DNA of 63,791 nucleotides, counting the filler. It is 4 parts of 4 records of this genome, joined end to end, with 100 filler letters (N's around TTAATTAATTAA, not from the genome) between each part and the next. Parts side by side here need not be neighbours in the genome. Positions count along the whole stretch, not along the records: positions 1 to 19,373 come from SRR31147125_12191; 3 more parts are not named here. One strand, written 5' to 3'. A program made the position numbers and the translations under genes. Positions 1 to 63,791 of this stretch are shown piece by piece; positions within the stretch are counted from its first letter, which is position 1, and every line of letters begins with the position of its first letter. The notes beneath the pieces were generated by a model. That model worked only from the letters and a program-made list of their open reading frames with translations, was not told the DNA's origin and made no database searches.

Positions 1-627
1 TTTTTTCGAAAAATAGTTGATAATATAATATTACTGGGTCGGTACGAATTGTTGAATGGTATTTTGGTTACTCCAAACCAGTTTTCCAGTATAAAAGAAT
101 ATAAACAGATTTGTGAGTTCGCTAAAAACAACGGTGCGAAATATGTTTTAATGAATCCGCTTTCTGAGTTTGGTAGAGGACAAAAATCAATTGATATAGC
201 GTTTACTAAGGAACAAATGATACAGCTAAGAGCTACAACAGAGGAGTACGCAAGCGAAAACTTTGAGATGATTTATATTAGATTTCCTAATGATAATAAA
301 CCACTAGAAGATTGTATCGCAGGAAAGATTAATTACGTTTTTGCTAATGGTGATGTAACAATTTGCCCATATATGGTTTTTGCAGCAAATAATAAAAAGA
401 GTATATATAACCCATCGGAATTTATTATTGGAAATATCCTAAAATCTGATATAACTTTAGAAGATAGTTTATTTGCTCATAATTTTAGTAAACGCACAGT
501 TAATGAGTTTTGTTTAGAATGCTCATATTCAGAGTGTAAACATGGATGCTTAGCAGCAAAAATATCAAAGGGTATGGATATATCAGGTTTTGATAGTGAG
601 TTATGCCCGCGATTAAATTTTCAATGA
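1..627 (+). CDS. Radical SAM protein with C-terminal SPASM domain (5'-truncated by window edge)
   Basis: Frame is open from base 1. SPASM pattern CIAG...ANGDVTICPY...IIGNI...CLECSYSECKHGC...C. The N-terminal CxxxCxxC motif lies outside the window. Confidence 0.85.
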   Translation, partial: FFRKIVDNIILLGRYELLNGILVTPNQFSSIKEYKQICEFAKNNGAKYVLMNPLSEFGRGQKSIDIAFTKEQMIQLRATTEEYASENFEMIYIRFPNDNKPLEDCIAGKINYVFANGDVTICPYMVFAANNKKSIYNPSEFIIGNILKSDITLEDSLFAHNFSKRTVNEFCLECSYSECKHGCLAAKISKGMDISGFDSELCPRLNFQ

Positions 628-639
628 TGGAGAAATGAT

Positions 640-1248
640 ATGGCGCTATTTATTACAGTTGAAGGTCCAAATGGGGCTGGAAAAACAACAACAGTTAATG
701 CATTAGAAAAAAAGTTAAGCTTGAATTGCAAAGTATATACTACTAAGGAGCCATCACCAACAGATTTTGGGAACTATGTAAAAAAAAATGAAGGAAGTTT
801 GACTAGCAAAGCCTATGCACATTTAATTGCAGCTGATAGGTGTTATCATGTCGAAAACTTTATTATGCCTGCATTGAACAATTATGATATAGTGTTGTGC
901 GATAGATACATTGAATCAAGTTTGGTTTTGCAACATTTTGATAATGTTGGACTAGACTATATATGGAAACTTAATGAAGATTTTGTAATTCCAGATTTAA
1001 GTATAATACTAATTTCTGATAGCAATATTTTAGAGAATAGATTGAAGCTACGAGATCAGAATAGTGATTTTGAGCTGAAGATTTCAAGAAAGAGAGAAAT
1101 TGAATTGTATTTGTTTGCTTATGATTATATTTTGAGTAAAGGATTTAATCCGATTTATTTGAATAGTGCTACTGAAGATATGGTAGATATGAATGTATCA
1201 AGAATTCTTAGCGAAATAGACAAATTAAGGGAGATTAGTTATGAATAG
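640..1248 (+). CDS. dTMP (thymidylate) kinase-family nucleotide kinase
   Basis: P-loop FITVEGPNGAGKTT, plus TKEP, AADR, DRYIESSL and PDL motifs of the Tmk family. Accessory context, so not necessarily the housekeeping tmk. Confidence 0.9.
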   Translation: MALFITVEGPNGAGKTTTVNALEKKLSLNCKVYTTKEPSPTDFGNYVKKNEGSLTSKAYAHLIAADRCYHVENFIMPALNNYDIVLCDRYIESSLVLQHFDNVGLDYIWKLNEDFVIPDLSIILISDSNILENRLKLRDQNSDFELKISRKREIELYLFAYDYILSKGFNPIYLNSATEDMVDMNVSRILSEIDKLREISYE

Positions 1249-2023
1249 CGAATTTAAAATACTTACTTTAAACATTGGTAATCCATCAATTCAACGAGCA
1301 GAGTTGCAAGTTAACTGGATAGAAAAGAGAAATGAAGATGTTTTTGTGTTAACAGAAACGAAAAATAGCAAAGGATGCAATTATATTGCTGATTATTTCA
1401 AGAATTATAATCATACTTTGCTTACAATGAATTCAGATGTATCTTATGACGTTTTTTTTCCAAAGTCGTCAACTGGTGATTTAGGAGTTATGATTATAAG
1501 TAAATTGCCAATAAAGAATAAATACTCAATACATGAGGAAAATAGTATTTTTTTCTCTAGGTTTGTTGGGTGTGATATCGAAATTGAATCTAGCGAATTC
1601 AGGGTGATTGGAATGTATGTTCCTTCAAGAGATCGCAGTGAAGAAAAAATAACTCGTAAAAAAACTTTCTGTATTGATTCTGCGAATCACATTAAGAAAT
1701 TAAATAATCAGTCCTGTATAATCTGTGGTGATTTAAATGTGCTAGAGAGAAATCATGTTCCTCATTACTCTACTTTTTTTGATTGGGAATATTCATTTTA
1801 TGAATTTTTTGAAAAAAACAATTTAATGGATAGCTTTAGATATTGTTATACTGATAAAAATAGGTATAGCTGGGTTGGGAGAACCAACGATGGCTATAGA
1901 TATGATTATATATTTGTTTCTAATAAAATCAAGGAGCAAATAAAATCATGCAACTACATTCACGAAACTAGACATAATAAATTAACGGATCATTCTGCAA
2001 TATATGCAAATATTCTTTTATAA
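1241..2023 (+). CDS. Endonuclease/exonuclease/phosphatase (EEP, ExoIII-like) family protein
   Basis: LTLNI, LTET, GDLN, RYDYIF and TDHSA catalytic motifs; overlaps the kinase gene by 8 nt. Confidence 0.9.
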   Translation: MNSEFKILTLNIGNPSIQRAELQVNWIEKRNEDVFVLTETKNSKGCNYIADYFKNYNHTLLTMNSDVSYDVFFPKSSTGDLGVMIISKLPIKNKYSIHEENSIFFSRFVGCDIEIESSEFRVIGMYVPSRDRSEEKITRKKTFCIDSANHIKKLNNQSCIICGDLNVLERNHVPHYSTFFDWEYSFYEFFEKNNLMDSFRYCYTDKNRYSWVGRTNDGYRYDYIFVSNKIKEQIKSCNYIHETRHNKLTDHSAIYANILL

Positions 2024-2148
2024 ACAATATATAGTAAACAGATTAATTTTTTAACAAACTTTTAAATACTTGTTGATTTATTAATGTATTTATATGAGTT
2101 AACAACTACTATTCAAAGTATAATTTAGTTATTTGTTTTGGAGAATAT

Positions 2149-3458
2149 ATGAAAAAAAGAACTTATAGACGATTATTAAAAAAAGAAATATCAATAATTG
2201 ATGTTTGGTCAATTGCAATTTTCATTGGTATTATTTTGTTCTGTTTTATTTATACACCAACATTAAATTTAGTAGAGAATAAGGTATATAATTTTTTATT
2301 TGATATGTATGAATCGCATATGACTATATATACTGTAATTGCTAATATTTTATTAACAGTGTTTTCGTTATCTGTATATTTCCTTATTAAAATAATTTAT
2401 TTAAATAAAAATAGGAATTATTTTTTTGTTGATGAGATGCAAGTAAAATATGTAGAGTTTTTGAAAGGTGCAAAAAGTATTTATATCTATTCAGGTGATT
2501 TAGGATTTTTAGTAGACAATGATGAACAGTACAGATTGATAAAAAGACTTGGGAAAAAAGCTATATCATTTTTGATGGCTTAGGTATTGTTGATAGAAAA
2601 GAAGAATTATATAACAGAATTCTCGAACTTAAGAAGTCAGGAGTTAATATTAGGAAGTATAATTCTAATGATGAAAAAATAGTTTTTCGAGGGCAAATAA
2701 GAGTTGATGCAAGAGGGAAAAAAGAATGCCTCTTTGTTGAAAAAAAGCAAAATAGTATTTATTACGAAATTAAAATAACTGATCAATTTATAACTAAAGT
2801 ATTGATAAGTAAATTTTGGAAGGCATTTAATAGAGGCGGCAATGCTTTTATTTCAACAATTTTATTTGATTTGGGAGGGGTGTATTTAAATGGAGATTTT
2901 ATTGAAGATTTCTTAGAATATTTAAAAAGCTATCATAATATTATCATTAAGCCATCAAGAAATGACAAGTTATTTCTTGATGTCGACCTCTCATTAGGTA
3001 AAATAACAATTGTTCAATGGATAGAGAAAAGAACAGGGATTAAGCTAAAGTTATCTCAAAAAGAAGAAGTGGAAAGGAAATGGTCTGAGATATGGACTCC
3101 CAATAATTCAATGTGTACACTTATTGAGATTTTAAAGAGAAATTATTTTGTTACTGCATCTGACAACATTGATAGAGAAAATGGGTTGATATATTTTGAG
3201 AAAGGTTATTTTAACTGTTTTCAAGATCCGATTTTTCTGTCATATCAGTTGGGTAAATGCAAGCCTGATCACGAGTTCTGGCTTCATATATTTGAAGAAT
3301 TGAATGTTTATCCACAGCAAGTATTATTAATAGATGACCATGAAGAAAATATAAATAAAGCTAGAAAAGAAGGAATGGAAACTATTAGATATTCTGTAAA
3401 GAATCAAAGTTTTGAATATTTGGAAGAACAGTTAAAGAGTAGGCTGATTTCAATATAG
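2149..3458 (+). CDS. Two-TM membrane protein fused to a HAD-family phosphatase (one gene split by an indel near 2555-2560)
   Basis: Two hydrophobic helices at the N-terminus. The frame of 2802..3458 stays open back to about 2560. HAD motifs FDLGGV, GKCKP and LLIDDHEEN. Confidence 0.75.
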
Positions 3459-3590
3459 TTTTCAATAGATTTAACATAAAAATTCTGATGTTTAACCATG
3501 CACGAATTTATATATTTTTAAAAGGAAGTTGTTAGCTTTGATATGTATATATTATATAATCTAATTCAGATGTAATGAAATGCAAGATAC

Positions 3591-3620
3591 AAAAGCCCAT
3601 ACCCTATGGTATGAACTTTT
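3591..3620 (-). terminator. Intrinsic terminator just downstream of the tRNA 3' fragment
   Basis: Minus strand AAAAGTTCATACC-ATAG-GGTATGGGCTTTT; stem closes with two G-U pairs and ends in a U-tract. Confidence 0.7.
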
Positions 3621-3625
3621 ATTTT

Positions 3626-3646
3626 TGGCGGAGAAGGAGGGATTCG
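3626..3646 (-). mobile_element. Prophage attachment core: 3' end of tRNA-Ser (21 nt fragment, not a full tRNA)
   Basis: Minus strand CGAATCCCTCCTTCTCCGCCA (T-arm half, acceptor stem, G discriminator, CCA), about 900 nt downstream of a tyrosine integrase. Confidence 0.85.
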
Positions 3647-3748
3647 TTCAAACCTGTTGTTCTGATGCTGAAATAGCCTAAAAATGGCTTTAAACAGGGC
3701 TTTTTGGCTATTATTAAACAAGATTAAAAAGCTTTCATGCAAAACTTG

Positions 3749-3768
3749 TGTGATAATAATGTGATAAT
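3749..3768. repeat. Putative integrase arm-binding direct repeats (TGTGATAAT x2)
   Basis: TGTGATAAT at 3749 and 3760 (11-bp period); TGTGATAA also at 4548-4555 in the integrase 3' end. Confidence 0.55.
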
Positions 3769-3770
3769 TT

Positions 3771-4526
3771 TTAAAAAGGATACTTATCCTCGGATCTAGT
3801 TATTTCGTAATTTATATTGTCTATATCGTAATTAACCGAAGAAGTAGCAGACCAATCATTTGTATTAAATAAAGCTAAACAACGCCCAGATTTATGTTGC
3901 GAACTATTATATTCAACACCATCATAACCTTCAGATTTAATAAATTCTGAAACTGCCTGTGATGGCATATATTCCGTTGTATGCAGACCATTTAAAGGGG
4001 AAGAATATAATAAATCAATATAATAAATAAAAGCATCTGTAAAAACATCTCCAAAGTAATAAGGCTTGCTTATAAAAGATATCAAAGAAATATCTCTTTT
4101 TATTTTACCTTCGCCTACAACACATGTGCTTGCAATTGTTGGCCGTGTTTCGGATAGAGCACATATTTCACTATCTGCTAAGTAAAGATAAGATATGCCT
4201 TTTGGATTTACTCTACCATCATTTGCAATATGTGAAGGAGGTGCACCAAGTTCTTTTGGAGAATATCCTTCAAATTTAGGATACAAATTAAAGTTATAAT
4301 GACCTGTTTTTTCGTTCGATATTCTTGCTCTATAATAGACTTTTTCTTTCGGTATTTCTTTTTTTAGTTCTGGAAGCAAATCTTTAAGAATGTCAAATGC
4401 TTCTTTTGTTCTACTTTTATCGGAACCAAAGAAAAATCTTCCACCTTGATTTATATAGTCTACTAAGCTATTTAAGTAAGAATAAGCTTCTAAACTAGCT
4501 TTACGATTTTCGTTAGAATTTTTCAT
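3771..4526 (-). CDS. RES-domain protein (NAD+-targeting toxin family)
   Basis: YYRAR, GRVNPKGISYLYLA, ALSE and GYDGVEYNSS give the R-E-S signature. Confidence 0.85.
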   Translation of the reverse strand: MKNSNENRKASLEAYSYLNSLVDYINQGGRFFFGSDKSRTKEAFDILKDLLPELKKEIPKEKVYYRARISNEKTGHYNFNLYPKFEGYSPKELGAPPSHIANDGRVNPKGISYLYLADSEICALSETRPTIASTCVVGEGKIKRDISLISFISKPYYFGDVFTDAFIYYIDLLYSSPLNGLHTTEYMPSQAVSEFIKSEGYDGVEYNSSQHKSGRCLALFNTNDWSATSSVNYDIDNINYEITRSEDKYPF

Positions 4527-4540
4527 ATATGTTCTCCAAA

Positions 4541-5686
4541 TTAAACCTGTGATAAAATATTATCCAACTTATCTATTGCAGATGCCTTTTGTTTGTCCTC
4601 TACATGAGTATATATCTTTGCTGTAATTTCAATATTTGAATGACCCATTAGCACGGATGCGGTTTTTAACTGGACACCGTTCTTTGCTAGTAGGCTACAA
4701 AAAGTATGTCTTAAAATATGGAATTTGCGAGGTTGGAGAGCTAAACTTATTTCAACTCTTTTCCACCTTGCTAATAGATGATTTGCTTGAATTAATCTAC
4801 AATGAATATTTGTAAACAGAAAATTATCTTTACTGAATAAAACACCTTTTTTCAAATGCTTTTGTTTTTCAAATGCAATATGCTTTTTTAAATTTGGCAG
4901 TAGTGTTTTTGATACTGGTATATCACGAATACTGGATTTGTTTTTGCATGGTCTTATAATTGCTTTTCTTTTTGAACCATCACGATCAATTACTTTAACG
5001 ATATTTACACTTCTACGGACATGAATCATATCATCGTGAATATCAGAGTGCTTTAATGCTAATATTTCACCTTGGCGCATTCCTGTAGCTAAAGCAAATT
5101 GGAATATAAACAAAGAAATATCATCGTTAAATGCTTTATTTAAAATGGATACTTCGTTATCATCTAAAAACAACTTTTCATCATCCAATTCGACAATTTG
5201 TTCATCCTTTGGCTTCTTTGTATTTAAACATGGATTTTTTATTAAAATATCTTCTTTAACACAATATAAAAAGAAATTATTTAGCAGCACATGGACACGA
5301 TCCGCTTTAGAAGGTGTTAAGGGATTATATAATTTTTGCACATCTAAAGATTTAATACTGACTAAAGGATTATTTGCAAAAGGTGCGGTTTTGATATAGT
5401 TTCTATAGATGCTTTCATATCTGTTAAAAGAACTATCTGCAACACTAGGTTTTTTGACCTCGAACAACCATTCATTAAAAAATTGATTAAAACTTAGTTT
5501 ATCAAAATCGATATTCAAACCGCGACTAATACCAGCAATATATTCATCTCGCTTTTGCTCAGCTTCTTTTTTGCTAGATCCATAGAATGTTTTACGTTGG
5601 CGTTTACCGTCTAGATCCGTTCCAATTGTTGCTGTAACTCTGAAATACTTTTTACCATTGATTTCAACATTCGTTTTCTTAGCCAT
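4541..5686 (-). CDS. int: Phage tyrosine integrase
   Basis: TGMRQGE, HILRHTF, LMGHS and IYTH catalytic motifs; N-terminal arm-binding domain. Confidence 0.95.
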   Translation of the reverse strand: MAKKTNVEINGKKYFRVTATIGTDLDGKRQRKTFYGSSKKEAEQKRDEYIAGISRGLNIDFDKLSFNQFFNEWLFEVKKPSVADSSFNRYESIYRNYIKTAPFANNPLVSIKSLDVQKLYNPLTPSKADRVHVLLNNFFLYCVKEDILIKNPCLNTKKPKDEQIVELDDEKLFLDDNEVSILNKAFNDDISLFIFQFALATGMRQGEILALKHSDIHDDMIHVRRSVNIVKVIDRDGSKRKAIIRPCKNKSSIRDIPVSKTLLPNLKKHIAFEKQKHLKKGVLFSKDNFLFTNIHCRLIQANHLLARWKRVEISLALQPRKFHILRHTFCSLLAKNGVQLKTASVLMGHSNIEITAKIYTHVEDKQKASAIDKLDNILSQV

Positions 5687-5727
5687 TATAATAACCTCAT
5701 AAATAGTTAATGGTGAATTTAATAGTT

Positions 5728-6504
5728 TTAAATATACTGTTTTTCATAGCAGTAAGATTTTAATTTTTGTTTAAAATCTAGAAATTTGTCTTTAAGCTCT
5801 AAATTTGAGGATATAAGATCTCTTGCACTAGCTTCATTACAAACTAAAACTTCATTGACCGATAAACAAAAACTTTGTACCATTTGTTCTGATATAAATT
5901 CATGTACCTCTGAATAACTATCGAATTCTCCATTAGCATATTTAAGTAAAATACCATTAAACCAATTTCTTATTTCAGAATCCATACAACTATGGATACT
6001 ATTCATTAAATCATATAAAGAATTAGATCTTATCCAAAAAGCATTTTCTGTTGAAATTTCAAATGTCCCAGATGCATGTGCCATGTCATTACGCAAATTC
6101 ACTAAAGTGACAATCTTTTTAATTTTACTATCATCTAAATTAATCAAATTCAGAATCTTTGGAAGTTCTTTTTCAGGAACTATACTATATTCGAAGACTG
6201 ATTCAATATTAAAAAAGTCGATTGTTTTATTTTTGTATGGTTTAGCGAACACAACAACGTCACTATATCTTGATTCTTTTATTTGACTTATTTTCCATAC
6301 AGTGCTGTAAATATAAGTCATAAACAGGAGATGTAATCCGAAATAAGCAAATTGATATTGTTCATGTATGTAATTAACAGCTATTGAATTTGTTATATTT
6401 CTAATGTATGAAGAGATATCCCTTTTATCTTTAGCATCAATAGGCAAAAATTCTAAAACTTCCTTTAGATATGGTACTTCTGAGTAATCAATAACATCTA
6501 TCAT
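5728..6504 (-). CDS. Hypothetical protein with HEPN-like RxxxxH motif
   Basis: 258 aa, helical-looking, contains LRNDMAH; starts 8 nt after the R-M stop codon. Confidence 0.6.
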   Translation of the reverse strand: MIDVIDYSEVPYLKEVLEFLPIDAKDKRDISSYIRNITNSIAVNYIHEQYQFAYFGLHLLFMTYIYSTVWKISQIKESRYSDVVVFAKPYKNKTIDFFNIESVFEYSIVPEKELPKILNLINLDDSKIKKIVTLVNLRNDMAHASGTFEISTENAFWIRSNSLYDLMNSIHSCMDSEIRNWFNGILLKYANGEFDSYSEVHEFISEQMVQSFCLSVNEVLVCNEASARDLISSNLELKDKFLDFKQKLKSYCYEKQYI

Positions 6505-6512
6505 ATGTCCAC

Positions 6513-9401
6513 CTAAAGTTCTTTCAACATATATTTCATTTTCTCACTAAACATATGTATGAGTTCTTTTGACGATTTAATATGAGATTGTTCGACTGAT
6601 ATTTCATCCAAAATATTACGCTGTTCTTCTAAGGAAGGTACAACAATTGAATAATTTTTTATGTAGTCTATATCAATTCTCTGTTGTCCAGCAGTTCCAG
6701 TCATGAAATTTTTTCCTTGGCGCAAAAAATCCCAAGAGTTAATATGATAATAAATCCATTCTGGATAAACTATTTTTGTATTTGCTCTTATTACGATAAA
6801 TTCAGTTGACCCAAAACCAATTCCATTTCTTAAATTTACTGCAATTCCCGCTTTGCCATTTTCAAAACAAGGAGTTATCTTTGCTAGTAAGACATCATTA
6901 TCTTTGAAATAAGTATAGCCTTGCAATACTTCTCCAATTAACTTTTCTTTAACTGCAGAAAAAGATTTACTGTGAGAATTTATATCACTCATAGGAACGA
7001 AAGAAACTATGGTATCACTTGGTAGTTCTCTAACCTCAGTTTTAGGTGGTCTGATGTTTGAAATAGAATCCAATGTCTTTATTTCTCCATTTACATTCCT
7101 AGAAATAATAGGTTTGTAATTATTAACTATATTCCTTGCGTTATTAATTATGGACTCATAACTTTCTAGTTCCTTAACAATATCTTTTTGAATATCAATT
7201 GGGGGTATGGGAATTTCCAGCATACCAAAGTTCCTTTTGGATATTTCTTTAAAAGTAGCGCCACTTGCTAAATTCATCATTTCTTCTTTTCTACATACTA
7301 AAGCATAAGCTAAATATTCAGGCAATACAGCAGATTGATTTTTTATTATTATATTTTTGAATCCTTGGTTTGTAGCTAAATCAGTTTTTGCAATCCCTAC
7401 TCTACCAATAGTTGCTCTTGATGAAACAATAACTGCATTTTTTGGAAGGAGCTTTGCACTTGAATTCTTAAGCCCTTTTTCTGAGATTTTTCTATTAGAA
7501 TCAACTATTTTAGATACATAATTCTCTGGGGATAAATCAGCAAGTGTTATCCAATTTATATTTCCATTCCAATAATCTAAATTAGCACTACTAGGAGTAC
7601 CTCCTGAGGAAATAGAAAAGTAATCTTCATTACCCAAGCTTATTAATGGGAATTCTGTTATTCTTGTTTCTTGCTCTTTGTATCTACTACCTACTAGAAC
7701 AAAAGAGTTATTAATTACTTTTTTTAATGGAATAACTTCAAAACCAACTTTCAACATTTCATCCATTTGTTCACTATCTAATTTGCGAAACTCTTCGTAT
7801 TTCGTTAAGTCGCTAGGAGTATCAAGCTTACGTCGATGATTATCAAGAGTATACCCATCACTCTTCACATCAAAATACCAATAATCTCTACGCTTTTTCT
7901 TAAAAGGAATTTTTTGATTTATTTTTGTTGCAAAAATAATATTTGTTTTAACGCCAGTGTATGGAAGAAAAACACCTTGTGGTAATGAAATTATACTCTG
8001 TAGTTGTGAATTTGCTAAAAGATACTCACGAGTTTTAGTTAGATCCTTTCGGAACAAAAATCCCTCTGGTACAACTAGTGCCATCCTTCCATTTTCGGAA
8101 AGCGCATCAATTGCTTTCATACAATGTTGAACGCAAATACTATCACCATTTGTAGTTGGGAAATCATATAAATTACCGTGATTAGTTTTTTGAGAATAAG
8201 GCATATTAGCAAGAACCACATCATATTCTCCGTTTACTGGATTAGCTAAGCTATCCTTCATATGTATATTACTATGTCCATCACCAGCCAATATCATATT
8301 CATTTTTGTTATTCTAGCAGTATTGGTTATTTCATTGCCATAGATTGTTTCTTCTCGTAGCATTTTCTCATTTCGTTGTGTTCTAGACATATTATTGTGT
8401 ATGTGTCTAAATGATTCTATTAAGAATCCACCAGTTCCGCAAAATGGATCATATATTTTTTCTCCAATTTGAGGATTAACTAGACGAATCATTGTTTTTA
8501 CTATATGGCGAGGTGTAAAATACTCGCCAAGATCATTTTTCGATGCAGTAGAAGCTTTAAGAAAGTACTCAAATGCATCCCCCTTAACATCACTATCAAC
8601 ATCGGTAAGTGTAAGTGGATCAAGCTTATCAATTATTTCTTTCAATATCGAGTTATCCCTGATAGTCAATGGTGTGAATATTTCTGTTTTGTATAGCTTA
8701 TTAAGCTTTTGATAAACCATTGAATTTATATACTCAATTCTAGTTGTTGGAGGTATATTTTTTATAGTATCCCAGCTACATGAAGTATCAAAGTCAGATA
8801 GAATACCAGTTTCTCGCTTAATTTCTTCGCTTTCACTAATAAGCTTTAAAAAAAGTATATTTGCAAATTCACTAAAACGCTCAATTCCTGCTCTCAGTCC
8901 ATCTCCCCTTAGCATATTGTTTGCGTCATCGAAAATTTTAATTAATTCTTTACGATCGTACTGTACTTTTTGACTAATGGTGTTTACTTCTGGTGTTGCT
9001 AAAAACTTTAGAGCTAAAGCTTCTCTAATAAATTCATCTATATCTTCACCGTTTAGCTTTGGTGTTGTGTTTCCAAAAGTGTGAAATGCTTTACAAAAAA
9101 CGCCATCCGTTGCATATACTAAAGGGGCATTAAGAGTCTTTGCATATGACAACCCTTGCTCTAACGCTTTGTCAATACGCTCACCTTTTTTCTTAGCCTC
9201 AATAACTATTAATGGCGTATCACTATCTTTAGAGTACAATACATAGTCTGGTCTTTTTCCCTCAAGCCTTTTTTGCTCATCTTTAGTTCTAGGGCGTTCA
9301 CAAAAAACATTTTGCTCTTTACCTTTAAAATTCCACCCTAGATTTTTCAAATTTGTATCTATGAGATGACGTGTATCGCATTCAAGTGGAAATGTATTCA
9401 T
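6513..9401 (-). CDS. Single-chain restriction-modification enzyme (HsdR_N-type nuclease + N6-adenine MTase + HsdS-type specificity domains; type IIG-like)
   Basis: PD-(D/E)xK RPDYVL...IEAKK; GEYFTPR; DPFCGTGGF (motif I); NMPY (motif IV); two TRD-like blocks (GGTPS...NQGF and GSTEF...GTAGQQRI). Confidence 0.9.
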   Translation of the reverse strand: MNTFPLECDTRHLIDTNLKNLGWNFKGKEQNVFCERPRTKDEQKRLEGKRPDYVLYSKDSDTPLIVIEAKKKGERIDKALEQGLSYAKTLNAPLVYATDGVFCKAFHTFGNTTPKLNGEDIDEFIREALALKFLATPEVNTISQKVQYDRKELIKIFDDANNMLRGDGLRAGIERFSEFANILFLKLISESEEIKRETGILSDFDTSCSWDTIKNIPPTTRIEYINSMVYQKLNKLYKTEIFTPLTIRDNSILKEIIDKLDPLTLTDVDSDVKGDAFEYFLKASTASKNDLGEYFTPRHIVKTMIRLVNPQIGEKIYDPFCGTGGFLIESFRHIHNNMSRTQRNEKMLREETIYGNEITNTARITKMNMILAGDGHSNIHMKDSLANPVNGEYDVVLANMPYSQKTNHGNLYDFPTTNGDSICVQHCMKAIDALSENGRMALVVPEGFLFRKDLTKTREYLLANSQLQSIISLPQGVFLPYTGVKTNIIFATKINQKIPFKKKRRDYWYFDVKSDGYTLDNHRRKLDTPSDLTKYEEFRKLDSEQMDEMLKVGFEVIPLKKVINNSFVLVGSRYKEQETRITEFPLISLGNEDYFSISSGGTPSSANLDYWNGNINWITLADLSPENYVSKIVDSNRKISEKGLKNSSAKLLPKNAVIVSSRATIGRVGIAKTDLATNQGFKNIIIKNQSAVLPEYLAYALVCRKEEMMNLASGATFKEISKRNFGMLEIPIPPIDIQKDIVKELESYESIINNARNIVNNYKPIISRNVNGEIKTLDSISNIRPPKTEVRELPSDTIVSFVPMSDINSHSKSFSAVKEKLIGEVLQGYTYFKDNDVLLAKITPCFENGKAGIAVNLRNGIGFGSTEFIVIRANTKIVYPEWIYYHINSWDFLRQGKNFMTGTAGQQRIDIDYIKNYSIVVPSLEEQRNILDEISVEQSHIKSSKELIHMFSEKMKYMLKEL

Positions 9402-9466
9402 TGTTTTTTCTCCTTATATATGAATTGTTTGAAATTCTTCAATTTTTCTCGTATAAGTAAAAATAC

Positions 9467-10081
9467 TTACCTCACATCACTTTGGAAAGCAATTGCTTTA
9501 CCAAGTATTTTTACGCTCTCTTCCCCTGATTTAAATATCAAAGGTTTATATGTTGGGTTTTCAGCAACTAGTGTAATACTTTCATCATGAATGTATACAC
9601 GTTTTAATGTAGCTTCATCTTCTATTAGAACTGCCGCTATCTCACCATCATTAACAATTGATTGTTTTCTTATAAATACAATATCTCCATCATTGATTCT
9701 AGCATTAATCATACTATCCCCTTGTACAGTTAGACAAAAATCAGCTTTTATATTTGCGCCTAACTCAACATAATACTCAAAGTTTTCTTCTGCTAATAAA
9801 GGTTCACCAGCTGCTATTGTACCTAGCATAGGTATTTTTTGAGTTTCAATTTGATAGATATTTGTTGGTTGTGATAATTCTTTTTCCCATCCCATAAGGT
9901 AAGCAGGAGTAGTTTGAAGCACTTTTGCAAGTGGCTCCAATATTGTAATAGGTAAATTTTCTATTTCGTCACTCTCATACCTATATATAGTTGCTCTGTT
10001 TTTATCGAGTTTTTTTGCCAAGTCATCGACTGATAAATCAAGAACTCTACGTCTATTTCTAATTCTATCACCAATAGTCAT
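9467..10081 (-). CDS. Phage repressor CI (XRE HTH + S24 LexA-type peptidase)
   Basis: N-terminal HTH, AG cleavage site (IAAGEP), GDSM Ser and ATLK Lys. Start at MTIGDRI with GAGAGG RBS. Confidence 0.92.
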   Translation of the reverse strand: MTIGDRIRNRRRVLDLSVDDLAKKLDKNRATIYRYESDEIENLPITILEPLAKVLQTTPAYLMGWEKELSQPTNIYQIETQKIPMLGTIAAGEPLLAEENFEYYVELGANIKADFCLTVQGDSMINARINDGDIVFIRKQSIVNDGEIAAVLIEDEATLKRVYIHDESITLVAENPTYKPLIFKSGEESVKILGKAIAFQSDVR

Positions 10082-10151
10082 ATATTTACACCTCTCTTGT
10101 TGCATATTATAACCTTAAATTCGCAAATGCGCAACAATAAACTACAAAAAA

Positions 10152-10228
10152 GTTGCATATGATGCAATTATGGTCTTGACATCTAAAAAGTGTAGTGCTA
10201 TCATTGAGTTAGTCGCATTGTATGCGAC
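10152..10228. promoter_or_regulatory. cI/cro switch: sigmaA-type rightward promoter flanked by 17-bp operator palindromes
   Basis: TTGACA(10176)-17 nt-TATCAT(10199) with extended-10 TG; operators GTTGCAT-ATG-ATGCAAT (10152) and GTCGCAT-TGT-ATGCGAC (10212). Confidence 0.75.
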
Positions 10229-10246
10229 GTGATGAAGGAGAATTTT

Positions 10247-10489
10247 ATGTTAAATACTAATAAGTTAAAAGGCAAAATTGTTGAAAAAGGTTTTAGCGTA
10301 GAAGAGTTAGCAAATAAAATGGGTATTAATAAATCCACTCTATATCGAAAGATTAATAACGAGTCATACAATCTTTCAATTAAAGAAGCTGACAAGATTG
10401 TTGAAACACTTGATTTGAACTTAGAAGAAGCAAATGCTATTTTTTTAGCCAGTTCGTCGCATGAAATGCGAATATTATATGTTTTTTAG
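10247..10489 (+). CDS. Cro-like HTH regulator
   Basis: Divergent from cI; HTH SVEELANKMGINKSTLYRKIN; AAGGAG RBS. Confidence 0.85.
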   Translation: MLNTNKLKGKIVEKGFSVEELANKMGINKSTLYRKINNESYNLSIKEADKIVETLDLNLEEANAIFLASSSHEMRILYVF

Positions 10490-10563
10490 AATATATAATA
10501 AGTGCGGTTGGATAGGGAAGTAAAACAAATGGCTAATGATAAAAAACCAAGGGAGAAAAAGTT

Positions 10564-10761
10564 ATGAGAAACAAAATATTTAAAAAGCGAATTGATGAGT
10601 TAGAAAAAAGAGTTTCCGCCCTTGAAAAAGAGCGGAAAGGATTAAACAATACATTTAAACTAGTTTGTAGAAATTTGAATATCCCCAATACTAATACCAA
10701 TGATCTGATCAAAGAACACAACAAGCTCTTGAAATCTAATATTATTCTGACTAGAGTTTAG
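10564..10761 (+). CDS. Small phage hypothetical protein (overlaps an opposite-strand gene)
   Basis: GGGAG RBS; coiled-coil start KRIDELEKRVSALE; 3' half overlaps 10660..11046(-). Confidence 0.4.
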   Translation: MRNKIFKKRIDELEKRVSALEKERKGLNNTFKLVCRNLNIPNTNTNDLIKEHNKLLKSNIILTRV

Positions 10762-11046
10762 TATTTGAACATTATTAAGAACCATGTATCCATCGTTTTC
10801 AGATGTAGGGTTCTCAATTTCAAACTCTTCGGAGTAAGCTTTTAAAACGCTGTAGGCAGTTAGTGACAATAAATTTTCATCAGTGAGTTCATCTTCTGCA
10901 GTATCATCAGTAACGTAAGAAGAAAAATCACCTTTAACAAGTCCTGCTGCAGTAACCAGTGTAATTGTACTTCCTTTAAAAGCTTCAAGTTTTGTTGCAT
11001 TGCTTAAACCTAAAATCATCAATTTTTTAAAAGATGGTTTAGACAT
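10660..11046 (-). CDS. Hypothetical protein, weakly GvpU-like; inverted cassette
   Basis: AAAGGAG RBS and own promoter motif; ITLVTAAGLVKG and DQIIGISIG resemble the GvpU family by eye. Confidence 0.6.
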   Translation of the reverse strand: MSKPSFKKLMILGLSNATKLEAFKGSTITLVTAAGLVKGDFSSYVTDDTAEDELTDENLLSLTAYSVLKAYSEEFEIENPTSENDGYMVLNNVQILNSSQNNIRFQELVVFFDQIIGISIGDIQISTN

Positions 11047-11149
11047 ATTTGCACTCTCCTTTCTTTTTTAATAGTTATTACCAAAATATAGTGTAACAGA
11101 TTGGGGAGTGCAGGGTCAAATAGAAGGAAAACCCAAAGGAGAAAAACAA

Positions 11150-11431
11150 ATGGCTGAATTAAAAAACAAATATATTACATCATATAAATTTGATGCTAAA
11201 ACTATGGCAGATGAAATTCCAGAAGAATTTGAAGCGGCAGCGAAATTGGTCGCAAAGATGAATGAAGGAGAATGGAGCACATTTAAAAGTGTTGTAGACA
11301 GAGTCTTTGAAGATATGGTCTCCAATTTTAAAAGTGACTTAGAAATCGGAGACCATGAACCAATCGTTAACCTAATCAAATCTGATTATATGTTTGACAC
11401 ACGAAGGCGTAAAAAAATAAATTCAGATTAA
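11150..11431 (+). CDS. Phage hypothetical protein
   Basis: AAAGGAG RBS before MAELKNK; in the early operon. Confidence 0.65.
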   Translation: MAELKNKYITSYKFDAKTMADEIPEEFEAAAKLVAKMNEGEWSTFKSVVDRVFEDMVSNFKSDLEIGDHEPIVNLIKSDYMFDTRRRKKINSD

Positions 11432-11643
11432 CCTCTAACAACTTGTATGTGGGATGGATGAACGGTATGAAGTTTACCTTCGTGAGTGATTTTATGACAA
11501 TGCACAAAATCATATTTTTCTGGATGATGCCATGAGTCGAGCTTATAGGCGATAAATTCATCAATTGGTTTGTCATCTATTTGTGAATCATAATCATCAA
11601 GCTTAGTCCATGTACCTAGCAAATTTACATATACTTGTTCCAT
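11428..11643 (-). CDS. Hypothetical protein; inverted cassette
   Basis: AAAGGAGG RBS and the same 17-bp upstream motif as 10660..11046. Confidence 0.65.
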   Translation of the reverse strand: MEQVYVNLLGTWTKLDDYDSQIDDKPIDEFIAYKLDSWHHPEKYDFVHCHKITHEGKLHTVHPSHIQVVRG

Positions 11644-11760
11644 TTAACACCCTCCTTTCTGAAATAGTATTTTCTGTCAAATATAGTGTAACAGAATTGA
11701 GGGTGCTAAACAACTATTCAAGGAGAGTGATATAAATTTTAAAGAAAGGGGGAAAGTGAT

Positions 11761-11964
11761 TTGGATAGCCCAAAAAAAGAAAAAATGCAAAGCATGTTTG
11801 ATAATCTCTCTGCACAGGCTCAAGCAAAAGTTATAGGAGATATGGCTGAAATTGAAGCCAAGGAAAAAAAGCAGATTGAAAGATTTACACATGCAATGGA
11901 AGCAGCTGGAGCTGATCCAGCTATGGTTGAAAAAACTGTAGAGTGTTACAAAACCGCATCTTAA
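11761..11964 (+). CDS. Phage hypothetical protein
   Basis: Purine-rich RBS region; early operon. Confidence 0.55.
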   Translation: MDSPKKEKMQSMFDNLSAQAQAKVIGDMAEIEAKEKKQIERFTHAMEAAGADPAMVEKTVECYKTAS

Positions 11965-11988
11965 TAGGTGCGGTTAGAAAGGAAAACC

Positions 11989-12258
11989 ATGAATATATTA
12001 TACATTCTTTATATAGCATCAATAGTTTTATCCGCGATTATGTGCATTGCTGGACTAGGTGCTATTGCTATAGAAGTTAAAATGAAAAAAGCCAAACAAG
12101 GCATAAAAGCCAAATTATTTAACCCAACTATTGTTCTGATAATACAATTTACTATATTGCTATTGATACCATTGATAAATTTATCGCTTGGATTTTTGGC
12201 TTTGTATTCGGAAAAGTTCAAAGAAGCAGCGATTGATGAAGCGTTGAATGGTAAGTAA
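11989..12258 (+). CDS. Small two-TM phage membrane protein
   Basis: AAAGGA RBS before MNILYIL; two hydrophobic segments. Confidence 0.6.
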   Translation: MNILYILYIASIVLSAIMCIAGLGAIAIEVKMKKAKQGIKAKLFNPTIVLIIQFTILLLIPLINLSLGFLALYSEKFKEAAIDEALNGK

Positions 12259-12302
12259 GTATACCGCAATTTCTAAATCGGTGCGGTTAGAAAGGTGATT
12301 GA

Positions 12303-12500
12303 ATGAAATTATATCATATTTATAACGGATGGGTTGGTTGTTCTGCTGTAAGAGTGTGCGTAATTGCCAAAAGTGAGCAGAGAGCAAAAGAACTAGCTTT
12401 AGAGAAGTTTGAAAAAAAAGAACCCATTGAAAAATTGGCTGTTGAATTATTGTGTGATGATGTATCGATGGAATGGGCGAGCGAAGAATTTGATGATTAA
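12303..12500 (+). CDS. Phage hypothetical protein
   Basis: AAAGGTG RBS; early operon. Confidence 0.6.
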   Translation: MKLYHIYNGWVGCSAVRVCVIAKSEQRAKELALEKFEKKEPIEKLAVELLCDDVSMEWASEEFDD

Positions 12501-12578
12501 TGAAAAACCCAAAAAGCAAAATGATTGATAAAAGAGAAATAAAAAGGTATCGAAATTATTAAACAAGGAGAAAAGATT

Positions 12579-12857
12579 ATGAAAGCAACTGGAATAGTAA
12601 GAAAAATAGATAGTTTAGGAAGGATTGTTCTGCCTAAAGAAACAAGAGATATTTTAAACATGAACGTTGGAGATCCTTTAGAAATCTACACAGATGAAAA
12701 TAGCATAATGCTTAAAAAGTATAAAGCTGGTTGTATCTTCTGTAATGAATGCAGTAATCTTGTAACTTTTAAAGGTCAAAAGATATGTGAAAAGTGTTTG
12801 ACTGATATAGAAGCTGTGAATATGTTTGAGGGGAAAAAACAAAAGAATTTGTATTAA
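12579..12857 (+). CDS. AbrB/SpoVT-family transition-state regulator
   Basis: MKATGIVRKIDSLGRIVLPKE with C-terminal CxxC...CxxC. Confidence 0.9.
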   Translation: MKATGIVRKIDSLGRIVLPKETRDILNMNVGDPLEIYTDENSIMLKKYKAGCIFCNECSNLVTFKGQKICEKCLTDIEAVNMFEGKKQKNLY

Positions 12858-12874
12858 AGATTTGAGGTTAAAGG

Positions 12875-13066
12875 ATGAAGATATCTAAAAGTAAAGCAAA
12901 AGGTATTTTGGAATTTGCAGTATCTACGTTACCAGAAAAAAAGGATGAAGCAAACAAATTGCTTGAAGCAGCAATACTCACAGCTATTTCAAGCTTGAAT
13001 AAAAGTATACAGATTGAAAAAGCTATTGATTCTTTTTTCGAAAAAATAAGCCGAGGTAAAGAATGA
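12875..13066 (+). CDS. Phage hypothetical protein
   Basis: Operon position; stop overlaps the next start (ATGA). Confidence 0.5.
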   Translation: MKISKSKAKGILEFAVSTLPEKKDEANKLLEAAILTAISSLNKSIQIEKAIDSFFEKISRGKE

Positions 13067-13230
13067 AACTATATCAGATATACAGCAAAGACGGATTACC
13101 AGTTACACAATTCAAAAATTCAGCTTTAGCAGCAAAGTTTGTAGGGTTAACGCTTGGATCATTCTATTGTGCAGTTACTAGGGGGAGCACAACCAGGAGC
13201 GGATACTCAGTAGCAAAAGTTGAAATATAA
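13063..13230 (+). CDS. 55-aa phage protein, NUMOD1/HTH-like (absent from ORF track)
   Basis: MKLYQIYSKDGLPVTQFKNSALAAKFVGLTLGSFYCAV...; GAGG RBS; ATGA coupling. Confidence 0.55.
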   Translation: MKLYQIYSKDGLPVTQFKNSALAAKFVGLTLGSFYCAVTRGSTTRSGYSVAKVEI

Positions 13231-13382
13231 CTGTTCAGATACATTCTTATAAAACGGAATGTATCTAATCGGTTATACAGCCATGATAATTGATTAAAAA
13301 CCGCAATATCATCAAATTTACTCTAATGGATAAATGATTCATCATCTAGCGTTTTGCGGTTGCGCTGGATGATGAGATAAAG

Positions 13383-13691
13383 GTGAAGCGAAAGGAACAT
13401 AAAGCGATGGCTATCTATGCAATTGAAGATATTACAAAAATATTCACTCATGACGGCAGGTTCGAATTGATATCTGTTAGTGACTATATGGAGCGCAATC
13501 CATCTGTTGGACGTAGTCGAGTAATGGACATGATTAAACGTGGTGTTCTGGAAATAGATAGAACAGAAGGTGGGGGCAAAATCTTAATCAAAGTTGAACG
13601 TATGCAATTAACACAAGAAGTACTGAATAATCAAAAAAAGATTATGGATATGCTGAATGCAATATCTGAAAGGTTTGGTATTGAATATTGA
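13383..13691 (+). CDS. Putative DNA-binding (excisionase-like HTH) protein
   Basis: ISVSDYMERNPSVGRSRVMDMIKRG resembles a MerR/Xis winged HTH. Confidence 0.5.
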   Translation: MKRKEHKAMAIYAIEDITKIFTHDGRFELISVSDYMERNPSVGRSRVMDMIKRGVLEIDRTEGGGKILIKVERMQLTQEVLNNQKKIMDMLNAISERFGIEY

Positions 13692-13951
13692 ATAGAAAAG
13701 AATTATTAAAAGCACTAAACATTCTGGATAAGCAATTAAAAGAGAATGTAAAAAACTATTCTCATATGAGCTATTTTGAAAACATACCAGAACCAAAACA
13801 AATATTTTTTAGGAAGAGACAGATCCTTTTTATAGTAACCACAAATAAAAAGCTAATCCAGTTTAATATAACAGATCTAAACAAAGCCGAGATTGCAAAT
13901 TTAATAGTTTCAAAACTTGATGGAGTTGGTAGATCTAAAAAAGGTGCTTGA
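13688..13951 (+). CDS. Phage hypothetical protein
   Basis: Overlap-coupled ORF in early operon. Confidence 0.5.
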   Translation: MNRKELLKALNILDKQLKENVKNYSHMSYFENIPEPKQIFFRKRQILFIVTTNKKLIQFNITDLNKAEIANLIVSKLDGVGRSKKGA

Positions 13952-14528
13952 TATGTACAGGCCTGTTATTGAGGTAAAAGGCGAAACTATCTTTGTTTTG
14001 CAAGCTATGAATACAAAGCTACATAAAACGGTTGTGCTGTTAGAACGTAAAGATGATTTGAAACTAAAATATATAGTCCTGGTGAAGTTTGACTTTGATA
14101 AAAAGACTGGTGAGAAACCGCAATATAGAAATAGCCTTGATAAAGCTATTACAACATATTATGAGCTTACGACCAATCAAGCAATGCTTCAAGGTATCTT
14201 TGATAATTTAAAAACATTGCCTGTGCCAGTAGAACCGGTTGTTTTTTCAGAAAAAGAGATTAAGGAGATTGAAGATATGAAAACACCAAAGGAAAAAGTA
14301 ATTGAAAAACTAATGAAATACGAATATGAAGTAATTGAAATTATGTCTTTTCATATTGGATATATGCAGTTTAAAAAATTAGATGCAACGGATGAACGCT
14401 CTAATCTGCCTGTATTATACATTGATGAAGATGGCGATGATTGCGAAGTAAAAGAAATCATTGAATTGTTGGAGCAGTACAATAATTTTTACGAAATGCA
14501 GGAAGGTAAAAAACTTAGGGTTAGTTAG
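13917..14528 (+). CDS. Phage hypothetical protein
   Basis: 203-codon ORF in operon; exact start uncertain. Confidence 0.6.
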   Translation: MMELVDLKKVLDMYRPVIEVKGETIFVLQAMNTKLHKTVVLLERKDDLKLKYIVLVKFDFDKKTGEKPQYRNSLDKAITTYYELTTNQAMLQGIFDNLKTLPVPVEPVVFSEKEIKEIEDMKTPKEKVIEKLMKYEYEVIEIMSFHIGYMQFKKLDATDERSNLPVLYIDEDGDDCEVKEIIELLEQYNNFYEMQEGKKLRVS

Positions 14529-14529
14529 T

Positions 14530-14886
14530 ATGGATGTTTATGCTCACTATGAATTTGATGAAGTCTTGCGATCATTACAATTTATGACTGATAGTCAATT
14601 TATATTAAAGTGGTGTGGGGATCTTGCACGAGAGTTAAAGCAACATACAAATTTTAACCCTCAATGGAATCACTTGAAGTGTATGCAGAGGGTAGAAAGG
14701 TCTAGGAGGTTTAGGAATATGACTTTGATTGAAAGAAAAATTGAAGGTGAAAAGTATTTTATCAGTCTAATTAGCAAGCAAATAAAAGAAGCAAAAAACC
14801 AAAGAAAAAAGAACAGGCTTTTAGAGATTCAAAAGGTATCAAAGGAGTATTTGGAAGATCTTAAAAGTTTGGCGGGTGTGCTCTAG
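14530..14886 (+). CDS. Phage hypothetical protein
   Basis: Start at MDVYAHY directly after the previous stop. Confidence 0.5.
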   Translation: MDVYAHYEFDEVLRSLQFMTDSQFILKWCGDLARELKQHTNFNPQWNHLKCMQRVERSRRFRNMTLIERKIEGEKYFISLISKQIKEAKNQRKKNRLLEIQKVSKEYLEDLKSLAGVL

Positions 14887-15268
14887 GGAGTAGCAGTTGT
14901 ATTTTGACCGGTCGGAGTTGGTTTTGATTTATCCATAACAGGATTAAGTAAAAAATTAGTTATTATCCAAAGTAATAATGAAACAATGATTGCTGTAAAA
15001 ATTGGTATAATCCAATTTTTCCTGTTCTCTCTCTTTATAGTATAAAGATAATTTTCACCTTTTGGAGTAGATTTAAGAAAAACAGTACTACCACTACCAT
15101 TAGGGTTTTGAACTACTTTAGTAATCAAATAGCCTTGGGTTACTAAAAAATGTGTTTTCTCAATAGTGCTTCCTTTGAATTTTTTTGCAAAGAAGCAGAG
15201 TTATATACTAATGGATTTCTGTAAATAAGCTTCAAAAGCTTCATAGATTTGTAGTGCAAGTATTCCAT
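14883..15268 (-). CDS. Inverted gene: small N-terminal domain plus C-terminal TM helix (frameshifted near 15180)
   Basis: AGGAG RBS and ATG at 15268 (MEYLHYKSMKLL...); continues into ORF 14883..15128 with TM WIIPIFTAIIVSLLLWII. Confidence 0.55.
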
Positions 15269-15367
15269 TTAAATCTCCTTAAAAGAATATGTAATGATTA
15301 TACTGCAATGATTAAAATATGGAAAGTGTTATTAAAAAAATAATGAGAATAAAGAAAGGATATAAAA

Positions 15368-15985
15368 ATGGAGAATAATGTTACACCGATAAACGATGAA
15401 CTCGGTGCGGTAGTAGATGGGGAAGAATCAAATGTAATTGTTATCGATGAATTTATCGAAGATCTTGAACCGTATGAACAAACTACAAATGAAGAAACCG
15501 CCTTGGAGGTTGTATCTACAGATCTTTCAGTTGTTGAAGAATCAAACTGTAATGAAGATGAATGCTCAAATATGGGGAACTGTAAGTTTTGCGATCAACA
15601 AATGATGCTTCCATATGATTCGGATGATAAAGAACAACGCGACGAAGCTGTAACGCTTAAATGTGCATGCGAACAAGCAAAAGAATATCAAGATCAAAAA
15701 CATCATGAAGAGGAACGAAAGGCAAACAGGACTTTAGTTGAACAGATGATAGATAAGCTGTTTGAGGATGAGGTTTTAGACTGTAATGATGATGAGGATC
15801 TTCTTTGCATAATAGAAGAAAAGATAAAATTCGTCAAAGACGTTACAACTGCAGTTGAATGCGAAGTTATCAACTCTGCTACGTTAGAAATCAATTCTGG
15901 ATTAAAAATAGTCATCAAAACCAATGCAAAAGGTAATTTGGTTATTGAGAGAAAAGATACAAAATCTAGAAAGATTGAGGTATAG
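15368..15985 (+). CDS. Phage hypothetical protein with Cys motifs
   Basis: AAAGGA RBS; acidic N-terminus; CKFC...CAC. Confidence 0.7.
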   Translation: MENNVTPINDELGAVVDGEESNVIVIDEFIEDLEPYEQTTNEETALEVVSTDLSVVEESNCNEDECSNMGNCKFCDQQMMLPYDSDDKEQRDEAVTLKCACEQAKEYQDQKHHEEERKANRTLVEQMIDKLFEDEVLDCNDDEDLLCIIEEKIKFVKDVTTAVECEVINSATLEINSGLKIVIKTNAKGNLVIERKDTKSRKIEV

Positions 15986-16159
15986 AAGTTTAAATGGGAT
16001 ATGTAATAAAAAGCGACGGAAGTTATTATACAGGATTGAGTGGACTTAGCAAATGGCATACGGATGTAAAATTTGCAAAAGTATACTATTGTAATCATCG
16101 GGCAGGATGTGCAAGAGCGAGACTAGGATGCGGATTTGTAGTGAGTTTGGAGGAACAAG

Positions 16160-16531
16160 ATGTCTAACCTAATCAATAAGATAATCAAATCAAAACTAAT
16201 AGATTCAAACAAAATATCAGACGGATATCACACATTCCATGAATTATATGAGCAAAGAGCATTGCTACTAGCTGCACTCTTGAATAAAGTGCAACATGAT
16301 ACTGGTTGTATTTGCACCAAAGCTAAAAAACATAGTGATGGAACAATGTTTGAAAATATGTTTCTAGTATATGCTGGGCTCCCATCTGGTGAAATTAGTT
16401 TTCATATTGAAATGAATTATTGGGATTTCTTTGGTATAGAAGAAGTTGAACATGCTAGACCTTGGAATGGTGATACTACTGATGATGTTATGCAGAACTT
16501 GATAGAGTTTTGTGCATGGCATAGTCATTAA
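16160..16531 (+). CDS. Phage protein of DGYHTFxELY / WDGH-like family
   Basis: DGYHTFHELY...WNGDT motifs; GGAGG RBS. Confidence 0.7.
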   Translation: MSNLINKIIKSKLIDSNKISDGYHTFHELYEQRALLLAALLNKVQHDTGCICTKAKKHSDGTMFENMFLVYAGLPSGEISFHIEMNYWDFFGIEEVEHARPWNGDTTDDVMQNLIEFCAWHSH

Positions 16532-16565
16532 TAATTTGAAAATAAAACAAATGGAGGTTTGAAAA

Positions 16566-16754
16566 ATGTTTGATATTAGCAAAATTAAAAAATCTAAACT
16601 TGAAGATCTAGTAGATAAGACTTTGAAAGTTGTTAAGTTTAGGAATGAAGAGGAAAGCATGACGTTGGTAATTGCGATAGATATAAATGATGGTTGCATC
16701 TATGTTTTGAGTATAAGAGCTTACACCAAAAGAAATGATGAAGTAGCAAAATAA
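16566..16754 (+). CDS. Phage hypothetical protein
   Basis: GGAGG RBS. Confidence 0.55.
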   Translation: MFDISKIKKSKLEDLVDKTLKVVKFRNEEESMTLVIAIDINDGCIYVLSIRAYTKRNDEVAK

Positions 16755-16780
16755 CATCTATATATAGAAGGAAACTTAAG

Positions 16781-17021
16781 CCCATGTTGCAAATCTTGCA
16801 GCATGGGTAAAAAAATACATTAATTTAATACAGAAAAATTTCTAAAAAAAGACCTTTATCGTCCTTGTAATAGGTATTAGGTTTAGAGCGAAAATATATA
16901 TAGTAATTAATATATAGTCTTTAACCATGTGTAGAATAACTTTGATATAGAACATTAATTGATTATTGTGGATAACTCTATATATCGGATTTCTGCAAAA
17001 TTTTTCTGTTTATGTTGATAA
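16781..17021. other. Putative phage replication origin region
   Basis: Hairpin CCCATGTTGCAA-ATC-TTGCAGCATGGG (16781-16807), AT-rich tract, perfect DnaA box TGTGGATAA (16967-16975) and a near-box (17013-17021), directly upstream of Rep. Confidence 0.45.
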
Positions 17022-17052
17022 CTTTTTTTGGCTGAATTATGGAGCGTATTCG

Positions 17053-17992
17053 ATGAAAAGAAAGAAAAAGATTTTCACAATTAAAAGTTCAGATTTACTA
17101 TATACAAAAAACATGGATACAGATCCGAATAATATTGACGTTAGCAAAGTTAAAGATATTGATGATTTTTTGGACAAGCTGGATGAAGAACGTCAAGCCA
17201 AGCATGATGCTTTAAAAGATGTGGATATTTCAAGATATAAAGTTATTGAGGTTAACGCTGGTGATCTTTTGGAAGTGGAAGCGTTTCCTATCTGGAAAAC
17301 ATCAAAAAAAGAATTGTAGAGGAAATCAAGAAAAGAGATCCAAAAGCTCAACAAGCAATAAACGAGAGAAATAAAAGAAAGCGCATAGTCAGACTTATAA
17401 ATTTAAATTTTCCTTCTGGAACATGGAACACTTTCGGATATATACCAGATGAACAGCCAGAATCAGAAGAAGAAGCAGAAAGCAATTTTAAAAACTTTAT
17501 GCGCAGGCTAAATTATCAAAGAAAAAACAAGGACTTCCAAACCTTAAGGCTATGTTTACAACAGAATACACGGTCAATAAATACGGTGAAATTAAATACC
17601 ATCATCACATGATAACAGACATATGTGATATGGATTTGTTAGAAAATACTTGGGGCTTTAATGGCAGAAATACACTAAGAGTATTAAAACCAGATGATTA
17701 TGGTCTTACTGGTGTTGCAATATATATAACCAAACAACATAGTGGCAGAAAGAAAAGCTATTCATGCACTAGGAATTTAGAACAGCCCAAAATTGTAGTA
17801 ATCAATAAAAAGAAAGGGCTTGGGAAAAGAAAGGTTGCAGATATAGCAAAAGTACAATCAACGGCAAAAGAAGAATTTGAAAAACTATATCCAGATCATG
17901 TGTTCTTGGATATTGATGTTAAATACAGCGATCATGTAAGTGGTTGCTACATGTATGTGAGGATGAAAAAAATAAAAAACAGGAGGTGTTGA
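17053..17992 (+). CDS. HUH-type (rolling-circle-related) replication protein, split by indels near 17310 and 17525
   Basis: Reconstructed across frames: motif I WNTFGY, motif II YHHHMI, motif III AIYITKQ; GGAG RBS at 17041. Confidence 0.7.
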
Positions 17993-17994
17993 GG

Positions 17995-18498
17995 TTGAAG
18001 TTTGAGAGAATGACTGCGGAGGAGTATAAACAGTCAATCATAGTGAATGAAGCAGCAGAACAGAGAAAAGTTATTAGATGGGCTTCTAATGAAAAAGATA
18101 ATATGCCAAGGCTTGATATGCTTGTTCATATTCCTAACGAGGGTAAAAGGTCGACTAAAACAGGATCAAACCTTAAACAGATGGGATTGAAAGCAGGGTT
18201 TCCAGATCTTATGCTTCCAATAGCTTGCGGTGGCTTTTCTGGCTTATACATTGAAATGAAAATACCAAAGGAAAAACTTAGTGATGCACAAGATATATGG
18301 GCTGGAAAGCTAAATGTTTATAGTAATTTATCTGTTGGTGCAATTGGAGCAGAGCAAGCACAGGAAATAATTGAACTTTATCTTGCTGGCCAGCTTATAA
18401 AAGATAATCATTTTGAAATATTAAGTAAATACTTAAAGCCTTGTATGAGGGTTAAGAGTTGGGATAAATATTTTGGAGGTAAGGCAGTTGGATTATAA
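17995..18498 (+). CDS. VRR-NUC domain nuclease
   Basis: HIPNEGKR...GLKAGFPDL...GLYIEMK; AGGAGG RBS. Confidence 0.85.
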   Translation: MKFERMTAEEYKQSIIVNEAAEQRKVIRWASNEKDNMPRLDMLVHIPNEGKRSTKTGSNLKQMGLKAGFPDLMLPIACGGFSGLYIEMKIPKEKLSDAQDIWAGKLNVYSNLSVGAIGAEQAQEIIELYLAGQLIKDNHFEILSKYLKPCMRVKSWDKYFGGKAVGL

Positions 18499-18943
18499 AC
18501 AAGCAGAACAGCTTTTAAGAAAATATAAAATTATAGCATGGCAACTTGAACAGAATAAAAAAGAAACACTAGCACTTAAAAATGATTATGATTTGATTCC
18601 CTCAACAGTAACCAGTCAGACATATGGGCATGAGAAGGTTAAATCATCTTCAAAGAATACTAATCCTGTTTTAAAAGCTGTTATCAAGATTGATGAAGAA
18701 TATCAGCAAAGAGCAAAAGACCTTGAAGAACAAAGACAGGAGCTATTAACTAGGCGTGCTGATATAGAACTGGTTGTTGATAAAGCTGATCTAACTTGTG
18801 AAGAGCTGCAATGTATCACGGCTAGATACTTTGAAGATAAAGAGATCAGAGCAATATCATTATCTTTAAGCTGTAGCGAAAGTACAGTTAAGCGAATAAA
18901 GATTAATGCTTTACACAAAGTCAATACAGTTTTAGAAAGTTGA
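18488..18943 (+). CDS. Phage late transcriptional regulator (ArpU/RinA, sigma-region-4-like)
   Basis: C-terminal HTH IRAISLSLSCSESTVKRIK; positioned just before the packaging module. Confidence 0.75.
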   Translation: MDYKQAEQLLRKYKIIAWQLEQNKKETLALKNDYDLIPSTVTSQTYGHEKVKSSSKNTNPVLKAVIKIDEEYQQRAKDLEEQRQELLTRRADIELVVDKADLTCEELQCITARYFEDKEIRAISLSLSCSESTVKRIKINALHKVNTVLES

Positions 18944-19044
18944 CCCATTATGAACCGTTTTAGCTGTTATAATGATAGTGTTAGAGAATATAACAAAGGG
19001 CAGGGCTTCGGCTTCTGCCTTTTGTAGTTGTGAAGGGTGGATGA

Positions 19045-19341
19045 ATGGCTAAAGAGTGGGCTAAGTGGTTCTATAACTCTACAGCGTGGAAGGACACCAG
19101 ACAGCTTTACATTGATAACGTTAGCTTCGGAGATTGTGAAGAGTGTGGAGAACTTGGCGAAGTAGTCCACCACAAAGATCCAATAACCAAAGATAATATC
19201 AATGATGTGAACATCACATTGAACTTTGATAACTTACAGCATCTATGTAGTGCTTGCCACAAGAAGAAACACTATCAGATCTTTAAAGCAAAGAGAAAAA
19301 GACGTTACACTTTCAATGCTGATGGAAGTATAAAAATATAG
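19045..19341 (+). CDS. HNH endonuclease (terminase-associated type)
   Basis: FYNSTAWK...CEEC...VHHK...NLQHLCSACHKKKH. Confidence 0.9.
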   Translation: MAKEWAKWFYNSTAWKDTRQLYIDNVSFGDCEECGELGEVVHHKDPITKDNINDVNITLNFDNLQHLCSACHKKKHYQIFKAKRKRRYTFNADGSIKI

Positions 19342-19373
19342 CACCCCCATTAGGAAATATGCTTATGGGGAAC

Positions 19374-19473
19374 NNNNNNNNNNNNNNNNNNNNNNNNNNN
19401 NNNNNNNNNNNNNNNNNTTAATTAATTAANNNNNNNNNNNNNNNNNNNNNNNNNNNNNNNNNNNNNNNNNNNN
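19374..19473. other. Artificial contig spacer
   Basis: N-run with central TTAATTAATTAA (stops in all six frames). Confidence 0.98.
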
Positions 19474-19586
19474 AAAAACACATTATATGGGTGGTGGGTG
19501 GGAAAAGATTAAGGCTTGTCTCTTTTTCCCTATTTTGATAGCTTCCTGCCAGTTTCAATCTACTAAATAATTGCCAGGAGGCCTTC

Positions 19587-20831
19587 ATGAATCGTAAGAC
19601 TTTGTCAGACTTTGATCCCGTAATTGCTGAAGCTATTGAGAATGAAACTAAGCGTCAGGAATTTAAGCTTGAACTTATTCCTTCAGAGAACCTTGTGTCT
19701 AAAGCTGTAATGAATGCGATGGGTTCTGTAATGACTAACAAGTATGCAGAAGGTTACCCAAAAAAACGTTATTATGGTGGTTGTGAATTCGTTGATGTTG
19801 CAGAGCAGGTTGCTCGTGATCGCGCAAAGGAACTTTTTGGTGCCGAATTTGCGAATGTCCAGCCTCACTCAGGTTCCCAAGCAAATATGGGTGTCTATTT
19901 TTCAATCTTAGAGCCAGGCGATAAAATTATGGGGATGAACTTGACGCAAGGTGGTCATTTAACTCATGGTTCCCCGGTATCTTTTTCAGGTGCCCTATAT
20001 AATGTTGTTCATTACGGTGTTGATCCTGAGACTGAATTGATTGACTACGATGCTTGCCTTGAGCTTGCAAAGAAAGAAAAACCAAAATTGATTGTAACTG
20101 GAGCAAGTGCCTATTCTAGAGATATTGATTTTAAAAAGTTTAGAGAGATTGCAGATACGATTGGCGCCTACTTAATGGCAGATATCGCTCATCCAGCAGG
20201 TCTAGTTGCAACAGGTTTTCATTCGGATCCTGTTCCTTATTGTGATTTTGTTACATCAACCACGCACAAGACTCTAAGAGGTCCTCGCGGCGGTCTTATT
20301 CTTTGTCCAAAGAAGCACGCAAAGAAAATTAATAAATCGATTTTCCCTGGGATTCAGGGTGGTCCGCTTTGTCACGTTATTGCTGCAAAAGCGGTTGCCT
20401 TTCAAGAAGATTTACAGCCTGATTATAAAGAGTATTGTGGCCAAGTAATAAAAAATTGTCGAGCGTTGGCTGAGTCTCTAAAAAAGAGAAACTATAGAAT
20501 TGTAACAGGTGGAACTGACACTCATCTCTTCTTAGTCGATCTTCTTGATAAAGATATCACAGGAAAAGAAGCTGAAGAAGCCTTGGAAAATGCTGGTATT
20601 ACTGCAAATAAAAATACAATTCCAAGAGAGACACGTTCTCCATTTATAACAAGTGGTGTTAGGCTCGGGACTCCATCACTTACAACAAGAGGGATGAAGG
20701 AAGCTGAAATGGATATCATTGGTGGTTGGATTGCTGACGTTCTGGATAATATCAGCGATACCGATAGACAAAAAGATATCTTGAATGAAGTTGCTAAACT
20801 TTGCGAAAATTTCCCAATCTATAGGGATTAA
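19587..20831 (+). CDS. glyA: Serine hydroxymethyltransferase
   Basis: [20 protein letters not shown] with the PLP lysine. Confidence 0.98.
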
Positions 20832-20840
20832 CGAGGCCTT

Positions 20841-21299
20841 ATGAAATGTCCATTTTGTGCGAACATTGAAAGTAGAGTTATTGATTCCAGGCTTACCAAA
20901 GACGGTGGAAGTATAAGACGTCGTAGGGAATGTGAAAAATGTGAGAAACGGTTCACTACCTACGAACGAGTTGAAGAGTCTCTACCGTTTGTTATTAAGA
21001 AAGATGGCAGGCGTGAAGAGTATATTAGGGCTAAGTTGATTAGCGGGATTTCAAAGGCCTGTGAAAAAAGACCTATAAGTGTCGACACGATTGAATCTGT
21101 TGTTAGTCAGATAGAAAAACAGTTGCAGGAGATGGATGCTCAAGAAGTAAGTAGTGCAAAGGTCGGCGAAAAAGTGATGGAAGCCTTAAATGGCCTTGAT
21201 GAGGTTGCATATGTTCGCTTTGCAAGTGTTTACAGATCATTTAAAGATATTAATGAGTTTATGGACGAATTGAAAGACGTCTTAAAAAGTAAAGATTGA
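20841..21299 (+). CDS. nrdR: Transcriptional repressor NrdR
   Basis: MKCPFC...RRRRECEKC...AYVRFASVY. Confidence 0.98.
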
Positions 21300-21308
21300 T
21301 CCTATCCT

Positions 21309-22385
21309 ATGAAGAGAGATCCCAAATATAATGAGTATATGCAGCTAGCGCTAGAGTTGGCTGCAAATGGTTGGGGAAAAGTAAGTCCTAATCCAATGGT
21401 TGGGGCTGTTGTTTTGAAACGTGGTAAAATTATAGGAATAGGATTTCATGAGAAATTTGGTGGACCTCACGCCGAAGTTAATGCCATAAATGACGCAGGA
21501 AGAGCCGCAAAAGGTGCAACTATTATTGTAAATCTTGAGCCCTGTTGCCATCATGGAAAAACTCCTCCCTGTACAGATCTTATTATAAAAAGCGGAATTA
21601 AAAGAGTTGTATACGGAATGAAGGACCCAAATAAGCTAGTTGCAGGAAAGGGATTAAGACTTCTTAAAAAAGCTGGCATTGAAGTTGTTGGTCCTGTTTT
21701 GGAAGAAGAGTGCAACGCTCTAAATAAAATTTTCACCCATTCAATTCAGAAAAAAACACCTTTTGTCATCTCAAAAGTTGCGATGAGTCTCGATGGAAAG
21801 ATTGCGGCTGGAAATGGTAACTCAAAATGGATCACAAATTCTAAGTGTAGAAAAAGAGTCCACTACTGGAGATCCGGAGTCGATGCAGTTCTTGTGGGCG
21901 CAGAGACAGTTAGAAAAGATGACCCTGTTTTAAATGTTCGAGGAATAAAAGGTGCGTGTCAACCAAGACCCATTGTGATTTCTAATAGCGGAAAGTTGCC
22001 TATAAAGAAAAAAATTTGGGAAAGAAAACCTATTCTTTTTTGTCCAAAAAAATCAAACGTAAAAAGCTTAGAGAAAAAAGGTGTCGAGGTTGTTCGGTTT
22101 GAAAAAAAATCTAGCTGGAGTTTTTTTCTTAAAGAGCTCGGTAAGAGAAACATTTCAAGTATCCTTGTAGAAGGTGGTGGACAAATCCATAGCCAAATTA
22201 TGAAGAAGAAATTGTCAAATTATATGATTGCAACTTTGGCCTTGAAGCTTTTGGGTAGTGGCGGAATTGGCTGGACTCCGGATTGGAAAGTGAAGAGCGT
22301 TGAAGAAGGCCCAGAGATTCTTCCAGATCAGATGTTGTTTTTAGATGATAATATTATTATAGAAGGTGAAGTTAGATATAAGTAA
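21309..22385 (+). CDS. ribD: Riboflavin biosynthesis deaminase/reductase
   Basis: HAE...EPCCHHGKTPPC; SLDGKIA; VEGGG. Confidence 0.97.
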   Translation: MKRDPKYNEYMQLALELAANGWGKVSPNPMVGAVVLKRGKIIGIGFHEKFGGPHAEVNAINDAGRAAKGATIIVNLEPCCHHGKTPPCTDLIIKSGIKRVVYGMKDPNKLVAGKGLRLLKKAGIEVVGPVLEEECNALNKIFTHSIQKKTPFVISKVAMSLDGKIAAGNGNSKWITNSKCRKRVHYWRSGVDAVLVGAETVRKDDPVLNVRGIKGACQPRPIVISNSGKLPIKKKIWERKPILFCPKKSNVKSLEKKGVEVVRFEKKSSWSFFLKELGKRNISSILVEGGGQIHSQIMKKKLSNYMIATLALKLLGSGGIGWTPDWKVKSVEEGPEILPDQMLFLDDNIIIEGEVRYK

Positions 22386-22463
22386 ATAGTGAATTGTTAA
22401 TCGTGAATAGTTGTTTTTTTCTTTAATTGGCAAACATTCACGATTTACGAATTACGATTTACG
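22384..22463. repeat. Intergenic inverted repeat built from heptamer (TCGTAAA-like) units
   Basis: AATAGTGAATTGTTAATCGTGAAT ... ATTCACGATTTACGAATTACGATTTACG; related tract at 30561-30596. Confidence 0.6.
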
Positions 22464-22520
22464 AGTATGCTTCTCGACGTTGCTCGAAGGCTATTAGTTT
22501 TTTATACTATGGAGTAGGGT

Positions 22521-23171
22521 ATGTTTACAGGACTTGTAGAAGGTGTTGGTAAAATAGTTTCAATAAAGAGACGTGGGTATAATGCTCACTTTGAAGTTGA
22601 TGCTAATTTTGATCTCGAGGATACAAATGTTGGTGATTCTGTAGCTATTGAGGGTTGTTGTTTGACAGTAGTTTCAAGGCTGGGGAATCATTTTTGGGCA
22701 GATATTTCAGACGAGACCTTGAGAATTACATCGCTTGGGGGTTTAAAAGAGGGCGACTCTGTAAATGTTGAAAGAGCAATGAAATTGGGTGCAAGGCTTG
22801 GAGGTCATCTTGTTCAAGGACATGCTGATGGAGTTGGAAAAATCAAGTCATTTCAAGATGTTGAGAATGGTAAGGAGTTGGAAGTTCAGGTTCCAAAGAG
22901 TCTTAAAAAATATATTGTAAATAAGGGTTCAATAGCTATAAATGGCGTCAGCTTGACGGTAAATAAGGCAGATGGAGATGTAATATCTGTTAGGATGATC
23001 CCTCATACAGTTGAGGGGACAACTTTTAAATTCAAGAAAGCCGGGGATCCCGTGAATTTAGAGGTTGACATTATCGGCAAATATGTAGAAAAACTACACT
23101 TCCTGGGTTCAGACCAGTTTCATGAAGAGAGTGAAATAACAGAAGAGTTCTTAAGAAAGCATGGGTTTTAG
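22521..23171 (+). CDS. ribE: Riboflavin synthase
   Basis: MFTGLV start; GGHLVQGH. Confidence 0.97.
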
Positions 23172-23172
23172 T

Positions 23173-24411
23173 ATGAAGGTTTTACCATACGATGATAACA
23201 AGGCACAGGCGTTAGCCAGGGTTGAGATCGCAATTCAAGATCTGAAAAGTGGAAAATGCGTAATAATGGTAGACGATGAAGATCGCGAGAATGAAGGTGA
23301 TCTTGTTGTAGCAGCTGAAAAAGCAACTCCAGAAGTTATTAACTTCATGGCAAAATACGGAAGAGGACTCATCTGTCTTGCAATGTCTGAAGAGTTGGCT
23401 GATAAGATTGATCTTCCAATGATGGTTTCAAATAATAACTCGCCTTTCGAAACAGGATTTACGGTTTCGGTAGATGCCATGCACGGAATAACAACAGGAA
23501 TTTCAGCGCACGATCGTTCACATACTATACAATTATGTATAGCAGATGATGCTAAACCTGAAGACCTTGCAAGACCTGGTCACATTTTTCCATTGCGTGC
23601 AAGGAAAGGTGGAGTGCTCGTGAGAACAGGCCAGACAGAGGGTTCAGTAGACCTTTCAAGGCTTGCCGGTTTTAAAGAATCAGGAGTTATTTGCGAAATT
23701 ATGAATGATGATGGAACGATGGCAAGACGTCCTGAACTTGAAACTTTTGCAAAAGAACATAATCTTTCAATCGTTTCAGTTGCAGATATTATTAAATATA
23801 GAATGCAAAACGACTCTCTCGTTAGAGAAGTCGCAACTACAGAGTTGCCGCTAGATATAGATGCTGGTTTTAAATTAGTTGCTTTTGAAAATGATGCTGA
23901 TGATAAGACCCATTTGGCTGTTGTAAAGGGTGACCTTTCAGCTGATGAACCTGTTTTGGTAAGAGTCCATTCTGAGTGTTTAACAGGTGATGTTTTGGGT
24001 TCAGCTCGTTGTGATTGTGGCGAACAATTGCAAAATTCTCTAAGAATGATTTCAGAAGAAGGTCGTGGAGTTCTTCTCTATGTAAGGCAAGAAGGGCGAG
24101 GAATTGGACTTCTTAATAAAATAAAAGCATATCATCTTCAGGATCAAGGTTACGACACTGTTGCCGCAAATGAAAAACTGGGTTTTAAAGCAGATCTCAG
24201 GGAGTACGGCATTGGCGCGCAGATACTAAAAGCGTTGGGTTTAAAGAAAATCAGGCTTCTAACAAATAATCCTAAAAAAATTGTAGGCCTTGAGGGTTAT
24301 GGTCTTGAAATAGTAGAACGTGTTCATATCGAATCAGAACCAAAAAAAGCAAATGAGTATTACTTGAAGACAAAAAGAGAAAAGCTCGGTCATTTGCTTG
24401 AAAAGGTTTAG
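23173..24411 (+). CDS. ribBA: DHBP synthase / GTP cyclohydrolase II
   Basis: [32 protein letters not shown]. Confidence 0.97.
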
Positions 24412-24419
24412 GAGGTTTT

Positions 24420-24890
24420 ATGTCAAGAATGATTGAAGGTCAGTTGACCGCTAAGGGTTTAAATTTTGCATTTGTTGTCGGAAGATTTAACAGTATGATT
24501 TCTGATAGATTGTTAAGTGGTGCTTTAGATACTGTTGCAAGAAGTGGTGGCGACTCAGAAAGTGTTACAGTAGTTAAGGTCCCAGGCGCATTTGAGATTC
24601 CACTAACAGTGAAAAAATTGGCTGAGACGAAGAAATATGATGCTGTTGTCTGTTTGGGTGCAGTGATTCGCGGTGGTACACCACATTTTGATTATGTTGC
24701 AAATGAAATGTCAAAAGGAATCGCTACGGTTTCTTTACAGACAGGAACTCCAGTCGGTTTTGGTGTTATCACTTCAGATAACCTTGAACAGGCTGTTGAG
24801 CGCGCCGGAAGTAAGATGGGAAACAAGGGTGAAGAAGCTGTGTTAGCAGCAATAGAGATGGTTCATGTATTAAGAAAAATTTGCGAATAA
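24420..24890 (+). CDS. ribH: Lumazine synthase
   Basis: [22 protein letters not shown]. Confidence 0.97.
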
Positions 24891-24915
24891 TTATTAACAA
24901 TAATAGGTCTTTGAT

Positions 24916-25323
24916 ATGGGTATAAGAAGAAGAAGTCGTGAAGCTGCTTTTCAGTTTTTGTATCAAGTTGATATGGCAGAAAATGAACACACAAAAGCTA
25001 TGGGTGATTTCTGGGAACAGATGGGCGTGCCTCATCAGTCCAGAGACTTCACGTCGAGCATAATAGATGGAACCTTGGATAATCTCGAAGAGATCGACTC
25101 GTTAATTTCCAAGCATTCTCATCACTGGAAAATCAACAGAATGAATAGTGTTGATAAGAACGTCTTACGTATTGGAATTTTTGAGTTGCTCTATTGTCAA
25201 GAGACCCCGGTAAAAGTCATCATAAATGAAGCCATTGAAATTGGTAAGAAGTTTGGAACTGAGGAGTCTGGTTCCTTTATTAATGGTATACTAGATAAGA
25301 TTTCAAAAGAAGTGAGAGTTTAG
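24916..25323 (+). CDS. nusB: Transcription antitermination factor NusB
   Basis: RRRSRE...INEAIEIGK...FINGILD. Confidence 0.96.
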   Translation: MGIRRRSREAAFQFLYQVDMAENEHTKAMGDFWEQMGVPHQSRDFTSSIIDGTLDNLEEIDSLISKHSHHWKINRMNSVDKNVLRIGIFELLYCQETPVKVIINEAIEIGKKFGTEESGSFINGILDKISKEVRV

Positions 25324-26223
25324 TGGTAAATAAAAAGAAAATAATTGTAGCTAGTTCTGCAGGGTTTTGTTGGGGAGTTAACAAGGCTTTTGATAAGACT
25401 CTGGAAGTTGCAAAGGTTGTCGACAAAGATACAACTCTCTATACCTACGGTCCTTTGATTCACAATCGTGTTGCAGTTTCAATGTTAGAAAAAGAGGGCG
25501 TTAAAGTTCTCGACGATATCCCCAAAAATTTAAATGGTGCGGCAGTTGTTGTTCGAACCCATGGTATTTCGCCCGATGAACGACGTCGATTGAAGGAATC
25601 AGGAGCTACAATATACGACGCAACTTGTCCCGATGTGGGTTACATTCAGGGAATTGTGAAGAAGCATCTAAGAAAAGAATACAATATCATTATTGTTGGG
25701 AATAAAGAGCATCCAGAGGTTGAAGCGTTATTAGGTTTTGCCGAAGGTCACGGTCTTGCTATTTCTTCAATTCAAGATATCGATAAAATTCCAGATGAGT
25801 GGCAGAAGATTTGTGTAGTCGCTCAGAGTACACAGAAAGAAGAAGACTACATCAATGTTACGAACAAATTAAGAGAGACTCGTGAAGAGTGTATTTTTTA
25901 ATACTATCTGCAAAGCTACTTCGCTTAGGCAGGAAGAGGTTCGTGAACTCGCTACAAAAGTTGATGTTGTGGTGGTCGTGGGCGGTTATAATAGTGCTAA
26001 TACAAATAAATTGGCTCAGATTTCTAGAGAAACAGGAATTCCCACTTTTCATATTGAAGAGGCTGGCGAGCTAAACCTCAATGATTTTAAAGACTTTGAT
26101 ATAATTGGGATTACTGCCGGGGCCTCAACTCCGAGGGGTTCCATTGAGCGAGTTATCAAAAAACTCAAGGATATCGGTAATATAGACGTCTTTTGGTCAT
26201 CTATGGACGATAAAGTAAGCTAA
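25323..26223 (+). CDS. ispH: 4-hydroxy-3-methylbut-2-enyl diphosphate reductase (indel in T-run near 25895)
   Basis: GFCWGV, DATCP, NTICKAT, SANT and TAGASTP motifs spread over two frames. Confidence 0.92.
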
Positions 26224-26307
26224 AATCTAGCTATCTTCTTGACATATAACGATTTATCTACTATTCCGCTACCTCACATTAGAATGTGAAGGCACTGGTG
26301 TATATTT

Positions 26308-27639
26308 ATGTTTCAATCAATATCTAATGGTTTTCAAAAGACTTTTAAGACTCTAAGGGGTCGAGGTAAGCTCTCTGAAAAAAATGTTGAAGATGCAATC
26401 CGTGAAATTCGGATGTCGTTGCTTTCTGCTGATGTTCATCTACATGTTGTTAAGGAATTTATAACTGATGTAAAAGAGAAGGCCTTAGGTAGTAAGGTTC
26501 TTGATAGCCTTTCTCCCGATCAACAATTTGTGAAGATTGTTCACGATGAGTTGATAGAAGTAATGGGTGAAGCTGTTGATCTTAATCTCGCCTTTAGACC
26601 TCCTGTAGTTATCATGTGTGTTGGACTACAGGGTTCTGGAAAAACAACAACCGTTGCAAAGCTTGCCAAGAAGATTTCTTCTGAAGGCAAGACTTGTTAT
26701 ATGGTTCCGGCTGATCTTAGACGCCCGGCAGCTGTGGAACAGCTGACTGTTTTGGGCAAGCAGCTAAATATCGAAGTTCATCCTTCAAAGTCGGGTGATA
26801 GCCCGGTTACAGTTTCAAAAGAAGCTGTGAAGTATGCTTCAAGACATGGCTTTGATGTTGTTTTGATAGATACTGCAGGTAGACTTCATGTTGATGAAGA
26901 ACTGATGCATGAAGTGAAGCAGATCGCAGGTAAAGTTGACCCGCAACATGTATTATTTGTTGCAGATTCTATGACCGGTCAGGATGCTGTAAAGAGTGCA
27001 AAGGCATTCACTGAAGCGTTACCACTTTCAGGTGTTATTTTGACAAAGCTTGATGGTGATGCAAGAGGTGGTGCTGCTCTTTCGATTCGTAAAGTGACTG
27101 GTTGCCCAATCCTTTTCACTGGTGTGGGTGAAAAATTGGACGCATTGGAGCGATTCTGGCCAGATAGAATGGCTTCTCGTATCCTTGGAATGGGCGATAT
27201 GCTTTCATTGATTGAAAGCGCAACGCAGAACATTGATGAAGAAGACGCGGGTAAGTGGGTAAAAAGGGCATATTCGAACAGATTGACCTTTGATGACTTG
27301 AAACAACAGTTTAGAACAGTCAAAAAAATGGGATCTGTTGGTAAGATAATGAATATGATGCCTGGAGCGGGAAGGATGATGGATAAACTCGATGGTGTTG
27401 ATCTCGACCGTGAGATGAAACGCAAAGAGGCCATCATAGATTCGATGACAAAGAAGGAGAAGTGCTTTCCAAAGATACTTAATGGTTCCAGGAGAAAAAG
27501 AATTGCAATGGGAAGTGGAACTCAAGTTAGCGATGTTAATAAACTCGTTAAAGAGTTTGAAATGATGCAAAAAATGATGAAAAAAGCCAAAAAAGGCGGA
27601 ATGAAAAACATGATGAAAATGATGAATTCATTAAGATAG
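26308..27639 (+). CDS. ffh: Signal recognition particle protein
   Basis: GLQGSGKTT, DTAGR, DGDARGGAA; Met-rich M domain. Confidence 0.98.
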   Translation: MFQSISNGFQKTFKTLRGRGKLSEKNVEDAIREIRMSLLSADVHLHVVKEFITDVKEKALGSKVLDSLSPDQQFVKIVHDELIEVMGEAVDLNLAFRPPVVIMCVGLQGSGKTTTVAKLAKKISSEGKTCYMVPADLRRPAAVEQLTVLGKQLNIEVHPSKSGDSPVTVSKEAVKYASRHGFDVVLIDTAGRLHVDEELMHEVKQIAGKVDPQHVLFVADSMTGQDAVKSAKAFTEALPLSGVILTKLDGDARGGAALSIRKVTGCPILFTGVGEKLDALERFWPDRMASRILGMGDMLSLIESATQNIDEEDAGKWVKRAYSNRLTFDDLKQQFRTVKKMGSVGKIMNMMPGAGRMMDKLDGVDLDREMKRKEAIIDSMTKKEKCFPKILNGSRRKRIAMGSGTQVSDVNKLVKEFEMMQKMMKKAKKGGMKNMMKMMNSLR

Positions 27640-27656
27640 TTTTTAGGAGGAAAAAG

Positions 27657-27908
27657 ATGGCGTTAAAAATTAGGTTGACCAGAAGAGGCGCAAAAAAGAA
27701 TGCATTGTATCGCTTGGTAATACAAGATGTTGATGCATCACGTGATGGAAAGTTCAAAGAAATTATTGGAACATACAATCCTCACGAAGAAGAAGCTAAA
27801 AAACTGGTCTACAAGAAAGATCGTTATGACTACTGGTATGGCAAAGGTGCTAGACCAACACAGACTGTTGGTAGATTAGTCAAGAAGATCTCTGCTCCAA
27901 GTGCATAG
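27657..27908 (+). CDS. rpsP: 30S ribosomal protein S16
   Basis: KIRLTRRG...RDGKFKE; canonical operon position. Confidence 0.96.
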   Translation: MALKIRLTRRGAKKNALYRLVIQDVDASRDGKFKEIIGTYNPHEEEAKKLVYKKDRYDYWYGKGARPTQTVGRLVKKISAPSA

Positions 27909-27950
27909 TGGTATTTGTGGTTTGGCTAAAAGTTTACTGAGGAGGTAGAA

Positions 27951-28193
27951 ATGGACGGCATACTTAAGAATCTAGTTGAAACTATGGCAAAAGCCTTAGT
28001 TGACAAGCCAGAAGAAGTTGAAGTCTCAGAAGTTGAAGGTGAGCAGACAACAGTTATTGAGCTTAAAGTAGCAAAAGAGGATTTAGGTAAGATAATTGGT
28101 AAACAAGGTCGCACAGCTCGTTCAATGAGAACAATTTTGAGTGCATCATCCACAAAGATCAGAAAACGCTCTGTTTTGGAGATATTAGAATAG
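27951..28193 (+). CDS. khpA: KH-domain RNA-binding protein KhpA
   Basis: [13 protein letters not shown]. Confidence 0.93.
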
Positions 28194-28197
28194 TATT

Positions 28198-28731
28198 GTG
28201 AATAGTATTAAGTATTATCAAGACCAGGAACTTGTAGTAACTGGGCGGATTAGAAAGCCCTTTGGAGTTCGAGGTCAATTAAGTGTTGATTGGAATAATG
28301 GTAAATGTCCTGTTAAAGTTGGAGAGGGTTTTATCTATCTCGAAACTAAAGAGGATAAGGTTTTAAGGAAGTTTACTATCCTAAAAGACCATAGGCACGG
28401 CGATCATGATGTCATAACTTTAGAGGGCGTGATAGGTCGAAGTGATGCTGAGAAGTTTTATGGGTCTGACATATGGATAGATAAAGATGTTCTTTCAGAA
28501 TTAGAAGAAGGTGAGTATTACACCTATCAACTTTTGGGAATGCGAGTTGAAAGTCTGGACGGAGAGTTTTTAGGAACTATTGAGAATATCTTTGCAACGG
28601 GAAGTAACGATGTCTACGTTGTTAAGAAGGGTGATGAAGAACTTTTGGTTCCTGCAATTGAAGATGTTGTTAAAAGTATAGATATCTCGGCAAAACTGAT
28701 GAAGATCGAATTGATTGAAGGCTTGAGATAA
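28198..28731 (+). CDS. rimM: Ribosome maturation factor RimM
   Basis: GRIRKPFGVRG, EGEYY, GSNDV. Confidence 0.95.
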   Translation: MNSIKYYQDQELVVTGRIRKPFGVRGQLSVDWNNGKCPVKVGEGFIYLETKEDKVLRKFTILKDHRHGDHDVITLEGVIGRSDAEKFYGSDIWIDKDVLSELEEGEYYTYQLLGMRVESLDGEFLGTIENIFATGSNDVYVVKKGDEELLVPAIEDVVKSIDISAKLMKIELIEGLR

Positions 28732-28747
28732 ATCACTGGAGAATAGT

Positions 28748-29428
28748 GTGAGTAGTATACGTTTTGACATATTATCAATCTTTCCGGAGGCTTTTACTTC
28801 AGCTGCTTCAGTAAGTATTTTGAAGCGAGCGATATTGTCGGGAAATATCGATTTGGTTTTGCACGATATTAGACAGTATGCTGAAGGTCGTCATAGATCA
28901 GTTGACGATAGTCCTTATGGTGGTGGCGCAGGAATGTTAATGAAGCCTGAACCAATCTTTAAGGCTATGAAAGATGTTGAGGTGGTCGGTAAAAAAAGAC
29001 TTCGAATCTTTTTAACTCCCCAAGGAGAGAGACTGAATCAAAAAGTTGTTAGGGAATTGGCTGAATATGATCAGTTGATTTTGCTTTGCGGACACTATGA
29101 AGGTGTCGATCAGCGTGTTAGAGACACGTCGATCGATAGAGAAATATCCGTTGGTGATTTTGTTTTGACTGGTGGTGAATTGCCCGCATTAATAGTGTGT
29201 GATGCTGTATCTAGGTTGGTCGATGGCGTTCTTGGTAATTCAGATTCTCATATGGATGAATCCTTTGAGAATGGTTGTTTGGAATACCCACAGTATACGA
29301 GACCAGCTGAATATAAAGGTTTAAAGGTCCCAGAAATATTGCTTTCTGGAGATCAAAAAAAGATAGATGAATGGCGAAAAAAAGAAGCCATTAAAAAGAC
29401 TTCAAAAGTAAGACCTGATTTGGTATAG
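28748..29428 (+). CDS. trmD: tRNA (guanine-37-N1)-methyltransferase
   Basis: DDSPYGGGAGM, CGHYEGVDQR, LTGGE, PQYTRP. Confidence 0.98.
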   Translation: MSSIRFDILSIFPEAFTSAASVSILKRAILSGNIDLVLHDIRQYAEGRHRSVDDSPYGGGAGMLMKPEPIFKAMKDVEVVGKKRLRIFLTPQGERLNQKVVRELAEYDQLILLCGHYEGVDQRVRDTSIDREISVGDFVLTGGELPALIVCDAVSRLVDGVLGNSDSHMDESFENGCLEYPQYTRPAEYKGLKVPEILLSGDQKKIDEWRKKEAIKKTSKVRPDLV

Positions 29429-29472
29429 GATAGAGCGTTTTTAGTGACGCTTATGATGGAAGGAGTAGGAAA

Positions 29473-29913
29473 ATGTTTGGTTTTGAGGAATTTGAAAAGA
29501 AACAGATGAATAAAGACGTCCCAGAATTTAAGTCTGGCGATACCGTTAAAGTTCATACAAAGATTCGCGAAGGTGATAAAGAGCGTATCCAGATTTATGA
29601 AGGTGTCGTTATTAAGAGAAAAGGTAGTGAAAATCGTAAGACTTTTACAGTCCGTAAAGTTTCTTATGGTGTTGGCGTTGAACGTGTGTTCCCTCTTTAC
29701 TCACCAATGATTGACAAAATTGAAGTCAAACAGCGTGGTAAAGTTAGACGTTCAAAACTCTACTACTTAAGAAATCTTTCTGGTAAGGCTGCTCGTATTA
29801 CAGAAAAGAGAGAGTGGGAAGTTAATCGCGAGAAAGCTTTGGCTGAAGAGTTTGGAACTGAAACTCCAGAAGCAAAGACAGAAGAAAAAGCGGCAGAAAC
29901 TAAGGAATCATAA
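29473..29913 (+). CDS. rplS: 50S ribosomal protein L19
   Basis: [18 protein letters not shown]. Confidence 0.98.
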
Positions 29914-29933
29914 TTATCTAAAGAAAACTTTTC

Positions 29934-30572
29934 ATGAAAAAACGATCTCAGAGAGCGTTGTTTGAAACATCGGAGCCAGAAAGAGATCTGTTTGAGAAAA
30001 GGTTGTTTGAAAAGGGTGTTAAGTATGTTGCTGGAGTTGATGAAGTGGGGCGAGGTTGCATTGCTGGCCCGGTACTCGCTGCAGCGGTTATACTTCCGTT
30101 CCCTTGTGATATTGAAGGTTTAAAAGATTCAAAAAAGTTAAGCCCAAAAAAGAGAGAAATTTTAGAGAGAGTCGTTTTAGAAAAGGCTCTCTCTTTTTCG
30201 TTTGGCCTAGTCGATTCCAAAGAGATTGATGAGATAAATATTCTTAATGCCACTTTAAAGGCTATGGAGATGGCGGTAGAATCTTTAAGTATCAAACCGG
30301 ACTATATCTTGATTGATGGTAATCAGCCGATCAAGACCAAAATACCCCAGATAACTATACCTAAAGGTGATGATAGAAGTATCACCGTTGCGGCGGCCTC
30401 AATTTTGGCAAAGGTTAAGCGCGATTCAATGATGGCTGAATTCGAAGAACACTACCCTTGTTTTAGCTTAGGTACTCATAAGGGTTATGGTACCGCAGCT
30501 CACTACAAAGAGCTTGAAAAGAATGGCCCTACCCCAATTCATAGGTTGAGTTTTAAGGGAGTAAAATCGTAA
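29934..30572 (+). CDS. rnhB: Ribonuclease HII
   Basis: GVDEVGRG, DSKKL, AASILAKV, HKGYGT. Confidence 0.97.
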   Translation: MKKRSQRALFETSEPERDLFEKRLFEKGVKYVAGVDEVGRGCIAGPVLAAAVILPFPCDIEGLKDSKKLSPKKREILERVVLEKALSFSFGLVDSKEIDEINILNATLKAMEMAVESLSIKPDYILIDGNQPIKTKIPQITIPKGDDRSITVAAASILAKVKRDSMMAEFEEHYPCFSLGTHKGYGTAAHYKELEKNGPTPIHRLSFKGVKS

Positions 30573-30696
30573 TTCGTGAGTCATAAATCGTAAATGTATC
30601 TCTCCGCTTTGTTTAACAATATCCCATTTCTGCTGAAATTAGTTCTTGTCTCATAACGTTATTTCTAATAGGTATGAATTCAAACGGAGACTAATT

Positions 30697-31974
30697 ATGG
30701 ACAGATTGATCGGTATTTTGGGGTTTATAGTTCTTATCGGTATAATAGTTCTTCTATCTAATAATAAACGAAAAATAAGGGTTAGAACGGTCATAGCTGG
30801 GATTTCAATTCAGCTTGTTTTGGGCCTTCTTTTGCTTAAGTGGCCAACAGGGACCAAGGCTATTGAGTTTATAGCAGATAAGGTTACAGTCTTTCTTCAG
30901 TTGGCAGATCATGGATCAATCTTTTTATTTGGGAATTTAGTGAAACCTGAATATATGGACACATTCGGATTTCAGTTTGCATTCAAAGTTCTTCCAGTAA
31001 TAATCTTTTTTTCAGCTTTCATGTCAATGCTCTACTATCTTGGTGTTATGCAAAAGATTGTGCAGGTGTTTGCCTGGATAATGAGTAAATTAATGAAAAC
31101 ATCAGGAGCAGAATCTCTTTCTTGCTCTGCTAATGCTTTTGTCGGAATGACTGAAGCTCCTCTTATGATTAGACCTTTTCTAAATCATATGACAATGTCT
31201 GAGCTTTGCACAATTATGGTTGGTGGTTTTGCCACAATTGCAGGTTCTGTAATGGCTGGTTATATCATGATGGGGATTCCTGCAGTACATATTCTTATTG
31301 CTTCAACTATGTCTGTCCCAGCAGCTTTAATGATTGGGAAGATTTTGTATCCAGAAGTTGAAGAGTCGGAAACGATGGGTAGTGTCAAAGCTCCAAAGGT
31401 TAAATCTGGGACAAATGTTCTTGATGCAATTGCGAAGGGAACATCGGACGGTCTTAAGCTAGCCCTCAATGTGGGAGCTATGTTGATTGCCTTTATAGCT
31501 CTTGTTGCATTTGTTAATTTAGTTTTGGGATACCTTGATAAATTGATTGATGGGACTATCCTTGGTGGTAAGCTGATGGCGAATGGTCAGTATTCAGGCT
31601 TTTTCCCGGGTAGCTTGAGTGTTATTTTTGGAACTGTTTTTGCGCCTTTGGCTTATCTGATGGGTGTTCCGGTTGTTGATGTTAAAGAGGTTGGAAATTT
31701 ATTAGGATTAAAGATTGCAGTAAATGAATTTGTAGCTTATTCAGAATTAGCAGGTTTGATAAAGAATGGTGCACTGACTCACAAGGCTCAAGTGATGGCA
31801 ACATATATGCTTTGTGGTTTTGCCAATTTTGCATCAATTGGAATTCAGATTGGTGGAATTTCGGCTCTGGCGCCGGATAGAAGATCTGATCTTGCTAAAC
31901 TTGCATTGAAAGCCATGATTGGTGGAGCCGTTGCAAGTATGTTAACAGCGACTATTGCAGGAATCTTTTTGTGA
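30697..31974 (+). CDS. nupC: NupC/NupG-family (CNT) nucleoside transporter
   Basis: GMTEAPL, GFATIAGSV, NEFVAY, CGFANF. Confidence 0.93.
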   Translation: MDRLIGILGFIVLIGIIVLLSNNKRKIRVRTVIAGISIQLVLGLLLLKWPTGTKAIEFIADKVTVFLQLADHGSIFLFGNLVKPEYMDTFGFQFAFKVLPVIIFFSAFMSMLYYLGVMQKIVQVFAWIMSKLMKTSGAESLSCSANAFVGMTEAPLMIRPFLNHMTMSELCTIMVGGFATIAGSVMAGYIMMGIPAVHILIASTMSVPAALMIGKILYPEVEESETMGSVKAPKVKSGTNVLDAIAKGTSDGLKLALNVGAMLIAFIALVAFVNLVLGYLDKLIDGTILGGKLMANGQYSGFFPGSLSVIFGTVFAPLAYLMGVPVVDVKEVGNLLGLKIAVNEFVAYSELAGLIKNGALTHKAQVMATYMLCGFANFASIGIQIGGISALAPDRRSDLAKLALKAMIGGAVASMLTATIAGIFL

Positions 31975-32015
31975 AATTAAGCTTTGAACATAATGAAAGT
32001 AAGGGGAGGGAAGAA

Positions 32016-32645
32016 ATGTTTAATCAGGGTAGACATTCAGGATGGGTTGAAGTTGTATGTGGGCCAATGTTTTCAGGTAAAACTGAAGAGTTAATAAGAA
32101 GACTTCGTTTGGCAGTTATTGCTAGACAGAGAATTCAAATATTTAAACATTCTATAGATAATAGATACGAAGATACTTTTATAACTTCACATTCTTCGCA
32201 AAAATTTCAGGCAATCCCGGTTAGTAGCTCAGAAGATATAATGAAAAAAATTGATGATACTACAAGGATAGTTGGAATTGACGAAGTCCAGTTTTTTGAC
32301 AAAGATGTAGTTGAAGTTTGTAATAAGCTGGCAAATAGGGGGATGAGGGTTATAGCTGCTGGTCTTGATCAAGATTATCAGGGTAATCCTTTTGGGCCAA
32401 TGCCTGAGCTTTTAGCAACAGCTGAATCGATACTTAAGCTTAGAGCTGTTTGCATGCAGTGTTCTGGAGAAGCTACAAAAACACAACGTTTAACAACTGA
32501 CGAAGAGCAGGTTATTGTTGGCTCTGGTGAGCAATATGAAGCCAGATGTAGAGCCTGTTTTGATCCAGATCTAACACTACAAATGCCGCTTCCAATGAAA
32601 CCAGTTTCCAAGTGGGCAGAAGAGGAAAAGAACCCAAATAATTAG
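32016..32645 (+). CDS. tdk: Thymidine kinase
   Basis: GPMFSGKTEEL, IDEVQF, Zn-lasso cysteines. Confidence 0.96.
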   Translation: MFNQGRHSGWVEVVCGPMFSGKTEELIRRLRLAVIARQRIQIFKHSIDNRYEDTFITSHSSQKFQAIPVSSSEDIMKKIDDTTRIVGIDEVQFFDKDVVEVCNKLANRGMRVIAAGLDQDYQGNPFGPMPELLATAESILKLRAVCMQCSGEATKTQRLTTDEEQVIVGSGEQYEARCRACFDPDLTLQMPLPMKPVSKWAEEEKNPNN

Positions 32646-32672
32646 TGATTAATAAAAATTTGATAGAAAAAG

Positions 32673-32700
32673 AAAAGCCCTACAGAAGTAGGGCTTTTTT
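32673..32700 (+). terminator. Intrinsic (probably bidirectional) terminator
   Basis: AAAAGCCCTAC-AGAA-GTAGGGCTTTTTT. Confidence 0.85.
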
Positions 32701-32736
32701 ATTTCATTTTTTTTGTCATCCTGGCTCTCAGGCTGG

Positions 32737-32903
32737 GCCTAACGCTGTGTTTATTATTTTTTTGTGGCGAAGTATAAGAGCTTACACTGAGTTAAATTTC
32801 TAACACTGTATCGATTATAGCTTCTTTTTGGTGCAGTATAATAGAACAATTTCTAACACTATGACTATTATATTTTTTTGGTGTAGTATAAGAGATTGTA
32901 AGC
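32737..32903. repeat. Three degenerate ~55-bp tandem repeats
   Basis: Units CTAAC(A/G)CT...ATTAT...T-run-GG(T/C)GnAGTATAA at about 32737, 32797 and 32850. Confidence 0.6.
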
Positions 32904-32944
32904 ATTCACTGCCAAACTTCATTTGTCAATGAATACAACAATCT

Positions 32945-33511
32945 CTAAAAGTGATAACCCACATTTCCTGTCAGAGTTACAGGAAATAGAGCTTTTCCGT
33001 TGTTGGGGCCTTTTGATCCGTCGATTAGTGCTATACTTCTGAATGATGCTGTAAGTCCCATAGACCAACGATCGGTAAAATAGTAATCACAACCGAGTCC
33101 AGTGTTTGCACCGATACCAAAGGCGGGGGTCCCATTGCTTATGGTACCTTCTGAAATTGCATAGAAACCGACACCAAGCATGAGGTATGGGTCCCATCTT
33201 GAAACACTGGAGATTAAGTAATATTTGATATCAAAAGTAGGTATTCCGAGAAATTCAATTCCTTTATCGCCTCTGTTTGGGCCTTTTCCATCTTCAGTTG
33301 TTACAATTAAACTGACTTGAGTAGAAAGTTGGGGGCTCCAACGATAATCGAAGAATAGATAACCGCCAACACCAGGATCGAGCTCTGGGTTAGTGTCTAC
33401 AGCGAATATGTTTCCAACTGGGCCTAAGCCAAATGTGTAGTATTGAGCATGTGCTTCTGAATATATTAGTGAGAGGCTAAATATAATAGCGATAAGTAAG
33501 AATTTTTTCAT
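32945..33511 (-). CDS. Outer-membrane beta-barrel protein
   Basis: Signal peptide, alternating beta-strand pattern, C-terminal GYHF. Confidence 0.8.
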   Translation of the reverse strand: MKKFLLIAIIFSLSLIYSEAHAQYYTFGLGPVGNIFAVDTNPELDPGVGGYLFFDYRWSPQLSTQVSLIVTTEDGKGPNRGDKGIEFLGIPTFDIKYYLISSVSRWDPYLMLGVGFYAISEGTISNGTPAFGIGANTGLGCDYYFTDRWSMGLTASFRSIALIDGSKGPNNGKALFPVTLTGNVGYHF

Positions 33512-33544
33512 TTAACGCTCCGTTTCTTGATTATTTTGAATGAC

Positions 33545-34156
33545 TTACATTATTACCACATGTCGGCCACGAATTTCAAGTCGACCTTTTGCAAAAAGTT
33601 GAATGGCTTCGGAGTAGATTCTATGCTCCTCTTTGAGGGTTCTCTCAGCCAAGCTCTCTTCGGTATCGCCATCTAGGACTGGGACGGTTGCCTGAATTAT
33701 GATTGGGCCTGTATCTGTGCCCTCATCGACAAAATGAACTGTACAGCCAGAGACCTTTACTCCATATTCAAGGGCTTGTTTTGGGCCGTGTAAACCTGGA
33801 AAAGAGGGCAAAAGGGCAGGGTGGATATTTATCAATTTTCTTGAATATTTTCTTACAAATTTTGGAGAAAGTATCCTCATATAGCCGGCAAGACAGACTA
33901 GATCAAGGTTGTTCTCATCTAACGAGGCTGTGATGGCGTCTTCAAAATCTTCTTTGGATGCAAACTCTCTTCTTTGATGGATTTTAGTAGGGATACCTGC
34001 TTTTTTGGCACGCTCAAGTGCAAAGGTATCTTTTTTATCACTAACTACAATTTTTACTTCAGCATCTATCTTTCCAGAAAGGGAATTATCAATAATAGCT
34101 TGAAGATTAGTGCCACCACCAGAGGCCAGAACACCAATTGCAATTTTTTTTGCCAT
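33545..34156 (-). CDS. purN: Phosphoribosylglycinamide formyltransferase
   Basis: SGGGTNLQA, NIHPALLP, GCTVHFV, DTGPII. Confidence 0.97.
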   Translation of the reverse strand: MAKKIAIGVLASGGGTNLQAIIDNSLSGKIDAEVKIVVSDKKDTFALERAKKAGIPTKIHQRREFASKEDFEDAITASLDENNLDLVCLAGYMRILSPKFVRKYSRKLINIHPALLPSFPGLHGPKQALEYGVKVSGCTVHFVDEGTDTGPIIIQATVPVLDGDTEESLAERTLKEEHRIYSEAIQLFAKGRLEIRGRHVVIM

Positions 34157-35193
34157 TATTTCTCCATTAGAAAATGAGGATCGTCTTCCGTTCTTTCGAC
34201 AATTTCTCCCAAAATATGTGCGGTTTCGTCAAAAGAACGAATTCTTTGACAGATATCAACCGACTGATCAGAAGGAACTATTATAACCATTCCGATTCCA
34301 AGGTTGAAGACTCTAAGCATCTCATCATCGGTTACGTTGCCTTTCTCTTGTAGAAACTTAAATATTTCAGGAATTTCCCATGAATTTGGCGATAGTTTTG
34401 CTTGGCAGCTTTTTGGGAGAACTCTTGGAATATTTTCAATTAAGCCGCCACCTGTGATGTGGGCAATCCCGTTTATGTTGAAATCTCTTAAGAGGTTTTG
34501 GATTATTGGTGAATATATTTTTGTAGGTTCGAGGAGGGCTTCACCCAAAGACTTTTCGCTTTTGTGAAATTCATCTTTCATATTCAGACCAGCTTTGTCG
34601 CATATCTTTCTGACCAAGGAATAGCCATTACTGTGAATTCCGCTGCTGGAGATACCTATGATTGAATTCCCAATTGATATACTTGAACCATCTACAATTT
34701 TGCTTTTATCAACTATCCCTACAACAAATCCTGCCAAATCAAAGTCGTCTTTTTGATAGATTCCTGGGAGTTCGGCTGTTTCACCGCCTATAAGAGCGCA
34801 TTCTGATATTTTACAGCCCTTTGCGACACCCTTAACTATTTCGCTATGTTTTTCTGGATTTAGCTTTTCCACCGCAAAATAGTCGAGAAAGAATAGAGGC
34901 TTAGCACCGCTGCAGATGACGTCGTTTACGCTCATTGCAACCAAATCAAGCCCTATTGTGTCATATTTATCAAGTTCTAGAGCGATCTTCAGCTTGGTTC
35001 CGACCCCATCAGTTGACGATACCAAGACTGGCTCTTTCATCCCATCTAGATGGAGCGCATAGTGGGCAGCAAAACCTCCTACTCCAGCCAAAACCTCGGA
35101 TTTATAGGTGTCTTTTACGTCTGCTGAGATCTTTTTGATGAATTCGTTTCCAGCGTCTATGTTGACGCCTGCTTCTTTATAGGTAGTATTCAT
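34156..35193 (-). CDS. purM: AIR synthase
   Basis: YKEAGV, DGVGTK, GGETAE, HSNGYS, HITGGG. Confidence 0.97.
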   Translation of the reverse strand: MNTTYKEAGVNIDAGNEFIKKISADVKDTYKSEVLAGVGGFAAHYALHLDGMKEPVLVSSTDGVGTKLKIALELDKYDTIGLDLVAMSVNDVICSGAKPLFFLDYFAVEKLNPEKHSEIVKGVAKGCKISECALIGGETAELPGIYQKDDFDLAGFVVGIVDKSKIVDGSSISIGNSIIGISSSGIHSNGYSLVRKICDKAGLNMKDEFHKSEKSLGEALLEPTKIYSPIIQNLLRDFNINGIAHITGGGLIENIPRVLPKSCQAKLSPNSWEIPEIFKFLQEKGNVTDDEMLRVFNLGIGMVIIVPSDQSVDICQRIRSFDETAHILGEIVERTEDDPHFLMEK

Positions 35194-35246
35194 GCTTGAG
35201 GCGGATAGCACAATTATGTAGGCAGTTCAAACACTAAATCAAATTG

Positions 35247-35549
35247 TTAAATTGAGTTTTCATCGCTCTCTGGGACGCTTACGGCCTCAATCCATCGTTC
35301 CAAAAGGATTCTTACGCGTTCAGGGATATTAAAGGGCATTTCATTGGACTGAATGATCTCTTCAAATAGTGTTAGGGCCATTTGAACCTCTTCAACTGAA
35401 AGGGGCTTTTCACCGGCCTCTGCCAGTTCGTCCCGGTATTTTAATGTCTCATTGATAAACATTGAGAAGAATTCTTTGGCTTCTTCAGGGACGGAATCAA
35501 AGTGTTTACTGACATCTTCAAACAGTTTTTCGATCTCTTTATCGTGCAT
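35247..35549 (-). CDS. Hypothetical protein
   Basis: 100-aa acidic helical ORF upstream of purM. Confidence 0.6.
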   Translation of the reverse strand: MHDKEIEKLFEDVSKHFDSVPEEAKEFFSMFINETLKYRDELAEAGEKPLSVEEVQMALTLFEEIIQSNEMPFNIPERVRILLERWIEAVSVPESDENSI

Positions 35550-35617
35550 ATATAATATTTTATGTGAATTGAACTAATATGACAAGAAATAATCGGGGGA
35601 TAAGAAGATTTGACCGA

Positions 35618-35645
35618 TTGACAAAATTTGAAAAAAGCATAGAAT
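35618..35645 (+). promoter_or_regulatory. Putative sigma70 promoter
   Basis: TTGACA-16 nt-TAGAAT upstream of 35685. Confidence 0.5.
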
Positions 35646-35684
35646 TCTGGAATTCAAATATCAAATTATCCGGAAGGGGGATTT

Positions 35685-36440
35685 ATGAAAATGTTTAGTA
35701 GAGTATTAATTCCTGTCTTTGTAATTGTTTGTCTTTTAAGCGTTTCTGACACTTTTGCAAGACGAAAGAAATCAAAACCTGCAGGACCTGTTGTCGCAAA
35801 ATCTGTAGCTTTGGGTCCAGTTGAAGTTATGAGTTCAAGTGGTTCTGCGCAAAGTGTCGAAGAGACAATTCAGATTTTGATTAAAAAGCGATTAGAAAAG
35901 ATTGGGAAGGGACGATACAATGTTTCACTTGTTGATCCAAGGACAGGTCCAAAGGGAAGCAGTATGATGGGAACATCAGATGTTCCTCAAATGCCAAATA
36001 TTAAAGGTGCGCCAAGTCAAGCAGATATGGCAAAGATGATGGCTGCAATGCAAGAATATAAGAAACAAGCAGCTAAAGGTCCTCAGAGACCACATAGTCC
36101 AGTAGCAGCGGATGCATATTTTGATTTTCAGATTGGTTCAAGTAAGAGTGGAGTTGATACAGGTGGACTAGCTGGAACTATCGGTAGCTTTACGGGCTTA
36201 GATACTTCTGCTGGTGATTTCTCGACTAAGACTCAAAAGGTTCTTTTAGTTTGCTCAATGCGAGATCCCCAATCAGGAAAGTTGTTAGACAGGTACTCAG
36301 CTAAGACCTCTACAATTAAGGTTAGAGATGTGGGCGGTTATACATCCTATGATTATGGGCGCGATTTTGCTGATCAAGAAAGACTGTTTAAAACAGCTGC
36401 AAGTAAATGCGCAAAATGGATAAGCAAAAAAGTTCCGTGA
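35685..36440 (+). CDS. Exported hypothetical protein
   Basis: N-terminal signal peptide, RBS, own terminator. Confidence 0.75.
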   Translation: MKMFSRVLIPVFVIVCLLSVSDTFARRKKSKPAGPVVAKSVALGPVEVMSSSGSAQSVEETIQILIKKRLEKIGKGRYNVSLVDPRTGPKGSSMMGTSDVPQMPNIKGAPSQADMAKMMAAMQEYKKQAAKGPQRPHSPVAADAYFDFQIGSSKSGVDTGGLAGTIGSFTGLDTSAGDFSTKTQKVLLVCSMRDPQSGKLLDRYSAKTSTIKVRDVGGYTSYDYGRDFADQERLFKTAASKCAKWISKKVP

Positions 36441-36459
36441 TTTTGTGATTTAGTTATTC

Positions 36460-36489
36460 AAAGGCCCGTACTAGTTGCGGGCCTTTTTT
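36460..36489 (+). terminator. Intrinsic terminator
   Basis: AAAGGCCCGTA-CTAGT-TGCGGGCCTTTTTT. Confidence 0.85.
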
Positions 36490-36505
36490 GTATTCTACAA
36501 GTGTT

Positions 36506-36531
36506 GTCATTGCGAGCGAAGCGCGGCAATC
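36506..36531. repeat. Start of a REP-like palindromic element at the contig end
   Basis: GTCATTGCGAGCGAAGCGCGGCAATC, a common dispersed palindromic repeat head; the contig breaks within it. Confidence 0.55.
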
Positions 36532-36631
36532 NNNNNNNNNNNNNNNNNNNNNNNNNNNNNNNNNNNNNNNNNNNNTTAATTAATTAANNNNNNNNNNNNN
36601 NNNNNNNNNNNNNNNNNNNNNNNNNNNNNNN
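36532..36631. other. Artificial contig spacer
   Basis: N-run with TTAATTAATTAA. Confidence 0.98.
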
Positions 36632-37256
36632 GGTTGGAGATATACCTGACCGGATCAATGGCTTCCACTGTGGGGCCGGCTGAAATCAGGACATTTTTCC
36701 CTTTTAAATCCTTGGCCTCCATCATGGCGCAGACCCGGTCAAAAATGAACCAGGGTTCGGGCAGGCGGCCTGTGCCCACGGTTTTGCAGGCCAGGACCCC
36801 GGAATCCGGATCAAGGATGTGGATCCCTGATGCTTCAAGGCTATCCAGATTTTCCTGAACCCTGATATTCTGATACATATGGGTATTCATGGAGGGACAG
36901 ATCATCACCGGGCAGGTCAAAGCCAGCATGGTGGTGGTCAGGGCATCATCCGCAATCCCATGGGCCAGTTTGCCGATACAATTTGCCGTGGCAGGCGCAA
37001 TGATTGCGACATCAGCCTTTTCGGCCACATCTATATGGGTGACCGAAGACTGGGTATCTTCCCAGAGATTCGACAATACCGGATTTTCCGACAACACCTC
37101 GAAAGTGATTTTGCCCACAAAACGGCCGGCAGCTTCGGTCATGGCCACGGTAACATTGGCACCGCCCTTCTTAAACAAGCGTAATAGTTCAACTGCCTTA
37201 TAGGCGGCTATCCCGCCGGTGACCCCTAAAAGAATCTCTTTGCCCCGGATATCCAT
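36632..37256 (-). CDS. coaBC: Phosphopantothenoylcysteine decarboxylase/ligase (3'-truncated)
   Basis: GVTGGIAAYK, APATAN, PSMN, SAGPT...IDPVRYISN. Confidence 0.95.
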
Positions 37257-37778
37257 CAGTACGTCAGATTCTCCGATTTTTTGTAGCATTCCCCCGCCAA
37301 GGGTCGGGGCCACGCCGATTTCCGCATAGGTATAAATCTGTTCGTCCCGAATGGTGATCACGGCACACCGTTCCGTCTTATGATAGACCATGATGGTGGT
37401 TTCAGGGGACTTGATCTTGGATATCACCTGCCAATTGTCTTTTTCCATATTAATACTGAAAAAATTATACAATGAGGTGGAATCCACCCTTCCCTTGAGG
37501 GTCAGAATACCGGATCTGAACCCGGGGGTGGAGACGATAACGGTTCTGTCTTTGACCACACTCATCTCCACGGGCACCAGAACATCTTCAAAATCATGGT
37601 AAACCGCCGTGGGCTTCTTATGTGTCTGGACCGAAGCCGGTTGTTCGACAGGAGTCGCAGGCTTGGCTTCCGCAGGTTTGGTATTCTGGGTGGTAAATAT
37701 ACACCCGGATATAAACAGGCCAGCAAAAATTGAAGTTAAAACAGCCAGGGCAGGTTTCAAACTATAAGGGGATCTCAT
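37256..37778 (-). CDS. Lipoprotein, hypothetical
   Basis: Lipobox ISGC. A shifted frame ends ...SENLTY* with TGATG overlap on the coaBC start. Confidence 0.7.
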
Positions 37779-37846
37779 TTTTCCTCCAGAAATATCAATT
37801 GGTACAACTGCCCCTTCTTCTAAAACGAAATCCCTAAAAAGTCAAT

Positions 37847-38361
37847 TCAGAGCTTATTTCCGGCTTTTTGGTTAAACACCTTTAATTTATTTTCAAAAAC
37901 CTGGCGCTGGCGGTCAAAAGCCTCTATTTCTCGATTCAGGGCATCAACTTTTGTTTGATACATGCGGCGTTCTTCTTTTGTTTTAGGGGTACGCCCTTCT
38001 TTGGCCAGGGTCTGTTTTTTTCAGAAAGGCGCTCATAAGCGGCTTCAAGCTCCCGCTTTTGGATATTCAACGCTTTAATTTCTGCTTGAGTTTGAAAAAG
38101 GGGGCGAATTCGGCCATCCTTAACCTGTTTTTTATCCGGTTTCGATATATCGCCAGGCGCAGGGCCGGCCTCATCGCTTTGGGCTTCCTTGTACAGACTG
38201 GTTTCCTTGCGCTGGGCCATGGGCACCTCGTTAAGGTTGTCAGTAAAGTGCAGGACCCCGTCTTTATCTTTATACTGGTAATAGTCACAAATACCGGGCA
38301 TACAAAAGATAAGATAAAGGCAGAATATACCGATAGTATTTTTAAATAGGCTTCCCATCAT
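37847..38361 (-). CDS. DUF4124-like exported protein with coiled-coil tail (frameshifted)
   Basis: YYQYKDKDGVLHFTD motif after a signal peptide. Confidence 0.7.
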
Positions 38362-38777
38362 AGGCGGTTCCTTGATTTTCTTTTTAACGGATATAAAACA
38401 TATGAAGACATTATATACATATGGTATCCGACAGGGAAGAGATTGTTTAAGTAAAAATGGCATACAAAATGCTTATAATCTGAAATAATAACTTTACCAA
38501 TGGATTGAATCCTGATTTTAAATATGGAATACATAAAAGCCAGACCTGATATAGAAGATGAATCTTAGTTTAAGACCAGGCAGATCTTGACACAGATATC
38601 ATCGTTAAAACAGGCTATTTTGATTAAATACCACCAACAGCCCAATATCATGGTTTTCAATTGCTGCAGGCCCATATTATTGATAGAATAAAATGATAAA
38701 TTCTAAAAAACAAACAGGAGTCAGGTTTTTGAAATCTTGGAACAAACAATACAAGGCGCAGAATCCAAAGGGCCCTG

Positions 38778-39315
38778 GTGAAATGTTTTTTACCAAATCC
38801 GCGTTTGCCCAGGGGCCTGAATGACCAATCCGGATTTACATTGATCGAGATGTTGGTGGTGGTGGCCATTGCCGCAGTACTCACGGCCTTTGCCCTTGGA
38901 GATCTTCAAAATTCCGTCCACCGGACAAAGACAAAAGCAGCCGTACGGCGACTTCGGGTGGACCTGCAGAAAGCCAAGCTTGAAGCGGTAAAACAAAATA
39001 CCAATTGCCTGGTCGAGTTTACAATTGCAGCGGGCACAGATGCAGGCTCCTGTGTTACATGCATCAGCACGGACAATGACTGTGCCGATCCCGGTGATGA
39101 AATCATCTCCCGCCTGAACTTTAACGACTATTCCAATGTTGTCCTCCAAAGTGCCAGTTTTACAGGTTCCCCCTATTTGTATTCAACTCCCGGGGATGCC
39201 CGAAACAACCGGCGGCGGATTTGCCGCAGGCCGTGCCGATATCGTCTGCACCAGCGACGCCGGATATTCATTCATCCTTTGGATGGCCAGGACCGGAAGG
39301 ATACGAATCGAATGA
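38778..39315 (+). CDS. fimU: Minor pilin FimU/GspH-like (indels near 39170-39195)
   Basis: G/FTLIEML prepilin motif; AKLEAVK; shifted-frame C-terminus FNSRGMP...RTGRIRIE*. Confidence 0.8.
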
Positions 39316-39944
39316 TAGGGTTTAACAAAAATGCAGTAAAACAATGCCGCTTAAAAAAATCAAATGGATTCACCATTATTGAACTGCTTGTGGCAGTCGC
39401 CCTTTCCAGCATTGTCCTGCTGGTTGTGATCAATTTTTTCATGTCCACCAATAAATTGAATACCATTCAGGAAAAGGTGGCAGGCACCCAGCAGAACATA
39501 CGGGCTGCCATGGAGATCATGAGCCGGGATATCCGGATGGCCGGCCTGGATCCCAGCGGGACTGCCCCTGACGAAGGATTCATAGACAACGGCACTGAAA
39601 TCACCGACACGGATACGGATTCCATTGCCCTGAGATACGACTTTGACGGGGACGGGGTCTGTGAAGTCACCAGAAGTTACTACTATGACAATGGGAATGG
39701 CAGATTTATGATTTGGGATGGGGCCACCTTCCAGCCCCTGACCGAAAATGGCACCATCAGTTCCATGAGTTTCAGCTATACCCTGGCCGACGGGTCAAAC
39801 GATCCTGACCCTTCGACAAATGGGAATCTGGGAAATATCCGGGTGGTCACCATTAATATCTGCGGCCAGATTACAGGGGGGTATGCGGCCGATTACCCCA
39901 CCACCCATTGTTTTACAAACATTGTCAGACCGAGGAATATGTAG
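39312..39944 (+). CDS. pilW: Minor pilin PilW-like
   Basis: G/FTIIELLVA; RDIRMAG. Confidence 0.85.
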   Translation: MIGFNKNAVKQCRLKKSNGFTIIELLVAVALSSIVLLVVINFFMSTNKLNTIQEKVAGTQQNIRAAMEIMSRDIRMAGLDPSGTAPDEGFIDNGTEITDTDTDSIALRYDFDGDGVCEVTRSYYYDNGNGRFMIWDGATFQPLTENGTISSMSFSYTLADGSNDPDPSTNGNLGNIRVVTINICGQITGGYAADYPTTHCFTNIVRPRNM

Positions 39945-39946
39945 AT

Positions 39947-40348
39947 ATGAGACAGGCACCCGAACCCTTCCCGTCCCTTGGCAGCCAATCCGGTTTTTCC
40001 ATGATTGAGGTGCTCATGGCCATGGCGGTCCTGGCCATAGGGCTTATGGCCGTCAACCTGATGCAGGCCCATTTTACAGACGGCAATTCCCAGTCCCGTC
40101 AGATGATCCGGGCCACGGACATCGCCATGAACCACATCGAAGCCCTCACAAATATAACAGATCTCAGTGATACCAGGTTGAACACCGGCACCCAGACCCT
40201 TACCATCAGTGGTTTTGACAGGGATTATATTCTGTCATGGAATGTAAATGACCCTGGTAACGGGACCCTGGACATCAATGTCACCGTGTCATGGCAGGCC
40301 AGCAATATGACCCGGTCCGTCAGCTTTCCCTGGGTGAAAAGCATATAA
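39947..40348 (+). CDS. pilV: Minor pilin PilV-like
   Basis: G/FSMIEVLMAM; VTVSW. Confidence 0.85.
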   Translation: MRQAPEPFPSLGSQSGFSMIEVLMAMAVLAIGLMAVNLMQAHFTDGNSQSRQMIRATDIAMNHIEALTNITDLSDTRLNTGTQTLTISGFDRDYILSWNVNDPGNGTLDINVTVSWQASNMTRSVSFPWVKSI

Positions 40349-40362
40349 AGGGGATATAATAT

Positions 40363-40977
40363 ATGATGCAATCACCGGCTAAAAAAGGAAGGAGCACTTC
40401 CATGAAAATGGATACAGAGTTCAAAAGCAATTATCCATTTGCTACGATTATTGTTTCAGATGATAAAGGGGCGGTATTGCTGTCAACGGTTATCATCCTG
40501 CTGCTGGTCACACTGATCGGCGTCTCCGGCATCAATACATCCTCCACAGACCTTCAGATCACAAGGAATTACAGGATACAAAAGATGAACGTCGCCCTGG
40601 CAGATGCTGCGGTAAACCGGGCCAAAAGCCTCATTGCATACGGTGGCGCAAGCTCATTGGATTCCTGGGTCAGCAATATCACAGATCTTTATAATGGCGG
40701 ATTGGGTTCCGGCTATTTCAAAGACGGAAATGCCTGGGAAGGGGCTGGCGGCGGAACCAACACCCCGGTCCTGAACGAAATCAACGTTCCTGCAGTGATT
40801 GCCGACTGGGAAGCCGGAATTGCAGCCATCAACCCGACCGCCCTGCCCGGGGAACCTGATACCGAATTCGTGGTATTCAAAAATCTCAACAGTCCGGATG
40901 GAAATTCTGTGGTGATCGCCCGGTCCCGCAGGGATGACGGCGATGTGATTATAGAGGCCGGGTTTAATGAGTTATAG
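40363..40977 (+). CDS. pilX: Minor pilin PilX-like
   Basis: KG/AVLLSTVIILLLVTLIG lacks E5, typical of PilX. Confidence 0.8.
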   Translation: MMQSPAKKGRSTSMKMDTEFKSNYPFATIIVSDDKGAVLLSTVIILLLVTLIGVSGINTSSTDLQITRNYRIQKMNVALADAAVNRAKSLIAYGGASSLDSWVSNITDLYNGGLGSGYFKDGNAWEGAGGGTNTPVLNEINVPAVIADWEAGIAAINPTALPGEPDTEFVVFKNLNSPDGNSVVIARSRRDDGDVIIEAGFNEL

Positions 40978-41046
40978 TCGTACAATCACCATATGCGTCA
41001 TTTTAAACGCGCACATCCACGAATCGCCACCCCAAAAGGACAATAT

Positions 41047-41770
41047 ATGATCCTATCCGTAAAAAAAACATTTACCCGGGCGTTCCTGTCTCTGTTTCTT
41101 ATACCGGTATTGGCTTTTCCGGTTTCTGCCGCCCAGTTCACCCCGCCAAAAGAAATTGTCAGTAAAGAAAAGCTGCCCATCAATGAGTTCAACCTGATCC
41201 GGACAAAACAGGGGGGAACCTATCTGATAACCCCGGACGGACGCTATGTATTCCAGGGTGCCCTTTTTGACGTATGGAACGGAGAGCAGGTACAGAGCAT
41301 AGATCAGATGAAAAAACTTGGGGATAAAATCAATCTCAATTACCTGGGCATAGATCCGGACAAAATGTTTACGCTAACCCTGGGAAAAGGCAGCAAGGAA
41401 GTCTTTATATTCTCAGACCCCAATTGCAGTCTTTGCCATAAACTGCTGAAAGCCGTCAGGGATTCCAAAATGATCCAGGCAAATTTTCGTGTCAGGGCCG
41501 TTATCACCCCGATTTTAACCGAAACCAGCATGGATAAGTCCCTTCAACTCGCCCAATTGGCCAAAAAAATCCTGAAGGGGCTGTAGATGCTTTTATTAAC
41601 AATTCCTATGACACGCTTAAAAAAACCGTGCCTGCCCCCCGGGCATTCACTACAACCTGCTTGTGGCCAAGGCCTTGTCCATCCGCAATTTCCCCTATCT
41701 TGTCAATTCCCGGGGCCGGATACACATCGGCATGCCAGAAGATCTTTTTTTGTTCTTATCCGAACAATAG
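41047..41770 (+). CDS. DsbC/DsbG-like thiol:disulfide oxidoreductase (frameshifted near 41565 and 41620-41640)
   Basis: Signal peptide, DGRYVFQG, FSDPNCSLC (CxxC), shifted-frame IRNFPYL cis-Pro loop. Confidence 0.8.
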
Positions 41771-41808
41771 GACGATACAGTGCAACATCAGGCGCAAAGG
41801 AGCGAAAT

Positions 41809-42165
41809 ATGAAACATTTATCCATTAACCTGCTTTTTTTACTTTGTCTGCTGGTGTGCGCAGGCCCTTCTTCAGGCAATATCTATCCCCAGATGGATGA
41901 CAGTGGGGAGCCGATCAAGGTCACACTTAATCAATACAGGGAAAACGGCTATAAGGTATTGATGGGGCCGGTCCAGTACCTGGGAAAAACCAAAACCCAT
42001 ATCATGCTCTACAGGCAGAACCCTTTAGCCTACCAAGATCTTAAGGTCATCAATGAAAACGGCCGTTCCTGGTTTGTCAAAAAAGGGCAGTTTGTTTATG
42101 TGCTCTCCAAAAAAGGCCGCATCGTATTGATCCACATAGGCAAAAAGGAGGTGAAGGATGCATAA
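41809..42165 (+). CDS. Small exported hypothetical protein
   Basis: AAGGAG RBS, signal peptide; overlaps the pilY1 start. Confidence 0.65.
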   Translation: MKHLSINLLFLLCLLVCAGPSSGNIYPQMDDSGEPIKVTLNQYRENGYKVLMGPVQYLGKTKTHIMLYRQNPLAYQDLKVINENGRSWFVKKGQFVYVLSKKGRIVLIHIGKKEVKDA

Positions 42166-45100
42166 TAGAACACAACCGGGTCTGATCATGGCAATGGTAA
42201 CGGCGGCGGCCATTTTATTTTCATCCCCGGCCATGGCCACCAATGACACCTATGCCAACCTGCCCCCTTTATCAGTGCCGATGCAAAGGCCAATGTAATT
42301 TTTGTCACGGATTTCTCCGGCAGTATGCAGGGACCGGCCTATTACGGCACGGAATGGGACGGGTATGAGTCCTCCAAGGTTGCCGATTATGGTGATGAAG
42401 GCGAAGTCTCTGCCAGTTATAATCAAAACACAGAATATTACGGGTATTTTGATCCGGACAAATACTATAGCTACGACAGCACAAATAAATATTGGTATGT
42501 GGATACGGGCACAAGTTATTCCAACCGGGAAGCCGGGAATAAAGACAGCCTGTCAGGTAACTTGCTAAATTTCATAGTCACATCAAGGGTTGATGCGGTC
42601 CTTAAAAACCTCATCGGCGGCAAGGCCGACTGCCCGGTTGGTGCCGACTACTGCATTCTCGAATCCCAGGGAGGGAGGCGCTGGGTGGAGGTTACGAATC
42701 TTAATGCAGACTGCCATGTCCGGCCCGAAGATTATACCAATGGGGATTATCTGGGCAAGGACATGTTGATTTCCGTTGAAGATGAAGGGGGCACCTCTAA
42801 AATCGGCACCTTTTCGAACCGGTATGCCAGGGTCAAAATAGATGCCGATGATCGTAAGGGGGTGATCCAGACCAACTTCGACCTGGTGAGATTCGGTTTA
42901 ATTGCCTATGCCAACACATCCAATGATACGGCAGAGCAAGGCATGATCAAGTACGGGGTCCATGAAAACAGCCTCACCAGCCTGATTTCCGCCCTGGAAA
43001 GCACCATCCCCTATTCGGGCACCCATACGGGCGAGGCTTTGAGAGAGGCCTATTATTATCTCACCCAGGACAGTTCCGCCCAGTCATACAACGATATCTA
43101 CATCAGTGACGGGACCGTCAAGGACCCCTATTATGAAAAAAGAGAAGACGGCACTCTGGAACCGGCCTGGTGCAGAAAGAGCTTTATCGTTCTGATATCC
43201 GATGGTGAATGGAACGGCAGTATTGATCCGGACACCTGGGCACACAATCTCCATATCGACGATCTAAGGGAGACCGACGGCGGGGGTAAAAAAGACAAAT
43301 TCCCCGAAAAACAGAATGCCAACGTTTATTCCCTCTTTGCCTTTTCAGACGACCAGGACGGAGAGGATTCCATGCAGACCGTGGCTGCATTCGGAAGCTA
43401 TAATGAGATCGGCACCTGTACGGCCGGCTCCCCCTATACACTCAGTGAAGGGACCAGCAGTCTTAACAACAGCTTTCCCCCGGCCAATTGCAACCCTGCC
43501 GGCACCTACAACAATTGCTGTGCCGAATGGGATTCCGAAGACCGCAACGGCATACCCGACGCTTTTTATTATGCCAGCAACGGCCAGGCCCTTTCCCAAG
43601 CCCTCACGGATATCTTTGAAGAAATCCGCCAGGGGACCTCTTCAGGCACGGCCGTAACTGCTTTGACATCCAGGGTCTCCTCAGGCAATGTCATTGCCCA
43701 GGCCGCCTTTTATCCGGATAAGGAATTTGATGACGGCAAAACCGTGGTCTGGACAGGGGATGTATTTGCAGAATGGTATTTAAACGGTTTCATTGAGGAT
43801 GCAACAGGGGCCTCCGTCCTGGTTCAGAACATCCGGGAAGATACCGACGGGGACTATGAGCTGAAAATTGAAAAAGACCGGATACTGGAATATCTCATCA
43901 ATAATAAAAACCTGACCATCAATGCCTATGACTCCAACCAGTACGGCACCAAAAAAGACGCCACAATCGACCAGTCCTATAACGCCATAGAAGATGTGAA
44001 AAATCTGTTTGACTGCGGCGAACTGCTCAGAACCAGGGATCCGGATACCCGAACCATTTACGGGGTGGCCGAAGACGATACCCTGAAAGAATTTAAAGCG
44101 GCAAATCAAACCAGTTTTGATGCCCTTTTGGGTACAACGGCCGCAGAATTCCCCACCTGCCTTTTAAACGCCGGCAATCCCCAATACGATGATCTGATCG
44201 ATTATACCCGGGGCAAGGATATTACAAACTGCAGGTCAAGGGCCACCAATAATCTGGCCGGTGAAAATGTCTGGAAAATCGGGGATATCATATACTCCTC
44301 CCCCACCATTGTGGAATACGACGATTATGCCATGGTCTATACGGGCAGCAATGCAGGCATACTCCACGCATTCAGGGTGGGGTATATTAAAAATATTGGA
44401 AAGCCGTTGAATCCGGCCAAACTCTGCGACGATGACACCGCCGCCACCTGCACCCACACCAAGCTTGGGTTTGAAGAATGGGCCTTTGTACCCAAGGATG
44501 CCATGCCCTACCTAAGGTATATGGCGGATCCGGACTACGACCATATTTACGGCGTGGACCTTAAACCCTATATCATCGATATGGGATCCAAAATCATTCT
44601 CATCGGGGGGATGCGCCTGGGTGGGGCCTGCAACACCGGCACGGTCAACCCGCCCGCGGACACCGATCCTGTCGGCCGGTCCGCCTATTTTGCCCTGGAC
44701 ATCACAGACCCCCAGAATCCCAAATACCTGTGGAAATATGCCCCGGACGGCATGGGCTTCACCTATTCAGGCCCGGCCTATATCAAAAGAAAAGATGCCA
44801 AAAACAAATGGCATTATTTTGTCATGTTCGCCTCCGGCCCCAACGGGTACGAGGGCACCTCCACCCAGGATCTACAGATTTTTACCGTGGATCTTTTCAC
44901 CGGCGCTGAAATAGACGTGTTCGGAGACAAGCCTTCTGAGCTGGGCATAAACAAAGGGTTCGGGGGCAGGCTTTTCACCAACGGCCTGGACGTTAATGAA
45001 GACGGCCAGACCGATTTTGTATTCCTGGGATATACGGACAATGCCGACGGCCCATACAGTAAAATGAAAGGCGGCATCATAAAGATCTATACAGGATCTG

Positions 45101-45858
45101 ACGACCCGAAAAAATGGGATTTTGACAAAACCTATCTGTCTTTTGCCGCCAACCCCATCACCGCACCGATTAAAGCCATGGACTGTTTTCCTGACCAGTT
45201 AAAATTCCCCTTTCTCTATTTCGGCACAGGCCGGTATTTTGTTTCAGATGACAAAACCCAGGACCATGCCAGTGCCAGCCCCGACATTAACCATTTATAC
45301 GGGGTCCCCTTTATCTATGATGAAAATAACGCCCGCATTGCCGGCGGGTCCAGCATCAACAGCGCCAACAACGCCAGCGCCCTGACCTGTGACTCCCTTG
45401 ACAAGATCAACACCAATCCCCAGCAGGCCAGTTGGTATATCCCATTGACAGAGGCCGGCGGAAGCTTTTTAAGGGAGCGGTCCTATTCCGATCCCACCAC
45501 AACGGAATTCAATGTTTTATTTTTTGACACGGCCCAGCCCACTGGCGTGGTCTGCGAATGCGGCGGCAGATCCAGGTCATGGGTGGTCAACTGCGCCACT
45601 GGAATGGGGGTGGGGGATGTACTCTGCGACACTCCCGGAGACGATCCCACCAAATACATGGTGGACTCGAAAATTGCATTCAAATACCTGGTCCAATTGT
45701 CCGGCGGGGATATCCAGCAGCATGAAAAAGGGGAATTCAGCGAGGACGGAGGCAGGACAACCAAATGGCACGAAGGGGTCCCGGCCGAACAGGGCGGGCT
45801 GCCCACGTTCCCGCCGGGTTCAATTCTGGGACAGTTATTGTACTGGAAACAATGGTGA
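42158..45858 (+). CDS. pilY1: Type IV pilus adhesin PilY1/PilC with vWA domain (indel near 42265)
   Basis: Signal peptide from 42158; MIDAS DFSGSM; GDIIYSSP, GILHAF, EEWAFVP, YFGTGRY beta-propeller motifs; DVNEDGQTD Ca-binding loop. Confidence 0.9.
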
Positions 45859-45975
45859 TTATAATCCGCAAATCAATACCATTTAGTCTCAATTAGTCTG
45901 GTGCAACTAAGAACCTTTCAAATGATGCTAAAACATTTGGGTTTAATTTTTAATGTTGCACCTTACTGACTGATA

Positions 45976-46917
45976 TCATTTTTTATTCGCCTCCATATCA
46001 AACCACATGGCAAACAGAGTAAACTGGGTGGCGCTGATAAAAGACACCATTGCAGCCAGTGCATTTATAGACGGTATCTGACCGTTTAGGTACCACATGA
46101 CGAATAGTCTTAGGAACAACAAAAATGAAGCCATTGCCGAAATAAACCCGAAAAAATAAAAGAATACCAAGGGATGAAAATCCCTGATAATGTATTTTTC
46201 TTTTATGCGCCAAACAAACAATTTTACAAGCAACCACCCTATACTAAAAATCACCTTCCGAATCCGGATACCTGATTTCTCGCCGATATTGTAAACCGGC
46301 TCTATAGGAATATCTTTAACAATAAAATTTTCAACATTCAGCCTTACAAGTATATCATTGGGTTGGCCGTACCTTTTGTACATTTCATTCCAGTCAATAG
46401 ACTTCAGGGCTTTTTTATTTATCACAGTATATCCGGATTGAGAATCTGCAATCTGCCAATATCCTGAAGCAATTTTGGTAAACAGGGACAGGAAGCTGTT
46501 TCCAAAATACCTGATCTTTGGGATTTTTTGAAACGCTTCGCCAGTAAAAAGCCGGTTTCCTTTCGTGTAATCGGCTTCACCATTCACCACAGGGTCAAGT
46601 AAAGCGGGCAAATCATCCGGGTTCATCTGACCGTCTCCAGCCATAACGACCGCCATATCCATATCATTGTCCCTGGCCCATTTATATCCTGTCGCAATAC
46701 TACCGCCGACCCCTTGGTTTTCATCATGGGCAATTAAAACTATCTTTTCGTGTGAGAGGCTATAATCGTTTACAACGGCAATTGTATTATCAGTGCTTAA
46801 ATCATCTACAATAACAATATGATCAATAAACTCAGGCATGGTTTCAATAACCATGCCGATCTGGGTTTCTTCATTGTAACAGGGAACTACGACGCACACT
46901 CTTTTATTTTTGTACAT
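45976..46917 (-). CDS. GT2 glycosyltransferase (DPM-synthase-like, with C-terminal TMs)
   Basis: VVPCYNEE, VDDLSTD, MAGDGQM, DSQSGY; two C-terminal TM helices. Confidence 0.9.
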   Translation of the reverse strand: MYKNKRVCVVVPCYNEETQIGMVIETMPEFIDHIVIVDDLSTDNTIAVVNDYSLSHEKIVLIAHDENQGVGGSIATGYKWARDNDMDMAVVMAGDGQMNPDDLPALLDPVVNGEADYTKGNRLFTGEAFQKIPKIRYFGNSFLSLFTKIASGYWQIADSQSGYTVINKKALKSIDWNEMYKRYGQPNDILVRLNVENFIVKDIPIEPVYNIGEKSGIRIRKVIFSIGWLLVKLFVWRIKEKYIIRDFHPLVFFYFFGFISAMASFLLFLRLFVMWYLNGQIPSINALAAMVSFISATQFTLFAMWFDMEANKK

Positions 46918-47442
46918 GGTTTCTCCGGGATTGCATAATTGCATAAATGGTTATGGCTTCAGACTGAAAAACACATAGTCAACCGTTGAACAAAAATAGC
47001 ATCAAACACGGTTTGATCAACGGTGCCATATATGTCTTCACGATAATCCATACATTGATTTGTAAACTCATTATAGCATTTTATGTACCATCTCCTTGCG
47101 AATATTTTCATATAAATAACCTAGCATTAAGGAAGTAGCAATCTATATCTACTGCCCAAAGGGATCTTTTTCCAAGCTGATTCTCAAAGCTGCACTCAAT
47201 GGAATTGATCACAACATTATTTCTTTAAATTTTTCCGAGGAATTTGCAAATTATTCTGACCGCTGATATGTGCATAGTCAGTTTTTCAATGTATGGAATT
47301 AATTGTAGAGAAGCACACTTTATTTTGGAGCAGCGGCGTACATAATTTCTAAACGCTGTCAGAACTGCCTTAGCCCTATTTTTTTAAACCTCATACATTT
47401 TTATTGACAAAACCTTTGTTTCCAATCTAGTTAAGAAAGACT

Positions 47443-48204
47443 ATGATAGATTTTACACTAAAAAGCTATGCACATTATCTTAAGCTGATTAAAGATCGCT
47501 TTGATCACATATTAACATTTAATGATTATTTTTCATCTCCTGAACGTTGGAAAGAATTTTGCCTTTTGCGCCATGATGTGGACCGTTTGCCGGGTAACGC
47601 CCTAAAAATGGCTCGCATAGAAAACAGCTTTGGGATATCAAGCAGTTACTATTTTAGAGCTAAAAAATTCATTATGAACAAAAGGATAATGACTGAAATT
47701 TCCAACCTGGGTCATGAGATCGGATATCATTATGAATCCCTTTCAGATGCAAAGGGAAATAAGGATGATGCATTCGAAGATTTTAAAAACAATTTGAAAA
47801 CAATGCGTAAAATAATCCCTGTTTACACTATTGCCATGCACGGGAAGCCCTTAAGTCCCCATGACAGCAGAAAAATGTGGGAAAATAGTTCCTATAAAGA
47901 AACCCTACACAGAGGACTAAATATTAAAGGGGAAGTTTATCTGGACATAGATTATAAAGATATTGCCTATATCACCGATACTGGTAGAAACTGGAAAAGT
48001 AACGCTTCTAATATACGAGATCATGTGAATTCAAATATCAACCTGAATCTGACAAACCAAGCAGCCTTAATTAATTTTTTTAAATCACCCCATCCAAAAA
48101 CCATTTTTCTAACCCACCCTGAACGATGGCATGATAATGCTATCTGGTTCGGAGGACAGCTTTTTATTGATACCGCAGTAAACGGCGTTAAACGATTTTT
48201 ATGA
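47443..48204 (+). CDS. Polysaccharide deacetylase-like protein
   Basis: LRHDVD, GHEIGYHYE, THPERW. Confidence 0.7.
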   Translation: MIDFTLKSYAHYLKLIKDRFDHILTFNDYFSSPERWKEFCLLRHDVDRLPGNALKMARIENSFGISSSYYFRAKKFIMNKRIMTEISNLGHEIGYHYESLSDAKGNKDDAFEDFKNNLKTMRKIIPVYTIAMHGKPLSPHDSRKMWENSSYKETLHRGLNIKGEVYLDIDYKDIAYITDTGRNWKSNASNIRDHVNSNINLNLTNQAALINFFKSPHPKTIFLTHPERWHDNAIWFGGQLFIDTAVNGVKRFL

Positions 48205-48253
48205 TAATTTTAAAAGAATATTTTACACTAAGCGTCAAAGCATTGTAGGCTTT

Positions 48254-49279
48254 ATGAAGATAATTTCTAATATCAATCCTGACACTTATAACCAAGCCAG
48301 ATTATTTAATAATTTTTCTGTCTACCATTCAAAAGAATGGCATCAGTTACTGAATAAATCCTTTGGATGGAACATTCAAGCAATAACTCACAAAGATAAA
48401 AATGATCAACTTGTCTTTTTTTTGCCAATCATCCGTAGCAGAAATTTTAAATTCAAAATTAAATATACAACACTACCTTTAAGTCATCATGTCCCCCCTC
48501 TACTTCTATCCTCATTTAATCCGAATCTTTTGAGTTTTTCTAAGATAGGTACTTTCAATATTGAAATTCACGGGGAATTCCATCATTTTCAAGCGAATTT
48601 ACGTTCTGCCAATAAAATTTCAACATTGTATTTGGATGGAAATATCACAGAAAAAGAAATATTCAGCAAGCTTCATAAATCAAGTATACAAAGAAAAATA
48701 AAAAAAGCCCAAAAAGCAGGAATAAAAGTCTACAACGAAATTAACCTGACAAGTTTCATGGAATTTTATGATTTAGTAGTTGAAACTAGACAGAGACAAG
48801 GTGTTCCAACGTATCCAAAAACCTTTTTTAAAGAATTATATCAAATTAGTCAAAAGACCTCCTATTTTAAATTGTTTATGGCTAGATATAACAACAAGCC
48901 AATATCAGGGGTCATATTTTCTTACAACAGTGGTAAAGCCACATACATGTACGGGGCTTCCTTGAGCGATCAACAATACTTAAAGATGGGATGTAACCAG
49001 GCTGTAATGTGGGCTGCAATCCAAGATGCATATTCTAATGGATTTGTTGAAATAGATTTCGGTTCAACACCAACCTTCCATAAATCTCTATTGGCTTACA
49101 AAGAAAAATGGGGCGCTGTCTCAACGGATTTGTTTTATTCTTATATTGGAAAAAATAACCATACAACGGGGCTTAACCGTGAAAGCAAATTGATAACATT
49201 TACATCTTCTATTTTGAGAAAGATGCCTGGATCTCTATTTAAGCGCGTAACCCCATATATCCTTAAGAGAGTCGTCTAA
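48254..49279 (+). CDS. FemAB-like GNAT acyltransferase
   Basis: RKIKKAQKAG, IDFG, YKEKWGA. Confidence 0.8.
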   Translation: MKIISNINPDTYNQARLFNNFSVYHSKEWHQLLNKSFGWNIQAITHKDKNDQLVFFLPIIRSRNFKFKIKYTTLPLSHHVPPLLLSSFNPNLLSFSKIGTFNIEIHGEFHHFQANLRSANKISTLYLDGNITEKEIFSKLHKSSIQRKIKKAQKAGIKVYNEINLTSFMEFYDLVVETRQRQGVPTYPKTFFKELYQISQKTSYFKLFMARYNNKPISGVIFSYNSGKATYMYGASLSDQQYLKMGCNQAVMWAAIQDAYSNGFVEIDFGSTPTFHKSLLAYKEKWGAVSTDLFYSYIGKNNHTTGLNRESKLITFTSSILRKMPGSLFKRVTPYILKRVV

Positions 49280-49281
49280 AA

Positions 49282-50117
49282 ATGATCCCTCATCTAAAAC
49301 ACCTTATATTTATGATACAAAAACATTTTTTAACGATTAATGGAAATATCTTAGATTCAAAATCCTACTACCTGCGAAAAGAGCTTGGCCCTATTTTTAT
49401 TGTAGGTCCGCCAAGATCGGGTTCTACACTTCTATTTCAATTGATTATCAAATATTGTCATGTGGCCTATATTTCAAATTTAATGGCTCTATTTCCATCA
49501 AAAATGGATATAATTTTCCGATTAACTAAACATTACAAGTATAATGTTGTAAAAGATAGTTATTATGGCTTCGTTCCTGGGATATTTTCGCCTAATGAGG
49601 CCGGCAAGTTAATGGACTTGTGGTTTTTTGCACCTAAAAATAGTCAGCAAAGAAAAAACATCAGAGCCATTGTGTATAGATTATCAACACAAGCAAATGC
49701 ACCTATTCTCATAAAAAACGTGAACAATTCTCTTAGGATCAAAAATATACTAAAAATTTTCCCAAATGCGAGATTTGTCCATATTAAAAGAAACCATGAA
49801 AATAATGTAGCTTCTTTATTGGCAGCAAGAAATAGTCTTAATAAAAATGCCAAAAAATGGTGGAGTGTTGCACCAGATGGATATGAAAACGTTCTTAACC
49901 AACCTGCTATAAAACAAGTAGATTGGCAAATAAAAAAGTTAATTCAATAATTAAAAAAAGTTTAGCTAATGCAAATGGACAATACAGATACATATCTATT
50001 CATTACGAAGATTTGTGCAAAAATACTGCGATAGAATTAACCAGATTATTTAATGCTCTTAAGGTTGGCTATAGTTTGAAAAAGTTTGATTCAAACGATA
50101 TAAAAACAAAAAAATAG
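49282..50117 (+). CDS. Sulfotransferase (indel in A-run near 49935)
   Basis: PAPS-binding IVGPPRSGSTLL; FPNARFVHIKR; IHYEDL in the second frame. Confidence 0.85.
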
Positions 50118-50147
50118 GAATAACAATCTGATAGCTGATTAAAGACT

Positions 50148-50714
50148 ATGATACAGAGTTTAGATAAAATTAAAAAAGGAATAGAGTATTTTTCTTTCCT
50201 TTTTTTATGGCTTGAGTGGTTCTACCCAAAGGCAAAAGGGTTTAACTATATTTATCTATTGTATGCTTTTTTCCCACAAAAAATTTTACGGATAAACGGG
50301 AGAATTCCGTGGCCGGTTCATTTTACTTCAAAAATTTTATTTTTTAAAAACATCCAAATGGGGAACCGATGTTCGCCTGGTATGAGCCCCAACTGCTATA
50401 TTCAAGCAAGGAACGGAATCAAAATCGGCAACAATTTAAGAATGGGACCAGGAGTTGGATTAATTAGTGCCAATCATAGCCCCGATGATTACGACATTCA
50501 TTTAAAGAAAAAACCAATTGTTATTGGCGACAATGTCTGGATCGGTATGAATGCGGTCGTTCTTCCCGGTATAAACATTGGAAATAATGTGATGATAGGA
50601 GCACATGCCGTTGTGACAAAAGATATTCCCCCCAATTCAGTTGCCGCAGGAAACCCTTGCCGGGTAATCCGTAAAAAAAAGCCTTACAAAGGGTTTGATC
50701 ACTCCGAAAAATAG
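50148..50714 (+). CDS. Hexapeptide-repeat O-acetyltransferase
   Basis: IGDNVWIGMNAVVLPG...VAAGNP. Confidence 0.9.
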   Translation: MIQSLDKIKKGIEYFSFLFLWLEWFYPKAKGFNYIYLLYAFFPQKILRINGRIPWPVHFTSKILFFKNIQMGNRCSPGMSPNCYIQARNGIKIGNNLRMGPGVGLISANHSPDDYDIHLKKKPIVIGDNVWIGMNAVVLPGINIGNNVMIGAHAVVTKDIPPNSVAAGNPCRVIRKKKPYKGFDHSEK

Positions 50715-51615
50715 AAAGGCTATTGTGTTTCAAAAGAATTCGAATTTACTGTCTGTTCTGCTTGGGCTTATAGTTCTTAGCCTTGTTTTGTTCAACTGGC
50801 ATCAAATCGTCTATATCTATTCAAAAATCAATCTATATTGGGCCGGTCTTGGGTTGGGCTTCTATATGGGCAATTATATTGTTCGAGGCCTGCGTTTAAA
50901 ATTCTTAACCAAGGGGAAACTCAGATTCATAAATCAAGCATTCCACTATTCGGCTCTTCACGGATTTTTATCCTATCTTTTACCACTCAGAGCAGGAGAC
51001 GCATCACTTCCAATCTTTTTAAAATCGACCGGAAAAATTGGACTTACCCAGGGAATCTTACTTTTGGTGAAAACAAGATTTTTAGATCTGACCATGCTGG
51101 GAATCTTTACAGTTTTTGCTTCATTCTTTGGAGCGAGGGCCATATCGGGACCCATCAGAATAATCTGGATATTCACAGGAATTATCCTATCACTGTCCTT
51201 TTTTATCATCAGGAAACTCGGTACTACAGGCCAATATCTATTAAAAGGCAGGTTTAATTCAGCCATTGGTTTAACCTCAACTCTTAAGCTGAATGCTGAG
51301 GAATTGAGTTTAACAATGTTGATATGGATATTCATTTACGCAAGCCAATTTTGCGTGGTCCGAGCCATGGGGATGGACTTGAGCTTATCGGAAATTCTTT
51401 TTATCTCTGCCATTCAATTTCCCATGCAGATGCTCCCGGTCCAAGGACTTGCCAATGCAGGGAACCACGAAAGCGGATGGGTTTCCGCCCTCTTTTTAAT
51501 GGGGTTTACCGTTGATAAAGGATTGGAATACGCCCTTGTTTCTCACGGAATTTTAATCGTTTATGTTGCTTTTGTAGGAGGGACAGCTCTGATCACAGGT
51601 AAAATAAAGCACTGA
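50695..51615 (+). CDS. Lysylphosphatidylglycerol-synthase TM / flippase-like membrane protein
   Basis: Multi-TM; LPLRAGD, RFLD, LPVQG...GNHE. Confidence 0.75.
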   Translation: MITPKNRKAIVFQKNSNLLSVLLGLIVLSLVLFNWHQIVYIYSKINLYWAGLGLGFYMGNYIVRGLRLKFLTKGKLRFINQAFHYSALHGFLSYLLPLRAGDASLPIFLKSTGKIGLTQGILLLVKTRFLDLTMLGIFTVFASFFGARAISGPIRIIWIFTGIILSLSFFIIRKLGTTGQYLLKGRFNSAIGLTSTLKLNAEELSLTMLIWIFIYASQFCVVRAMGMDLSLSEILFISAIQFPMQMLPVQGLANAGNHESGWVSALFLMGFTVDKGLEYALVSHGILIVYVAFVGGTALITGKIKH

Positions 51616-51634
51616 TTGGTTGGTGCCAGGGCAT

Positions 51635-53325
51635 TTAATTTAAAGAATAAAGGGAATATCCATTTATTGATTTCAACATTATTGTTTTCTCATGCAGAAA
51701 CGATATAATTTTTTTTTTGAGAGCAGGCTCGACATTTGACAGCCTCTTATCAACAATGGCATGTTTCATAAGTAAATGTGTAATTCCCTTTTCCCTCAGC
51801 TTTTCACTAAATTCTTCAATTCCATTTTTGTGACGCAAATCAGTGATCATCCATTGCAGGTTATTCCCCAGGTCAGGTATATATCTTCGATCACAATAAT
51901 AACCTCTTTTTCCTAAATAGAAAAAATAATTTTAGCTGATTTGGGTAGCTCCTCATTAATCAATTTAAACAAAGGATACTCAGGACGAAAAGTTGAAATA
52001 TAATCGTCCCGGCTAATTTGCCCGCAAATATACTTGACTGGCTTGATGTATAAAAATTGCTTTGCCAGATACTGGCCCGCGTTTAATATGGTATACCCTG
52101 CACACAAAAACAAAAAGAGAAATAAAAATGCTTTTTCAACCAGATTATCCGATCGTGCAAAATGATCTAACAACTGCTTTATTCCGTACACTGACAATAT
52201 AACAAGGCATGGAAAAGCAGGGGCAAAGTACCTGATCCTTACCGGACGAATCAATAATGAAAACAGGATGAAAAGAATAGAAAACCATAAAAAAAAACGT
52301 TTATCATAGCTATTTCCAATGAAAGATGCGCCTATTTGCCCATGCCTGTTGAGAAAAAAGCAAAAAAGGGCATTATAAAAAGCAGGCCTGATAATTTCCC
52401 ATCAAAATATTGTTGAGAATCGTCTTTTCCCTGAAAAAAAATCCGGACCGGCAAAAAAAGAATATCCATCCAGGTTTCACCAAAATATATAATCCGGTAC
52501 TGAAAATGATTGTAGGAACTTAGGTCATTCATGCCGGCCCCGGCATCTATTTCACAGGAAGGCATGGTTTTTTCTGAAAAAACCTTACCCAACAGCGGGT
52601 AGACCGGATTTCCGGTCCAAAAAATATTGCGGGCCATCCATGGTGAATAAATGGCAAAGGCAAAAATGATGAACACAAATGTATATGCAACCAATTTTCT
52701 ATATCTATACTCATCAGAAATTAATTGCCTGGCGCAAGTGAAAACAATAAATATAGCCAATAAAAAAAAGATTAAAAGACCGTTATACTTCGTACCTAAA
52801 GCCAATCCACACCAAAAACCTGCCCAAGCAAGATACTTCCACTGGAAACTACTATTCTGCCATTTAAGAATAGAAAAGATGCTGGCGGTAGAAAAAAACC
52901 AGCCCCAAATCCACATAGGCTGTGGTGCAAAGTTTTATCACCATGGGCAAAGACAGGAAAAGCAAAGCTCCGATGACTCCGTATACAGGAGTTATCTTTT
53001 TTGAGAGATACCGATAAATCAATCCTGAGGTCAGCAGACCAAAGATGCAGTGAATAAATTTGGGGATGATGTCAGAACCGGCCTTTAAACCGATCATATA
53101 TAAAAGGTCCAGATTCATGGGGTAATATGAATAGGGCATGCATGGCAGTTCAATCATTTTACCATATTCAATATAGAGCTTGGGTACAGCAAGATGATGG
53201 ACGAGTGCGTCCCGGCTCACCGGGGGAACCGATGCCAAAATAAATAAAGAAGCCGCCCAGGATACCAGGAGAATAAAAAATCCTAAAAACAAAGCTCCAG
53301 AGGACTTATCCTTTCTGCAAACCAT
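51635..53325 (-). CDS. GT-C (ArnT/PMT-like) integral membrane glycosyltransferase, broken by about three indels
   Basis: DALVHHL, AYVDLG, GTKYNG, GNPVYP and RYFAP motifs across ORFs 52864..53325, 52332..52916, 51913..52254 and 51635..51850. Confidence 0.75.
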
Positions 53326-55386
53326 CTTTAAATTCAGCGTAGTATTCTAAAATTAATTCCTCAAGAAAGCTTATTAATTTTTCAAAGGGAATGTCTGGCT
53401 GAAGATTTTCTTTTTTCATTGTTTCTATGGTTTTAAAAATTTTACCCATCGGCCACTTTTCAAATAATTCTTTACCTGTTTGTTTTTGGCTCTCAGTATC
53501 ACCCATCTGGCCGCTGAGATCAATCATAAAGAGATAGCACACCATCTGGTTTGGATATTTCCTTATGGCGGCATCAAGATAGTGACGAGCCTTTTTAAAC
53601 TCTTTTTTCTGCTTATAAGCCGCTGCAAGGTGGATTAAGGTCAGCATGCGGTCTTGATTACTATTTTTACGGATTCTGCTAAGAATCTCTAATGCCTGAT
53701 CGGGCTTCTGGTTTTTAAGCAAGGCTAAAGCATGCATGTTTTGGTAATCTTCTTTATTCGAAGTTATCGTAGATACCATATCCAATGCTTTTTTGTTTTG
53801 CCTGAGGACTATATGCAACTTTGCGACATGAAATTTGATCTCATCAAAATCAGGGTAAAGCTCCAGAAGACTATCATAATAAACTAACGCCTCTGAAAAT
53901 TTTTCCTGCATGGCCAAACTTGACGCCATATTCGTAAAAGAAATTCTTTTCATTCGGGATGGTGTGCCGCTGGGTGTCTTCTCCAGTGCTTTTTTATTGA
54001 ATTCAAATAATTGTTCTATGGATTCTTTTGAGTTTTTCCCAATGTTTCTTATCAGACTCGCGGAATAATTCTGCAATGGTCGTGAATTATCTGGCGCCTT
54101 AGCCATGGCATCCTTCCACAGCGTCTCATCTGTCTGCCATGTAATATTCCTGGCATAGGTTGCCAATCCAGTAGCGATAAGAAAAGTAGTGATAAACAAA
54201 TAAAGCAAAGTCCAGATGAACTTGTTTTTTTCTTTGAATGTGGAAATAAGGAGGTAAAGCCCCATTACAACAGGAAAAAAAACGAACATGGAAGGAATAT
54301 AATTTCTATGTTCAAATAGAATTTCCAATGGAAGAATTGTAGATTCCACTATATGATTTAAAAAGAAAAATAATATCGCAAAAGAAAGGATTGGAAACCT
54401 TTTCGCATTAATTAATGCCCCACCAAAAAGAATAAAAATACATAAAACAGACAAAAGTGTTGTCCAAGGATCAATCAGAGAATTTGAAAGGGTAAAACTA
54501 TGCTCGATTGAGAATCTGGATTCAACGGGAAAGAACAATTGGCTAATATAGAAAAAAAGCACACGGGATTCTGTCAACAGGCGTTGGGTCATCGTAAACG
54601 CCCTTTGGTCATAAAGGGATTCTAAAATTGAGATTTGATTCCCAGAAAGCAAAAGAATTAAAAGCAGGCTAAAGAGGCAACCTCCAAGGTAAAAAAGACG
54701 CTTTTTTAACATAGTGATCTGGCGTTGAAAAAAATTAGTTCAATTAGAAGGACACTGCCTGGCAGCATAACGGCATTCTGCTTTGAACCGACTGCGAATA
54801 GATAGGCAAGGCATGAAAGGCAGACATATAGAACCCTGACCTTTTTTTCAGAAAGCCTGGCTTTTAAATAAAAAAAGAGACTGACAATGTAAAACAACCC
54901 GGCAAGTGACGCCATTCGCTGGACAATATAAGTTACTGCCGGAACCTGGATCGGATGAATCGCCCATAAAGACGCTGTCAGTGCTGCCACAAAATAGGCC
55001 GTCTTTCTATCATATTTGATTAATACTGGAGATTGAAAAAGTAGTAAAATGACTGAATAAAGAGTCAAACCCGCAATTACATGAATGAAAAAATTAACCA
55101 GATGGTATCCGAACACTTTATCTTGGCCGAAATACCAGTTAATGCCAAAACTCAACCTGGCCACAGGACGATGGACTCTTTGAATCTTTCCATTCGGGTT
55201 GTACATCGCAGTTGTTAGTGTATCCCAACTCAGGGATGTAATATGGATATTTTTATTGTCGCGTATGTTGGGATCATCATCTAAATGCCATGAAGAGTGA
55301 AAACTATTACTGTATATGATAAAAACCAGAATCAGATACAGAAATCCGAAAATTGAAAGCTTGGGGAAAAATTTAGATAGATACAT
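53306..55386 (-). CDS. TMTC-like GT-C protein with C-terminal TPR repeats (indel near 54720)
   Basis: HLDD acidic motif, HRPV, HPIQVPAVTYIVQR, EHRNYIPS, RNITW; TPR-like tail. Confidence 0.8.
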
Positions 55387-55393
55387 AGGTCTA

Positions 55394-56176
55394 TTATGAC
55401 AGTCTCTTGTTTGAAAAAATGATACCTGCTCCAGTAAATAGAATTCCAGTCCAACAAATTATTAAGCAAATTCCGATTGCTATTTCATTAGCATGAACAG
55501 CCCTGCCGTATAAAGCTAAAGATCGAAAGTTAATTAACTCTAGGTTTGGCAGAATATAATAAATATAAATCGCCACTTTTTTTAAAATAAAATTGGTGCT
55601 TGTTGTTGCATAGACCACAAGATCCTTGGAAAAATGCCCGGCAAAGGCCACTGCAAACAAAAAGAGCCCGTGTAACAGGGGCGTCGTAAAACTTGCAAAA
55701 AAAAGGGAAGCCCCTGCAATAATAATCCATTCCCCCAGAAGAAAAGCCAATGTTAAGCAATGTATCCAAGAAATGCTGACATGGTTAAAAATAAGAATTA
55801 ATACCCACCCCAGAGAGACAATGATAAAAATAGACACCAGCACGGAGATGTTTCCCAGGAATTTCCCTGCAAGGAATGTTGCACGGCCAATGGGTCTGAC
55901 CAAGATCATATAAATCCGTTTCTCGTTAATTTCCTTGATCAAGGAGGTGCCAATAAAAATATTGGTTAAGACGCCAAAAATGCCTAAAAAGAAAAATCCT
56001 GAACTCTGTAGAATTCTGTGGGAATTTGCCAAAGCTGCTGCACTAACAACATGGGAAAGGAACAAAAAGAAAAAAAAGGTGCAGATCAGAGTGAAGAATC
56101 CTTTATTCCTAAGAGATTCTTTCCAAACACCTATGGCAATGACTTTCATTTGTACAAGGGTGTTTTTCATGGACAT
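55394..56176 (-). CDS. ABC transporter permease (Myxococcus PilI-like)
   Basis: KEINEKRIYMILVRPIGR...GKFLG; YILPNL. Confidence 0.85.
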   Translation of the reverse strand: MSMKNTLVQMKVIAIGVWKESLRNKGFFTLICTFFFFLFLSHVVSAAALANSHRILQSSGFFFLGIFGVLTNIFIGTSLIKEINEKRIYMILVRPIGRATFLAGKFLGNISVLVSIFIIVSLGWVLILIFNHVSISWIHCLTLAFLLGEWIIIAGASLFFASFTTPLLHGLFLFAVAFAGHFSKDLVVYATTSTNFILKKVAIYIYYILPNLELINFRSLALYGRAVHANEIAIGICLIICWTGILFTGAGIIFSNKRLS

Positions 56177-56178
56177 AT

Positions 56179-56925
56179 TTAAAATAATACTCTATTAAAA
56201 TTCTTATTTTTAGGTTTATTCCCGAGATAGTCTTCAATCTGGTCTGCCCTATAGCACCATTGAATCCGTCCTTTATCAATGCAGGCAATATCATCTGCAA
56301 TATCCTTAACATCCGTCAATACATGAGAACTGAAAATGATAGAGCCTCCATTTTCCTTATATAATTTGAGGAAGGATAAAGCCTGATATCTCCAATAGGC
56401 ATCAAGGCCACTCATGGGCTCATCAAGAATTAAGATTTCTGGCCCGTGAATCAATGCCTGGGCGAAATTAACCCGTTGGAGTTGCCCCTTTGAGAGTTGA
56501 TTTAAAAATTTATTTTTCAAGTTCTCTAATTCAAAAACGGCCATAATTAATTTTATCCGTCTTTTGAGCTCGCCTTTTTGAATCCCGGATAGACTGCCAA
56601 GCATCCTGAACCATTCATCTATCTTAAGATGCTTAAAAGGATACTGAATCTCTCCTAAATATCCTATTTTTCTTCTCACATTGACCTGAAGAACCGAAGA
56701 TCCATTAAACGTGGCGCATCCCTTATTCGGCAGGACCAGTCCGGCAGCGATGTTCAATGTTGTAGTCTTTCCGGCCCCATTGTGGCCAATCAACCCTAAT
56801 ACCTTACCTTGTTTCAATTCTATACAGATGTCATGGAGAATCGGTTGGGACTTCATCCAAAACCCACTTTTTATTGAAAAACAGATATGATCCAACTTCA
56901 ATATGGGATGATTTTGGCTATTCAT
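56179..56925 (-). CDS. ABC transporter ATPase (Myxococcus PilH-like)
   Basis: GHNGAGKTT, LSKGQ, LDEPMSGLD, SSH. Confidence 0.92.
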   Translation of the reverse strand: MNSQNHPILKLDHICFSIKSGFWMKSQPILHDICIELKQGKVLGLIGHNGAGKTTTLNIAAGLVLPNKGCATFNGSSVLQVNVRRKIGYLGEIQYPFKHLKIDEWFRMLGSLSGIQKGELKRRIKLIMAVFELENLKNKFLNQLSKGQLQRVNFAQALIHGPEILILDEPMSGLDAYWRYQALSFLKLYKENGGSIIFSSHVLTDVKDIADDIACIDKGRIQWCYRADQIEDYLGNKPKNKNFNRVLF

Positions 56926-57585
56926 GCAATTTATCTATAATTCTTTTTAATAATCTTTCATCTTCAATAGATCGTTTAAAAATATCTACCAATCCCCGAA
57001 CCAGATCCTCTTCTCCCGATTTCAGAGCCAGGGTAACCGACAGGGGGGCCAGATATTTCGGCGCCCCCTTTTTAAAGAGGCTTGGGCGATCACCTCAGCT
57101 GCACCCTGGTAATTCTTTTCTTGCTTATAAAGATACATTCCCTTTATCAGCCATAATTCCCACATTTCAGGAACATTCTTCATCCCTTTTTCTATAAACT
57201 GAAAACCTTTATTTATAAACCCGGATTCGAATAATATAGAAAATCCTCCGAAAAAATAAGGGAACTCCCATTGGGGAGCCAAATCTGTAATGGCATCAAG
57301 CATCATTGGCAGGAAAAAATCTCCCGTATTGGAAGAACTAACCAGACCATAATAATATGCTGTTTTAAGCCAAATTAAATCCGCGATAAAGTCCGGATCG
57401 GCCGGAAATAAACTTGAATAAAGCCTGTTTTCCTGTGGAATAAACACAAAAACTTCGTCGATTTTAGCTGTATTACAGACTGAACATTCCGTGTTGATTA
57501 TAGAATTCACCTTTTCAAAGGTACATGAATACTGAATAAAACAGACTGTGACAAATAAACATATTAGAAAAACAAATTGTTTCAT
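56918..57585 (-). CDS. Pilin-associated protein (Myxococcus PilG-like; indel near 57065)
   Basis: ADLIWLK, TDLAPQW and TPR-like helices; lies between pilA and the ABC ATPase. Confidence 0.65.
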
Positions 57586-57657
57586 AATAAAAAAGGTTCT
57601 TTTCCAATTATAACTCTTTGAAAAAGAACCCTGATTAATCATTTGTTGGCGACCAGG

Positions 57658-58053
57658 TTAATCGTTACAATCGTTCTGGGTGTTGGTGAGTGTACTACCG
57701 CTGGTCATCGTCCAAATATCATTGGTGCCGTCATCATCAACGTTACCGGTTGCCGTTGCTGTAAATGTAGTGCCAGTGTTGGCTGTCGCTACAGTATATG
57801 CATATCTTGTTGCTCCTTTTGTTGAAAATCCGATACTCCCCAGGGCGCCGTAGACGTCTCGCTCTGCAAAGTAGGCTTCCTGCATACTCCGGATATTACC
57901 CAGATTTGATTTGGCTTCAGACTGTTTAGCCTTGCACTGATAGGACATAAAATTGGGGATGGCAATGGCGGCCAGAATACCAATGATTGCCACAACGATC
58001 ATCAATTCAATCAGGGTGAAGCCTTTTTGAGCGTTTTTTAAAAGTTTAGTCAT
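57658..58053 (-). CDS. pilA: Type IVa major pilin
   Basis: [33 protein letters not shown]. Confidence 0.96.
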
Positions 58054-58113
58054 TTTAATTCTCCTTTTTGTTTAGTCCTAAGTTGGCTTGTTTGACCTCT
58101 TAGCAATTTTTTT

Positions 58114-58213
58114 NNNNNNNNNNNNNNNNNNNNNNNNNNNNNNNNNNNNNNNNNNNNTTAATTAATTAANNNNNNNNNNNNNNNNNNNNNNNNNNNNNNN
58201 NNNNNNNNNNNNN
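58114..58213. other. Artificial contig spacer
   Basis: N-run with TTAATTAATTAA. Confidence 0.98.
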
Positions 58214-59030
58214 CTTTTTCATGGCCGAACAGCTCGCTGTCGATGAGATTTTCAGGGATGGCCCCGCAATTCACCTTGATAAACGGGTGATGGCGACGGG
58301 GGGAGAGACGATGGATGGCATTGGCGATCACCTCTTTTCCCACACCGGTTTCGCCAAGAATCATTACCGTATTTTTTAGATGGGCCACCTGCCGCACCTT
58401 TTCAAGTACGCCGCTCAATCCCTGATCTGCGCCGATCACCTCATCTCCGGATTTGGAAAAAAGTTCACTGCTGAGATAGCGATTGTCGGAAATGAGTTGC
58501 TCTTTCAATGCCAGCAGTTCCTGATGTTTCAGTGCATTGGCCATGGCAATGGCAATGGGCTCACGAAGCAGTGAGAAAAGCGACACATGCGCTTCGGTAA
58601 ACCGATCGAGCCCTTTTGCAAATAGATCGATGACCCCCAGGCGTTGCCCTTCGATTCTAAGGCGCAGGGCAATGAATGAATGGTCCTCGAGGGCCAATTC
58701 GCTTTCAATGATTTCACCCATGGGGTCCTGTTTGGGCCGGTTGATGATCAGGTGATCCTGGAGGCGTCTGCCGCTTTCAATGGCATCGATAAGGGATTGA
58801 GGCAGATAGATCACCTTGTCCATTTTTTCTCCGCCGTTTTCATCGGCTTTAGCCACGTACCGCAAGCCTCCCAGAGTCGGTTCGTAAATATTGAGATAAG
58901 CCACATCGGCAGGCAGATAGGTGGCGATGTATTCCCGGCATCGGGCCAGGGCCACTTCGATGTCCAGACTGCCGCAGATGAGGAGGGTCGCCCGTCTGAA
59001 AAACTGGTCTTTTTTCACTGTTACGTCCAT
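58214..59030 (-). CDS. GAF-domain sigma54-dependent transcriptional activator (3'-truncated)
   Basis: GETGVGKE, VNCGAIP, SELFGHEK; N-terminal GAF-like domain. Confidence 0.93.
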
Positions 59031-59363
59031 GATCGATGCTCCTTATTGTGGGCTCTCTTTTTAGCTTTTGAAATTATCAAATATGGAGATTTTAGAGAAA
59101 AATTATCATATTTCGAGAGAAATAATTACCATATAAGGTAATTGCTAGCAAGTGAAAAGCGCTGAGAATGAAGAGTGAATGGCTTGCTTACCCTGATGCT
59201 TTATTTATTTGGCGGATGTTCTTGATAATTTATATTAAAGGCAGTTGCCATATAATATATTGATATTAAATCAAAATTGGAAAGAAGTTAAATGTGTGAT
59301 TACATGTAATTTTATATACAAAAAATATGTCTGATGAGTTTCAGCTGCTTCAGCTTCAACAGA

Positions 59364-59379
59364 TGGAATACAAATTGCT
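59364..59379 (+). promoter_or_regulatory. sigma54 (-24/-12) promoter
   Basis: TGGAATACAAATTGCT, GG-N10-GC spacing, upstream of the Mo-enzyme operon. Confidence 0.7.
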
Positions 59380-59476
59380 GTTTGCTAAATTTCAACAGAA
59401 TTTCAAAATGACAAACCTGTTTTTATAAACCTGTTTTCGGAAATTCCTAAGCTGGTAACATTTAAGGAGTTGCTTC

Positions 59477-62400
59477 ATGCCATTCTTCAAAAAAAGTGCT
59501 TATTCCCTGCTGCGATCCATCAGTCCTCCGCTGTTTATTTTTATGTTGTTTTGCCTGAAATATATGCTTTCTCTTCGTGGCCGTTTCGATCATCAATTTC
59601 AAGATGAAATCAATGAGATGAACTTCACCGCTCTGATCAAAACCAAGCATGAAGGAAGCGGGCGGATATTTGAGTTCGAAAACGGCAAAATCCGATCCCG
59701 ACGTTTTCGAAGCGATTTGATCGATAGCACCGATATCGATGTGACCATCAGCTTTAACGATAGCGCCACTGCCGTTGAGCTGATGCTCCGAAACAACAAT
59801 CACCTGGTGCAGATCCATGCCATGAAGAACTTTCTGGTGGAGGTTCAGGGGCCGGACAAATCGGTCATTCAATTCATGCAGATGTTGAATCGCATGAAAT
59901 CGTTTATCCGGGCGCGGGATTACGGAATCGAGCTGAAAGACGGCGTGGTCCGATATGTCAACAACACCAATGGCGGCCCGGTTTTCGTTTATGTCAAAGC
60001 GGGCAAAATCATCCGGATCACCCCCATCGAGTTTGACGATACCGATGCTCCGTCCTGGCAGATCCAGGCACGGGGAAAGACCTTTACCCCCCGTAAAGGC
60101 ACGGTGAACCCCTATACCATGGCGCTAAGATCTTTGATCTACTCTCCGGACAGACTGCTCTACCCCATGAAACGGGTGGATTTCGATCCCAATGGAGAAC
60201 GCAATCCTCAAAACAGAGGGATCTCCGGATATGAACGCATCAGCTGGGATGAAGCCCTGGATATCGTGGCAAGCGAAATTCAGCGAATGAAGCGGGAATA
60301 CGGGCCGGGCGCCATCATGAACGGCAGCGGCTCCCATCACACCTGGGGGAATCTGGGGTATTGGCTCAGCGCCAGAAACCGGTTCATGAACTCCATCGGA
60401 TACAGCCCGGTGGTTCACAACCCGGACAGCTGGGAAGGATGGTACTGGGGGGCCATGCACCATTGGGGAAACAGCGTCAGAAACGGCGGGTCCGATACCT
60501 ACGGCACCATTGAAGATTGCCTGAAGGAGTCCGAAATGATCGTCTTCTGGTCCAGCGATCCCGAATCCACCAGCGGCGTTTACGGCGCTTTCGAGGGAAC
60601 CATCCGGAGACAGTGGGCCAAGGAACTCGGCATCAAGATGGTGCACATCGATCCCTACTACAACCATACGGCAGCGCTTCTCGGCGGCAAATGGATCGCC
60701 CCCAGGCCGGACACCGGAAATGCCATGAGTCTGGCCATCGCCCACGTCTGGATCACGGAAAATCTGTATGACAAGGAGTATGTGGCCACCCGAACGGTGG
60801 GGTTTGAAAAATGGAGAGACTACATCCTGGGACAAGAGGATGACATCCCCAAAACTCCGGAGTGGCAGGAAAATGAGACCGGTGTTCCGGCCAAAGATGT
60901 CCGTGCTCTTGCCCGCGAATGGGGAAAGAAGAAAACCTATCTGGCACCGGGCGGCCTTGTTGGATTCGGCGGGGCATGTCGAAGCGCCACCGGCATCGAA
61001 TGGGCCAGATCCATGGTGTGTCTCATTGCCATGCAGGGATTGGGAAAACCCGGTATCAATCTCGGATGTCTTCAGCAAGGCACTCCTGTGAATGTCCATT
61101 TTTTCTTTCCGGGATATGCAGAAGGCGGGTTTTCAGGCGATCTCGATTCAACCGGCCTTCGCATCAACATGTACCAGAAGATGCCCCAACTTCCCACCAT
61201 GAACACCGTCGGACAGCTCATTCCCCGGCTGCGCATCCCGGAAGTCTTTCTCAACGGCACCTGTGAAGGATATGCCTCGGATCCCAAAAGCATTGAGGGG
61301 CAATTCAAAAAAATCAAATATCCGGCCCCGGGCCACGCTCCGGTAAAGATGTACTACAAATACGGCGGGTCGCATTTCGGAACCATGCCCGAATCCAATC
61401 GGTACGTGAAGGCGTATCGAAGTGAGAATCTGGAGTTTGCCGTCAATCAGTCCATCTGGTTCGAAGGGGAAGCCAAGTTTGCAGATATCATCCTGCCGGC
61501 CTGTACCAACTTTGAACGATGGGATATCGGCGAAACCGCCAACTCCGGCGGATACAGCCACCATCAGTTTACTCAATGGAACCACCGTGTCATCACGTTT
61601 CAGCATAGGTGCATCGAACCTTTGGGGGAGTCCAAGTCCGATTATCAGATCTTTCTCGAGCTTGCCCAGCGTCTGGATTTGGGTGCCCCGTTCTCCGAAG
61701 GGTGCACGGAGCTCGACTGGTGTCGAAGGCTTTTCGATGCCAGCGATCTCCCCAAAGTGATCACCTGGAAGGAATTTGTGAAAAAAGGCTATTATGTGGT
61801 CCCGCCGCCCACCGAGGAACTGAAAGCACCGGTTTCCTATCGATGGTTTGCCGAAGGCAGAAAAAAGGACGTTCCGGAACCCTCCCCGCTTCCGGCGGAA
61901 TATACGGAAAAATGGCGTTCCGGCCTTCAGACCCAGTCGGGAAAGCTGGAGTTCGAATCCTCCAGTCTCAAGCGATTTGCCCCGGATGATCCGGAACGTC
62001 CCACCATTCCAAAATATATTCCGTCGTGGGAGGGGCATCGTTCCAATGAGCTCTTGGAAAACTATCCTTTACAGCTGATCTCTCCCCATCCAAGATACAG
62101 TTTTCATACCATGTTCGACGCCAAAGACGGCTTCATAAACGATGTAAAAGATCACCGGGTGCTGGTGGACGGGCATTACTACTGGATCGTCAGAATCAAC
62201 AGCAGCGATGCAAACGACCGTGGGATCGACAATCATGATCTGGTGGAACTGTTCAATGACCGGGGATCCGTCATCTGTGCGGCCCATTTGACTGAACGCA
62301 TCCCCCCCGGAGTGGTTCACTCCTGTGAAGGGGCGGCCCGGTACGAACCGGTAGGGGAACCGGGGTACTCATCCGACAGGGGCGGTTGCATCAACCTGCT

Positions 62401-62533
62401 GACCCCCGGTAAAAGCATCATCAAAAAGACCCACTCATCCGCTCCCAACTCATGTCTTGTGCAAATCAGAGGGTGGGAAAATGACACGGAAGGTAGTGAA
62501 AGGGCCATAGAAACAAAAGAGAGGGCCGCCTGA
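59477..62533 (+). CDS. Mo/W-bis-PGD oxidoreductase, pyrogallol-phloroglucinol transhydroxylase large-subunit family, with N-terminal extension
   Basis: GGPVFVYVK, SHHTWGN, HNPDSWEGW, GYAEGG and C-terminal molydop-binding domain, as recalled for the Pelobacter enzyme. Confidence 0.88.
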   Translation: MPFFKKSAYSLLRSISPPLFIFMLFCLKYMLSLRGRFDHQFQDEINEMNFTALIKTKHEGSGRIFEFENGKIRSRRFRSDLIDSTDIDVTISFNDSATAVELMLRNNNHLVQIHAMKNFLVEVQGPDKSVIQFMQMLNRMKSFIRARDYGIELKDGVVRYVNNTNGGPVFVYVKAGKIIRITPIEFDDTDAPSWQIQARGKTFTPRKGTVNPYTMALRSLIYSPDRLLYPMKRVDFDPNGERNPQNRGISGYERISWDEALDIVASEIQRMKREYGPGAIMNGSGSHHTWGNLGYWLSARNRFMNSIGYSPVVHNPDSWEGWYWGAMHHWGNSVRNGGSDTYGTIEDCLKESEMIVFWSSDPESTSGVYGAFEGTIRRQWAKELGIKMVHIDPYYNHTAALLGGKWIAPRPDTGNAMSLAIAHVWITENLYDKEYVATRTVGFEKWRDYILGQEDDIPKTPEWQENETGVPAKDVRALAREWGKKKTYLAPGGLVGFGGACRSATGIEWARSMVCLIAMQGLGKPGINLGCLQQGTPVNVHFFFPGYAEGGFSGDLDSTGLRINMYQKMPQLPTMNTVGQLIPRLRIPEVFLNGTCEGYASDPKSIEGQFKKIKYPAPGHAPVKMYYKYGGSHFGTMPESNRYVKAYRSENLEFAVNQSIWFEGEAKFADIILPACTNFERWDIGETANSGGYSHHQFTQWNHRVITFQHRCIEPLGESKSDYQIFLELAQRLDLGAPFSEGCTELDWCRRLFDASDLPKVITWKEFVKKGYYVVPPPTEELKAPVSYRWFAEGRKKDVPEPSPLPAEYTEKWRSGLQTQSGKLEFESSSLKRFAPDDPERPTIPKYIPSWEGHRSNELLENYPLQLISPHPRYSFHTMFDAKDGFINDVKDHRVLVDGHYYWIVRINSSDANDRGIDNHDLVELFNDRGSVICAAHLTERIPPGVVHSCEGAARYEPVGEPGYSSDRGGCINLLTPGKSIIKKTHSSAPNSCLVQIRGWENDTEGSERAIETKERAA

Positions 62534-62630
62534 AAAGGCTCTTTGTTAAAAGTTTCAAATTGAAATAAAATTGAAAAACGATTGCCTGAATACCATTCAA
62601 TGCTGAGAACGCTGAGAAAGAGAGAAAAAA

Positions 62631-63560
62631 ATGAACCGATGGATCATGATAATCGATATCGAAAAATGCGAAAACTGCAATAATTGTTTTTTAGCATGTA
62701 AAGATGAGCATTTTGAAAACGATTGGCTGCCCCACACATTGGCTCAACCCCGTCATGGTCATCGATGGATGAACATTTTGAGAAAAGAGCAAGGAACGTT
62801 TCCTTACATCAGTGTCGCCTACCTGCCGAAACCCTGCTTTCACTGCGGCGATGCCCCATGCGTCAAACGGGCGGCCAATGGCGAAATTTTCAAGCGACCC
62901 GATGGGATTGTGATGATTGATCCGGAAAAATCCCAAGGCAATCAAGATCTGGTTTCGGCCTGTCCCCACGGGGCCATTTGGTGGAATGATGAAAACAACA
63001 CGCCTCAAAAATGCACCCTCTGCGTCCATCTGCTGGAAGATGGATGGAAACAGCCTCGATGCGCCCAGGCATGCCCCACCGGCGCCCTCACCTTTCACGC
63101 TGTTCCTGAGAAAGATCTGGAGGAATTTGTCGGATCAAATGCTCTTGAGATGTTCAGCGACCAAAACGGCAGGCTCGATAACATCATTGAGGCCGATGGT
63201 GTCAATGAAAATGGAGATGAGGACCAAGATAAAGATGAGACGGCTCAGACACATGTTTGTCATGCGCCCATGGTGCTCTACAAAAATCTGGATCTGTACA
63301 GAAAATGTTTTATCTCCGGTAGTATCGCCACTGAGAAAAACGGGGTACAGGAGTGTGTGGAAGGCGTTGTTGTGGAACTGCTTCAAAACGGTGCTCAAAT
63401 CGGCTGTGAGCAAAGTGATGTTTTCGGAGATTACCGTTTTTCGGGCCTGATGGAAAACAGCGGAACTTATGACATTAAAATGACCCTTCACAACAGTATT
63501 GTCGGTCAAAGTAAAATTGAGCTGACCCGGAGCTGCTTTGCCGGTACGACATGGATATAG
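62631..63560 (+). CDS. 4Fe-4S small subunit of transhydroxylase-like enzyme
   Basis: CENCNNC..C, CFHC..PC, CP, CTLC...C..ACP; C-terminal SDVFGDYRF beta-sandwich. Confidence 0.9.
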   Translation: MNRWIMIIDIEKCENCNNCFLACKDEHFENDWLPHTLAQPRHGHRWMNILRKEQGTFPYISVAYLPKPCFHCGDAPCVKRAANGEIFKRPDGIVMIDPEKSQGNQDLVSACPHGAIWWNDENNTPQKCTLCVHLLEDGWKQPRCAQACPTGALTFHAVPEKDLEEFVGSNALEMFSDQNGRLDNIIEADGVNENGDEDQDKDETAQTHVCHAPMVLYKNLDLYRKCFISGSIATEKNGVQECVEGVVVELLQNGAQIGCEQSDVFGDYRFSGLMENSGTYDIKMTLHNSIVGQSKIELTRSCFAGTTWI

Positions 63561-63791
63561 AAAGAGTACTATTTCTTACCGCTCCGGTATGACCTTGACC
63601 TGATCCATGGATATTCCTATTGCTTCCGTCGCACGAATGGTTGCAGGCATATCGACATTTACACTTTTCGGTGCCAAGTTCCGTTTTCGGCTGTGAGAAA
63701 AAAGAATGTTTTTTTTAAATTCCCCCCCATTAAGGTAATGCAAAATTGTATACAAATGCGGCATCCTTCATCTTCCCGAAAAAGTAGTTTA

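Follow-up and report, generated by a model that had tools for sequence, protein, structure and literature searches.

A widespread and mobile radical SAM/SPASM, Tmk-family kinase and ExoIII-like gene module that may make a thymidine-type nucleotide

The window, by which we mean the whole 63,791-nt stretch of DNA that was analysed, strings together four or more contigs, with N-linkers between them, and it opens on a compact cassette of four genes on the + strand. ORF calling on the window gave co-oriented ORFs at 1-627, 640-1248, 1241-2023, 2149-2583 and 2802-3458. The first of these (1-627), open at its 5' end, covers the last 208 codons of a radical SAM/SPASM gene. It is followed by genes for a Tmk-family (dTMP-kinase-like) P-loop kinase of a cassette-specific subfamily (640-1248) and for an ExoIII-like endonuclease/exonuclease/phosphatase (EEP) enzyme (1241-2023), and then by a membrane protein gene (2149-3458) encoding two transmembrane (TM) helices, a PLD-like domain and a HAD-IA domain, which a frameshift in the window splits into the last two ORFs. 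The four cassette genes are real. An earlier, sequence-only reading had described four co-oriented, AT-rich genes, and this is borne out (GC 0.284 over 1-3458); the 12-nt gap that it gave from the stop codon of the radical SAM gene to the start of the kinase gene and the 8-nt overlap of the kinase and EEP genes are both exact in the ORF coordinates. A GGAG-type ribosome site lies upstream of the kinase ATG. The contig that carries the cassette is AT-rich over its whole length (GC 0.315), and the GC contrast with DNA beyond 19.4 kb is one between contigs, because the window joins separate contigs.

Two small features lie 3' of the fourth gene. A terminator-like hairpin with a T-rich tail behind it (3598-3613, + strand) is the sole such site in 1-3800, but it is weak evidence and not significant alone, because shuffled sequence averages 0.8 such sites. 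Beyond it, a 20-nt stretch on the - strand (3626-3645) matches the 3' end of the tRNA-Ser genes of two related genomes (L109 and L110), where a 19-mer of it recurs with one mismatch; this att-like scar is unique in the window and separates the cassette from an integrase-bearing element on its right. The tRNA-Ser integration site that had been placed beside the genes is thus upheld as a tRNA-Ser 3'-end scar near an integrase element, but not as a tRNA gene, of which ARAGORN and Rfam each found none in the window. The window likewise contains no second copy of the tRNA remnant and no att repeat, and a blastn search with 1-3760 gave no plasmid match.

Some 150 codons at the 5' end of the radical SAM gene, with the CxxxCxxC motif among them, are cut off by the window start, which leaves the gene there without its catalytic N-terminal part; an independent contig of run X1 extends it only 243 nt further upstream. 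The part in the window is 56% identical to the full 360-aa L001 orthologue. SPASM domains carry a seven-cysteine pattern, CX9-15GX4C ... CX2CX5CX3C ... C. This pattern is present in the window protein as C..G....C, CLECSYSECKHGC (CxxCx4CxxxC) and ELCP, although its scores against the SPASM profiles PF13186 (17.6 bits versus 21.5) and TIGR04085 (23.3 versus 27) are below cutoff; the profile evidence for the full SPASM domain proposed earlier is weak. Three relatives (L012, L019 and L033) lack part of the SPASM CxxC block. Profile searches with full-length orthologues found no curated family above its cutoff. By profile and by fold the enzyme comes closest to MftC, SuiB, SkfB, anSME and PqqE; the best matches by fold are SuiB (E 1e-14, TM-score 0.66), BlsE and anSME, and the fold neighbours include the nucleoside- or sugar-acting BlsE and DesII as well as viperin. 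A C-[YF]-F-R motif is conserved at the N-terminus. An RRE/PqqD-like peptide-binding N-terminal domain is absent from the alignment, and the structural model has no extra N-terminal domain; there is no RiPP recognition domain, because only about 30 residues stand before CxxxCxxC.

The kinase passes the dTMP kinase cutoff (TIGR00041, 110.8 bits versus 83.25) and scores 107 bits against PF02223. Four high-scoring second Tmks (L097, L098, L099 and L101) served as the housekeeping reference for a comparison of scores and a tree. The window kinase scores 118-198 bits against other cassette kinases versus 38-60 bits against these four, and in the tree 27 of 28 cassette kinases stand apart from the housekeeping Tmks, in a group of their own with 95% SH-aLRT. 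A second Tmk match was present beside the cassette's in all five genomes of one search, scoring higher in three, similarly in one and lower in one. Both the tree and the second copies speak against orthology with housekeeping tmk, in agreement with the earlier description of this kinase as a Tmk paralogue, and the cassette kinases evidently form a separate Tmk subfamily. In G001 and G004 the cassette kinase is the sole Tmk-family match, which would suit a housekeeping role. The kinase also matches the PADLOC profiles PDC-M51B (E 6e-11, 40 bits) and VakA (E 2.5e-7).

The EEP enzyme scores 41 bits against PF03372 and 79.9 bits against exodeoxyribonuclease III (TIGR00633), below the cutoff of 99.05, and its nearest solved relatives are Xth/ExoIII and APE1. 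Residues N11, E39, D164/N166, D222 and D250/H251, which correspond to the metal-binding and catalytic Asn, Glu, Asp and His of ExoIII and the EEP superfamily, are invariant in alignments of 21 and of 23 sequences. A search with this enzyme returned 887 relatives at E <= 0.001.

The fourth gene had been described as encoding a '2TM-HAD' protein. Both parts are present, but a middle PLD-like domain was overlooked, and the gene occupies two window ORFs, in frames 1 and 3, with the break at an A6 run (2553-2558). Orthologues are single ORFs of 450-466 aa, and the independent contig of run X1 has one extra A in this run and an intact gene, so the frameshift is an assembly error or a variant. The C-terminal HAD-IA phosphatase domain matches PF00702 (35.9 bits) and TIGR01509 (48.1 bits versus a cutoff of 29.4), and in an orthologue model it resembles 3cnh (Z 21.1) and YihX (Z 18.3). 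An AF2 model of the L018 orthologue has a pLDDT of 93.2. Between the two N-terminal TM helices and the HAD domain lies the PLD-like fold (TM-score 0.74-0.77), with no HKD motif, HxK(x)4D, and no conserved His; F, D, F, Q and G are nearly invariant in it and belong to the motifs GGD[LI]DFL and RGQ[IL]K. A word-based search with this middle domain gave 2 matches and an exhaustive profile search 123, and a wide VIA-align search with the 450-aa model matched the HAD domain only, the PLD-like and TM parts being barely covered. The window protein has no SLATT match in a profile search; one of 77 relatives matches SLATT_5 (1.8e-5) and one of 77 matches DUF4062.

Relatives of the EEP enzyme were used to collect 80 loci, and the gene neighbourhoods of these were compared. 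In 52 of the 80 the radical SAM and EEP genes are adjacent, and all three core genes (radical SAM, kinase and EEP) are found in 45, confirming the conserved linkage that the sequence-only reading had proposed to look for. The module is spread over six bacterial phyla and one archaeon (Bacillota, Bacteroidota, Actinomycetota, Patescibacteria, Bipolaricaulota, Gemmatimonadales and Methanoregula), with carriers among gut Clostridia, Bacteroidales, actinomycetes, small-genome Patescibacteria and a methanogen, and its gene order differs among loci. A variable partner slot holds NUDIX (L061, L030, L033), CYTH (L021), dNK (L037), HD/dGTPase-like (L011) or HAD (L018) genes, or a MazG-like gene in a copy on a Streptomyces plasmid. 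All partners that could be identified are kinases or phosphohydrolases of nucleotides, and the slot is otherwise filled by membrane proteins. Actinobacterial forms have NUDIX only, without a membrane effector; a similar Actinobacterial block had been mentioned earlier with NUDIX or glycosyltransferase partners, of which the former are real but the latter were not seen in these loci. A LysR-type regulator, a neighbour typical of metabolism, adjoins the operon in Pseudonocardiaceae. Most of the 125 neighbouring proteins belong to ordinary housekeeping genes, and clustering of the neighbours brought out neither a conserved small ORF nor a cofactor gene.

The occurrence of the module is sporadic. 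In the family of G001, 1 of 151 sampled genomes carried the EEP gene, and in a second family 24 of 151 did, two of these 24 being unpublished genomes (G247 and G289). Near-identical cassette kinases occur in Lachnospiraceae and Oscillospiraceae, and one copy of the module lies inside a prophage, between integrase and lysis genes. A search of 50,697 phage records gave no match, and IMG/VR only one locus. Sequence comparison shows a module that is evidently horizontally mobile and has been transferred between lineages.

We found no curated family and no publication describing this gene set in the open literature, and the viperin literature yielded only a preprint on kinase linkage (bioRxiv 10.1101/2023.09.13.557418). 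The module is widespread and unnamed, and its closest known logic is that of viperin with its kinase and of thmABC. According to Son et al. (mBio 2025, PMC12691670), thmABC of Photorhabdus asymbiotica makes 4'-thiothymidine, a secreted nucleoside antibiotic with self-resistance, by means of a radical SAM enzyme, a nucleoside kinase and an NTPase, the last of which alone gives self-resistance. In the same paper the set is compact and mobile, with flanking genes that vary by species, ThmA relatives are reported only in gamma-proteobacteria, and ThmB is described as a distant homologue of the nucleoside kinase AbmG. The cassette would share with thmABC a compact, mobile pairing of radical SAM and kinase genes and a thymidine-analogue logic, ThmA and ThmB being compared by their published description only. 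Unlike thmABC as described there, it adds an EEP gene and a membrane protein, and its kinase is Tmk-family rather than AbmG-like. For the triphosphatase slot, relatives have NUDIX, MazG, CYTH or HD beside the core and the window copy has a HAD phosphatase, with EEP in each locus, the loci having been fetched by EEP.

A kinase lies within 3 genes for 12% of bacterial viperins, according to the preprint (bioRxiv 10.1101/2023.09.13.557418). The product of viperins is a 3'-deoxy-3',4'-didehydro-NTP. Like viperin (vertebrate RSAD2 with CMPK2, or pVip with a kinase), the cassette would link a nucleotide radical SAM enzyme to the NMP-kinase superfamily, which includes Tmk, and the viperin fold matches the core of the cassette enzyme. 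Unlike viperin, the cassette enzyme has a SPASM C-terminal domain, the N-terminal C-[YF]-F-R motif and an EEP partner, which viperins are not known to have. Full-length orthologues (L001, L018 and L045) score 57-65 bits against the viperin profile NF038283, whose cutoff is 180; the match covers the N-terminal core only (residues 33-145), and PADLOC pVip matches residues 31-186 only. The earlier argument that this is not a viperin holds on these scores and on the SPASM domain. With SPASM/twitch enzymes (SuiB, SkfB, anSME, PqqE and MftC; BlsE and DesII) the cassette enzyme has in common the fold and the auxiliary-cluster Cys pattern, but its partners are nucleotide enzymes rather than peptides or cofactor genes, and it has no peptide-recognition domain. 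The PADLOC candidate system PDC-M51 is matched by the kinase only, the radical SAM, EEP and membrane proteins matching no other component of it.

Our preferred reading, to which we give a probability of about 0.5, is that this self-contained mobile module produces a non-canonical (deoxy)nucleotide, probably of thymidine type, and protects the cell that carries it from the product. The radical SAM/SPASM enzyme would remodel a pyrimidine nucleotide at its sugar or base, and the dedicated Tmk-subfamily kinase would feed or phosphorylate the monophosphate. The ExoIII-like EEP enzyme may trim the analogue from DNA 3' ends, or remove phosphate, and an interchangeable fourth enzyme (NUDIX, MazG, CYTH or HD in relatives) would hydrolyse the phosphorylated analogue. 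In the window copy, the membrane-anchored PLD-like and HAD phosphatase protein may act at the membrane, in self-protection or nucleoside release. The comparisons show intact catalytic motifs and swappable nucleotide-hydrolase partners. The sequence-only reading had likewise proposed a nucleotide made by the radical SAM enzyme, phosphorylated by Tmk and handled by EEP and HAD; the comparative context fits this core idea, with linkage in 45-52 of 80 loci, a distinct kinase subfamily and the nucleotide-enzyme partners, and supports that interpretation in part. Against this reading, most SPASM-type enzymes have peptide or cofactor substrates. The sole-Tmk status in G001 and G004, the LysR regulator in Pseudonocardiaceae, the mainly housekeeping neighbours, the truncated radical SAM gene and frameshifted fourth gene of the window copy, and the differences from thmABC in EEP gene and kinase type also count against it. 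We divide the role of the product roughly evenly between phage killing inside the cell and the poisoning of rivals with a secreted nucleoside. Radical SAM enzymes that rebuild nucleotides have given two important products, the antiviral chain terminators of viperin and the antibiotic 4'-thiothymidine. The present module is much more widespread, draws on a different radical SAM lineage and includes an ExoIII-like enzyme of its own. What it makes could prove to be a new drug lead of the nucleoside type, a new antiviral metabolite or a new immune signal, and the EEP and hydrolase genes could reveal how a cell tolerates a self-made, DNA-directed poison.

A defence role is suggested by nearby defence genes. 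Known defence genes (Gabija, Hachiman, Thoeris, TIR-like and type IIG) lie at most 4 genes away in 6 of the 20 loci checked, and at L038 a ThsB-like TIR gene and a TM gene stand directly upstream of the cassette. An IetA match of a 645-aa neighbour at L016 was not counted as defence; the neighbours include a Peptidase_M41 (FtsH-type) protein, so that this may be a generic AAA match. The defence operon proposed earlier thus finds defence genes in its vicinity but no PADLOC model that fits the module, and none of the PADLOC models matches the EEP enzyme, any of the membrane proteins or the radical SAM enzyme in its C-terminal half. It is possible, if rather doubtful, that the module is a new form of antiviral immunity, in which the SPASM radical SAM enzyme and the Tmk paralogue would turn a thymidine nucleotide into a poison of DNA replication, the ExoIII-like enzyme would proofread host DNA, and a pyrophosphatase or membrane phosphatase would limit the dose. 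In a variant, PLD-like membrane proteins would read a nucleotide signal made by the radical SAM enzyme. If the antiviral reading is true, the module would do with DNA as its target what viperin does, and would bring its own self-immunity.

The same neighbours, with L038 among them, also favour anti-phage signalling, in which the core would sense infection and make a nucleotide-derived signal, and the variable genes would be killing or arresting effectors: 2TM/PLD-like or other TM proteins, or NUDIX, HD and CYTH nucleotide depleters. Signalling defence systems are usually built, as here, from a constant core with swappable TM or hydrolase modules, the single SLATT_5 and DUF4062 matches among the 77 relatives point the same way, and the PLD-like domain without a catalytic His is like ligand-binding PLD folds such as those of TrmB regulators. 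We nevertheless think signalling unlikely: a sensor domain is not evident, the PADLOC gaps just described count against it, adjacent kinases and pyrophosphatases resemble a pathway more than sensors and effectors, and the NUDIX-only Actinobacterial forms do without a membrane effector.

Slightly less likely still is a role in DNA repair and pool sanitation, with the radical SAM enzyme reversing a lesion like spore photoproduct lyase, the ExoIII-like enzyme processing ends, and the kinase with NUDIX, MazG or HAD recycling or cleaning thymidine nucleotides. The closeness of EEP to the Xth/APE1 repair nucleases, the classic house-cleaning character of NUDIX and MazG, the sole-Tmk status in G001 and G004, the LysR regulator in Pseudonocardiaceae and the presence of the cassette in small-genome Patescibacteria would all suit it. 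They are set against a very sporadic occurrence (a single genome in the family of G001), movement between families, prophage and plasmid copies, the second Tmk match in all five genomes of one search, and membrane-anchored partners that fit poorly.

In phage hypermodification pathways, an NTP pyrophosphatase, an NMP-modifying enzyme, an NMP kinase and a nuclease act together, and the module mirrors this set. Following the logic of phage T4, a pyrophosphatase would make dNMP, the radical SAM enzyme would modify it, the kinase would re-phosphorylate it and EEP would remove unmodified DNA, leaving the carrier with modified thymidine in its DNA. The partner genes (NUDIX, CYTH, dNK, HD and MazG) are present, but such base replacement is very improbable given the near-absence from phage records and IMG/VR; a genome-rewriting module is also unlikely to hop phyla so freely, and there is no dedicated polymerase or restriction partner.

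An ordinary RiPP or cofactor maturase operon with nucleotide genes as bystanders, as the best matches of the radical SAM enzyme would allow, is extremely unlikely, with scores far below the family cutoffs (MftC, 92-99 bits versus 265), no RRE/PqqD-like domain, no conserved small ORF or cofactor gene among the clustered neighbours, and kinase and EEP conserved as partners across phyla.

Among plasmids, a tblastn search with the radical SAM enzyme matched 155 records, 5 of them from Escherichia, and one with the dNK protein gave no Escherichia match. One Escherichia plasmid enzyme was examined as a ThmA-like candidate and rejected: it has 478 aa, is much extended at the N-terminus and rich in Cys in its C-terminal region, has only the core in common with the cassette enzyme (32% over 118 residues), and by eye looks like a peptide-maturase type.

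The cassette consists of co-oriented plus-strand ORFs for a radical SAM/SPASM enzyme (1-627, open at its 5' end), a Tmk-family kinase (640-1248) and an EEP phosphoesterase (1241-2023), followed by a fourth gene called as an N-terminal (2149-2583) and a C-terminal (2802-3458) ORF. A sequence-only reading had claimed a 12-nt gap and an 8-nt overlap between the first three genes; both are exact, and a ribosome site of the GGAG type lies upstream of the kinase start. The kinase is a clear Tmk-family member (TIGR00041, 110.8 bits versus 83.25), the EEP is closest to exodeoxyribonuclease III, yet below cutoff (79.9 versus 99.05), and the SPASM signal of the first ORF is weak (PF13186, 17.6 bits, cutoff 21.5; TIGR04085, 23.3 versus a cutoff of 27). 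The fourth gene matches a HAD-IA phosphatase profile, and its reading passes from frame 1 to frame 3 at an A6 run (2553-2558). Because the frames meet at this run, the orthologues are uninterrupted ORFs of 450-466 aa that align over the frame break, and a separately assembled contig of run X1, a sequencing run overlapping the cassette, gains one A there, ORFs 2149-2583 and 2802-3458 form one gene. Another run X1 contig extended the sequence upstream of position 1 by just 243 nt, which still leaves the window copy without its N-terminal radical SAM half, including CxxxCxxC. Since the window edge cuts this gene, the copy described here represents the module poorly, and complete copies, such as that of locus L018, are better suited to experiments. 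At 1862-1863, inside the EEP gene, the window has AG and a run X1 contig GA, a difference that, at a depth of about 5, could reflect either an error or strain variation.

Linkers of the form N44-TTAATTAATTAA-N44 occur at 19374-19473, 36532-36631 and 58114-58213. These three linkers, whose spacer has stops in all frames, reveal at least four contigs strung together in the window, and statements on genomic context therefore apply to the first 19.4-kb piece only. GC differs between the joined pieces (0.315, 0.392, 0.422 and 0.495), so features spanning the join points are artefacts. The AT-richness ascribed to the cassette was borne out (GC 0.284), as a property shared with the first piece, which is AT-rich throughout (0.315 overall).

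The tRNA-Ser integration site claimed beside the cassette did not hold up as a gene: ARAGORN found no tRNA gene in the whole window and an Rfam search of the window gave no match. What is present is a 20-nt minus-strand stretch (3626-3645) with CCA at its end, which occurs once in the window and equals, with 1 mismatch, the tRNA-Ser 3' end of two related Bacillota genomes; it is an att-like scar rather than a gene. The DNA on its right-hand side is a prophage-like, integrative element (3771-19341) encoding a RES-domain protein (3771-4526), a tyrosine integrase (4541-5686), a weakly HEPN-like protein (5728-6504) and a 962-aa fusion of an N6-methylase, two specificity domains and HSDR_N (6513-9401). 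Three further products, read from translations, are a CI-type repressor carrying a GDSM S24 peptidase motif (9467-10105), a Cro-like HTH protein (10229-10489) and an HNH protein (19045-19341); the far boundary of the element lies past the end of the first contig. In a further genome, contig C31 of G007 (loci L111-L113) carries a tRNA-Ser 3'-end 19-mer three times inside 3.9 kb. According to ARAGORN, the loci centred on copies one and three contain no tRNA gene, and that of copy two overlaps the locus of copy one; the three look like tandem att scars.

A word-indexed search returned 887 EEP relatives at E ≤ 0.001, with 49-65% identity among the best 120 of these. Scanning loci through the EEP relatives, with one genome per species, gave 80 loci, in which core genes were counted using the window proteins as BLAST queries. 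The proposed linkage of radical SAM, Tmk and EEP genes was upheld: a radical SAM gene stands beside the EEP gene in 52/80 loci and the full core is present in 45/80, while 7/80 pair the radical SAM gene with the EEP gene but lack the kinase. The remaining 28 are of three kinds: a type with DUF1697 and a heavy-metal P-type ATPase (13 loci, mostly Actinophytocola), several contigs that end at the gene, and some degraded copies. Carriers of radical SAM plus EEP span Bacillota, Bacteroidota, Actinomycetota, Patescibacteria, Bipolaricaulota, a Gemmatimonadales MAG and a Methanoregula MAG, and the gene order varies among loci. The distribution is sporadic. At E ≤ 1e-40 the EEP profile matched 1 of 151 sampled genomes in G001's family, namely G001, and at E ≤ 1e-30 it matched 24/151 in G003's family, a count that takes in the Actinophytocola-type EEP without a radical SAM gene and two unpublished genomes. 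Near-identical kinases are found in one Lachnospiraceae MAG and two Oscillospiraceae MAGs, a Coriobacteriaceae kinase sits inside the Bacillota copies in the tree, and a Streptomyces linear plasmid carries a module copy. No copy occurs among 50,697 phage records; IMG/VR contains a single one, flanked by integrase and holin/lysin-like genes (ORFs read by eye). Overall, the module is both conserved and mobile.

The Actinophytocola-type actinomycete loci (including L022-L029, L031, L032, L034 and L041) encode an EEP of the cassette family, at 35-39% identity, without an adjoining radical SAM or kinase gene, in a conserved block of DUF1697, a ~300-aa protein of no assigned family and the heavy-metal P-type ATPase. 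Three Amycolatopsis genomes each carry two cassette-family EEP loci on separate contigs (L052/L056, L053/L057 and L036/L058); no radical SAM gene was detected in L053.

Full-length radical SAM orthologues, 339-364 aa long in the low-GC loci, carry CxxxCxxC, the Cys pattern of SPASM and, in their N-terminal part, a conserved C-[YF]-F-R motif. No NCBIfam model reached its cutoff for them, the best being MftC (92-99 bits versus 265), and the viperin model scored 57-65 bits versus 180, on the N-terminal core alone. The fold neighbours closest to an AlphaFold model of the orthologue from L001 (pLDDT 87.7) are SuiB, SkfB, BlsE, anSME and PqqE, and the viperin fold match is likewise restricted to the core.

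All five genomes searched with PF02223 contained a second Tmk hit (181, 179, 138, 101 and 67 bits) in addition to the cassette copy (90-117 bits). The window kinase scored 118-198 bits against cassette kinases versus 38-60 bits against four second copies. In the tree, 27/28 cassette kinases and four actinomycete paralogues fall on one side of a branch with 95% SH-aLRT support, with all four housekeeping Tmk copies included lying across it; the placement of the Prevotella cassette kinase is ambiguous. By profile scores and phylogeny, the cassette kinase is a separate Tmk subfamily. Counting against this separation, the cassette kinase is the sole TIGR00041 or PF02223 match in two Bacillota genomes, G001 (L081/L093) and G004 (L083/L094). 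A third genome, G005, has a cassette without the kinase and just a 33-bit Tmk-family match. Either the housekeeping Tmk of these lineages has diverged strongly, or the cassette kinase doubles as the housekeeping enzyme.

Invariant positions of the EEP are Asn, Glu, Asp/Asn, Asp and Asp/His. An AlphaFold model of the fourth-gene orthologue from L018 (pLDDT 93.2) has a pair of long TM helices, an alpha/beta domain in the middle and a HAD domain similar to HAD-IA phosphatases (3cnh, Z 21.1; YihX, Z 18.3). An Atlas structure search with residues 98-243 of this model retrieved PLDc_2, NgoFVII and TrmB-regulator folds (TM 0.74-0.77). The conserved motifs of this PLD-like domain are GGD[LI]DFL and RGQ[IL]K, from which the HKD histidine is missing. 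An exhaustive profile search placed 123 cluster representatives in the membrane-protein family; 28 of the 77 members scanned have a HAD domain, and one each has SLATT_5, PLDc_2, DUF4062 and Metallophos.

The fourth gene occupies a slot whose occupant varies. The 2TM-PLD-HAD protein is found there in the window, L017, L018, L019 and L033, a TM and PLD-like protein without HAD in L001, L002 and L004 (split in the last), a more weakly matching 250-aa ORF in L015, and other small membrane proteins with no family match in neighbour clusters c16, c23 and c28. Elsewhere the slot encodes NUDIX proteins (a 25-locus actinomycete cluster, of which the representative L061 was scanned, and L030; a NUDIX-GNAT fusion in L033), CYTH proteins (L021, with L046 in the same cluster), a deoxynucleoside kinase (L037), a 717-aa HD/dGTPase-like protein (L009-L011) or, by RefSeq annotation, a MazG-like protein on the Streptomyces plasmid. 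In our view, nothing points more strongly to a phosphorylated nucleotide being handled by the module than this swapping of non-homologous nucleotide phosphohydrolases at one position. Given the Tmk family and the deoxynucleoside kinase in one locus, we infer this nucleotide to be a thymidine-type deoxynucleotide.

A full-text literature search found no description of this gene set, and comparable themes are known. A nucleotide kinase is reported no more than three genes away in 12% of bacterial viperins (bioRxiv 10.1101/2023.09.13.557418). The thmABC products of Photorhabdus, namely a radical SAM enzyme, a nucleoside kinase resembling AbmG and a nucleoside triphosphatase, are reported to suffice for 4'-thiothymidine production in E. 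coli, with the triphosphatase on its own conferring resistance (PMC12691670). According to the discussion of that paper, the analogue triphosphate is efficiently incorporated by polymerases without 3'-5' proofreading. It is therefore a reasonable idea that the ExoIII-like EEP would protect its host against an incorporated analogue. We regard the likeness to thmABC as one of analogy and not of membership. We likewise regard the module as a previously undescribed variant on the theme of radical SAM nucleotide analogue, kinase and protective hydrolase. Its SPASM-type enzyme, its dedicated Tmk subfamily and the ExoIII-like partner, which is obligatory, set it apart. With the corrections made here, the original observation of a candidate nucleotide-modification or defence operon is real, and its interpretation is plausible as a hypothesis. 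We assign a probability of about 0.5 to a nucleotide-analogue factory with self-protection, with anti-phage and antibacterial roles about evenly placed.

A signalling defence system is an unlikely alternative; no PADLOC model fits the module as such, and component matches are to PDC-M51B and VakA for the kinase and to pVip models for the radical SAM core. Repair or pool sanitation is a shade more doubtful again; in its favour, the solved proteins closest to the EEP are Xth/ExoIII, followed by LINE-1 endonuclease and APE1. Replacement of DNA bases is very improbable, and RiPP or cofactor maturation is hardly credible for a module whose radical SAM enzyme has no N-terminal peptide-recognition domain.

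A scan of 125 neighbouring proteins, up to four genes per side in 20 low-GC loci, yielded a majority of ordinary genes, such as those for GlmS, ABC permeases and enzymes of haem or amino acids, together with two phage-integrase family matches, one transposase and one TraO. Strong PADLOC matches lie near the cassette in 6/20 loci: L018 has Gabija GajA (702 bits) and GajB (464 bits) just upstream, separated from the cassette by one 484-aa gene; L001, closest of all to the window copy, has the HamB helicase of Hachiman (194 bits); L013 has ThsA (199 bits); L038 has a ThsB-like TIR gene (59 bits); L037 has a type IIG enzyme (771 bits); and L005 has a type II methylase (294 bits). As a raw count, this proximity is no more than suggestive of a defence role. 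In L038, the Methanoregula MAG, the TIR gene is followed by a small TM gene (144 aa) that abuts the cassette, both being directly upstream of and tightly spaced with it; the pair (7216-8142) could form an additional accessory module, or else a small defence system in its own right.
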